Shown: one piece after another, positions 1 through 64,000 of the stretch
Layout of the letters: every line of letters starts with the position of its first letter
Numbering within the stretch: the stretch's first letter is position 1
NCBI GenBank assembly: GCA_964247055.1
Contig: OZ176051.1
Coordinates: 11,408,001 to 11,472,000 of the forward strand
From: Paragordius varius
Lineage: Eukaryota; Animalia; Nematomorpha
DNA length: 64,000 bases
Direction of reading: 5' to 3'
Translations under genes and position numbers: made by a program
Notes under the pieces: model-generated
The model's database searches: none
The model's input: only the letters and a program-made list of their open reading frames with translations
What the model was told of the DNA's origin: nothing

Positions 1-1959
1 CAAAAACCACTCGCCTCGCGGGTTTGTCGTTCCATTAACTGCAAAACATATTGGCATGCATCTATAGAGTTTTCATTACTCTTTCGAATGATATATTACA
101 AATGGGCATTTGTTGTATATTTTTAGAGAAAAACATTTTTTAACAAAATTTTGAAAAAGAGGGCGCATAATCATAAAAAATCAATTTATATAAATATCTT
201 AGGTAAAAATGATTATTAATTCGGATTTACAGTTGAAATGATAGTAAATATAAGAAGACAAAAATCGAGCGGCAGAAAAATTTGTTGTCTACTGTTATAA
301 TATGTGGAATGAAACATTTAGCTTTAAGTAAAAAATAATATAGAATTTTTTTCGCTATTGAATAATACAAAAATGGTAATGCTTTCGTAAATAACTTGAA
401 AGGAATAATAATTAAAGTATAGAAGCATTCATTTATTATATTTTTTAAACCACCTCGATTCTGTGTGTCATATGCAACAAGACCGCGAAAATCGAAATTA
501 TGTTTAAATTCTCTATCCAAAAATAGATGGATTTTACACCCTAGTCCGCATTATTTTAATTTAATAATGAAGTTCAGGATTATTTTTTGTAATAATTGTC
601 AAAAAACTAAACTACAGAATATAAAAAAATTCTATGGAATTACAATATAGAAAATTAACAGCCCAAATATTTGATTAACACTTGGATACAACACATTCCT
701 TTTAGTCCTTTGATTTAAATTTGGGGTAGTTAAATACCACAAGCTTGTTTAAATTTATATTCTTTAAAAATATGGAAGGAATCGAAAGCATGGCAAAATT
801 TTGCACTTATATAACATTAATGAACCGAAATATATAAAAAAATTTATTCAAAAATACTTGATATTACTTATTTTAAACTCCGAAAGGTAAATATTTGGTC
901 AACGTGACATGTTTGCAATGGTAAAATTGAAAAATAACACAAAATAAACCGCTTTTTCTATTTCTATCAATGTTTGATGTAATATATATAAATTGGCTTT
1001 AATTTTACCCTTAAAATTAAATGAGGATGATATTTTGCAAAAATTTTATAAAATAAAAATGGCGTTGAAGTAGTTTGACATGGAACTTTTTTCAAAACAA
1101 AATTTTATTAAGATATTTTGGCATATTTATATGATTTTTATTAGGACAAAAGCATATATTTAAATTGTGACCGTTTCCTTCAGTAGTTTAAAAATCCTAA
1201 CTCAATTTGAATCGAAGTGTTAATACTACGAGTCATCTAATCCTTATTTTATTTTTTTTTATTTAAAAACAGCCAACCATAAATTTAAATCACAAATTAT
1301 AATGGTTATTAAATATGTTATTTTAAATTAAGCTTATGATAGTTAATTTCATTTTAATTAAAAGATAGACTAATAAATGTGAAAAGCTAAAATTAGCATT
1401 TAGTACACTTAATTAAAAAACGAATTACACTTTCAAGGAAAGTATTTACTTTAACACCTAATTATTTGGTAATATATATTTCAGTTCCACAGCAAATATA
1501 AACTATGAAAATATTGGACAAATTTAAAAATATACACATGGCTTATCAGGGGCATTACATATAAATATGTAAAAATCATCATCTCAAAGTTTTGGCGCTA
1601 AATTTTAAAATCAAAAGTACCCGAAATTTGGTTTAAATTAAGTGTAAATTATTAAAAGCAGTTTTTAATAATTTATCATTTTATAGCCGTTCCATACAGG
1701 GAGTTAAAATTTGGACCAAACTTAAAAAGCTACTTTTTCTATATATGTTTTTGATGTTAAACAATCATATTAATTTTAAAAATTCTATATTTTAGGGCTG
1801 ATCCGAAACAATACTTTATACAAAAATATAAAGGAGGTTAGGGGTTAAATTTGATGCAATTTATTCAACAGATTTTTTACTATTATGGTATAAAAAAAAT
1901 TTTGGACTATATAAAATTGACATATAATTAGATTTAATCAGATATATTTATTTAATGAT

Positions 1960-2488
1960 TTAAAACCGTAATTTAGTAAAAAACCATCGATTTTTTCCAG
2001 TTTTATGACGTTCTTCTAATTTTCTTTTGCAATCACTCAATGCCTTTTTCTTCAATGCCGGATCATTCAGTGCGTTTTTATTAACTAAATTTTTACTGAC
2101 AGAAAGATCCACCGAATATCTGTAAAAATGGAAATATTTAGTCACAGCAGATAAAAATATTTAAGATCAAAATGACTATACCTTGTAGGGAGTAAATGGT
2201 TATAGTTATATATTTTAATAAAAGGTTTAATTTTCATTCGCTTTTCAGTTTTCTTCTTACCCATCTTGCGAGTTATTTTCCTTGGATATTTATCGATCCC
2301 CAAAACTAATGCGTGGGGATGAGGTCTATCCTGGGTAGGCTCATCAAATTGCTATTATATATAAAAATATTAAAATGATATATTAAGATTAAGAAAATAA
2401 ATTATACCCGCACAATAATAGCTTTTCTGCCAGCAAAACGTCCTCCCAAAATCAAAACCACCTTTCCTGATTTCATAATCTTGCCCAT
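1960..2488 (-). CDS. RPL27: 60S ribosomal protein L27 (eL27); coding exons 2488-2408, 2351-2182, 2119-1960; 136 aa
   Basis: The spliced translation [61 protein letters not shown]...[14 protein letters not shown]...DPALKKKA...[18 protein letters not shown] matches the eL27 family along its whole length. Introns are GT-AG (56 and 62 nt) with compatible phases. Confidence 0.97.
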
Positions 2489-2792
2489 GTTGAAAGCAGC
2501 TGGTTAAGCGGATAGACGGTTGATTTGATAAATTACCTATGTATTATTCTAATTAAAAATTATACTCCTTGATCCTCAGTCCTAATTAATTTTATTTTTA
2601 TCAGTCATTCCTCCTAAATTATTTTTGATATTATTACTTTATAACTATGTAAATGCAATTAATTTGTTTACAATAACATTTACATAAAATTAATTAATTT
2701 AAAGTTCAAATAGGTGAACATTAACCTTTATAATGCTAAGCTTTTAAAAATCACTTATATAAGTAGCATTTTCAATACAAAGATTAAGCATT

Positions 2793-5700
2793 ATGGCAAT
2801 TTTAATAAAAATATTGATTCTTGTGACAATTATTCGATTGAGCAACTCCTATATCGATGAAAACATAAACTACTGTTTGTCGTTACCATGGTACAATAAT
2901 TGCCTGTTGAATCAAGTATTTGAATCGCCAAAGTAACTATAATTATTTTGTAATAGATATGATACCTATTCAAACACCATAACTAATATAGTTAAAAAAA
3001 TTTCATTTGATTCCCAAATGATTAAACTATTAACAATGGATTTATTTTTCAAAAAACCACATCAACACTTTTTGACCCTTTTAATTTAGTCCTAGCGGAT
3101 ATAGATACTTTTTTATTCCAGAGGGAAAAAAATGTTAAAAATTGAAGATATTAGGCCAAATTTGAAACATGTTATCTTCTTAAGTGTTTAAGGCGCATAC
3201 CCACTATTTTTTAATAAAAATGTAAAATTCTAACTCACAGTCTTTTTCAGGGCCATTTTTTCTTAAATTTTTTTTAATTCGGTAATGCAACAGCTACATA
3301 AAATATATATTATGGTTAAGAAATAGTAATAAACAACTTTAGAAACGACTTCCGGCAAAATATACATAAAAAACTTTATTTTTGATTATCCGCAGTTCGT
3401 AATCCTGTTGCTGTGCCAATTTTACACACAAAAAATTATAAAGTAATAATATAGGCTAATATAATAGATGAAATCTATGTTTAAATTAAAAAACTCATAA
3501 AAAGTTTCAAACGGTAATAATTACCAAAAAGACCTCTATATTAAATTTTCCCAATATAACTACAAAAAGTGCAAAGGGGATAAAATGTTGATCTACCATT
3601 ATAAAAGCTTATATAAGAGGATATAAATGAAAAATTAAATGTAAAAATATTATTAGAATGATTATACAATTCATAAAAAATAATCTGTAATTCCGATAGA
3701 AAAATATATTAAATTTATCATGCTGCTTTTAGTTTAGGCCCTTACGAGTCCTTTAAGGAAAATATATTTTGTAGTAAATGCTCCATATCAGAAAATAATT
3801 TGCGCAAATCTTATGAATTAATTTTTTTGTTTTGCTCATTTCTTAATATCACTAAAATTAATAATAAACTACCTATAAAATGCAAAACAATATTCTTAAA
3901 ATTATTTAATTTTTAGATGTAGGGTCCGAAAATCCCAAATATTTTTGCTCTTTTGAATAGGCTGGTGATCTTAAAATAAACGCAAAAATGCCGGATCTGC
4001 ATGATGAAATTTTTAAATATATGCCAAATTTCGATAACAGCATTTATAAAAGAATGCTTTCAAATTTTTATAAGTTATTTTTTTGTATTAATTGCTTCAT
4101 TTTTAAAATACATTAAAATATTTAATGAACTAGCTATAAAAGGCAAGATTATCTTTAAAAATAAAAAATTTTTATATGTAGGCTCCGAAAGTCCCATATT
4201 TTTAGTCTTTCAAATGGGTACTTCTTGTAAAATAAAAAATGCCGGGACTGCGTGATAAAATTTTTAATGCCAAATTTCGATATCAAATTATTTAAAGCAT
4301 ACTTTTTTCAAAAATTTTGATTTTAAAATTTTGTTAAAGCGTACTTCATACTATTATGAGGCATGATGAACACGGTTTAAAAATGCTTTAAATATAAAAC
4401 AATTTGTATACGATGGTACTGAACATTTTCACCTCGAAATTTTATTTTAATTGTTTGTTCGTCTTCAAATTTATATTCAATCAAATGTATCATTTCAATA
4501 GAATTAAATTTTGAAATAAAGGAACCTAAAAATTAAAATCCGGAAAGATTAAACTTTCAGCAGCATAAAAATAAGAAAAGATGGTTTTTAATTATCTTAA
4601 ACGTTTTTATACGATTTCCATCTGGCCTATAGTAGGAAGTAGGATATTTTAACAATTTGTCCAAAATTTTCTCTCGAAGAATATGTTCTAAAAATATATT
4701 TAATTATTAAAATTTAGCATATATTTAAAAATTTTATTGCACTATGCATTTTTGCGATTATTTTAATAGAACCGGCTCGTTATAAGGAAAAGAGTGGCAT
4801 TTTCGGAGCCAACCTCTAAAAATTAAAATATTATAAAAGTACTGTTTTCATCATATTGTGTTAGTAATTTTTTTGGGATGAAGCCTTTAGGTTTCATCAA
4901 AAAAGTTATTACAAAAAAATAAGGTCAAATTTTGCCATTTTCTGATATGGATGACGCACAAAAGTGTAAATAACTTTTGACTCGCTAGAGTCAGAACCTA
5001 AAGCACCATGATAATCCTGTTTCCGTCAGAATATATTTATTTTATCGATGGCCGATTACAATGTGTATATTATCTCAGTAAATTTTAGATTTTGTTTTAA
5101 ATCAAACAATAATGGCGATTCTATTTTTGCGTTTATCGGATTATGCCAGTATTAATTTTATTGTTAAATGTTTAGAGGAATTAGACTTAGAAAAATAAGG
5201 GACAATGGTTGAATTAGTAATATTCTATATATGTAGCTTAAATTGTAGCCATTAGGTTATTCCATATAAGAAAAATCCATTTACTTTGGATGTTTTGTTA
5301 TGCATCGATGTTATATTTAATTGTGTTTAATTTCTATATATTATTAATTAATTCATTGTCAAGATTAAGTTCGTCAACTACTTTACCTACCTTTTAAGGA
5401 AGTTTTATAAAGAGGCATTTAAAATTTAAATATTTTAAAAAGTATTTAAGATAACAAGCTGAATTTTTATTTTTTATTTTAGGCCTATTATTCAAAAAAT
5501 AAATTAAAATATATAATTGGAAAGTCCTCATCTCAAACTTTTTTGGCGCGATTTTTTTTATGATTTTTCTTGAACGCTAATGCAACAGGCAAATAAAATG
5601 GTTAAGTAATGTAATAGTTGATTATAAAAGTTTTCAGGGTACATTTTACCATTATAAACCTGTATGTTGATTTTAATTTTTCCATCGTTTTTGGAGCTGT

Positions 5701-8700
5701 CCCAATTTTAGACTCTAGAAGTCACAAAACTGTAGAAAATATTAGCTTTTTATCTAATACATACTTGATAATTAAATTTTACTAAGATTACTTTTAAAAC
5801 AATAAATTAAGCTCTGGGATAAATTGTAATAGGACAAAAAGGGTAATGCTGTGTTATTTTGTATAAGGCATGGGAACATAATTTGCATAACATATATATG
5901 GATAAACATAAATCATTTATTTAAAAGAGGCATTTTTTAAATTTCTAATTTTATCATCTGGGGGATCTAACTTAAATGGTGTCGCGGACTGAATTTTACA
6001 CTCATAAAACTCAGCGGGCAGCATTTACGTTATATGGGCAATTTTTGAATATTTTTTAGATTTCATGAAACTGTAAAATGAACACAATAATTTCTAGTTT
6101 GACAAAATTGGATAGACTGATTCGGAAATTAGTTTAAGATATTTAATCTTATTGAGTTTGTGTGAGCATATTTTTGCCTCATATTAATTTCCAATTTTAT
6201 CGAATCGCGTGTTTGACTCCTCTGTCATAAACTATATTATTTAATTATTTCTGTATCATATAGATAATGTGAACGTTAAATTTAACAGCATATATAATTT
6301 TTGGAATCCATGAAGTTATCGCCCCTTTAAAACAAGTGTTAATTTTAAATTTTTTACAATAAACTTTAGCAATTTGTCCACTTATCCGTGTGTACATAAA
6401 AATGGAAACCTTGTAATAAGCATCCCTCAACATATTTACATTGATGTACGACATATTCGTTACACATTTCACTTTGGAGAGCGCCTGATGTTTTGGAATC
6501 ATATTGAAACATCGTTTAGGCCTCGGGTATGAAAAAGTTAAAATCAATACTTTAAATTAGGGTGGGTTTTTAGCACTCCATTACTTGGGGTAAATTTGTG
6601 TTCCAAAACGTTTTGAAAAATGTTTGAAAGTATTTAAAAAATTAATTTTTTAGGCGCATTATATAAATTTCTTAAAAATATAAAATTGTAATATTCATCA
6701 AATAATTTTTTTGCCGTCATTTTTTTTAAATGTTTTTGATCTCTAATGCAACAATAAAATGTTTATGGTTAGAATTACAGGTTAAGTTTTACCAGGAAAA
6801 CTTGTCTGATTTTCATGTCAGCTGTTTGTTTCAATCGTGTTTTGGAGCTGGCCCAATTTTAAACTCTTTGGTCACAAAACTGAAATTATAAGTTTTTTAT
6901 CTAATAGTTAACGAACAATGTTTGATCATTAACAATAAAATATCAAAATATTATTCGGTCTCAGCGCTTACATAGTTTTGACCAGTCTCTGCCAAAAATT
7001 ATGGAACTAAAATCAAAATTATCCTTTATTTATTGGTATATTATAAGTTGTGACAAAAAATAATAGATATTTTTTAATATTTATTATATAAAACCAAGTC
7101 GTTTAATAAAATTAATATGGCGTGATAATATAGAATATGAGGTGTTTTAAAGTCCCACACTCCCGATCGGATGCATTTAAATGCGATAGATTCTAAACTC
7201 TCAACAAAACACTTTATGCTTTATAAAAAAGTTATCATATATGTTTCCACTCGTTGTCCTATAGATCCACAAAAAAATATTTTTAAAGTAGGAGAATATA
7301 TAATTTTAATAAGAATAAACACGGAAGCCCCGTTCTCAACGTTATTTCTGTAAACAGTAAAATACCTAAAGAATTTCCGAACGAATAAATATTATATAAT
7401 TGTTGCTAAATATTTATTTTTTTTGTTTTTGGCTATAACCCTATTGCAATATCTCAGTAATAAATGTTTTAAAACCCAAATTATATCGTAGTTCCCAGAT
7501 GTTGTGTTAACATTAACAGGGATTGGATACAGTTTGGTTTTTAAACCATCTTTGGGAATCAAGTCATAAATCGTTATTAAAATTTCCACAAGAAGGAGAA
7601 AATAGCCAAAAAAAGAATTAAAAAATTTGTAATCTTAGTTTTTTTCTTTAAATTTAAATTATCTTTCTGTCGCATTTTATATCGGACAATTTAAGTAATA
7701 TCGCATTTATATTATAAAATAACATGCTATAATTTTTAACCAAAATTACCCTTTCAAAATATTTCACAATTTGGCAACCCAATCCCCATTTTAGATGCCT
7801 CATATTTAAAATTAATTCTGTATTAACTTAAAATAGATTTAAATTCCTCATTATATAAAGATAACTGTTATAAATCCTTACTTGCTAAGAATGACAACTT
7901 CGAAATTTTTCAAATATTAAAGCCGCATTTTTCGACGTTATATTTGATATGATTTGATTATTTATTTTATATATTTAGTATTATGTCGATGTTCCGTATT
8001 CAGACTTACGCGCTTTAATATGTTCAGACAAAGATTCAGAAATAAATATGACTTATGGAAACCTAACTGTTATAGGGAAAAGAGATTGCGTCTTTAACTT
8101 TACACATCAGTACACGGTTCCGTTGATATTGAAAAATCGAATCCAAAAAGTATGTTTGCTAAAATTAGTTATCAATAGAACATGATTCAAATACATTTAC
8201 TTGCACATTTTTATTTACATAGAATTGATTAGATATTTCATTAATTATTTGATGGAAACTTAAATAGTTCGTTATAGAGTATTTATAACATAATTTAGTC
8301 AAGCGACTATCTTATTAAGTCGTTTTGTTCCGTAATCGATATAATTTAAATATATTTGCTCTATATTTAGATGCGTGTCTTACAAACTTCAGGGAATGGC
8401 ATTAAAATTTACGAATTTTATGAGAATTTTACCCTAGATATGGGTTATGTTTTAACAGGACCAGCCCACCTTCTTCTAATTGGTATGATGTTTAGCACCA
8501 ATACACAGGGTACAGGAAGGCATGGTAGTTTACCTGAAGAAAATCCGGATTTAAATATTGAAATTGAATGTCCTAAATATCTTGCTGTAGGATTTGTTTT
8601 AATCTAGAATTTTGTTAGTTTTAAAGATGTATTTATTAGTTGTTTTGAACCGGTTCAAAAAAAAGCGGAACTGACACCGGGCTGGTTTCTGGGACATTGG

Positions 8701-9718
8701 AACCGGAACCGGCCTGGTTGTTCCTGAAATTTAAAAATGGAACCGGGGTGGTACCATTTAGGCTTGGCTTCTTAAAAACTTGGTGGTTCCGAAACCGGAT
8801 CTTTCCATGGTTCTATTTTGGTTTCAAACTTTAAATTAAATGATTTTCTTTTTTATTTTAACATTAACCAAAATATATACAATTGTAAATCAAAACATAA
8901 TCTTTAGAAAAGTTAACCAAATATATATATGTACAAAGGTAGTTAATTATAAGTGCATTTGTATTAACTATCGCATCCCTGAAGGGAATCTTTATTTGAG
9001 TGTAATAAATGATTGTACGAATAATTCAGTCAAAATATTTTCCGATCTGAATATATAAATAGCATGAAAAGTTTTTACTATATTGTGGCCGTAATATGTA
9101 GCGCTAATATAACCTTACATGAGAAATTTGTGGCCAAAAAATCTAAGGGCCTCATGCTGCTTGTGGGCCACAATTCGAAAACCTCTGATATATAGTGACC
9201 TTTTTTCTGTTAGGGATAATTGATTATTAACGCTATAGTTTATGGTTATACCAAATTAATTAATTTATGAGAAAAATATCCTTAATCTATAAATTAAATA
9301 AATATACGTAAATAACTAGGCTTGTAATTCTCTTCAAGCGTTAAAGGTATATATTAAAAAATGCCAACGTAGTAATTCAATATCAATTAGATACAAGAAA
9401 TAAATGTATCAAAAACTAATTCTTTTTAAAAACAATATTTAATCAACAAATTTTAAAATTATGATGGTCGCGCCCTTTGGATGGGAAGAAATCATACAAT
9501 CAGTCTTAAATAATAATTTAAACAATTTTTTTTATTTTTAAAAAACCATATGGGGAACCACTTATTTTGGAGTAGAATCTGAATTGAACTGCTCAACGGT
9601 TAAAACTAGAAGCTGGCTTCAAGAATTTTAAGATAGAACCGGAACAGGTTCCTATTGACATCAAAACCGGTTTCTGGTTTTATCTGGTTTTGGTTAGAGG
9701 CTCTGCTATTTATCATCA

Positions 9719-9768
<50 letters not shown>

Positions 9769-12304
9769 ATTTAGCTACGCAACAATTACCGGAATATTTG
9801 GCGATAGATTCAAACGGTAAAATTGTCAATTATATTATATTTTCATTGTTTTTTGTCAATGAGGAATAAAAAGGGTTAAATCAGATATTTTATTAAATAT
9901 ATTCCTTGAAATGAATTTTACTATTTATATTATTTTGTAAAGAGCTATTCGTCCATGCCTATAACATGTGCCAAAAAATAGACAAATCCGGTATTTATAA
10001 TCTTATGCTGGACAATGAGGCAACATCTTGGCTTAAGTATGTAAATAGTTTTAATAAGCGTTTGAGAGATGTGTGTAGTTCAAGTTTTATAAAATTGATG
10101 TATGATTTTTTAACAGTGTGTTTAAATAAATTTTTTACGATATTTCCTATGTACTATCTTAAATTATAGATATGTACCCATATACTATGACGAGGTTAGC
10201 CCATCATTTTACCTTATACACATCAAATACGTTGCATCCATCTTTCTACGACGTATTATGGAAAATATTGTGTTCCTTATGTTTCCATCCTTTGATAATA
10301 TAGCAGAAATAATTTCACATTACACTAACTTTGATCAAACCATTTATAATTCGGTCCTTAGTTTATTTATAAATATCTCATAGATTTTAGTAAATCATCT
10401 TTAAAATTTAGAATTTAGGTTTTACGCACAAATTAATTAGTTTTCACGGTAGAATTGATTCTTTTAGGCATATTGGCTTTGCTTATAAATTGGCCATTAA
10501 AAAATGACTTTATTGATAATTAATTTATTATTGCTAGTTAAGGCTAAAAAGGGTAAATTTAATCATGGTATATATTCCAAATGACAAATAATATGATGGT
10601 TTACATGTAAAAATTTTAATATTTATTTTAGATTACCGTAAATGTCAATCCCAAATTCTTGTCAACCTGTGAAATATTACTCATTAATTTCAAAACTGGC
10701 TCATTTATGATTTTTAATACACGCCTTGATCAACATGTAAATTTTATTACATATATATATAACATGCATTTACATAATTTTTCACCAATTGGCAATACAG
10801 TAGCATATGGGTAAAAAGAACAAATGGTAAAATTACAATTTTTTCTGTAATATTTAATGAATGTTGATTATGGACAAAATTTGTTTTATAAAATACGTTA
10901 ATGTATTTCCAATTGGCCAACATTGATGCGTGCATACTGTATTTTATTTTAAAAGTTTTGTTCTTATATAACCAATTATTAAATCGCTTAAATGAGTTAT
11001 TGTTAAAATATAACCAAAAGAGCCAAGAGATTGTGAAATCAGAATTTTTATGATGGGGTAAATTATTACATTGGCACAATCAAAGGTGTCCTATAAACGT
11101 TAAAACAATCAAAAATTATGAAAACACTTCCTCTAATTAATACCACGCCACAAATTTTTAATTAAATAGTGGAGTTGTTATTATATGTTCGATTATTAAC
11201 TTTTAATATATTTGAATTTCCCAGCAAACTTTCTGTAGAAATGTGTTTTAAAATTTTGCCAGTTATAACGCTTCAAAAAAGCATAAATTATGATAATTTT
11301 CTGAATGTTTAATCGCATAGTAATTAAATTAGAGTGTATCAACATTGAAAGAAATAAACCGGAAGTTAAATAAAAAGCAATGCTTTGTCTTGAAAATTAG
11401 ATGACTAATATATTGACGAAATAATTTATTTATAACTGTTTTGAATTTTCTAATAATTTTCACTGGCTCTCTGGGTTCAGTTATAAAAGCACATCTTAGA
11501 TTTTAAGATATTCTTAAAAACACAATTTTCCACACAGAATTATATATGTTGTTGGGGATGAATATTTGTGGTTATATAAAGACATTCATTATTAAATAAA
11601 CTAGGAGTTTAAAACTAATATTAAGATATTTCCATACATTTTACAATATTTAATTTCCCATATTACTAATTTTAAAAAATAAATCAATTCATGCAAACTT
11701 CCTTTTATCACTTAACAAATATAGTGACAAGATTTTTCCAATCTACTCTTTAGTAAAACCCCGGTCCTTAACAAATGACGTTGAAAAACAAGAGTTTAGT
11801 ATTTTTATCATTCAAAAACAGGCCGCCACATATTGATTTTAAAAAATTTGAATGATCATTTATGTCGCATAAATAGGATATTCGATGAAAATGGTATAGC
11901 GTTTTTAAATGTCTGTTAATTGTAATAGTATCGTTCTAACACAAAGATGTCCCCAACATTTAAAATGATTGGAGTGGCTTCTAAGCCTGCATAAATATGT
12001 GCATTTTATGAATATATAAATATAGATCCGAGTTAGCCAATTCATAGCACCGAACTCAAGTTCTGTCCTCGTATATATGACAATGCACGATAAACCTGTG
12101 AATACTAGTAATTCTGAATATAATCACAATCAAGGCAGACAATATATGCTGTATAATGATATGACATTGTATAAAGTATCGTGTCCTACCGTACCCAATA
12201 CATCACCGGCTGATTATATAGATTTGGCTTTTGAAGAGAATGGAGATGGAACTAACAAACCTTTCATTTTTGAAATAAGTAAGAGTCTAGGCATCTGTAC
12301 ATAA
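2793..12304 (+). CDS. Orphan secreted protein of ~405 aa, hand-built 9-exon model (2793-2932, 6370-6526, 7153-7287, 7979-8149, 8371-8482, 9943-10036, 10170-10194, 10632-10736, 12026-12304; possible extra exon ~5089-5148)
   Basis: Each exon is open, bounded by AG/GT, and the phases chain (2,0,0,0,1,2,0,0). The N-terminus MAILIKILILVTIIRLSNS looks like a signal peptide, and there are several N-x-S/T sequons. No family recognised; the link from exon 1 to exon 2 across 3.4 kb is the weakest part. Confidence 0.62.
9724..9766. repeat. (TA)n microsatellite
   Basis: Pure TA run of about 21 units. Confidence 0.95.
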
Positions 12305-12780
12305 TATATACAAAGCACAAATCTTACTATAATTTTAGTTAATGTGATTTTTAGAAATATAAACCAATAAATATATTGCATCCCTATTTGGATATCAAGC
12401 ATGTACAATACAGTAAAATATTTATTTTTCCATCTAAAACTAAATATCATAGTAAAAGCTTAAAATAAATAAAAATAGCGAATCAATCAAAAATTTTCAA
12501 CAAGTTTGCGAAGGAAATCATTGAAGTAAGAGTTTAGGCATCTGTACGTATATATACAAAGCACAAATCCTACTAAGTTATTGTGATTTTTAGAAATATA
12601 AACCAATAAATATATTGGATCCCTATTTGGATATGCTATAACGAATGTTTAATGTTTAACCATGTAAGTACAGTAAAATATTTATTTTTCCATCTAAAAC
12701 TAAATATCATAATAAAAGCTTAAAATAAACATAGCGAATCAATCAAAAATTTTCGACAAGTTTGCGAAGGAAATCATTGA
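12277..12780. repeat. Tandem duplication of a ~250-bp unit between the convergent orphan and granulin genes
   Basis: aagtaagagt(c/t)taggcatctgtac...caagtttgcgaaggaaatcattga occurs twice head to tail (~12277-12524 and ~12525-12780) with high identity. Confidence 0.92.
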
Positions 12781-13317
12781 TAGTTCTCTGTATGTCATCA
12801 TTATTCATCTCGATATTATCCTTGCCGGCTTGAGCTCTATTGCGGCTAATTTTGTCATTTTTTACGCAAGTTTTTTCAGCCACGTTACAAGTATAAGAGC
12901 CAGGACAACAGTGGATATGGTCAGAGCAACATACAGCATTTTCGTATGGGCAACATCCATAGGTTGAAACCTTATTTTTCAAGACTTTAGTTAATTTACG
13001 CGTTTTGGGTTCGGTAGTTTCAAACAGATCATGGTTAATTTTTCGTTTGAAGGAATAATGGTAATTCCGAGAAGCGTTCGCAAGCTCACAACATGTCGTT
13101 TTTTCTGGGCATGTTGATATTTTATCTGTGATAAGAGGATAAAAAATTTATATTAAAATTAAATATAGTATCATAACTTTTTTTGTTAAATCTAAAAATG
13201 TACCTGGGCATTTAATGGAATCGTAAAATTTGTTCAAAATAAAGGATTGACTGTTTGTATTTGGTATTTTGTCATCGAATGTTTGCTCTTGAATTTTGTT
13301 ATCCTAATATAAATAAA

Positions 13318-13382
<65 letters not shown>

Positions 13383-13507
13383 ATTATAAATGGTTGAAAT
13401 GTTACCTCTAAATCCAAATGTATATAATTTAAATGGCCATGCAGACGATTTTGAACAGCAGGGATTAGAGTTGTTAAAATTAGAGAGATTAATACAAAGA
13501 TTTGCAT
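12743..13507 (-). CDS. Secreted single-domain granulin (progranulin family); exons 13507-13406, 13303-13204, 13125-12743; ~194 aa
   Basis: Signal-like start MQIFVLISLILTTLIPAVQN. The spliced product contains all 12 granulin cysteines: CPDKISTCPEKTTCC...YGCCPYENAVCCSDHIHCCPGSYTCNVAEKTC. Introns are GT-AG with phases 0 and 1. Confidence 0.93.
13320..13374. repeat. (TA)n microsatellite in granulin intron 1
   Basis: Pure TA run of about 27 units. Confidence 0.95.
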
Positions 13508-13673
13508 TTTAGGTGAATACAGTTTTGTAAAATTGATAAAGTAAAATACCAAAGTAACGTTTTTACTGGTTTTAGGGCCTTATATAGAATTCAAAGGGGT
13601 ATTATAACTTACTTTTTTATTAATTTATTTTATATTATTATGTAATAATCATTATAATTAATCAATTAAGTTG

Positions 13674-13761
13674 ATGGATGGTTTATTGCTAATCGTATTA
13701 ACGGGACTAATTAATATTTGCTCATTCATGATAGTAAAGATACATAAACTTTTTTTTTCAA
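13674..13761 (+). CDS. Candidate first exon (hydrophobic signal-like peptide) of an unresolved plus-strand gene, head-to-head with granulin
   Basis: ATG...MDGLLLIVLTGLINICSFMIVKIHKLFFS followed by a GTATGG donor. Downstream exons could not be chained. Confidence 0.3.
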
Positions 13762-14638
13762 GTATGGTTGAATATTGATAATTAGGAACAAACATAAAGG
13801 GTCTATTGAAGTGATGATTATAATAAACAAGTATACTATTTCAAATAACAGTATGATTAATGTGTTTATCTATGAAAAAATATATATTAAAAAATAGTTA
13901 CAATGGCGCAAAAGCATTATATCACTGGTACTCACCAAAGAGGGGTAAAATATTTTTTGTCATCTAACTTATACTTTTTTGCTGCCAAATTTTGGAATTT
14001 TTGAGTTTCCTAGTCTGAATGAATTTTTAATTTTTTTTATGTATTTATTTTAAGTTTAAACAGCAAATGTGTCAAACTGTTATGAAATTTATATAATTCT
14101 GAGCCATTGAGACAAGGCAAATATTTTTTAAGGAGTTTTAAATTTGGTAAAAGTACTACGGCACACTATATAATATGCTAATAAATGGATATTAGGATTA
14201 AAAGATATTAACTTTAGAAAGGCCTCAAATTATATTTTAGCCGCAAATTTTATATATAATTTAATTTTTTCCAATCGGACTCGTGTGTAAAAATATAAGT
14301 TTTTATCTCATTAGAATGATTGAATTAATTTTTTAAATACAGTAGGACAATGTTTAATTATTTAATTCCAAAATCACTTACAAGAAGTTACATTTCAACT
14401 ATATCTCGCATACATAACTATCCAAAAATGTAACCGTCTGCAAACAAATGAATATAGCGCACAGATTTTTTATAAAACCAACATTTTTAAATCTATACGG
14501 TTTTTAGCGCGACCATCTTAATACGTCGTCCGTATAGGCATCTAAGCGATTTCTGTGTTCAGAAGAAGTAAATTTAACGTCTGCATATATATTTCAATTT
14601 TATTTGGCATATTTTGTCAAAATATACCTTTCTTTGGG

Positions 14639-14883
14639 CAGAGGCGTAGATAGGGGGCGGGAAGAAAGGAGGCTAATGTACCGGGGGGCATAGTTGAAGG
14701 GGGGCCGGATTTCAATATTTTTTATTTTATTTAAAAAAATAGATATTTAAAAGTTATTATTTTAAATAGTACATAAAAACATTACCCATTTATGAGTTCG
14801 GTTTGTATTTGATTATTTTTTTAAAATGCATGCGATTGCAAAAAGGAGGAGGGGGTGCCAGAAACGCAAGCTATGCCCCTCTG
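14639..14883. mobile_element. hAT-type MITE, 245 bp
   Basis: Imperfect TIRs cagaggcgtag / ctatgcccctctg; flanking 8-mers tctttggg / tctttgga (7/8 TSD). Confidence 0.75.
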
Positions 14884-16154
14884 TCTTTGGAATTTCTTTG
14901 CATATAGGTATAAAAAGGGAAAAATTGAAATCGATGATTTTTTAGCAATGTCCTGTGTGAACAGGATTAAACAAAATAACAAATATCCCAATCAGCATTT
15001 ATTATAAAAAATAATTAATTCTATGTTACTATATGTCAATGGATGTTTCTAGATTGATTTTCTAAAAAATGCAGCTGGTTTCAATATGTATCCAAGAATT
15101 GAACTGGTTCCGATTCTTAGAAAATTAAGCCTTTTTGATATATCATATCAATTTATGTGGCTAATTTAATATTTCCTAATTATTACGATCGCCTTATTGA
15201 ACTTCTCTTCCTTCTCGGTATAATATAAAGGTAGCGCGATTAAAATTCCAAATTTAAAAATAACCGATTCTCTGACTTTGCACACTTAGGATATATTAAA
15301 ATGTTTGTCTTTTGTATAAAGTTGGGAAAAACTATACGAAAAATTTGCTAAATGCGATCATTAACCATACTCAGTTAACACAAATATTATTGATGAAATA
15401 TAATAAATCTTAAATTTTTGGTTTTCGGGCCTTATGAGTCATTACAGATTTAATATTTTAGCTAATATGCTATGACCAGATAAAATTTTTATTGGCCCAA
15501 TCTTTAGCGACAAATATATTATTTTTCCAAAATTTTTTAGAGTATTTTAAAAAATATGGGTGTCGTATAACTCGGTAAGGTTTTTCCCATTTAAATTCAG
15601 CTATGGTCTTATCTCGGATTATATAGGCGCGAATCACAGTTATTTTTTTAAATTAAGTCCTTGGTTCCTCCCGCAAAAATAACGCTTTTAAAGAATAAAT
15701 ATGCCGTAATGTCTTTCAACAACATTCAAAAGTTAGACCCATAATTAGATTACATATATTTACACCTTTTTTATGACGGCACCGATCATTTCAAGTGATT
15801 TTAATATTCTGGTCTACCCCAAAAAAGAATTTCACAGTAGATGCTTAAAAATGAGTAAAAATTATTCATTTTGAAATACCGACAGTCTCAAAATTGTAAA
15901 TTTTCAATATTTCAAAAAAAACGATCAATATTAAAACTAGTTGCTACATAATTATTATATATTTTAAAAGTTATTTATGTTTTATGAAAAACACAATATC
16001 AAATATGTGAGATGTTTAGGATTGTTGAATTATTCAGTAAAAGTAATTGTTTAATGTTTAAGGCTATAGAAAATATTTTTAGGGGAGCGGTTTGTGTATC
16101 AATCCTCTATACGCTTCAATGAAACTATGCTAAAAAGGATTTTCAAAAATTATT

Positions 16155-18702
16155 CAGTATGTATATTAATGGTTGCTTATTTCAGACTATTGAAGGGTAA
16201 TTCGCAACACATTAGTGCAGTGGTACTCAAACCGCGGCCCGCGGGCCGCATGCGGCCCTAAGAGTCCTTTAAAATTGCCCTATGACCATATTGATACTTA
16301 AATTATTTTTTTAATGAATTTCTAAATTACACATAAACGAATTTTCGCTTATTATAATATTAATTTAATTTCTTTAGATTTAATTTGGTAATTTTAATTT
16401 TTGATCCAATTTGAAATGTAGAAAAATCCACCAACAATTAATATAATTTCAAAATTTTGGCACACGTTGTTTCTGTATCTGTATTCTATTTTCTTTTCTA
16501 TTTTCAAATTTTTCTTACATTCCTTTTTTGTATTTAAGCAAGCCTTTTACCCAAACTTCCATATACATATTCTTTTCATTGCTATCCCGCATCATTTTTG
16601 TTATTCCCGTAAAATATTTTTCAAATCAACATCATTAAATATCGACCTGTTTTTTATACCATAATTCAAATTATATTCCTATTTTTAAAAAATTTACATA
16701 ATATTTAAACATAAATGCAAAGGATGACATCTAATGCTAAAAAATTAAATTATCCGATCAAAATCGCTCATTTAAAAAAGAATGGGAAGAAAAATTCTTT
16801 GTCGTTTTAAATAAAAATGTTGTTACCTGCCTTATATGTAAGGACAACATAAAAAATACAATATGAAAGACTTTTTACATCCATCATTCGAATAAATACC
16901 CAGAAAATCATGATGAAAGAAACGAAAAATATAAAAAGATTAAGGATTTATAAAAAATATGTCCATAGCTTTCTCCCAGTAAAAAGCTGTAACATTAGCT
17001 TCGTATGAAATATGCTATATATTAGGAAAAAATATTAAATCGTTTACTGATTTCCAACTAATAAAAGAGTCTAAAAATGGTTGTTTTTTATTTGACAAAT
17101 TCCATGATAAAGACCAAATCATGAGGCAAATCAAAAAACTTCAACTTTGCGATTCAACATGTGCTCGACGCATTGTAGTGTCTAAATATATTTCAACAAT
17201 ACATTGTTGGCTCTGTAAAAACTGCAAATAATTTATTATTGCCATTGATTCTAGCACTAATATTACACCTCAATATGCGCTCTTGAGATTTTGCAACGAC
17301 AACATAATCAACTAGGAGTATTTAATTTTACCAATGAATATTACCACTTAAGGAAGTGATTTTCTCAAAATAATTAGTACTTTTTTTGATAATAATGGTA
17401 TATCTATGAAAAATTGGTTTCGATCTGCCCAGATGGCTGTATTTCTATGATTGGAATAAACAAAGGATTCATTACTCTTTGAACAAATATAATTTGCCAA
17501 ATATTTTATCCTTTCAATGCTTTATTTATCAGCAAAACCTGGTTTCGCGTGTAAAAGAAGAATCACTCAATTCAGTAATTAAAACAGTTGTGGATATAGT
17601 CAACCACATCCGTGGCAAATTCAACCGCCGTATATTCAAAAAAATGAAATATTACAGTGAGTTTGATGATATTCTTTACACCATTGTAAGATGGCTAAGC
17701 CTTAACAAAGTATTAAATAGATTTTTTGTTTCAAAACATGAACTATAATTTATAAATTATAACAATAGTGACAAATGGTGGTTATTAGCCTACCTTGACA
17801 TTACTTATAAACTTAGTATTTTTAATACAAATCTTCAAGGGAGCAAAATAATAACCCAATTTGCTAATCAAATAGTTGTTTTAGAGAAAAATTAAAAATA
17901 TATAAAGATTTTATAAATAAAACACTCCTATATTTACCAGCGCTTAAAACGATTCAAAAAAAATATGGAATTTATCCTCGGACATCCATTTAATAATAAC
18001 AATCATTTAACATTTTCATCATATGCTTAAAACTCGTAATCCATGGAATAGGGATATATCCAATATTGAGCAACTTGAGCATTTCGGTTTTGATCAGGCG
18101 CATATCATTGAAGAATTCGTAGATTTTAAAAATGTCCAATTCGGAGGCATAAGGAGAATCAAACAGAAGAAAGATATGTAGAGTTTTTAGCAAGTATAAA
18201 GAAATGTCAAGTTATTCTAACTGTTTTTTCAATTTACACGTGTGAGACGGCATATTTAAAAATAAAGTATGCCAAGAATACATACAGAAATTCATTAACC
18301 GATGATCATATGGACGACGTATTAAGATTGGCTTGTCGTGAGGAAAACCAAATTTGTCAAAAATTATTGTTTACTAACGAAATAAATGTTGTTATCAAAA
18401 TTTTATTTTTTATCATGGTGCAAAATGAGTTTTTAAATAGAGCGATCCGCAGAAAATTTTGTTTAGAGTATAAATATGTGCATATGTGTCAAATAGCTAT
18501 GGAAGATTTGCCATTGTAAGGTTCATTGCCCTCGAAAAAAAATATGTTTTATTTGGCCCGTCAAATTTTTTTGGTGAGTACCACTGCAGTAGTGTATGGA
18601 AAAAACAAAATGTTGAATAATAAGTTTCTTTTTTCCATACACAGCTGTGTGTTGCATATTGCCGTAGTATAGTGTGAAAGGCAACGATAAAAATGCATAC
18701 TG
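16155..18702. mobile_element. Small CAGTATG-terminated palindromic MITE (~180 bp) split by the hAT insertion
   Basis: Left arm cagtatgtatattaatggttgc...gtgtatggaaaaaa is an inverted copy of right arm ttttttccatacac...aaaaatgcatactg, followed by TA. The same arm recurs at ~30240-30323 and ~47190-47260. Confidence 0.6.
16218..18586 (+). mobile_element. Defective hAT DNA transposon (Charlie/Buster, GTF2IRD2-like transposase), 2369 bp
   Basis: Perfect 12-bp TIR CAGTGGTACTCA / TGAGTACCACTG and an 8-bp TSD cattagtg / cagtagtg. Frameshifted transposase motifs: RSFKKEWEEKFF...TCLIC, VRWLSLNKVLNRFF, WWLLAYL, YTCETAYLKIKYAKNTYRNSLTDDHMDDVLRLA. Confidence 0.93.
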
Positions 18703-21139
18703 TAAATGAGGTAAATGATGAGGGTGGGCTAACTTATATGATGACGGTCCGATTTGAATTTATGCTTATATTATTATATTTATAAAATATTTGAGAGAAA
18801 ATTCCTTATCAATATCCATTTTATTCTACAACAAATGTTTAATAAATTCATTTTTTTCAGGTAAAATATTATTTAAAACTTATAAAAGCAATCTATTATA
18901 CACAATAAATGCTATTAAGTAACTTTGATATATTTAGTTATATATTCGAGTTGTGTACACTCTTGACGTGGTTTGATTAAATTTGTATTCCATATTTTAA
19001 TATATGATTTAAACAACACTGGGGCTGTACAATACCCCTATTTAATCGAAGTACTGTACACATGATTTGCAGAGTGACTGAATCAGAAAACTAATTTAAT
19101 GTCGTAATTAATAGAATATATTAAAATTAGAGAATTTTCACGTGAGACTATCGGAACACGTCTGAAATTAAGATTTAATATTAATGAGTTGCCATTTAAT
19201 GTACCCTAAGATATATTTATTTTTTTTTAAATTAATTTTTTAAAGTTAAAATAATTATCTGGTAGTTTTAATATAAAATAGAAGGCCGAAATACTTTGTT
19301 ACAAAACTAAAATTTTACCATTTGGTTTATATTAATTATTTTTATTAATATAGGTACTTGAATTAGCATTAAAATTTTTTTTCTGTAAGTAAATTAATTT
19401 TATTAAAGTTGACTTGGGTTATCAGTTAAGTTAATTTAAACAAATGCTAAATAATCACGGTATCTTTTGCTCCTTGCCATATATGTATGATTCAATAGAT
19501 ATAATTACTATTTAGTTTTTTAGTTTTACCCACTAGAAATGTTTTTATAGGTAAGTTAGTACTAATTCGCTCATACTGAAGTATATTTATTAACTTTTGT
19601 AGGCAATTAATCAAATTGTATTTACAACATGAGAATTTAAATTTATTTCGTTAATAATAATTTAAAAATATGAGTAAATATGGGAATCAAATAATCGTCT
19701 TATCTAATAATCTTAATCTGAATTTGACTGCATTGATATATTCACTTTGGAATTATCCAACTTCGAGGCAATTCACGCTTTTCTATATGTGAGTACAATA
19801 TATATATAGAATTAAAATATTCAAAATGAAGCAAAGGTCATATGACAAAACACGGTGGATATTGAAAATGATTAAATCGACCATTTGACTTCGAAATAAT
19901 GAAACCGAGAACGATTTTTTCTTACAAGATCCGAAAATAGAACCGGTTAGTTTTAATAATTTTTTAGATCTGCAACCATTTAAACTGTTTTTTAACCTGC
20001 ATCAAAGACCAAAAAAATGTTTCAGTTCCGATCCTTGGTTAAAAAAAATGTAAAAGTTAATACCTATTTTGGATTCCGACTTGGATATCAACATAATCAA
20101 CATAAATCCGACCAAAATAATGATTCCTCGAATATTCATCTTTATTGTCGAGTTCGAAAAATAATTAAAAATAGTCTTTTCAAGGGAGCCCTTTTATATC
20201 TTTTAAGATAAGCCTCGTGCCAAAATTAATAAAATTAATCACTTGAATATCTAAGGAATAAAATATATAAATAGTCTCAAGGCCATCATTTATATAAATG
20301 TTTACAGGTAAAGAAAGATTACCTGTCAAATGTTGTATTTGAAGTTAGGCCAAAGTATTTTTTATTTGACATTAATTTATTCATGACACAAATATGTGTC
20401 AATACTAATAGCGATAACTTTTGAAGACTTTAAATATAAAAGAGTTATTTTCAATCAATTTAAATATTGTTTGGCTCATGATTGCTTTTGTATTATCTCT
20501 TAAAAAATATTTAAATTGAATATATGATATCAGGGGTTTAAACCGTGGCCAATTTTGTTAAAATCGATCCTAATATGTTTATTTGCATTTGGCAAGATTA
20601 TGGTATTTTCTCTAAATCGGTTGAAGACTTTATAAAAATGGTTTTAATGTCTTAAAAAACTAACCAGCTTGATACTTATAGATTAAGTCTGTTTACCAAT
20701 TTATGCCAATTTTCATCACTAGATATTTTTTCCGCCTAAGAAAGACTTATTGCATTTTCATACCTTATCGGCTAATATATAGCAAGCGCTATCTATATTT
20801 TAAATATAGGAATAGATTTTCTCGTTATAAATTGCAATGTTGATTTATAATTTATTATTATAAAACATGAAGCAAGATTGGATTTTTCGGTTTTAAAACC
20901 TTATGAATAATTAAAAATTATATTGTCACTTATATGCTATTAGGAATAGTATATAAAAATATGGGTTTTAAAGCCTTTTTAACGAATAAATCCATACAGT
21001 TATGCATAAGCCGAGCAATTTTATATTTAACCCTGTGTTAAACTGAATCTAAAAAATTAGCGTTATTCGCAAGAAAATATATTTTGACAAGGAAAAATTA
21101 TTAAAATTTCTGGGGGCGCCAGGCCAGGGGCGCGAAAAA

Positions 21140-21480
21140 ATTAGAGAATATAATTAAAATATAAAACTAAAAAACAAATTTTATGAATTCAGGTAATTAT
21201 CAAGTTGTAACCGATATGGAAAAATATTTCAAAAAATGTAGATATAAGGATCTCACTGATTGGGATTCATATAATATTATAATATGTTTACATTTTTATC
21301 TTAAATTTTTTGAGAGAATATAAATAAAATATAAAACTAGAAACAAAGAGGATTTCCGATGCGAATTATCAAGATTTGTCACCGTTATGGGAGAAAGATT
21401 TCCAAAAATGCAGATATAATCTCATTGATTGGGATTATAATATTATAATATATTTTACATTTTTATATTAAATTTTTGAG
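21140..21480. repeat. Tandem duplication of ~170 bp inside a probable hAT-MITE remnant
   Basis: gagaatataa(t/a)taaaatataaaacta...gattgggatt...ttacatttttat(c/a)ttaaatttt occurs twice, flanked by GC-rich ggggcgcg / gggggtcgc motifs. Confidence 0.7.
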
Positions 21481-22582
21481 AGGGGGTCGCAAGAATTCTT
21501 ATGTTCAATTTGGTGCGTGAACAAAAAAATTGGAAACCAGTGAGCTAATATACCAAGAAAAAATTATAACTTAGACGGCATATTTTAAAAATTTCTAGAA
21601 GAATATAAGGTATTATAAATTTTAGAGCTAAAATCAAATATAATGGAAAAGTTAATATTAACGACAAAAGCAAATTTTAATTAGCCAATGTACTCTTATC
21701 TTTGGCTAATTTGCTAATCTATGACAAACAAATTTTTAGAAAGTTTTAATGTTCCATATTTTATTAAATGTTGGATTTCCAAATTAATGAGATCCTTTAA
21801 TTCCTCCTATATCAATCAAAGGACTCTAGACACGATTTGCATTCAAGTGCGAGTAGGTTATTTTAGAAAACCTTTTAAATGTCATGCTAGTCTAATTTAA
21901 TAAAAATTGTCGCGCAACTCGGAAATCATTGCCTTTATATAATTTTTTCTTATTTTTAGGAGGGTCCGAAAATTTGAAGTTTTCGGAACCGACGTATATT
22001 AAATTTAATAAAGATTTGGATGTAGCTAGTAAAAAATTTGATATTTTTTGAAATAACCTGCCCAACAATTTATATTTAATGTGCCCTATTTTTGGCTAAA
22101 AAATTGAGAACATACATTTAGTTTTGAATTTTTATAAAACATAAAAAGCACCATTAGAATCCTGATGTACCGTTTCCCAGTTTAAAAACATTTTCCAAAT
22201 CAATAGAAACGTTTTCCAGCAAATTTTCGGGAGACCCATGAGAACATATGGAATCGATAAGAAATTTAGTCTTTTTTATTTACAAATAAAGCGGCTTTTT
22301 ATATAGGCCGCGATGGCTCCGAATTCGTGAATAACACAATCCAAAAAACGCCCAATAAAAAATCATTTATTTTCAAAGCGTTTATTAATTAGCCATTGGT
22401 TAGGGTACAATCAAAAATTTAATACGCCACCATATAAATATTACATGGCGGCGTCATAGGGAAAATAAATCTATTAGATGAATGAAATACAAGATATTCT
22501 CATTTCTAAACTAGTAGTCTTTTCATTTACACTGTTATTTTTGTGTATATCTTAAAAATATTTTTCGATTAAAAAGTCTTAT

Positions 22583-22769
22583 TGCCACCTTTCGGGGATG
22601 CCAGGGGCATGAAAATGCGCTAGCGTCCAAGGCCATATCTTTAATAATCTGTAAAATCATTAGTTATACACAAGGGCATTGTTACGTAAATAATCGCCAC
22701 AATTAACCATGAAGTAAAATCATTCTGAATATGAATTATTTCATGGTAAGAAAACTCCGAACCCGGAGT
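22583..22769 (+). ncRNA. Unidentified structured element, copy 1 (candidate ncRNA or structured SINE-like repeat)
   Basis: GC-rich island with a GCAU-GAAA-AUGC tetraloop stem, a 12-bp stem ACCAUGAAGUAA/UUAUUUCAUGGU and a terminal ACUCCG/CGGAGU hairpin. A second copy lies at 30744-30932. Confidence 0.5.
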
Positions 22770-23022
22770 TATAAACTTTATATTTATAGCAACTAGCAAT
22801 TGTGGACATCAGGATTATATTAAATTAAAACCAGACAGTAATTATTAAGTATAATATAACACAGTCCACCACAGGGTAATCCCATGGTAAAATAAAATTT
22901 ATTACTAAATTATGATCGAATACAGAAATGTCATGCAAAAAAAAGAATTTATGGCTATGTATTATTACATGTTTGTATATACAATGATTATATTAATGAT
23001 ATCGGGGTTTTGAGGTAAAAAT

Positions 23023-26000
23023 TTATGATTGTGGTACATTTGCGATAGATTCATTGTGAACTTCTAAAAGGTGTCTAGCAAAAACATCCCTCTGTTTCCG
23101 TCCAAACCTAATTCCACAAAGGTGACAAAGGATATAGGAGGGTACATTACGCAGACCACGTCCAGATCCAAAGCCAATTGAATTATTTCTAGAAAAAGGG
23201 CAAAAAAAGTTAGACAGAATGTTTGCAAAAACTAATAGGAGTGAATGAATGAAAAAATATTATATTATGAACAGAAGTAAGTAAAAAACAAAATTAAAAA
23301 AGATAAAAACCCGTCCAGATATTCTGCATTTGTATCGATTACACCCGTCTCTATACCACTGCCATCGACCAAGTAATGATTTTGAGTGCTAAAGTAACAG
23401 ATTAAAAACTTATTGCGAAAAAATATTAATATTAGAATTTAAATAGTGCCCCCTTATTATTAATTTACTCCTTAATCTTAACAAAAGATATAATTACCAC
23501 ATATATCATTAATTATCCGTTTTTTATTAAACTAAATCCAACAACCTATTACAACAATTAATAAACTCTAAAAAAGTTAAAATTATTTTGCCTGTATAAA
23601 ATCTTTCATTTTTTTCCAAAAATTAAACAATATTATATATATCATTTCTCAGTCAATCAAAACATTTTCCCAGATAAAAACGTTTTCCTAGACAATAAAA
23701 ACGGTTTGATTTTGGTGATACATATCAAAACAAGATATAAAAATAACGTTTAATCATTAAGAGCACACTAATAAAGGATATTATTTTTAATAAAACACAA
23801 AACAATCAATTTCTTATTTGTTAAAAGTTATATTTTATTAACTGATTGAGTATTTTATAGTTTTTAAGATATTAGTAAAAAAATATAAAATATTTATTTT
23901 ATCGATGGTTCGCATATATAATCGGGGCTAACCTATAAAATATATAGTTTTGGTTAAATCCTAAATTTTTATAAAATATATTAATTCATTTCAAATTGTT
24001 CATTTAACAGTTTGAATTTGATTTTCCATTTCAACTAATCCTAATTAATGTACATATTTATTATCTTTTAGTCAAATCTTTTTTATTAAATAAGTTTGAA
24101 TCAAAAACATTTTAATTAAAAAGGTATTTTTTGTTTAAAAAGTGTTTTTCCGACTAACTTGACATGTTTAAAAACCAGTTTGAAGTGTTAAATGACCAAT
24201 TTGAGATGAAATGGTATATTTTTTAAAATTATTATTTCAACATCGCTATAAATTTTACAGGTTAGCCCCGATTATTAATGCAAACAATCGATAAAATCAA
24301 AAAATTATTAAATCTTAAAAATATCCCAAAAACCATAAAATACTCAACCAATTAATAAAATATAGCTTTTAGAGAAATAGTCATTAATGATTGTGTATTG
24401 GCATATAATAGAAAAATTTTCATTCAATAATTGTGTCTTTTTCAATAAATGATACCTGATTAATGTGCACTTAATTAAAAGTTATTTTATATCTTGTTTT
24501 GATATTTATAATAAAAAATTTTATCGTTTTTATTGATTAAAAAAAAGTATAGAAACTGGGATTTTGACCGGAAAACGTTTCGATTGACTAGAAAAACTTT
24601 TTTTTTGACTGGGAAATGATATGTATATTTAAATATATATATCAATAAATAAAAACTTATTTTTATCCATATTGCTATTATCGGTTATGTTGTTTTCGGT
24701 TGTATTAAGTATCATATATCCTCCCGACTCTACCAAATTGTCCGCATTAACATGCACATTTGTAAATTCTGTGCTTTCCGAGGCTTGTGGAATATTAACA
24801 ATATTGGTGGTAGTTTCTTGCAGATTTTCACACGCAGTTACAGTGATATTATTGGAGGAACTTAGCAACATGGCCTGTTCTTCGCTTGTTAATTCTTTAT
24901 ATTAATACGATACACATAAGCACACTGAATATTAAAATTAAATAAAAAAACCATTTTAAACCAGGGGTGTCCAATATACGGCCTACAAAATATTAGAAAA
25001 TCCGGAATTTGCAAAAAAAATGCTCACAAAATCTTAGTAAAATTAAATTTTTTCAATTGGCAAGAACTAGTAAAATGTATTGTGTTTGCCTTTTAGTTTA
25101 CTAATTTATGAATACCCATATATATTTCGAATTCGGTCGGGCATATTTGAGCCAGACATCCCTGTCTTAAACCATACAAAAAAATAATTAACTTTAAATA
25201 TTGGATGATTCGTTTCTAAACTTTCTTATCTAATATTAGTTTAATGTTGGCAACATAAAATTATCAATATATATTGTTTGTACATATTAATCATATGTGT
25301 ATAATATACCATTAACAATTCAAATTCACCCTAAAATAAACTATGTGTTTTTTTAAGATTAAAAATACCTATATTTTTTATATTTTTAAAAAATAAAATT
25401 TTGTTTAAAATTAATATAATACTGAAAAAATAATAAATTATGCCATCAAAAAATACATTTCTCACTAATGATGAGTTATATTAGACCAAAAACACAATTT
25501 ATTTTTAGGGTGAATTCGAATTGTTTAAAAGGTGAATTAAATTTGTAAATGGTATATATAAACCTTTTTGAATAAGCATGCCATTTTCATCGGTTACTGT
25601 AGTGTAAGCAGTGGGTTCATGACCAATTTGTGGGTTACAAATCGAATCATCCGTGGGCAAAATCAAAGCATTATTTTGGTTATCATAATATATCAATTCT
25701 CCCGTATCGGTTGTTAACATGGTTGTCGAATCCATGCCATTATTTGCGTGAACGACATTGAGTATTTCAGTCCCAGCATTTACTGTATTTTATATATATA
25801 TATATATGCAAAAAATTACTCTGCAAAAAAGTTTTTTCACAAAGAAAATTACACCTTGCATTCGAAATTATCATGATAAACTTTGATTTTGAAATCTAAA
25901 CTTGATTTTGATATCAAGAGTCAATAGGAAACCTATGTAATGGACAAATAGTTTTTATTGCGCTAGTACTTAGACTGTTGTTAGGAGTAAGTTTTTTTCT

Positions 26001-29000
26001 ATCAAAACATGGTTATCTCAAAAATAACCAATAAAAATATTTTATCTTAACCCACAAACACATTTATATTCATGAGGTAAATTCGGTTTACGTGGGTATT
26101 TGCAATTATAAATGGTGTTTAGTAATATATGTACCAGCATTTGTAATTAATTCAGGGGGTAAATTATTTGCATTTGCGACCAAATCAATTAGCTCGGGGT
26201 TTTGTTGTTCATATTCAGAAATCATACGTGTCCACCTTGCACCATCTTCTTGTAGTGTCCGTATAACCTTTTACATTTCAATGTTATAATGTATATATAT
26301 TGTGAAAAAATACTAAACTAATTCGATAGGGCCCAATTTTTTGCAAAAAACTAAAATTAAATGGACATTATATTTCATTTAATACTCTGTTTTTTTTATC
26401 AGAACCATATATAATTTTAAAGTAAAAATGATACAAAAAAGTTGATGTGGTTCATTATGAGCAACATACCCTCAATCTACAAGATTTGTGGAAAATCTCA
26501 CCCTACTTTAACCGATTATAAATCAATATCCAGGACTTCTTATTGTTGAATTGAAAAGGGCAAGAGTAATCAGATAGGGGGTGTTTTACAGTCTAAGTAG
26601 ATATTATTTCTAACTTATATTTTAAATATTGCCGACAGCATTTACAGTGACATGCCATTCTTTTGGTTAAAAAACAACGAAACCTATTTTTATGGAAACC
26701 AAATTTAAGCCATTTTTATGCTTTACACTGTAGTCGAGATTGACTTTTTGATTATAAAAATAACCTTCGCCATAAATTCCGTAATAGTTTTAATAATGAG
26801 TTCTTTTTGAGGCCTCTTTTAGGTGTGCTGCTGTTTACAATAATTAATGCAAAAAAAGTAGCAGTGTAGGCCTGCTCACACTATGGAAGGCTTACATAAG
26901 AAGGATTAACTGAAGGTTGTTACCAGCTATGATAAAAACTAGGACATGCGTCATAAGCTAATTTCAATAATTTATAAGCGCCTGTTGTGTTCATTTTTTA
27001 CCATGTTAATATACCATTTACAGTTCAAATTTACCCTTGAACAATTCAAATTCACCCTAAAAATAAATTATGTGTTTTCGAACTAATATAACTCATTATT
27101 TATAAAAAATATATCTTTATGGCTTAGTTTATTATTTTTTCAGTATTATTATAATTTAAAACAAATTTTTATTTTCCAAAAATATATAAAAATATTGGGT
27201 AATTTTTAATCTAAAAACATATATTTTATCTGAGAGTGAATTTAAATTGTTCAAGGGTGAATTTGAAGTGTTCAAGGGTGAATTTGAATTGTTCAAGGGT
27301 GAATTTGAATCAAGGGTGAATTTGAATAGTTCAAGGGTGAATATGAATTTTTCAAGGGTGAATTTGAATTGTTTAAGGGTGAATTTGAATTGTTTAAGGG
27401 TGAATTTGAATTGTAAATGGTATAAGTAGTGTACTACCTCAGGATCCGTTATCCCAATCTCCTCGTAAATGTTGGCCGGTCTCCCGCGGTACCCGGAGCC
27501 GCGTCCGCGCGAAGCCCCAAAAACGCCCGCACCTCGAGGTGGAGAGACCGGTTCACCGCGCTCAGCGGCTTCCAACTTAGCCAAGGCTGCCAAGTAGATT
27601 GCCGTTGAGGCCTGACCACGTTTTCGGCCTCGTCGCGATTTTAGGGGCATGCCAGTTGCACCACCTAAACTATTTATCATTGCGTCATTATTACTATTCA
27701 TATTCAGGTCAGGATTATTGGGATTGGGAGCAAGACTGTTATTTTGTAAGGAATCATTGGCAAAATTTGTGACACTATCATAATCTATGGGAAAATTATT
27801 TTAAATTACCCTAAAATGTGTAGTATATAATGTGAAAAAAAAGGTAAATTTTGGCTGGTATGACCAAGCGTGTGATATATAAATACTGATTATCAATTAT
27901 TTGGATATTTAATCGAACGAATATATTATAGGTCACAAAAAACTAATTTTATGATGTGATAAAAAAGATGTAATTGGATATAAATAGTCTCAATTGATAT
28001 AATCGCAGTTTTATGCTTAACCGCTCCTTTTAAAAATAAAATAATAAATGATTTCTAGTAATAAAAACATTTAAACGTCCTAAATTTTATCATGAATTAA
28101 TTTATTTCAATCAACTTCTCAAACAAAAAACTAAAAAATATCATTTAATGATGAGTTAGACCTTTAATGCCATAATGATAAATAGAGTCTGAGAGGATAG
28201 CATTGGTGATTGGATCAATTACATCGGCTAAACTATTTTTGATCATTTTCCCACTGATTTTATTTACATGCTCAGAATTATAAGTGGTGGTAGATATTTC
28301 ATTATCTTTCACAATGAAATTTGAGTTATTGTAATATTCCGTTTTAACAGGCATCTGAACGATAAAAGGTTTTGTTGAGGAAAAAATAGAAATATTGTGT
28401 AAAAAAAATTTAAAAATGTGCAAAGGTTAAAGTGAAAAAATTACTTTATTATCCATGTGATCAACATCATCATTTACGTCAACTATGGGTAAATTACTAG
28501 AAACATATAATGAAAAATATAGATCATAAAGTTTATGAATTAAAATTATGGTATCCCCTCCTCATAATAAGCTTTATTAGATAAAAACGTCTAAATTCTA
28601 ATTATAGATTATCATGCATCCAAAGTTTTTAATAAGGTAGTTTTCTATTTATAAAAAGGTGCGTGGATTGCCACAAACTTAATGATGAACATATCATTAA
28701 ATGAAAACAGAAATAGTAACAATATAAGAAGAGTCAAATATAAAATTATAAGGACAAAACGTAAAATTGAAATAATTGTTTACAAAATCCCAAATAATCG
28801 CGATTGTATAATTTTTAAAGGATATTTCGTTTTTTAACTTTTATAACCGTTAAAAATATGATTAAACTAATAAATGATTTGGACCAATTTTTGTCCTTAT
28901 AATTTATTTTATTTATCATTTGAAAAATTTTCTGATTATTTTTAAAAAATATTAATACAACTTAAAGCAACAGATTACAAAATTTGAGTGAGGGGGTGAT

Positions 29001-32000
29001 TATATATTCAGTATTTTACAAACACTAAATAACAAAATAGTCAAACTTGTCGTTAAGTACAAAATTATTTGACAATTTTGTGGGCAATCTCCGGATGCGT
29101 TGTCCTTTATGGGTTAAAACTACTTTTTGATAAGGCAAAGTGGCAGCTAAAATGACAAAAATAATAAATATATACGGAATCACCCTTGGGCGACACGAAT
29201 TTACAGTTAACATTAAGATTTCCCCCTCAAAAATTTTAAAATAACACTCAAACATTCCAAATTCCCCCTTAAACGCTACAAATCCATAAAAGTAAAAATA
29301 AATGATATGTTTATAAGATAAATACGCTATAAGATAACAGTATATTTTATCATTTTTAGTTTTATTATTATGGCTATATTTTGTTGAATTAAAAAACGAT
29401 TTCATTTTTCAAAATTATCAAAAAATTAGGTTAGGTGTCCAGTTATATAACTCTCTCCAAATTAAAATCATTTATATTATTAATTTAAATAATAGTTGGT
29501 TAATCTAACGTATTTAACATGTAAAAAGGGGACTTTAAAAATGTTTAAGAGTAGATTTGAGATTTAATACATAAAAATATCTAAAATTAGACGGACGAAC
29601 TATAATCTTGTAAAGAATGATAATAATATTGTTTACATATGCGATATAAATTAACAAAAAATAACCGTAAAATTAATTTATTTTTTCCAGCCAACAACGT
29701 AATAACTTATTAAAATAATATATAAAATATGTTTAAAGTTTTAATATATATGCCCAATTTAAAGATAAAGCCAACCTATTTTTTAATTACCACCTTGGCT
29801 TATGATAATATTTTTGGCTGCCAAAAAATCAGGAAAACATAATTTAATTTATTTTATAAATTGGTCACTCTTTATGCGATTCTGTGTTCAAACTTAAAAT
29901 GCCTTTTTTTCTTTTTCTAATAGAATTTACATACGTTTTTTATCATCCATGGACCATTTGAGTGGCTTACCGCGTTTGGTTTGGGGTTTTGGTGGTTCCT
30001 CATACGTTTCGGGTTGTCCTATGAATACATTTACAAAATTTACGAATGAAAATATAAAGTTAAATTATTCAACATATAAATTCTAATCATAAGTGTCTTA
30101 GTATTGTTAAAAAAATTTCAAAAATTTCGCTAAATAACATTTGTGATAATGATTATTTATATACATCATGCATTTTATGGTTGTTTATTATACATATGGT
30201 AGTCCAATTCGAAACACAGATAATAATAAAAAAATTTTTTTTCCTTTCATTTTTCCATACACTACTATGTTGCAAATTGCCCAAGTATAGTGTGAAATAA
30301 GCAACCATTAAAAAGCATACTGTATTTATATAAGTAATTACCAGGAATTATAACATTGAGTGTTTTCAAATCCAATCTCCAATATGGTTGAGTCACATTC
30401 AAACGATCTTGTATCCGTACAAAATTTTCATGAATACAAGGAATTTTATATAGCTTTAAAGTGGCAGTCTTAGGTACTAACAAGTTTGTAGCCTTGGCTA
30501 AATCCATATTTTGCGATTCATTTTTAATTTTCTTATTGTATGCTTCTATATTCTTTTCATATGACAACAATAACTGGGATATATTGATGGATGGTGAAAA
30601 AAAGCCCATTAAAGCGGTAAATATGATTCGATCTCCTAGCCAAAAGGGTAATTTGCATACATCTAAATAGAAGAGAGAACGAATGATTAAATTACAAAAT
30701 TGTAAACGTATCATTAAAAATAAATATTTAATAAAACAATTTCGGCCAACCTTCCCGCGGTGTTAGCTGGGGCATGAAAATGCGCTAACAGCAAAGGCCA
30801 GTTCCTAATGATTTGAAACCATTAGTTGTACACAAGGGGACGTGTTACGTAAAAAATCGCCTCAAATTACACCGAAGTATAAATATTATTAATATGAATT
30901 ACTTCGTGGTATGCAAACTCCGAATTCGGAGTCCTACCCTTTATTAAATGAAAAAAGTTTAATTATTTTGCCTATTGAATCACCAAATTTTGAAGTTTAA
31001 AATGGGTGTTTTGGAAAAATTAGAAGGCGTCCAACAAAATATTTATTGATTTTTGATTATATTTTAAATTGATCTCATTATAAAAGCATCATGAATTGCT
31101 CATTGATCAAATACGGCATTTTGTATGTCATTATTCATAGGAAAAAATTTATCCAATATAAATTTCAAGTCATATCCATTCATAAATATTAGTATAATAT
31201 CAATAAATTAAAGGAAAGTAAGGTTAATTGAAAATACAATTAACCATCCCTGTCAGAACGGGAAACTAATAAGCTCTTGTCATATATTTCCGGTTATTAA
31301 TTGAAATATGGCTCTCATCATGACAAAAACATTGTGTAATATATATTCCAAATTAAATAATTTTTATTAAAAATTACTAAATTAATATTTTCTTCTAATG
31401 GTACTTATTATCAGGGAATGAGGGGGTCATATAAAAACATTAACCTCGGCCCAAACATCCCCCTAATGAATATCGAAAAAATACGCTGGAAATACCTTGT
31501 TGAACTATATTACGGTGCCTGTTACGCATGAAATGTAGATTGTCACTAATACCTTCATCGGTATAGTGTGAGTCGCCATAGTAACTGCTTTGAGGACTGA
31601 TATTAGTTTTCTGTTTTAAATGATTCATAATATCAGTTTCCTTACTAATATCACCATACTCATCGTACTCATCATCGGTGGTGAAAGATTCCTCTTCAGA
31701 TTCAATGCCATCGCTAAAATATAAATCTTCCTCTTCCGAACTGCGTAATTCATCGGTGTTGTTTTGGGTTGACGCTTTTTTGGGGTGTTTTCTACAACAA
31801 CAATAATAAAAATTTTACAAAACATATATATATCATCATTCACGAGTGGGTTTAAATGACTTTCATTAAATTGAAGTGAAATTATTATATATATTTTTTA
31901 ACTAGATTTGTCGAACATTGAGCAACCTGACAAATTTTTTTAAATAATATTTTTTAATTAAGTCAGATATCTAAGTCACGCTTTAATACGAAAACAAATA

Positions 32001-35000
32001 ATATAGTTTAAGTCTAATTAATTTCACAATTATTTTCAAAACTTATTTTGTCAAATCAACCGCGCATAAATATAAAAAAATTAAAGATAATTTCAAGAAT
32101 ATAAAAAACTTAAAAACTGAATTCTTGAAATTATGTAAGAAATCATCAATAAACTTTGTTTGAAATGGGATAAGATACTTTTTATCATGAGAACCAAAAC
32201 CACTAATTTGAAGGTGGGTATTGGATTCATTTTTTGATGGGAGGAAAGATTGGTTAGAAGAGAGGGTTGGCTTAGTTGGTTGAACAATCGATTCTGCTGA
32301 CGAAGTATAAGCAGCCAGGTTAGCCATAACGCTCGCTACATTAAGCACGGAGGGACTATCGACCCTTCTATAATGACATAGACATAAATAAAAAATAACG
32401 CATAGTTTAAAATTAATTCTAACAAATCTTATTTTAAATAAACGCAAAAATTCTGAGATTGAGCGACGATAAAATTGTTAAAATATGCATATGACATCAA
32501 AAAAAAAGATTATTGAAATATTGCCAAATAAAAACATCAGTGCATAATATGTGTTAAACATGATGATTGTTTTTTCGTTTGTTTGGTACATATATTATAA
32601 CTTGAATATTCAAAATCGAAGTAGACATTGAAATTTTTTCTTTATATTTTCATTTTAAGATTAACCGATAAATATTGCGTACTATTGTAAAATAAAAACA
32701 TAAATAGATATAAATCTAAATTATAATTAAAATTTTGATTTAATCTTTTGAAAATATATTATATTACAATTAATTAATTTAAAATGTCAGTTTTGTTTTG
32801 TTTAAAAAGTTCCCTCTCTGAAAAATAATTTATTTAATCACAAATAAAACTTTGGACAATAATGCAGTCCAAATAGAAAAAATAGTAATGATTTAAACTC
32901 AAGGCTAACGTATAAATATATATGGAATTTGAAATAGCTTGAGGTATAAAAACTGTTTTGGCAAACCATTTTATATCAACATTATAAATATTATAAATGT
33001 AAAAATATAATTTTTATGTAAAATAATCTAAGTGGCAAACTTTATTGCAACTAATTACAATTTACAATTCGGTAAAATATTGAAGCTTAAAAACATTTTA
33101 AAAACCTATAGATTTTACCAATATTTTTGAGGTATAAAAAATTTCAAAAGGTTACTATTTTAAGACCAGTAGTATTTTTTACCCAATATTAGACGATTGA
33201 TTCAGATTTGAGCAGATTCTGTCATATTTATTTATAAGCGTTTCGCTGGAGCCACCAAATTTTTGATCTAAATTTTCTGATTGATGGATGAGTTCATTAT
33301 GTGTAGGCACTATGAAATAAATATTTAATAATTTATCAAATAAAAGTTGAATAATAGCCAACGATACATTAAGAATATATGAAAAGTCAAATTATAAATA
33401 AGAAGAACCGGTAAGGAATGTCAACCATATATTTAATTATTTTAAATAATAAACTTATATAGGGGGAGGGGGTTGATTACATAATTAAAAACCTCTTTGT
33501 GAAATGTGGTAAATTTAAAAAAATAATTCGGCTCTCGATCAAAAAATTATTTTAAAATTAACTTAACTAATTTTACGCCGCATTATTTATTAAAACTTTT
33601 CAGATATTTCCTGAAAGGCACTGAAAAATTAAAATTAATCAGAATATAAATTTAGAAAAACTTTCAGATCCAATCATATTTTCAGTTGTAGCCAAAACAT
33701 TTTTAACATTGTAACCACCTTCGACTGTTCCTTCATCCAAAACAATACTTTCGATAGCAAAACCGTCCGAATTTTGGATCGAATTAAGGTGACCTGTTAA
33801 ATGTGCAAAGAGGGATGGTTTTTATGAAATTTAGCTCTTACAATAAAATATATATCGCATATAAACGAAAATGCGTCATTATTTAGCTATAGCGAGGATA
33901 GGAAATAAAAATGTTTATTTATATTTGAAGCAATTGATTTTACTATCGAAATACAATATATTTTTAAAAATTTTTTCGCTTATATTTTATCCATTATATA
34001 TACAGTAAAAATTGAAACTATGCGGACAAAACGTGAAAATATAAAGACAAATGTTTTTTTCTAAAGATCAACCATTATCTCAATCGTTTAAAACTGTAAA
34101 GTATAGAATAGAGATAGATGTATATTGGTGACACAATCAATTATATATTTTAAAATTGTAATTAGTTGATGATTGTGAGAAAAATTAGGGTTTAAAAAAG
34201 TATAGTTGTCTTTTAGAAAATTTTTTTGTCCGTATAATTACAATTTTTATTGTATAATTTTCATTTTCATATTATTACTGTTTTCATCCAACATGGAAGA
34301 ATTTTGTGGGTAATTTCCAACAACACTAGGATTTGTGCTATATCTCGAGGGCGTAGCTAAGGCTAAAATAGTGGCTTCATCATCGCGACACCCGCTCTCA
34401 TAATGACGTTTTTTCACGTTCCAAGTTTTGAAACTTTTGCCACACCGATCACACACGTACGGTAATTTCTACGTACGTAGTAGAAAAAAAAGAGTTTTTA
34501 TGGAATTTATAAATATATGTGATGCGCATTCATTTTCCCTTAACGATTATACACATATGATAAATTCTATGTTGTTAACTTTTTAATCAATTACAAATAG
34601 TATGAGGGAACCAGCCGAATAAATGCGCAGTTAAAAATTGTGAAAAGTGATCGCTAGATCAATATAATTATTAAGAATCATAACCCTATCAATTCCCATA
34701 AAACATATATTATAAACAGCGAAAAAGGAGTGAGTATATATATATATATATGGCGGTGACCTTATGTGTGTTAAGTTTTCTATCAGTTATCTGTTATAAA
34801 ATATAAACGCTTAACAAAAAATATGCTATAAATAGTATGATAATCCTAGAATGTTGTCATTATTTATATTTGTAATTTATAACACTATAAAATCAAAAGT
34901 TATGTTTATAACTTTTAAAAAAACATAACCAGATAATATTTTATTGAAGTTGCTAAAAATGATCCATTAAAAACAATTGCTACATAAATAAATTATTGTG

Positions 35001-37834
35001 AATATCATACCCCGGCATGCAGTAATATGTGCCTTTTTAACGTCGATTTTCGGCTCAAACGAACATTACAAAACGGTTGAGGACATTTAAATGGTTTTAG
35101 AATTCCTTCAAAAAAAAACCAAATAATATATAATTAAGATAATCATATATTTAAAGCTTTTTTCTATTTAACAATTATAATTTTAACAGATAAAAAAAAG
35201 ATTAAAAACCACAAAATAAGTAAATACTCGATTTTCCGTAGGGTTGTTCCTCATCACTGGGAATAAACTCGCCTGATGCATTATAATGGGAACGTTTAAT
35301 GTGTACTTCGCACACATTAGCTTTCCGGAAAGTTTTGTAACAGTGGGGACAAGCAAAAGGTCGTTCCTAAATTTATAATAATTTAGGTTTTTTTAAATTT
35401 TATTTAATTATTTTTATGATTATTAAAAAAATCGTTTATAAGCACCGCTACACTAATTTAATTGCATTTTAGATTTTAAAATAGAGTTCTAGTTTAGGAT
35501 CAGGTCCAAAAATAGTGAATAAAACTATATCCTTCATACTTGGGTAATTATGGCGAAATAAAGGTATAATATTACCCTACCCATTATACAAAAAAATTAT
35601 TATTACCATTTGTGTATGAATCATAATGTGCCGTTTCAAACTGCCTTTGGTCGAAAAAGAGAGTCCACAATTCACATACGTGCATTCAAATGGTTTTTCA
35701 CCTATTGGAAAATATTAATTGTAAAAAAATGATCTAAAGCTTATCAATAAAAACGGGAACTGACATAGAAATCTAAAAAATTATATAATAATAACTTAGT
35801 AAAACCTAATTTTAAAACTATAAAAGATAATATAAAATAATGAAATAAACCAGTGTGAGAACGTATGTGATCCTTTAAATGACTAATTTTCTTAAAACGT
35901 TTTTGACATAATTCACAAAGGTATCGTCGCTCAGCCAAATCTTCAAGATCATTACTAAAATAAGTCATAAAAAAATTTAGTAATGCTGAAAATTTTAAAC
36001 TTATAAACTTGTTAAATATATATAAATTTTATAAATAATAAGTGGTTGAAATAAATAGGAATTTGTTTAATATCTATAAAATAAATAATTTCAAATTCTA
36101 TCTAATAAATAGGTTGTATCGGGAGCGAAATTTCTTTTCAATGAACTTAATAAATATGTATCTTTTTATCAAAGAGTAGAAAAAATATGAGTTATTTTTT
36201 TAACGAAACGGTTAAATCAAAGGCGAAACAAAAATTTGACATTTATCTTACCATACAACGCAAAAAAATCCACTGTAATCAGTGGTGGCACGAATTAAAA
36301 TATATGTAAAAAAGTTGGTGAACATTAACAGTAGCTTGAAATTAAACGTTTTTAGGCGCTTATGTAATTGGGACAATAAATTAAAAACCAATTTCGTGTT
36401 TTAACACTTGTGTATAGTACTTAAAAAATGATACAAATCAGCATTATCCACAAACTAAGGTAAAACCGGTTAAGTTCGCCACCGTGTTAGAATTTTAGAT
36501 ATCAACAAAACGGTTCAGGGTCCAATATCCGTCCCGCTTCACAAAAAATTGTTTTAAGACAAAAGGGTTAAAAGAAATTACGTATAAAGACTTACTAGGC
36601 GGATCTAGGTCTCCGGGTAGATTTCCTCGGCATATGTAATATACTACTGGGCCCCCCACCCATTCCGTTATAACCGGAGGCATAAGAGTCCATAAAATAT
36701 GAGGGGTGATATTCACCTCCTAGCAAACTAAGGGCCGAATTATTCATGTTATCTCCAACCATGTTTGAGCCATAATATAAATTTTGTTGTTGGTAATTAT
36801 TATTGTTCGGGTTAGGGTTAGTCGTAGTATCTTCAGCAATGGTTAAATAATTAGAACCAGATAAAGGATCATCACTAAATAATATTACAAATAAGAACTT
36901 AAGATAGAAAGATGAAAGGTAAAAAAAGATATAAGAAAAAGATTTGTGTGGCAATATTTATTAAATATATATAATTTATTTGATAGTTGTTGAAACTCAA
37001 CATATTAATATCACACTACGCCAAATATGATTAAAACACCTGAGAGTATAGTCATTTAAAATGGGTCCTGTGATTAAATAAGAAAACAATTTAATATTGT
37101 CTAGGAAAAACGTATTGCAATAAAATTGTCATTTAATAAGGAAACCGATTTGGAACGACTTAAAAGGCGTTTAATATAATGACAATGCATTTAAATGGTA
37201 ACTCGCTTTGATCTTGGATAAACAAATAGTAAATATACTTCAATTGATTATATGAAGTAAGATTTCCATCAGCTCCAATGCTAACACCAGCTGCTTCGAG
37301 AGCTTCAAGTTTTATGTCACTAACATCAATAGTGTATATAATGTCGCCAGTTTCGGGATTTATTGACGTTTCAACGGCTGAACTAGGCAACGCATTTATA
37401 TTGATTCCAAGATTTTGAGACGTTATTAATATATTTTGTTGTTCATTATTGGAAGCATTTGCCAAAGGTTCATTAGGATCCAATTGCATGCCTAAAAATA
37501 TATTAATTTTGATTAGAAAAATAATACTTTGTTGCCCGTGTACTTCTTTAAGATGCGTTTCACACTCCTCGTAAGTGGCAAAAGCACAAAAACAAACATT
37601 ACAAGCATAAGTCTAAATAATTAATTTAATTATTAACCTCATTATGGGACGATTCCAAATGTTGTTGCAAGGCAAATGAAGTATCAAAACTTTCCGTGCA
37701 AAGTGAACATTTTAAGGATTGTTGAATAAGGTCATCGTTCACAACCTCTGAATATTATATTTATTTTTTAAAAAAATAGTCTAAAAATTAATCAGACGGA
37801 CCGAATAATAAAAAATAAATATAACCTTACCCAT
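23023..37834 (-). CDS. Multi-zinc-finger protein (7 C2H2 + 1 C2HC fingers, acidic tract, RG-rich segment), ~22 coding exons
   Basis: Phase-consistent exons include 37834-37831 (ATG), 37747-37638 (CSLC..HLESSH), 37612-37528 (CNVC..HLKEVH), 37491-37239, 36874-36596, 35954-35851 (CELC..HIRSHTG), 35701-35607 (EKPFECTYVNC..HIMIH), 35366-35228 (ERPFACPHC), 35105-35011 (CPQPFC..HILLH) and 34468-34279 (CDRC..HYESGC). The chain continues to a terminal exon with CHLC..HLLEVH and a TAA at 23025-23023. A few middle splice sites are uncertain; no ortholog assigned. Confidence 0.88.
23637..24622. mobile_element. ~1-kb palindromic (foldback/MITE-like) element in a zinc-finger gene intron
   Basis: Termini atatcatttctcagtcaa / ttgactgggaaatgatat. 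Inner arms also match as reverse complements (ttatcgatggttcgcatatataatcggggctaacct vs aggttagccccgattattaatgcaaacaatcgataa). Confidence 0.8.
24962..25164. mobile_element. hAT-type MITE, 203 bp, intronic
   Basis: TIRs caggggtgtc / gacatccctg; flanks ttttaaac / tcttaaac (7/8 TSD). Confidence 0.8.
25307..25554. mobile_element. 21-bp-array foldback MITE, copy 1 (1+2 units)
   Basis: TA|taccatt-aacaattcaaattcaccct ... agggtgaattcgaattg...gtaaatggta|TA; the core is homologous to the copies at 27012 and 45769. Confidence 0.85.
27012..27422. mobile_element. 21-bp-array foldback MITE, copy 2 (2+9 units, opposite orientation to copies 1 and 3)
   Basis: TA|taccatttac ... gtaaatggta|TA. The terminal arrays are made of aagggtgaatttgaattgtt(c/t) units and their reverse complement. 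Confidence 0.9.
30265..30662 (-). pseudogene. Exon-like fragment nested in a zinc-finger gene intron, homologous to ~47250-47500; runs into a CAGTATG MITE end
   Basis: An AG acceptor is followed by an open frame DVCKLPFWLG...FFSPSINI...KIPCIHENF. It shares taaaattccttgt (KIPC) and an adjacent ~90-bp arm with the 47.2-kb region. Confidence 0.4.
30744..30932 (+). ncRNA. Unidentified structured element, copy 2
   Basis: Same block order and near-identical length to 22583-22769. Invariant GGGGCATGAAAATGCGCTA; stems UGUUAGC/GCUAACA, CGAAGUA/UACUUCG and ACUCCG/CGGAGU. Confidence 0.5.
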
Positions 37835-38319
37835 TTAAGTTTGATGGTGGTTCAATATGGGAATGACGCCTAAATGAATATATGGTTGATATGTACGACT
37901 GATGTTTGTGCAATCAATTCATTATTGTAATTAAATTTAGTTGACGTTAAACACAAAATTTACGTATGGAAATTACCTTTTCTTGATTTTTATTATTTTT
38001 TATGATTTTACGTTTAATCCTAGTATAAATGATTATGTATCACTGCGTCCAAAATCGGGAGCTATAAAAAAATAACTTGATGATTGGAAATATCAGGATT
38101 ATTATGGTGCGTTGGTTTTGGCCTTACAAATTATTTGAAAAATTATTATAATTTTTGTTAAAAGTGTTCCATATCAGGAAATGCAAAATACACGCACATT
38201 TAAATAATTTTTTATGGTGAAAGCTAAAGGCTTCATTCCACAACATATTAAACCATATCATAAAAGTACAAAAAAGCTAATCAATATTTTCACAAATATA
38301 TTTGCGGCCTCCGCCCAAA

Positions 38320-39145
38320 TTTTTTCGCTCCTTTAAAATGGGCTAGTTCTCTTAAAATATTGTAAAAATGCCGTGATTGTGCGATAAAAATATTAAATAT
38401 ACTTAAAATTTTAATATCAACTCAAAAAATGCAAGCTTTTTTTAAAAAAATTAATTTTTAGCAAAATTTTCTTGGAACCTACTTCATACTATTTAGAATC
38501 ATGATGGTAACGGTTTACAAACGCTTTAGGTTATTATAACACTTTTTCTTTATAACATGGTGCTGATTTGTATGGCTTAGAAATTATAATTTAAACGTTC
38601 GTTTGCCTAAGGTTTTTGTGCATTTTCGAAAAACAATTTTTTTAACACAAATCTAAAGAGACGATCTAATTATTTTAATTAAAATTCCACCATCGAATTG
38701 TATAGAAAAGGAGTTTGCATAATTGCTTAAAGCGTTTTATGCTTCCATCATGCCTCAAAATACTTTTACGCCTGAAGAAAATTTTGCCGAAATTTATATT
38801 TTTTAACAAATGCAATTTTTAAAAAATATTTTTAGATATATTACACATATTTAATTTTTTATCGCGCAACCGGCATTTTTGCGACAATTATATAGGAACA
38901 AAATTTGGGACTTTCGAACCCCACATCTATGTAGTTTATAACTAAATAGTTATTTTAAAATGAAGCATCTATTTACCAAAAAAAAATGATTTTAAATAAT
39001 ATGCGCAAATTTTGCCATTTTCTGATATACACCCACTTACCACAATGGTGTATATAACTTTCTTAAATCACTGGTAAGGCCAATGAAAATCCTATACATT
39101 TTCCCATCCGAATAATATATTTCACTTTTTTTGTAGACACTGTGT
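38320..39145. mobile_element. Member of a dispersed, partly palindromic MITE family (related pieces at ~3905-4330, ~4690-5045, ~40570-40830, ~42440-42590, ~53550-53800)
   Basis: Recurrent blocks such as tagatgt(a/g)(g/a)gttccgaa..cccaaa, aaaaatgccg(g/t)g..tg(c/t)gcgataaaa and gtacttcatacta occur in both orientations. The right end gtagacactgtg is followed by TA, as in Tc1-like elements. Boundaries are approximate. Confidence 0.55.
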
Positions 39146-42100
39146 AAAGAACACTTGATTCCCTTTTCTCTTTTTTGTCCTGGTTTACCTTTTGGTGTAT
39201 TTTATATCCCAGAGCTTAATTTTCTAAACAGTTTCAGAACTTATTTTATACATTATCAAACATTGTTTTCATGTATATATAAAAATTGTATTTTTTGCAG
39301 TTTTGTGACTCTCAGAGTCTAAAAATGGGACAGCGACAACACGATTGAAATGAACAGCTGTAAAAAAATGGCGGCAAAAGTTTGAGATAAGAATATTTTA
39401 CATTTTTACAATTTAAAGCAAATTTTTGTGTGCGCCTAAAAGGCTAAAGATAGCATTTTTTATTAGCCTTAATATCTTATATACTTTTTAAAATTTTTAG
39501 ATTTTAAATCGCTCCATACCCCAAAAGGTTATTTTATTTTATGTATCATATTTCTAATTACATATTTGCCTCGATGCCCCATTTTGCGTGTCCACTGGTG
39601 GACCCTTCACTTTCACTTAAAATATATATTATACACAATGCACAAAAATATATAGAGAGAAATGCATTTAGGATTCGGAAAGTGCTTTTGGATTTGAGGC
39701 CTACGTATGATTTAAAAAATATTTTAAGGTACTTGTAGCGCACATTGTACTCTATAAATTTTTAGGTGGTTAGAAGCTTCACTCCAAAAATATAATTAAA
39801 TATCCTATATTTATAAAGCAAAATATTATGTTCAAATTTTATATTTTAGACGTGAAAGCGCAAATTTTTGGACACCTTTAACGCTTCATTGTCTTTTTGG
39901 GTAGTTTTGTATAACCTAGAGCGATTTGTAATTTGGATATCTTAAAAGGTATTTAAGGTATTAAATTTAAAAATATGCTTTCTTGACCCTTTATATACAA
40001 ATATTTTTTTAAAAAATCTAAATTGTAAAAAAAAATTTTTTCGTAAACTTTTTTGCAGCTTTTTTCTTTTAATTATTTTTGAATCGCTATTAATGCAGCA
40101 GACAAATTACAGTCTATTATGGTTAATAAATGTGAATAAATAACGTTAAAAAGCTTTGAGGCTACATTTTACCAACAAATTGTTTTATAGAGCTTTCCCT
40201 ATTCTTGACTCTAGAAGTCACAAAACTAAATATAAGCTTATTTATTTATTACATAAAAACAATATATGATAGATAAGTTTTAAATAAAATAACTCTCAAA
40301 CTGTAGTTTATTAATAAATTTGAGATCAGGGACATAAGGACAAAAAAGTGAAAATGTAACGAAGTTAAAATACAGTAGTTTTCCCAAAAGACACGCATAA
40401 AATTGGAGATGACGGCCCTTACGAGTAATTTCTTCCACTTTTGTGGTAAGTTCTCCGTACAGAAAATGGCAACTCATTATCCTAATAATTTTTTGGGTAA
40501 AAGTATATCTTTATTCCAAAAAATATTTTTAAAAATATTTACTATGAAAAAAATAACAAGAAAATTTTAATTTTTAGATGTGAGTTCCGAAGGTCCCAAA
40601 ATTTTTCGTTCTTTTAAAATACCGACATTGCGTAATAAAAATTCAAATATATATTGTATTTGTTATCAATTAAACTATTTTATAATGCATGCTTTTTGCA
40701 AAAATTTAATATTTAGCATAATTTTTTTGAAGAGTACTTCACACTCTTTGATATTAACTTAAAACTGTATAAAACCGTTTTAAGATAATAAATCTGTATA
40801 ATCCAATAATGCTGATTGTTTCCATCACATAAACTGTTAGTTTTTAAATTTAAATATAAATCGTGTTTTTTAATTTTGACCTAAAAGCAGTTAGATTTTA
40901 GATTAGGGTGTCTATCTACCGACCTCGGGCCGCATGCGGCTCTCCGGAATATTTTTACGAATCGCGAGAAATTATTAAAAAATTACTGAACGAAATGGTT
41001 TATACTTAAATTTATGCTACAAGCCTTATAAAAATTAAGTAAATAAGCCAAAACATCTTAATATTTGGTTTTGAAAAAAGTTACATATCAAAATACTTCG
41101 AAGCCATTTTTATTTCCCACGATTTTTGTAAAATATCGTGTTTTTTTATTCTAACGCTAAAATTTAAACTATATTTAAAATCTAATATTGATATGAACAG
41201 AAAAATTGGTTTGATTATTTGTATTATTTTTATGTTTGCTAATGAACACATGTCATAGTGATTTCATTTAGGTTTTATACATAAAATAAGTAATATCAAA
41301 TTTCGGTGCATTAATGTTATACAATAAGGGTAAATTTTTGCAATGGTTTGAATTTGTTCAATATTTGAATATTTGATTTAAAACACTCCTGAGTCCTCAA
41401 ATACCCTATTTTGAATCGGATGACTGAAATAAATGCTTATACAAGTGTTAAAAACCAATTTTATAATTAAAAGAATTTTTTTAAAAAATTTAAGCAAAAA
41501 GTTTTTAAACAAATTTTTTCAATACGGCTTTCCAAATTTCGATGATGAAAGCAAAAAATGTTGGAAAAACATAAGTATTTTCGTATTTTTCAAATCTTAT
41601 GTTTGATTATCCATTTGTGTTGGACACCTGCTTTAGATCATATAAATTCTTAGCATCATTGAATATGAAACAATTTTTTTAATTTTTTACAGTGTTAATC
41701 GTTTCCATATTCTTTAGGTACCATGACGCTTCAACAAAATTTTACCAAAAATTTAATAGGCCAGATCCATTTTTTAAAATGATATTTTTTGATGCCATAA
41801 TCTCATATATGAATATTTTTTATCGATAATCTCGACATTTTTGGGTTTATTCCAATTAGAACTTGCCATGAGAAAAAAGATGAAATGAGCCCTCTTCTAT
41901 TAAAAAATTTATTAATCACTTTTACTGTTTTATTAATGTTAGAAAAAAAAATAACTTCATTTTTAGCGTATGTATCAAAAATGCATAATTTCTAAAATCC
42001 GTTTGAATATAGAATTTATTTCTAAATTATATTTTATTGAGATATTTTAGCTTATCTAAAAATTTTTATTAGAATAGATTAATTAATAATTGGAACCGTC

Positions 42101-45100
42101 CCTTTCAAAATTTTTTAATAATATCGATTTAATATGGTTTGGGCTCACTAGTCAGCCCAATTTGAATCGAGATTTTTAACAAAATTTCGGTGAAGCGAGT
42201 TTTATGGTATTTTGAAAAAAAAACACTTAAAGATATTACACTAACTAATTTTCCATATTAATTCATGGATTCAAATAACTGATTTATTATTGAAAATTAT
42301 TTGTTTAAACAAAACTTATATATTAAATTTATATACAAACAAATCTAAAAATTTATCTTTAAATATTTACATAACGTTTTTACTATAGAAATTCGCTTTA
42401 TTAATAGGCTATATATTCAATAACGCAAACATCCATTTTTCGGAAAAAAATTTAGACGTCAAAATTTAGCATATATTTAAAATTTTATCGCACAAAAATT
42501 GGCATTCCTAAGTTATATTACCCTTGCCCATTTTACGAGTCCACAACTTAAGATTTTCTGAGTCGACGTCTAAAATTTAAAAATTTACAAAAATATTCTT
42601 ATTGCGTTAATATAGTTTTTGCCATATTTTATTGATATTTTTTTGGAATGAAGTAATTGACTTTTACGAAAAAAAATTATTTAGCAAATCGGGCGCTAAT
42701 ATTGCCAGTTTTTGGTATCGAGAATTACCAAGTTATGCGTAAGACCCAAAACCAAAAGCACCATCAGATACATTTATATAATCAAGCGCTTATTAAAAAT
42801 TTAAATGAGACAAAGGTAAAGCTTGCATTTCTGGCGCCCGGTGCATGAATCCGTGATGTCGCCTCACCGCTCCATGCAACCCCTTCCATTTTAAAAAATT
42901 ATAAAATTTAAACCGACAAAGTTGTTGGGCTGAGGTGTTGTTAAATTATTATTATCTGAAGGAGTTGTTGTCAGATTAAAATTATTTGAAAGTACTGGGC
43001 CTCTGTTCTGGGGCAGTAAAGTGGAAGTGGTTTAATGATTAGCATGATGTAAATAGATTGCAACCTTTCTCTTATTTTTTGTGTAGAATTTTCTTTCAAT
43101 TATCCTTTTTTATTTTGAGAACCGCTAAGTTTAGGACTACCTGATAATAATTTAGTTTTAATTATTTTTCTTATTTGAACTATCATATCCTACCCTTCTA
43201 GTGAACTATTGGTTTAATAAAAAAATGGCTTTAGTATAGTAAAAAACAGGAATTTAAACCGAAACCGTTTTAGGGTCCGGTTCAAATCAGTTTTTTACTG
43301 CTATCGGTTCCTGTTCCATTATTTTGATTATGAAACTATGATTCCGAAACGGTTCTACTATATTTTGATCAACAATCTTAAATTTTTTTAAAGCAACAGA
43401 AAAATTATGTGTTTTAATGGTCATAGAATTAAAAGATGACTTATCGATATTGATTAAAATATTTAATAGCCATATGTTAAAATAGTTTAAGCTGTGTGGT
43501 TCATTTTGTATATTAAAAATACTAAATAGATATATCAAAATAAAAATATAATCATATTTGATACCTTTCTAATGAATAATGGTATGATGAAATAAGAAAT
43601 ATTTTAAATTTAAGAAAAAAAGAATAAAGTTACAATTGAGCAGCAGGAAACAAAAAAGCAAAAATAAAAAGCACGGCTGTATAGATGGTATGAAGCCCTA
43701 AAAGGGAAAGAAAAAATTAACAACATTTATTTTGAAATTCGCTTTTTTATATAATATTAATTTTAAATTTATGGAATTATGGGAGTGAGCAAGCAATACA
43801 TATAATTTTATTAGAAAATCAACAGAAAATGAATAATGATCTTTTATTCATATCCATATATCTGACTTGGTGATTTAAAGCAAATATTTGAAGGTAGGAT
43901 CCATTGATATGAACAGGTTGAGGTTAAGAAAGGTAGGCGCCTGAAGGTTGGGGAGATATGTTAATTATGATATGAAATAGTTGTTAGTTTAAAAATTGAT
44001 AAGACTAAAGGAGAATTTTGATCAAGATTGAAGGTCATTACCACTCATAAATGGGTGATTTTTTATGTTTTTTATATAAAAAATTTTAAATACCTATTCT
44101 TTGGAATATAATTAAAATTTTTAACCAGGCCCCTTCCCCCCTCCAATTAGCTACCCTATGGAGCCTTACATTTTTCCCAAATCCAATACATTTCCAATAA
44201 AACTTAACGTTTTTTAATCATGCTCAACATTTTACCATCAAACTCAATTCATTCTTTTCATACACAAGAAATATTTTTAATAACTGCTTTATCTTTAATA
44301 TTTTAAGTATATCTTAATATTTTTTCTTAATTTTGGTCAAATTTTTATATAAATATAATTTAAATCTGCTTTAGGGGTTACGTTCAATTAGAACGTACGC
44401 TTTTTTATATTGCAAAATTTACATTTAATTTATTATCACAAAACTTAATAAATGTATTAAAAATTTAACTCACAATTTTAATAATGCACCAGAAATGTAT
44501 TGTGATTGGAATATAAACTGTTAAATTTGACTGAAAAGGTGTTTTTTTTGTCGAAAAAGGAATATATGTTGAGCCGAGGAATTTAGCGTAAATTTTAATA
44601 TTTTTTTTTAAATAAATCTTTAATTGATGGTCAATTGAATAGTTTTAATACCGATTAACAGATACCTTCTAAAAAATTAACTTACCATAGTGTGACTGTT
44701 AATATTCAATTAATGGAAATGATATTCTAACATTAAAACACGAAAACCAGTTTAACACCAATCACATCATAATATTCTATCCTCTATTTATACCGAAATG
44801 AATAACAATCTTATTTGAAACATATCTTATCCATAATAATATATTATTTTGAGTATATGCATTAACAAAAATTAAGTTCGTATAATAAAACTGTAAAAAG
44901 TTTGTGATAAAATATCTCAATATAAAGTTTAATATAATTCAAACGATATTGGTTACATAGGGAAATCATGAATATTAAGAATAAAATGTGCGTAAACTTT
45001 TTAATATCAGTAAATTTGGGATAAGTGAACCCATAGGTAGGCTATTTAAATGATAACAGTCATTAACTCGAAGTTAATAATCTAAAAAGGCTTTGAACTC

Positions 45101-45768
45101 CAAATTATAATGATTCCGAATAAATGTTAGGTTATGAAACGGTTTTTTTGTTAATAAGGGTTGGTTGTATGTTTTCGCCTCATTGTTAGGTTAAAAGCGA
45201 GGATCTTGGATATATAAGTAAATACAACGTCATTTTTAAAGGTGAAACATTAAGTATTCATTACGTGTTTACCTATTTATATATAGATTAAAACAATGCA
45301 TATTACCAAAAAGCTTTGCCCATAGTTTTCACTGTAAGTTTTTATAACATTTTAAATAGCTATTTCGTGGTAATTCATGTGTATCAATAAAAATAAAACG
45401 GTTATTTATTAAGGATTTTTAACAAAATGTTTTACATAACACACATTTATTTGTTGTCCGTTTTTCAAGATATTTGGCGTTTGTACACAAAATTTGGGTG
45501 ATTATGTGCGTATTGAAATTGAAAAGTTTGCAAGTGTTATTTCGAAAGCGCTCACTTAGTCTAAGTCTTTGGAGCGTTTGATTAATTGTTATCTATATGT
45601 AAGTAAACAAAATTATTAACATATATACATATAAAATAAATGTAGTTAGAAGATACTTGGGACGACGGATCCATTGAAATATAGTCTTTTTTGCCAGTTT
45701 TATAACTCACAATGGCAAATGAACAATTTCCTTCAACTCTCCAATTATATATTTGGTTTGTCTATATA

Positions 45769-46144
45769 TACCATTTACAATTCAAATTCACCCTTAAACA
45801 ATTCAAATTCACCCTTGAACAATTCAAATTCACCCTTAAACAATTCAAATTCACCCTCGGACAATTCAAATTCACCCTCAAATATAATATATATGTTTTT
45901 TAGGATTAAAAATTACCTATATTTATATATTTTTAAAAAATAAATATTTTGTTTTAAATTAAAATAATACTGAAAAAATAATAAACTATACCATAAAAAT
46001 ATATTTCATATTAATAATGAATTATATTAGTTCGAAAACACATAATTTATTTTTAGGGTGAATTTGAATTGTTTAAGGGTGAATTTGAATTGTTCAAGGG
46101 TGAATTTGAATTGTTCAAGGGTAATTTTGAACTGTAAATTTTAA
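45769..46144. mobile_element. 21-bp-array foldback MITE, copy 3 (5+4 units)
   Basis: TA|taccatttacaattcaaattcaccctt x5 ... agggtgaatttgaattgtt x4; the right terminus is degenerate. Confidence 0.88.
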
Positions 46145-46152
46145 ATATATGA

Positions 46153-49100
46153 CTATATACTATGGTAAACACGATTAATTAATAAAACCTGATCGGGTGT
46201 TGTGATAGTAAAATTTTTCCAGGCTTTGATTAATTCCACCATATTTGAGGTGTGTGCGAAGAATGATACATTTAAGGTTTGATTGATAATTTTAAAACAA
46301 TCATTGATATTTGGAAATTTAACTTTGACCCCTGTTTGTTTTACCAAAGAAACGTTTCTATAAATTATTTAGGTTTCTATTGAAATACCGGAAAAATGTT
46401 ATCGGAGCTTGGTTGGTGATTATATTATAGAACCCACTCTTAGTAATATTACATAAATCGCTAGACCAAATATACGAAACTATGAATTAGATTATATCAA
46501 ATACTTTTATAAGGCTCAATTATTGATGATTGGTGTGATGTGCCTAATTATATATAAAATATAATATATACTTTTGTTGCATTCCTTAAGTATAAAACCT
46601 AAACTTTCATAAACATCAACAGAGTCAAAAATTTGTGGATTTATCCATAATTCCACCTCACTATAGCGCCCCTCAATGTTGGATCTTTTGATGGAATAAT
46701 TTGTATAGATGTCAAATATTTCGACTGGACTACCAATTTTTTGAACTATAACAGTCTAAAACATATATTTATTTGAAATTGGGATAATAAATACTTTTAC
46801 GTAAAATATATAGAATCATAATACATCTTATTAATACATTTTTATCCAATTTAGCTTAATATGTATAATCTGTATGTTTTATGTTTTATATTTTAAATTT
46901 TAATTGATTTCCTGTAGAAGTGATTGGATGGCTGACAAATTTTTAGTTTTAAAAGTACATTTAACATAAATTTATTATATAAAATATACAGCATTTTGCC
47001 ATACATTAATTAAACATATGAAGTTTGCCCGGACCTTATTCAATTGCTTAATGTGTTTAAATTTAACAAACCCCAAAAACAACTTTTATTAATTAATTTA
47101 GCGTTTAAATCTTAAGAAAAAATAACAAATATTGAATAAAATAAAAAAATAATGTAAGAAAGGACAAAATTGTTTAATCAACATTTCATTGTTTTTTTCC
47201 ATACACTACCATGTTGCAAATTGCTCAACTATAGTAATAAGCAAGCATTAAACTGCATACTTTATATGCTTGAATGGTGTATGAAGAGAAAATCGACGAA
47301 TCTGGACAAGGAATTTTAATAGAACCAAAACATATACATGAATTTTAATAATTAATTAGAAAACTGTTATAATACTTTGGATGGTGAACTCCAAGGACTT
47401 TTTTCTAACGGTCGTATGACAAATTCAGATTCCCCACCTTCTGTTATGTAAATTTCTTTAATCCAATTTGTTGGTAATTGTATGTAAAACTAATAATTAT
47501 GTGAATTATTTAACCCTATTAGATACATTAGTTAGATTATATAGTTGATCGTAATCATTTATGATTAAACTTGCTGACACGTTATTTACTATCAAAGTCT
47601 GCGGTACTTTCCAAACTACAAAGGTATTTTCTCGTTTTATAGTGGAATTTTTGGGCAGATTAAATCTGTTATAGATAAAATAATTATATTAAAACTGTCT
47701 ATAAAATATAATATTTAAGGCCGCGATACTCAAAGCCTAAAAATGCTTTTATATGGCCCTACATTTATTAAATTTTTCAATTTATTTATTGCTTTTGACT
47801 CTAATTATCTTCAAATGTTTCAACAACTATAAGTTATCGATATTATATGGTACAACTGCTCTTGCAAGATAAATAGTTTTTGCGGCCCTTTAAATTTTAT
47901 GTAAATGCTTGTTCCACCAACTAAGAATTTTAATGCTAAATATTTTAAATTATTGCAGTAATGCAATATTCATAGTAAATTATTCAAAGAAGATTCTAAT
48001 TTTAGCCATTTTTTGATTTTTACAGTCTAAACAGGGGTGACCATAGCAAATTGCTTTAAGCCGCATTTTTGGCTTTCAAAAACTTGGGCGATCCTCATTT
48101 CAAAACGATTATAAAGACATGAAATTTTTAATTATTAGATTTAATTCAGCGGTAAACTGCGGCCCTTAAGATGTTTGGCCCTGAATTATTTATTTATCTA
48201 TTTATGTCCTGATTAAGAGTACATCCGCAAATGTGGCCATGAAATATGCAATATTTGTCAGTATTGTATGGGTGACTTGGAAAAATAAATGGCCCTTTAA
48301 ATTTTTGGATAAGTAGAACTGTTTAAAACATTTGGATTAAGAGCACAATACACCGGCAATAACCAATTATTCTGTTCCAAAATTTGCAAAGATTTATATA
48401 TTTTGTTTAAGAAATATACCTGGATATTAAATTTAAAAATTTATATAATAAGCAACAATTATATAACCCTTTACCGAACAAATGGTAATTATGAAATTTA
48501 ACTATGCTGGGTAATTAAACATGAATGCTTAAAAATAATTAAAGGTAAAAATAATAATTTAATAATAAAGATTTCGTAGATCATAAAATTATTATTTTAG
48601 TTGGTATTTATTCAAATTTTGCGCGAACAGGTCAAAGAGTGGTGGAGTGCCACAAGCCCGCGGCTCTTGTTGGGCAAATACCTGGTCTAAGTATAGGTCT
48701 TGTAAATTTATTTATTTTTTTATCAAAATAAACGTTGCGAATTAGCCAAAACACAGAAAATATTAGGTTGCAAAATGTATTTTTTCCATTTTTACTCTTA
48801 AAATTTTTTTTTAAAATGAATTACCAAAATATAAAATGGCATATATTAATTTCAGCCTAATCAATGATTAAAAAATTTAAATTAAAAAGTTAGGTAACTC
48901 ATCATTAATTACAATCGACAATTTTGGTTCTTTTACAGTGAAAGACAATTTATAATCAAAAAAAATTATTAACTGCAAATATTAGAAGATGATCCATGGG
49001 AAAATGTCATAATTTACAATAAATATTTTTGACTTTTGATAAATAAATCAACACCATTAGTTATACTAAACCAGTTTAAAATTTTTATGATATAATAATA

Positions 49101-49274
49101 ATTAAAGGTAAAAGTTAGTAAAATTTTGAATAAAGCTGTCTCTTACTGTGATAAAATTGCTTCATAATTTGGAGAAAAGCGATTAAAATTTGATATTTCA
49201 CAAACATTAATGTAATCAGATATTGATTCTTTGAACAATACAATAAGAAGGTATATGATAAAATGTGAAAACAT
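46153..49274 (-). pseudogene. Partly decayed secreted-protein gene, probable distant paralog of the 2793-12304 orphan
   Basis: Signal exon 49274-49147 (MFSHFIIYLLIVLFKESISDYINVC..., phase-2 GTAAGA donor). Phase-compatible terminal exons 46745-46605 (QKIGSPVEIFDIYTNYS...YSEVELWINPQIF) and 46331-46153. Intermediate exon-like frames contain stops. Confidence 0.45.
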
Positions 49275-51498
49275 AAACGGTACTTTCCAACCAATTAAAA
49301 ATTAATTAATTCATCTAATTTTTCAATAAAATTTTCTATTTATATGGTAGGGATAGGAGAGCGTAGACATCCTAAAAATATATAGTATGAAATATAAAAA
49401 TAGATTTTTACTATGCACAACTAACTATGGAAATAACATAATATAGGTAATTTACTTCTTTTCTAAATATAGATTAGAAATAAATTTAGTTACAATATTT
49501 TTAAAAATTAACTCTTTTTTTTCATACCTAAAAATAAATGTATAATAAATCTTTTTATCATACAATAGTGTAAAGCTTCAGAATAATGAATATCAAAATG
49601 ATAAATGCTAAATTATTAAAAAAAATTATTTATTTTTCTATTAGCCAAAATCTGGAATTTTTATCGCCACCTACTCTGACACGCATCGCTATGTCAAAAA
49701 CAAATAGTTAAATTTTCTTCTAAAACACAAAACACGGACTCACAAAAGCCGTTAATTTTGTCTGGAATCGTTTTGTTAGGCAGGTCGGTAGATATAAAAA
49801 CGCCTCCTAATATTTTCGCCTTTAAACCAGAAAATTTTTGAAACCATATTTAATATATATGGTCTCATGCAGAAAAATTGTTTCAAGCCACTTCATATTT
49901 ATATGGCGTATTTCACAGAGGATGGATCCCTATTCAGGGGTGAATGGGCTCCGCTAAATTTTAAGCCTCCACATGGGAAATACCTGAAAGTTTATTACCA
50001 CCATATGGTCTTTAAAGATTGAAATTAGCCTTATGTAATATAATTTGGCGTATTTTACAGAGGTTGAGGCTCTACTGAGCGGCTCATGTTATAAAGCCGC
50101 TGGTCTAAAATTTTTCGTTTTATATTCTGCTAATATCAACATATTTTTATCAAAGCTAAACCATATGATGGCGTATTTTAGAAGGCCTCTTCGGCGACCA
50201 ATTTAAAAGAGCTCTAGGTTTAAATGGTTTTCTTTTGTACTGAAATCTAAGAATATTCTAACTTAGGCAAACGATTGCTTCAAAAAATTATTTATAGACG
50301 TATTCAATATTCAAAAAATCTTATATTTATACTTACAGTGGATATTGGCGCACATTTAATTGCAAACAGCGACTTTAGATACTTAAATTTGCCACAATTT
50401 AACATCTACTTCGATTCGCGTGCCTTTTGATAAATGGTTCCGATTCGGAATTCACATTATTTTGAACTGTTAAAAATCAGCCACTAAAATATAAATAAAA
50501 AGGCCACTAATATTCTGTTATATTTGTTATCCATTAGTTATATGGCACAATGCGAAGGCTTGTTTTAGGGATAATAAAAATAAATTTATTTAGATCTTGT
50601 TATAGTCATCTGGTTAGCATAGAAAAAAAGATCATAATATTATTTTAGATAACTCAACTTTATTTTAGATAACTCAAAAAATACAAAAGTTTTTTGTGTC
50701 AAAGAATATAAGTAAAATATTTTCGGTATAATGAAAAATCGTGTATTTCGGATATTTTACGGCTAAATAATATATATATATATATATATATATTGAGCAA
50801 ATCAGAAAAAATAATTCGAACGATATTTCTTTATTTAGAGTATGTTTCTTTTTGATGTTGTCTAACTTCTGTTTAATAATAATTAATGTCATTTTGATAT
50901 TATTTTTTATGTGTATTTATTACATATTTTATATAGAGCTGGTTAACCTTATTTACGGAAGACATGTGACCATGATCTTTTTTTAGTGTTTACCAAATTT
51001 TATGATCTCAAAGACAATTTTAGGAGCTACCTTTTTAGGGTGCGAGGTTTGGAACGAAATCGTGTTAGTTATTAAACATTTAAAAATAGAATCAGGCTGG
51101 TTAATAAAATTTTGCTGCAATTAGTTAAAAAATTATAACCAGTTTAATCTCATATCAGGAGCTCATTAAGAATAAGGTTCTGGCAACATATACTTTCGTT
51201 TCGTATTTAAAGTTTTAAAGAATTGTTAGCCAGTATTTTTACGCTATCTGCTTAAATAAAATAATGTATTGGATATTGCTTGGTTCGTATTGACATATGG
51301 AGGCATAAAAACATGATAGTTTTTACCAAAAAAATCGACGGTTCTAAGTTGAATTGGGGCACTCGAAAACCAGTCTTCGCTGTTAATAATGATGAAAACA
51401 TGTAGCGCATGCAATAAAATTGCTTTTTAAACCAACAATTATATATATAAGTTTTATATTAACTTCTTTACTGTTTTATAAAGAGTAAGGGTATAATC

Positions 51499-51685
51499 AG
51501 ATATTCCATTTTCAGTCAAAAACAAGACTTTTTCAACCAAACGCAACACTTTTTCAAGCGAACGAAACATTTTCCAGCTAATATTAATTAACAAATGTTG
51601 GTTAGCTAGAACAAATGTTGCATTTGACTGATAAAATGTTGCGTCTGCTTGAAAAAGTTTACGTTTTTGATTAAAATGGTTATCT
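51499..51685. mobile_element. Small palindromic MITE with ~20-bp subterminal repeats
   Basis: agatattccattttcagtcaaaaac ... gtttttgattaaaatggttatct; its termini resemble those of the 23637-24622 element. Confidence 0.65.
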
Positions 51686-52726
51686 AATTACATAAAATTA
51701 GACAAATATACCATTACCCATATTTTCTATTATATCGACTTCTTCTGTTCTTATTAGCTTTTGAACAGATCTTTGAATCCGAATGTTTGAGTTAACTAGA
51801 ATAATTTATTAAACCCACATAATTTTGATTTTGGATAAAAAATTTACTGCAAAGGTAATTATAATGATGCATTTATATGATGTAATTTTAAATATAATTA
51901 ATGAAAATTTGAACATTTTAATAAAGATCTAGCTGGCAATTTCACCCTTGAGTAGTTGCTTCGCTAAGTTTCTTGGATATTCCTCTAGGAATTTGCCAAT
52001 CAGCTGGTACCCCACGTTTTACTATGTAAAAAAGAAATAAAAACAAAATAATAAATTAATATATAAAATTTGGTAAATAAAATACAACTCTTCTAAGATT
52101 TTTTTCACCCTAAAATTTTCACGATATGTCAATATATTGGTTTATGTGCTGATATTTTACCTTTTTAATGGGAAAATTTTTTCGTGATATATCTTTCAAT
52201 ATATGACCAAACTAGTTTGGAACATTTATTTATGCCTGTATATTAATTTATTTAGATTTTTTTAAACATAAATTAATAGAATTTAAATGTAAAATAAAAT
52301 TATTAGGATAATATTGCATAAACCGGTTCATAAATGTCCTATTATTTGTTTTGTATTAAGTTACTATATCCTGTAAAAATTTGGGAATCAAATAACAATT
52401 TTCAAAAATATGCTGATTAAATCGTAAAAATGATATTTCTTTAGCAGAGTTTCTGAGTAGCTATTGGGAACAAAAATTGGTGAAAAGTCGTATTTATATT
52501 GTGGCAATTAATCTCTTATTTAAATTCTTGTATTATATTTATCCCATATCCTTATTTGCGTCTAGCAAAGCCATTTATAAATAACCCTCTTCTAAAACAT
52601 TATATAAAAGTGCATGTTTTAGGGTTAAAATGACATTCATTTTCGCTGAAAACACACGACACATAGATAATAACTATATGTTAACATTTTTGTGTTCTTT
52701 AATCATAACAAAAAGAATTTGTATAC

Positions 52727-52805
52727 CTAATCTAGCATTTGCAGTACCAACGGTTAGCATCAAAACAATACATCCCAAAAAGAGGAGTAATCCTTGAATA
52801 TTCAT
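52727..52805 (-). CDS. Signal-peptide first exon of an unresolved secreted-protein gene
   Basis: MNIQGLLLFLGCIVLMLTVGTANARL followed by a GTATAC donor. Downstream exon-like GC-richer patches at ~52640, ~51930-52020 and ~51715-51790 could not be chained unambiguously. Confidence 0.45.
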
Positions 52806-54160
52806 GTTTAAAATTTATAATAATATTTTAACAAACCAGGTAGGTCTATTTATACCTTAGACAGAATAATCATAATTAATCATAAAATATTTAAAGTTGT
52901 TTATATAATATATAAAAATATGGTTTGTTGCCATAAAATTTTCAAGGTCAGACAAAATCATTTGTAATCAGTCATCTTATATAATAACTCATGGTAGGTG
53001 GCCAAAATTAATTTTCTAGATTATAAGTATTGGTCACAAGCTAATTTTATATAAAAAAATTACCATAAATCACAATTTTCTAATATACTGTAACCAAATA
53101 TTGAAGTTCAATTTCGAGAGTTTTTACAATTAAAATGACATTTTCAATATTATGCCAATTCTAATTTTTGTGTTTTGGTTTTCAAGGTCAAAAGAAAATA
53201 AGTTATTAATAAATAATTTGTAAATCGTATACAAAATAATAAACTAGATATTATCTAATTAATTTTACAAATTCTTTCACATAATTATCATGCATTACGT
53301 GTCCTCAAAATAACCTGTTAAATATATATTCTGATAGTAAAATGTAATCAAGATTATCATAATGCTCTTGGTTTTGGCTCCGAGTAATATAAGAAAGTTA
53401 ACTACGCTTTTGTGGTGAGTGCTAATTATCAGATGGCAAAATTTGAGCACATTTTTTTTAATAAATTTTTTTTAATGAAAGCTAGCTTCATTCCAAATAT
53501 ATATCTTAAACTAAATAAAAAGCAAAACAATATTAAAAAATTATCTTCATATGTGAGTGCCGAAAGTCCCAAAATTGTTTTATAAAATGAACTTGTACTC
53601 CTTAAATATAAGCAAAAATGCCGGGGTTGCGCGATAATTTTAAATATATGCTAAATTTTGTTATATCAACAAAAAATAAACATAAAAAATGCATAAATTT
53701 ATCAAAATTTAATTTTTAATAAATTTTTGTTGAAACAAACTTCATACTATTTTGTTGAAAGATAAAAACGGTATGAAGGTATGAAAAGCTTTGAGAATAT
53801 ATAAAAACACCTTTTTTTTGTTGTTGAAAATTTCTATCGCTTAATTTAAATTAGGGTCTGTTTAAAAATTTGGTGAATTTTAAGAGCCACAATATTGATC
53901 TAACATAATTTGAAGACGAACTATTTATCCAATGATAAGCCTATAACTTGGCGTAATATTTATTATATAGGTTTTAGCCAAGACTAAATATTTGGATATT
54001 TAGACTTTGTTGTCTGAGGCAAGAACTTCTCTGTAGCTATGTTAAGTATCAGATTCCTAAAAGCCATTCCAAAACGAGTAAATATCTTAAAACAACGTTT
54101 CATGAGAATTTATTAAATTAAAAGTTGTTGTGATCTGGTAAATATATGTATATGGCTTTA

Positions 54161-57100
54161 CAGTATGCATTTTAATGTATGTTCAGTAATTTTATTGCCA
54201 GTCGAAAAACATAAATGGTTTATCCAATGCGTAAAATACTGACCCACGAAATTATTTCGTAGTACACATATGAAAGAGGATTAACGTGAGAATCAACATA
54301 GGCTTTAATTTGATGGATTTTTTGTAATGTTAAATTTTGACAATATTATAGCAATTTATGTTAACATTTGTAATATTGTTGTTACGTATTTAGATGCGGA
54401 ATTTTGTGGGTTTTTATCTTTGATAAATTAATAAATAGTAAAATACGTATTTTAAGATTTTTTATGTTATTTATTCCTAAATTTAAAAATAAATATTTTT
54501 CAACATGCTAAATACCTGGATTAATCAATATTGGTATTATAATTTTATATTGTATTACTAATTAAAAAAAACAGGTAAATATATATTTGTGAAAATTTTA
54601 GTAGATTTTAGATTTTTGTATCATGTTTTGCATTGTTAATTGTAATTTATTACTACATATTTTGGACATTATTATAAATACAGGTAAGAATTGCGGTTTT
54701 TAGTAAAAATTTAGTTTTTTTTGTTTTTTAGGTTTTGCATTGTTTATTGTAATTACTACATATTTTGGACATTATAATAAATACAGGTAAAAATAGCGGT
54801 TTCTAATAAATTTAGTAAAAATTTAGTTTTTTTTTGTTTTTTTAGTTGCATTGTTAAATGTAATTAATTACTACATATTTTGGACATTATAATGGTAAAA
54901 ATTGCGGTTTTTAACAAACTTAGTAAAAATTTAGTTTTTTTTGTTTTTTAGGTTTTGCATTGTAAATTATGCATAGTCTTGAAAAATTTTTACATATAAT
55001 AAAGACAGGTAAAAATCAATGTTTTTCGGTTTTATATGTATTTATAAATACCAACCAATATAAAAAATAATCTATATTCACATAAACATCGATATATATA
55101 TTCAAATAAAATATATTTATTAAAAATTTTAGAGGTTTAAAAGATCGATAATAAAGACCTTCTGCTAATTAAATCGCACAAAATATACTAAGCCGATATT
55201 TTTCAATCATCCTCCAAAAAGTATGAGGAAGCATATTATTTTTAGATATAAATAAATTTATTTATATAAAATAAATCATTATAATATAAATCATAATTCA
55301 ATGTTGGAATCATCCAGCTTTATGGTCGATCTATATCATCATTGTCATTGACCGTCTTGTGTGTTAGATTTGCTACAATTTAATGATTAATATCATCATT
55401 TATTATAATAGGACAGTTGAATTTTGAAAACACTGATGCAATAGTGTGGGAGTCTTATTATCAGTAACATTATAATTTATACTGTTTGATATTCTATATA
55501 ATCCGGGTGATCATCTAAATAAAAAAAGATTATTGGGTTTTTAAAAATTATACTATCTCTTTTTTATGAACATAGCTGTCACAATCCGAAATACTGTTGG
55601 GAGCTAACACATTCTCATTGTTCGAATCCATAATTAATATAAAAATAATTTACCTTCATAATATTTGCAAAAAATGACTTTATTCATTATAAAAAAATTA
55701 AATATGATCTTTTTACAGTTTTCTTTTACATTTTCTTTTTAGCAACCAAAACAGCACGAAAAATTCCCTACACTATGAAGACAAGGCGCCTATTGCTGGC
55801 ATGGTATGAGTGCGAAGAAGAAATTTTATCAAATTTGTATTTTTTGTTAATACTATGAAGGGGATTCGTGTTTTTTAGTTTTGGCTCTTATAAAGAAAAT
55901 GCAGATGGAAAAATTCATAACATTTTTTATTTTATTTTTTATAAAAAAATATTTTTCCAATTTTATGAAGGTTAATTTATTTATTATTTAATTGGTGTTA
56001 GCTCCGATTAGCGTTTCTAATTGTGATAATAGTTATGGAATCCAGGAAAGCGATTGTAGGAACAGTAATATTATTTTATTAAATTCCATAAAAACTCATC
56101 TATTTATGTTAGCTGATTTAATCATCCCAGAGAATGATGGTAAAATATTCTTAATTTTATCCACGTTTTCCAGTGATCTTTTGGATGATAAATTGAGTCT
56201 TTTATCAGGTATTTTTGTTAGATTTCATAAAAAAGAGCTAGTGAATATAATTTTTAAAAACCCAATAATCTTTTTTTATTTAGATGATCACCCGGATTAT
56301 ATAGAATATCAAACAAGTGTATAAATTATAATGTTACTGATAATAAGACTCCCACACTATTGCATCAGTGTTTTCAAATTCAACTGTCCTATTATAATAA
56401 TTGATGATATTAATCATTAAATTGTAGCAAATCTAACATACAAGACGGTCAATGACAATGATGATATAGATCGACCATAAAGCTGGATATATTATAATGA
56501 TTTATTTTATATAAATAAATTTATTTATATCTAAAAATAATATGCTTCTTATTCATACTTTTTGGAGGATGATTGAAAAATATCGGCTTAGTATATTTTG
56601 TGCGATTTAATTAGCAGAAGGTCTTTATTATCGATCTTTTAAACCTCTAAAATTTTTAATAAATATATTTTATTTGCATCTATACATCGATGTATGTGAA
56701 TATAGATTATTCATATTGGTTTGTATTTATAAATACATATAAAACCGAAAAACATTGATTTTTACCTATCTTTATTATAGTATGCAAAAAATATTTCAAG
56801 ACTATGTATAATTTACAATGCAAAACTTAAAAAACAAAAAAAACGAAATTTTTGCCAAATTTATTAGAAACCGCAATTTTTACCTGTATTTATTATAATG
56901 TCCAAAGTAATTAATTACAATTAACAATGCAAAACCTAAAAAACAAAAAAACTAAATTTTTACTAATTTTATTAAAAACCGCAATTCTTACCTTTATAAT
57001 AATGTCCAAAATATGTAGTAATTAATTACAATTAACAATGCAAAACCTAAAAAAACTAAATTTTTACTAATTTTATTAAAAACCGCAATTCTTACCTGTA

Positions 57101-57935
57101 TTTATAATAATGTCCAAAATATGTAGTCATTAATTACAATTAACAATGCAAAACCTAAATAAAAAAAACTAAATTTTTGCTAAATTTGTTAAAAACCGAA
57201 TTTTTACCCGTATTTATAATAATGTCCAAAATATGTAGTAATTAAATTCAATTAACAATGCAAAACATAAAAAGCAAAAAAAACTAAATTTTTACTAAAT
57301 TTGTTAAAAACCGCAATTTTGCCTGGATTTAATAAAATGCCCAAAATATGTAGTAATTGATTACAATTAACATGTTACATAAAAAAAGCAAAAAAATTAA
57401 ATGACTAAATTTAAAACGAATTTTTACCTGATTAAAATGTCTGAAATACTTAAAAATTATTAATAATTAACAATGCAAAACATAAAAGACAAAAATCTAA
57501 AATCTACTAAATTTCACAAATATATATTTACCTTTTTTTTAATTAGTAATACAATATAAAATAATTCTAATATTGATTAATCCAGGTATTTAGCATGTTG
57601 AAAAATATTTATTTTTAAATTTAGTAATAATTACATAAAAAAACTTAAAATACGTATTTTACTATTTATTAATTTATCAAAGATAAAAACCCACAAAATT
57701 CCGCATCTAAATACGTAACAACAATTACAAATGTTAACATAAATTGCTTAATATTCTCAAAATTTAACATTACAAAAAATCCATCAAATTAAAGCCTATG
57801 TTAATCTCACGTCAATCCTCTTTCATATGTGTACTACGAAATAATTTTGTGGGTCAGTATTTTACGCATTGGATAAACCATTTATGTTTTTCGACTGGCA
57901 ATAAAATTACTGAACATACATTAAAATGCATACTG
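54161..57935. mobile_element. 3775-bp foldback-type DNA element with long inverted arms (54161-55570 and 56224-57935) and a 653-bp spacer
   Basis: TA|CAGTATGCATTTTAATGTATG ... CATACATTAAAATGCATACTG|TA. The arms match as reverse complements throughout and contain ~100-bp tandem repeats (about 3.5 units left, 6.5 right). A TA TSD with CAGT ends is typical of Tc1/mariner/pogo. Confidence 0.9.
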
Positions 57936-58746
57936 TAAATACACTACAAAGAATATTTTTAAAACTAATCCTTTTAGGGGCCAACATTTTTCATGTTAAG
58001 CCAAAATGGTTAATAATTTAAATTAAATATGACAATACTTTTGATTATATTTTAAACAACAAATTTTTGATATTATAATATCCTAATTACACTATGAAAA
58101 TTGTGATAAAAATATTTTGATATCTCATATCATAAAAAGAATATTAGCATCGCCTTAGAGGGTTTCACTCATATTTTGTCATTCGAAAACTTGATCATAT
58201 TAAAACTCATCATGATTTAAGCTACTATTACTATTCCTCAATTCGAAATTCGTACGATTGGTCAAAATATTAATTTGTGTTTATTTACCTATGTGATAAG
58301 AATCTCAGGATTATTAAAAAGACTCCAAACCATTATCCCAGGTAAGAGAATATATGAGAATACAAGTATCTAATCTAATTTTGTTTTAACATATTTTAAT
58401 TTGGTTTACAGAGAGGTGATTCTTACCATTTCCAAAAGATTTATAAAGAATTAGTATTATTATTTCAAAATATGTGATCATAAATGAGCTGATAAAACAG
58501 GGGCAAATTCGAATTCAGTCAACATCTCCGAAAAATTAATTAAATGGAATAGACATATACCTTTTCCAGAAAATTAAAGTCAATATATTCGAAAAAAGTC
58601 ATTTTTCAGGGGTTGGGAAGGGTGGGAACTGTAAGATTTAAAAATTGCTTAGTTACCCCCGGAACACTTATAAATGAATTATTTTAAATAACGCAAGAAA
58701 TTAAATGTTAATTATTGAGCTAAAATCTAATTTTAAGGGGATAGGG

Positions 58747-58804
58747 ATAAGCACGAGTCATAAATTCGCGTTGATTACGTCCCTGCCATTTGTACACACC
58801 GCCC
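58747..58804 (+). rRNA. Short inverted fragment of the 18S rRNA 3' region
   Basis: ataagcacgagtcataaattcgcgttgattacgtccctgccatttgtacacaccgccc is sense-strand 18S (the GUACACACCGCCC motif). Confidence 0.9.
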
Positions 58805-58808
58805 ACTG

Positions 58809-60703
58809 AAGAAAGAGCTATCAATCTGTCAATCCTTACAGTGTCCTGGCCGGGTGAGTTTTCCCGCGTTGGGTCAAATTAAGCCGCAGGCTTCACTCCT
58901 GGTAGTGCCCCTTCGTCAATTGTTTTAAGTTTCAGCTTTGCAACCATACTTCCCCCCGAACCCAAAAACTTTGGTTTACCGAAGGCTGCCCGTCGGGTCA
59001 TATAAGAATACCCCGACGGATTGCCGGTCGGCATCGTTTATGGTCAGAACTACTGCGGTATGTGATCGCCTTCGAACCTCTGACTTTCGTTCTTCAATAA
59101 TGAAAACATTGGCAAATGCTTTCGCAGTTGTTCGCCTCCCGGCGGTTCAAGAATTTTACCTCTGGAGCCAGAGTACAGATGCCCTCGTCTTAATCATTAC
59201 CTCGGATTCTCGAGGTCCTATTCCATTATTCCATGCACAGATATTCGAGGCATCGAGCCTGCTTTAAGCACTCTAATTTTTTCAAAGTAAACTTTCCTTT
59301 AAACCAAAGACACTCGGTGAAGCGCACCTAAGACAAGACGGATTTTAGGACGGACAAGGAAACGATCGCAGCTAAGAGGGCTTCCTCCCGTTACCCGAGA
59401 TCCAGCTAAAAGCTTTTTAACTGCAACAACTTTAATATACGCTTTTGGAGCTGAATTACCGCGGCTGCTGCACCAGACTTTCCCTCCTCGTTAAAGGATC
59501 TAAAGTGATCTCATTCCAATTACAGGTTCTCGTAAGAGACCTACATTGTTATTTATCTTCACTACCTCCCCGAACTGGGAGTGGGTAATTTGCGCACCTG
59601 CTGCCTTCCTTGGATGTGGTAGCCGTTTCTCAGGCTCCCTCTCCGGAATCGAACCCTGATTCTCCGTTACGACCCTGGTAGGCATATAACCTACCATTGA
59701 CAGTTGATAAGGCAGACGTTTGAGATACGCCGGTACAAGACCATGCGATCGGCAAAAAGTTATCCAGAGTCACCAAAAACGGTTAGTTTTTGTACTAATA
59801 AAGGCTATCATACGATTCGATGTTTTAACATGTATTAGCTCTAGATTACCACAGTTATGCATGTAACATCGACAATCAAATAAACCATAACTGATTTAAT
59901 GAGCCATTCACGGTTGCACTTTGGGTAAGTTTATACTTAGACATGCATGGCTTAATCTTTGAGACAAGCATATGACTAGGGTTGTGCATTTGACAGCTTT
60001 TTCAAAAAAGTCCGGTCAGACCCAGTCAGACAATGGTCGTGACCGTGGTCATGACCACTTTTTATTTAAGTAAGTATCATGCGATATGGGATTGCCAAGA
60101 TAATGTTCGAATTACACTGCCGTTTCACTAATTATGTCATGTTTTTTCTTAAAAGTTTGTATTATACATTTTTTTAATATTTATTATTTACAAATATTTT
60201 CAATCAAATTTAATATAGAAATTTGTTTTCATGTGGCCATCTCAATCTTCAAATACATAGCTTTTAATACCGGATATTTCAAATAAAATTTTACCTAGTT
60301 TGTTCTTTCTTTAATCATTAAAATATCCAATTATAAGATGTGTTTCATTTTATTAGCTCACATATATGGAATTGCATATTTTGCAAAGTGCTTGATTGTT
60401 TTGTTTTTCGAAATAACTTATATGCTTGAATGCTAACGTTATAAGGATGCATGTTTAACAATTTTCAATATATATTGTTAAATAAGCAAATTTAAATATT
60501 TAATTTTTATTTTTAAAACTATAATAAAAAACAATTAATTCTTACTATCTCTTTTCTAAAAAAAAGTTACTAGCAATTTTTAAAAAACAGCTTTTTTAAA
60601 TGAACATGGTCAAAAAAATAGTCAGTAACCACATGACCCGATCAATTGACCGGGTCATGACTTGGTCAGCACAATCCTACATATGACTTTTGGCAGGATC
60701 AAC
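58809..60703 (-). pseudogene. 18S rRNA pseudogene (5' ~1.2 kb), interrupted by a MITE
   Basis: Universal 18S motifs on the minus strand: GTTGATCCTGCCA, GTCATATGCTTGTCTCAAAGATTAAGCCATGCATG, GAGGGAGCCTGAGAAACGGCTACCACATCCAAGGAAGGCAGCAGG, CAGCAGCCGCGGTAAT and GCGGCTTAATTTGAC. It has small deletions, is 3'-truncated and carries a 703-bp insertion. Confidence 0.95.
59977..60679. mobile_element. hAT-type MITE, 703 bp, inserted near the 5' end of the 18S copy
   Basis: Perfect 8-bp TSD CATATGAC (59969-59976 and 60680-60687); TIRs TAGGGTTGTGC / GCACAATCCTA (10/11); clustered GGTCA/TGACC subterminal motifs at both ends; AT-rich non-coding core. Confidence 0.92.
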
Positions 60704-61260
60704 GTGTTATGGTCTCTTGTCTCCACTCCTCATCCTCGAGGTATACGGAAACCAATTTACACCAAGAGTTAAACAAGACGAAAATTGGTTTTTAAATTTT
60801 GAAAGTTGCTGTTTTATTCCGATTTATCCTCGGAAACAAATGTGTCCCGATCAGCTCACTAAACGACAAATTTATGCCTTCATACTCCTACATGGGCGTT
60901 TGGTAAAACGATTAATTCAAGCCACAATCTATTTCCTTGATCATTTTTTTGGCGACAACCCCATGGTTTTGTGGGCAATGTTTCCGACATATCTTCAACT
61001 TCCAAGACTTGTTTGGTTCCTTTGATAACGTTTGCACTGGGACCTAAAGCAAAAACGCATTTCACGACAGTGCTCTTGGGATCAAATATGTCTCGAAACG
61101 TAAGCAACAGAGTAAAAGGTTGACCTCGACGGACTAAAGAACTTCCTCGCGTCTAACTATATCAAAACGATTCGTTCGGTGTAATTCTGTGTTAGCCTGC
61201 ACGGCTAAATCAACGTTTCAAATCTTATTAAGATCATTTTTATTAGGATAATTAACTCTA
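60704..61260 (-). other. Possible 5' external transcribed spacer remnant upstream of the 18S copy
   Basis: Directly abuts the 18S 5' end and is GC-richer than the local background. No convincing protein homology in its ORFs. Identity is inferred from position only. Confidence 0.35.
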
Positions 61261-61750
61261 GGCCTCACCACTTAAGTTTCGCTTTCTGGTAAATATTGCT
61301 TCTTGAAAAGTTATTTGTTGTCGAATTATTTTCATTCCTGGGATTTAGGGTTGGGACAGGCGGTTTTCTGAACATATTTTCTTTATTTTTAAATCTCAAA
61401 TTTCTGAATAAGTTTTCAGGATTTATAGTTACATTTCCATCAATATTTTTAAAATTTCTATTGGCAATATTATTAAAACTGCTCAAATTTCTCGAAAATT
61501 CTGGTGAATTATTTCGCAATAAATTTTCAATTCGACGCGGGAATCTGCCATCTAGGTTTCGAATTTCTATTTCCTCATATTACCATGTAATAGGGTATTA
61601 TTGGGTAATCTATAGAGGTGATATATTTTTTCTATGAAATACAGGATAAATTTTTTAATATATTTTTAACAGTTTATTTTAAAACATTTTAATTCAAAAT
61701 TTAAAAAAGATTTTTACATCCAAAGTCATAATACAATGATTTTAAAATAG

Positions 61751-63250
61751 GATGATTTACAAATCTAAAACCGAAGATATCAAATTAATTTAATAGCTTT
61801 CTAACTCCTTTACAAGTTATTACAGAACAATCATTGCTTGATGCCTATAACGTGGATTGGTTGCAAGACTACAATGGATCAAGCAGATTAGTTTCGAGTC
61901 CTAAAAATGTTCAAGAGTTCTAAAATCGTTTCCTACTGTAATGACGGAAAGTTAGCCATTGTACCACAAGGTGGAAATACAGGATTAGTCCATGGGAACA
62001 TTCCTGTGTTTGATGAAATTAACCTTTCAATGTCTAGCATGAATAAAGTTCCTGTCGATCAACTTTCAGGCATAGTTATATGTGAAGCAGGCTGCGTTCA
62101 AAAAACCCTAGATGAAACAGTATCTGCTCACGGGCCTATCGTACCTCTCATTTGGGCTCCAAAGGCAGTTGTCAAATAGGAGGTAAAGTTGCAACCAATG
62201 CAGGGGGTTTTCGACTTATTCGTTATGGTTTTTTAGGGGCTTAGTTTTAGGACTAGAAGTGGTTTTACATAGGAGAAATTTGTAACATGTTAAACCTTAC
62301 GAATAGACAATACCGGATATGATTTAAAACAATTGTTTATAGGTTCTTAAGGAACATTGGGCATCATTACAAAAAATTTTTTCTATACGACCAAAAGATG
62401 TGAATGTAGCTTTATTTGGATGTTCCAATTTTCAACAAATTATCGAAGCCTATATTAGCTCGTCAAGTATTGGGTGAAACATTATCTGCTTTTAAGTTTA
62501 TGGATAAAGCTTGTATCGAAACGGTCATTTCATCTTTTAAGGATCAAAAAATATGTAACCATACTACTTTTTGGTCGAGTCTGGGACTTATAGAAACAAA
62601 ATATTGATGCAAGACACAGACCAAAAACCTGACGATAAGGATATTGAAAGTGAATTTACCAGTATTAACAAGGAGAATTTAATGTTATATGGCACAAAAC
62701 TCTCTGATATGATATCTAGAAATGTGAATGGTAAAGGTAGTTTTGAGGGTACATTAGCTAAAAATACTACTTAATACTATGATATATGGAAGTTGCTAGA
62801 ACACATTTATCCAGCCCTTTCTAAAAGTTTTAGACAAAAAACTTCCAACAATGAAATCGCAAGTGATACAAAAGAATCGCCTAAATATGAAAACGATTTA
62901 AGGCAAGATCAATTTTTAGTGATATGACGTTTCTATCCCTATTACTCATTGGAAAAATTACATAGCTGATATGGTGGAAATTGTCAACAAAAATAATATA
63001 GCGGACCAAGATGTCATTGCAGTGAGTGGCCACTTTGGTGATCAAAATATGCACCTCAATATTATGCCCACAAGACCAAACATGTTACAGCGTTTGGATA
63101 ATTCATCATTATCACCCAATCACTTGCTGCATAATAAAGTTGAATACTTGTAATACAACCGTTTGACTCCATCGTTTCCTCTTACAGTATTAGCGCTGAA
63201 CATGAGGTAGGTTTACGAAAATTTTATGTACTAAACCATATACATTGTCC
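61751..63250 (+). pseudogene. D2HGDH: D-2-hydroxyglutarate dehydrogenase (FAD-linked oxidase) pseudogene, intronless, with frameshifts and stops
   Basis: Collinear motifs [110 protein letters not shown] and SISAEHEVGLRK, spread across several frames. Confidence 0.93.
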
Positions 63251-63741
63251 GCCTTGGTCGTCGATCACCAACACAGATGAAAATAGTTTTTCTTATTTTA
63301 ATTCCCCTGCTGCAGAAAATGTAAATGGTAGGGAGACTCCCGAAAAGGGAAAGCATGGTCAGTCGAAAAATGTTAAATTGCGGCCCACATCTAAAGAGAA
63401 CCTTTTGTGTTCCTTGAAACGAATTTCGAATGGAATTATGAATCCGTATAAAATATTTGGATCGCTAATATATGAGTATAAAGGCTTTTACTATGGATTT
63501 TTATAAATCATAGATGCAAAATTTATACCTCAAATTTTTTATTTAGGAAATTGATTTTAGGCACTTTTCTAAATACATTTATATATTATATTCAAATTGT
63601 CATTACGTACTCACTCAAAATACCTAGCAATATATTATTATCATGCAGCATAATATTTATGATATTTGTATTAAAAATTAAAAAAATTATTAAAGAATGT
63701 TTAATACAATAGGGTAGATGTATGGTCAGGGTAATTCAATG

Positions 63742-64000
63742 GTGAAACAAAATCTTTGGGTGTATGGTTGTGAGCGGCAGAAGGCCCCAGCAATTCTCGG
63801 TTGGGATTGGCTCCAAGAATTCCCCAATGCCATAAAACAGTTGATAAATTGACGTAAATATTTTAATAATATATTTGAGGAATATTCACTTGTTAATAAA
63901 TTTAATTCACTTTTTTGTGAAAAATTAGGGTGTTTCACTGGAACTCCTATCAAACTTTTTTTAAAAAACAATACAAAACCAAAAATTTTTAAGTGTCGCC
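63742..64000 (+). mobile_element. Ty3/gypsy LTR-retrotransposon pol fragment (protease end and protease-RT linker), truncated by the window edge
   Basis: Frame reads ...APAILGWDWLQ...*...FNSLFCEKLGCFTGTPIKLFLKNNTKPKIFKCR, matching the K02A2.6-like pattern (P-x-LLGRDWL...LF-x-E-x-LG...P-x-F-x-K-x-RP). It contains one in-frame stop. Confidence 0.8.

Follow-up and report, generated by a model that had tools for sequence, protein, structure and literature searches.

Two islands of roughly 190 nt, at 22583-22769 and 30744-30932 of a 64,000-nt stretch of DNA from Paragordius varius (contig OZ176051.1; the whole stretch analysed is called the window), share sequence blocks and hairpins. An earlier note, made from the letters of the window, saw in them selection on RNA structure and proposed a novel ncRNA, a ribozyme-like motif, or a structured SINE or Helentron end. 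The question raised by the locus is whether the islands belong to a functional RNA or to a mobile element.

The resemblance that the note described is borne out by alignment and BLAST: the islands are homologous and lie on the same strand (78% over 178 nt, E 2.4e-34), the blocks are conserved, and mean column identity is 84% when the two are aligned. The hairpins are likewise present, namely GCAU-GAAA-AUGC, a stem pairing CCAUGAAGUA/UAUUUCAUGG versus CACCGAAGUA/UACUUCGUGG, and a terminal hairpin that changes in its loop only (AACC versus AAUU). The islands are real, and the element itself extends a little beyond the ~190 nt (Table 1). Both very probably stem from old and now inactive insertions of a ~221-nt non-LTR retroposon that is non-autonomous, a SIDE (short internally deleted element) or SINE-like element, and derived from a 3,349-bp RTE-like LINE of the same genome.

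A short element made of the two ends of a LINE

The parent LINE has a single 998-aa ORF, intact in copies L064 and L065, with Exo_endo_phos (APE endonuclease), RVT_1 (reverse transcriptase) and PHD/C1-like finger domains. Its copies are mutually ~98% identical, and target-site duplications (TSDs) of 11-12 bp bound them, immediately preceding GGCCAAC. The first ~174 nt form a 5' UTR in which an HDV-like ribozyme (nt 1-70) is followed by conserved 5' UTR modules. At the other end, the final codons of the ORF form a 5-6 bp terminal hairpin adjoining the stop codon, which lies ~20 nt from the 3' end and is followed by a (CCAT)n tail. The compact size (~3.3 kb), the single ORF with an N-terminal APE endonuclease and reverse transcriptase, the very short 3' UTR and the simple-repeat tail are those of RTE elements, and by this architecture only the LINE is termed RTE-like.

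The short element joins LINE positions 1-174 to positions ~3292-3343 and arose via loss of positions ~175-3291. Both of its ends are collinear with the autonomous LINE while the interior, including the ORF, is absent, as in a SIDE. In copy 1, BLAST aligns 22573-22737 with LINE positions 8-174 at 82.8%, and the internal-deletion junction falls at ~22736/22737. At least four different internal-deletion junctions are seen among derivatives. The ~221-nt element is a SIDE-like non-autonomous derivative of the RTE-like LINE, a kind already known and fairly uncommon, rather than a new RNA gene.

A classical Pol III SINE, with its head taken from a tRNA, 5S, 7SL or snRNA and its tail from a LINE, would also be short and non-coding, have a 3' end in common with a LINE and carry TSDs and a simple-repeat tail. 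Such an origin is nonetheless highly unlikely here: ARAGORN finds no tRNA, the copies have no tRNA, 5S, 7SL or snRNA match in Rfam, and the head aligns collinearly over its full length with the LINE 5' UTR at 82-99% and is an HDV-like ribozyme. The structured-SINE option of the earlier note was close: the element is a structured retroposon of SINE-like type, with the plus strand as its sense.

Dispersal and decay of the family

Searches with the full element returned at least 146 candidates at first look, and 40 of these were scored, at 77-83% identity; a search with the 3' 80 nt returned 81. A 32-mer specific to the deletion junction occurs at 40 sites with ≤3 mismatches and a 34-mer from the head at 70, against none for either in the control. 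Family alignments reveal a sharp 5' end, 5' truncations and variable (TGA)n tails; strict TSDs flank five of 16 copies, compared with 4.4% of mismatched controls, and family TSDs measure 9-15 bp. The number of copies, their TSDs and their 5' variation are those of a SIDE amplified by retroposition. That no TSD or TIR had been found holds for the two old window copies only; across the family the TSDs are clear.

These features bear equally on a DNA transposon end, whether the 3' hairpin of a Helitron/Helentron or a MITE. A short GC-rich hairpin near one end would suit it, but TSDs of 9-15 bp, 5' truncations and microsatellite tails do not, nor does the collinearity with a LINE that encodes a reverse transcriptase (the partner supplying EN and RT), and terminal inverted repeats appear neither in the alignments nor in the earlier note. 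Its probability is negligible.

The paired positions have fared no better than the unpaired. Among 24 copies, divergence is 0.100 in paired and 0.082 in unpaired columns (p=0.18), five compensatory double changes are observed where 7.9 are expected, and 193 broken pairs compare with an expectation of 190.6. A host gene family for a new structured ncRNA or ribozyme, maintained by selection on secondary structure and functional at the window loci, would have in its favour that the hairpins are real, that a U-A to C-G double change distinguishes the two window copies, and that the LINE and the short-family consensus differ by the identical double change. In both arms, however, that change falls on CpG/TpG/CpA sites, at which paired decay comes easily, and the MFE z-score is only -1.06. 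Stems have decayed as fast as loops with compensatory changes at chance, the heads of both window copies are damaged, and the family comprises dozens of dispersed copies (at least 40-70) with TSDs and tails, so that a host RNA gene is very improbable and the selection claimed for these copies is not supported. The earlier note had itself named an Rfam match, or many copies decaying neutrally, as evidence against its reading; both were found.

Short copies diverge by 6-13% from their own consensus and LINE copies by ~2%, which makes the burst of short elements older than the LINE copies now present. The amplified short family terminates in CCTACCCTTTAT followed by (TGA)n, the present LINE in CCTAAAATTAT followed by (CCAT)n. 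The exact partner LINE behind the burst may be extinct or unsampled.

An HDV-like ribozyme at the head

The Rfam model drz-agam-1 matches the LINE from its first base at 38.9 bits (cut-off 37), and the intact-looking short copy L030 reaches 28.9 bits, short of the cut-off. Genome-wide, 19 of the 56 scored matches to this model pass the cut-off, whereas matches occur in none of 14 control genomes. In an alignment fitted to P2, P3 and P4, and not to P1 or P1.1, the pseudoknotted structure has 88-94% of cells paired, a share that drops to 31-49% with the pairing partners shifted. Both members have changed in 12 pairs, which amounts to 50 cells where shuffles give 15.6, and none of 500 shuffles reached that value. 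Covariation across three LINE families extends to P1 positions 1, 2, 3 and 6 and P2 positions 1, 2, 3 and 5. The nested double pseudoknot (P1, P1.1, P2, P3, P4) is found in the parent LINE and in intact short copies. At the sequence level, C-N-A-A-C directly precedes the P2 3' strand in every family, where the catalytic cytosine of J4/2 is expected, and a G1 at the base of P1 pairs with U or C. LINE copies bounded by TSDs start exactly at ribozyme position 1. Judged from sequence and covariation, the heads (first ~70 nt) of the LINE and of intact short copies fold as an HDV-like ribozyme, for which self-cleavage is predicted.

The GAAA-looped 'stem 1' of the earlier note corresponds to P4 of this ribozyme. 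The strands assigned to its outer pairing are in reality the P1 3' strand and the catalytic J4/2 strand, and the pairing seen between them thus lends no support to an outer helix of stem 1. The proposal of a ribozyme-like motif was right as to the head and wrong as to novelty, the class being the known HDV-like one. A suggested likeness to RNase MRP was not upheld, as neither RNase MRP nor RNase P RNA gave a covariance-model match in the gathering or the E≤10 Rfam scans.

The two copies in the window

Table 1. Retroposon copies and their parts in the window
Feature	Position	Strand	Remarks
Copy 1, ~221-nt element	22571..22781	+	5'-truncated by ~7 nt; consensus identity ~0.80
Copy 1, degenerate HDV-like ribozyme relic	22571..22632	+	P1 5' strand missing; P3/L3 mutated
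Copy 1, 'stem 2'	22707..22746	+	arm 1 22707-22716, arm 2 22737-22746
Copy 1, terminal hairpin (22754-22769) and decayed 3' end	22754..22781	+	corresponds to LINE last codons, stop region and 3' end
Copy 2, ~221-nt element	30744..30944	+	full-length 5' end (GGCCAAC); ~88% consensus identity
Copy 2, HDV-like ribozyme relic	30744..30797	+	P2 5' strand deleted; one P1 mismatch
Copy 2, hairpin just 3' of ribozyme	30806..30825	+	derived from LINE 5' UTR
Copy 2, 'stem 2'	30870..30909	+	arms 30870-30879 and 30900-30909 flank deletion junction
Copy 2, terminal hairpin (30917-30932) and 3' end CCTACCCTTTAT	30917..30944	+	(TGA)n tail reduced or lost

Neither window copy satisfies the ribozyme fold, both being broken. 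Copy 1 retains an intact P4 hairpin (GCAU-GAAA-AUGC, 22607-22618), gives no HDV-type match in the Rfam scan at E≤10, and scores 28.5 bits under a purpose-built model, R1, compared with 100 bits for intact copies. The head of copy 2 carries a 16-nt internal deletion; its relic matches drz-agam-1 partially (17.6 bits, model positions 19-76 only) and R1 at 40.5 bits over positions 20-64. The 5' UTR hairpin downstream of the ribozyme recurs in the other LINE families with a different sequence. In stem 2 of copy 1, the first arm comes from the LINE 5' UTR and bears the LINE's upstream ATG, and the second comes from the end of the ORF.

Both copies lie antisense to a C2H2 zinc-finger gene (minus-strand exons at 34388-37709), within or adjoining the gene region, and both have kept their 3' hairpins intact, which might suggest exaptation, for example as antisense regulatory RNAs or structured elements acting on that gene. 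They differ from the consensus, however, by 12% and 20%, as much as other copies or more, and nothing sets them apart from the rest of the family, making a recruited function scarcely credible. As insertions of the retroposon, the window copies are most likely inert.

Proposed mobilisation and a possible long-range helix

The short element, which has no recognised promoter, would be transcribed inside a longer host or read-through transcript, and cleavage by its ribozyme just 5' of G1 would set the 5' end of the RNA. The endonuclease/reverse-transcriptase protein of a LINE could then recognise the common 3' hairpin and tail in trans, nick AT-rich DNA and copy the RNA by target-primed reverse transcription (TPRT). 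Copying of this kind would yield TSDs of 9-15 bp, occasional 5' truncations and a (TGA)n tail of variable length.

Stem 2 could conceivably be what is left, in collapsed form, of a long-range helix in LINE RNA that joins the 5' UTR around its upstream start codon to the last ~40 nt of the ORF, although this is unlikely. In family 1, LINE positions 145-154 are perfectly complementary to 3292-3301 over 10 bp, and in family 3 about 17 bp of a different sequence pair at equivalent places; CATG is self-complementary. In windows picked after the pairing had been seen, duplex energies depart from those of mononucleotide shuffles in family 1 (z = -3.9) and family 3 (z = -5.2), and not significantly in family 2 (z = -0.8). 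The 5' boundary of the 3' arm coincides with the breakpoint of two deletion derivatives, namely the amplified family and L022, which may not be independent of that family, and the amplified lineage shows the U-A to C-G compensatory change within the stem 2 helix. If such a helix exists, the RNA of these LINEs would be cyclised, jumps of reverse transcriptase over the helix base would generate the short parasites, and the helix would form part of the recognition signal of the enzyme.

Relation to known retroposons

The UnaL2/UnaSINE1 pair of eels, which Kajikawa and Okada are said to have described in 2002, is reportedly a stringent LINE/SINE pair with a common 3' stem-loop and repeat tail. The present pair resembles it in a common terminal hairpin and simple-repeat tail, likely the signal recognised by reverse transcriptase, and departs from SINEs of that type, with their tRNA-derived Pol III heads, in having a LINE-derived ribozyme as its head.

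Elements of the RTE, R2, Baggins and L1Tc types begin with HDV-like ribozymes (PMC6765202, PMC3774820). Like those of RTE, Baggins, R4 and L1Tc (drz-agam-1, RF01787; PMC6765202, PMC3774820), the ribozyme described here is a nested double pseudoknot with predicted cleavage at element nucleotide 1; it differs in that its P4 and its P1 and P2 sequences are lineage-specific, and the window copies no longer fit the fold.

A close parallel in composition is provided by R2 SIDEs, which consist of a ribozyme and a LINE 3' end (PMC3414825). As in those of Drosophila, a non-coding element joins the 5' HDV-like ribozyme of a LINE to its 3' end, lacks its own promoter, recurs by internal deletion and is spread, here presumably, by the TPRT machinery of the parent (PMC3414825). 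R2, however, is rDNA-specific and uses a restriction-like endonuclease, whereas the parent here is APE-type, RTE-like and inserted genome-wide, and the present element retains ~100 nt of 5' UTR past the ribozyme. Non-LTR SIDEs are rare according to Eickbush & Eickbush 2012 (PMC3414825), in contrast to the at least 40 dispersed copies of this one.

In trypanosomes, the ribozyme of L1Tc is common to NARTc (PMC3185411). There too, in NARTc/L1Tc and RIME/ingi, a dispersed non-autonomous element and an autonomous APE-type LINE have a ribozyme-containing head in common (the first ~77 nt; PMC3185411), but the LINE clade and host group differ, and the Pr77 head doubles as a promoter.

Implications

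Since the window loci are copies of a dispersed repeat, they should be masked as repeats in annotation rather than entered as RNA genes, and the same is due for the ~70 heads like them that occur genome-wide. Here a LINE and the short parasite that arose from it by deletion have a 5' HDV-like ribozyme and a 3' hairpin in common, a clean natural example outside rDNA, the setting in which SIDEs were originally defined. Several independent deletion junctions are at hand, and three related LINE families supply covariation. The minimal RNA needs for mobilising RTE-like elements, a ribozyme and a terminal hairpin, thereby become testable, as does the possible pairing between the 5' and 3' regions of LINE RNA.

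The two islands as members of a dispersed family

The two islands, which lie in AT-rich eukaryotic DNA (GC about 26%), are homologous and on the same strand, as an earlier note had proposed, with a mean column identity of 84% and a BLAST match of 78% over 178 nt (E 2.4e-34). The conserved blocks and hairpins described there were all recovered in both. Both copies run antisense to a minus-strand region with C2H2 exons; the presumed zinc-finger gene on that strand is represented by five C2H2 motifs in two frames, which are consistent with such a gene. A by-eye search for 5S similarity and, as in the earlier reading, for tRNA A and B boxes found nothing convincing, and a classical SINE was rejected because the element has no Pol III head.

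A gathering-threshold Rfam scan of the entire window returned nothing except two eukaryotic 18S rRNA fragments with internal gaps (693.8 bits, model positions 4-1116; 67.7 bits, 1188-1491). The part of the window that holds them, from 58 kb to its end, is richer in GC (31-38%), and they look like a truncated or rearranged piece of rDNA or a pseudogene.

When the 110.6-Mb assembly (44 contigs) was searched with copy 1, the upstream island, at least 146 first-look candidates were obtained, of which 40 were scored, every one a match at 77-83% identity; with the final 80 nt of copy 2 as query there were 81 candidates. A 32-nt pattern across the internal junction occurs at 40 sites with at most three mismatches and a 34-nt head pattern at 70, against none for the control pattern in either case. 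Aligned with their flanks, the copies have a sharp 5' boundary at GGCCAAC, with 5' truncation in some, and close with a terminal hairpin, then CCTACCCTTTAT and a variable run of (TGA)n. Most copies are 87-94% identical to the family consensus, which is 221 nt long. Strict target-site duplications (TSDs) of 11-14 bp adjoin 5 of 16 full-length copies, compared with a rate of 4.4% for flanks taken from two different copies; looser ones were seen by eye in several further copies. At two of the matching loci, L024 and L026, the first 10-25 nt of the element are duplicated directly upstream of its first base, G1, variation of the sort that template jumps at the close of reverse transcription should leave at a 5' junction.

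Coordinates of features in the window and at genomic loci matching the short element or its LINE parent
Feature	Locus	Position	Junction (LINE positions)
Island, copy 1	window	22583-22769 (+)	
Island, copy 2	window	30744-30932 (+)	
C2H2 motifs	window	34388-37709 (-)	
18S rRNA fragments	window	58776-59983 (-)	
Single-copy deletion derivative	L022	1497-1705	155/3291
Single-copy deletion derivative	L011	1494-2024	172/2989
Single-copy deletion derivative	L025	1500-1813	249/3262
5' duplication	L024	~1480-1500	
5' duplication	L026	~1470-1500	
Stem 2, 5' arm	LINE	145-154	
Stem 2, 3' arm	LINE	3292-3301	
Upstream ORF, family 1	L062	208-249 (LINE ~145-186)	
LINE family 2	L067-L075, L089, L090		
LINE family 3	L076-L082, L087, L088		
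Head-to-tail copies	L084	G000:C6:3678968-3679163	

The parent LINE and its deletion derivatives

Past the first ~170 nt, most genomic matches run on into different, coding sequence, that of a 3,349-bp LINE (family 1) with intact 998-aa ORFs at two loci (L064, L065). Its protein, ~98% identical among copies, carries Exo_endo_phos, RVT_1 and a PHD/C1-like zinc finger, an unambiguous assignment by Pfam. TSDs of 11-12 bp flank it, one abutting GGCCAAC and the other following a short (CCAT)n tail; the final codons form a hairpin, and the stop codon comes right after it, ~20 nt short of the 3' end. A compact single-ORF architecture is typical of RTE-type LINEs, and by this feature the parent is probably RTE-like.

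The short element is an internal-deletion derivative of this LINE, in which positions 1-174 are joined to ~3292-3343. Three single-copy derivatives have other junctions, all distinct from the 174/~3292 of the amplified family; internal deletion has therefore produced such elements repeatedly, and a single one became amplified.

At least two further LINE families, 2 and 3, with ORFs of 1069 aa and 988 aa, respectively, also open with a predicted HDV-like ribozyme fold. Common to all three are 5' UTR modules comprising a hairpin right after the ribozyme, a AAGGGCAT block, a GCCTCAA block and ACCATGAA; the microsatellite tails of families 2 and 3 differ, being (GGAT)n or (ATCAAGT)n. The three also share an upstream ATG in ACCATGAAG context, located within the 5' arm of the second hairpin of the earlier note (stem 2). 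In family 1 this ATG opens only a 13-codon upstream ORF, with the long ORF ~190 nt on, and in family 2 the main ORF appears to begin at it.

An HDV-like ribozyme fold at the 5' end

A permissive Rfam scan of the decayed copy 1 gave chance matches only, and the ribozyme emerged in Rfam only with better-preserved copies and the LINE as queries. From its first base the LINE scores 38.9 bits with drz-agam-1 (RF01787; cut-off 37), and a well-preserved short copy reaches 28.9 bits, below that cut-off; two other HDV-type models match the 5' end of the LINE more weakly. Genome-wide, 19 of 56 scored candidates exceed the drz-agam-1 cut-off, and a match was found in none of 14 control genomes. The matches represent at least three LINE families, in each of which the motif occupies the exact 5' end.

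Since MAFFT misplaced the longer P4 of one family, a regex-anchored parse and a covariance-model alignment were brought in. Parsed segment by segment, P1 and P2 differ in sequence between families and keep their complementarity, for example through swaps of C-G/A-U and A-U/U-A in P1 and of U-A/C-G and G-C/U-A in P2. P3 (ACC/GGU) and the C-rich L3 hardly vary, the P4 hairpins have no sequence kinship, and a C-N-A-A-C strand precedes the 3' arm of P2 in all families. The pseudoknotted structure leaves 93.7% of cells paired in the MAFFT alignment and 88.4% in the model-guided alignment of 44 distinct sequences, whose fit took in P2, P3 and P4 and not P1 or P1.1; sliding the partners lowers the share to 31-49%. 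In the model-guided alignment, 12 pairs have changes on both sides, amounting to 50 such cells compared with 15.6 in shuffles, a value that 0 of 500 reach. Covariation thus demonstrates, at the level of sequence, an HDV-like ribozyme fold at the LINE head.

This fold also recasts the first hairpin of the earlier note. Stem 1 with its GAAA loop is a real hairpin, corresponding to P4 of the ribozyme, and its supposed outer pairing falls away, as it combines the 3' strand of P1 with the catalytic J4/2 strand and is no helix of the ribozyme. Copy 1, 80% identical to the family consensus, lacks the 5' strand of P1 and is mutated in P3/L3, and its head scores 28.5 bits with our own covariance model versus 100 bits for intact heads. 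Copy 2 (88%) begins at G1, has lost 16 nt including the 5' strand of P2 and has one P1 mismatch. Both window copies are most likely inert relics.

Neutral decay of the copies

The structure-preserving changes between the islands had been attributed to selection on RNA structure, a reading not borne out by 24 copies at least 85% identical to the consensus. Divergence per site is 0.100 in paired columns of the consensus fold and 0.082 in unpaired ones (p=0.18), pair-keeping double changes number 5 against 7.9 in shuffles, and broken pairs 193 against 190.6. The minimum-free-energy fold of a good copy has ordinary energy (z = -1.06), and RNAalifold found almost no consensus structure among the genomic copies. 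The copies decay neutrally. The U-A to C-G change in stem 2 is real; a single event of this kind is roughly what would be expected by chance. The same change parts the amplified consensus (CACG/CGTG) from the LINE (CATG/CATG), and single copies show every mixed, mismatched combination at this site. Because each arm has CpG in one version and TpG/CpA in the other, independent CpG decay would look just like it.

A candidate long-range helix

Part of a conserved (L/V)-H-G motif at the C terminus is encoded by the 3' arm of stem 2, at whose 5' edge two deletion junctions fall. The arms of family 1 complement each other perfectly over 10 nt, a match that 15 of 500 shuffles reach with wide windows. 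RNAduplex was uninformative with long windows at the 5' and 3' ends; rerun with short ones set at the AUG and at the end of the ORF, it favoured the real sequence over shuffles in family 1 (z = -3.9) and, with a differing sequence, in family 3 (z = -5.2), and not in family 2 (z = -0.8). With windows picked after the fact and a self-complementary CATG, a long-range helix promoting template switching would nevertheless be an unlikely explanation.

Proposed life cycle

The closest known counterparts of the short element include the R2 SIDEs and the NARTc/L1Tc and RIME/ingi pairs, and those of its head include the HDV-like ribozymes of RTE-type LINEs. Unlike SIDEs, the element described here has a dispersed parent of APE type and reaches a larger copy number. 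A life cycle can be drawn from R2, RTE, Baggins and L1Tc elements (PMC6765202, PMC3774820, PMC3185411), with R2 SIDEs as a further model (PMC3414825). By analogy, the short element would be co-transcribed with flanking DNA and its RNA released at G1 by the ribozyme. The LINE protein would then act in trans, binding the 3' hairpin and tail that the two elements have in common and inserting a cDNA copy by target-primed reverse transcription. An ORF-end hairpin of 5-6 bp, differing in sequence, is present in all three LINE families and fits a structural recognition signal. The tail of the amplified family is unlike that of the present LINE, so that an older variant may have served as its first partner. 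At the locus L084, the 3' end of a LINE is followed directly by the ribozyme of another copy; in this head-to-tail layout the downstream ribozyme could trim the transcript of the upstream element as well.
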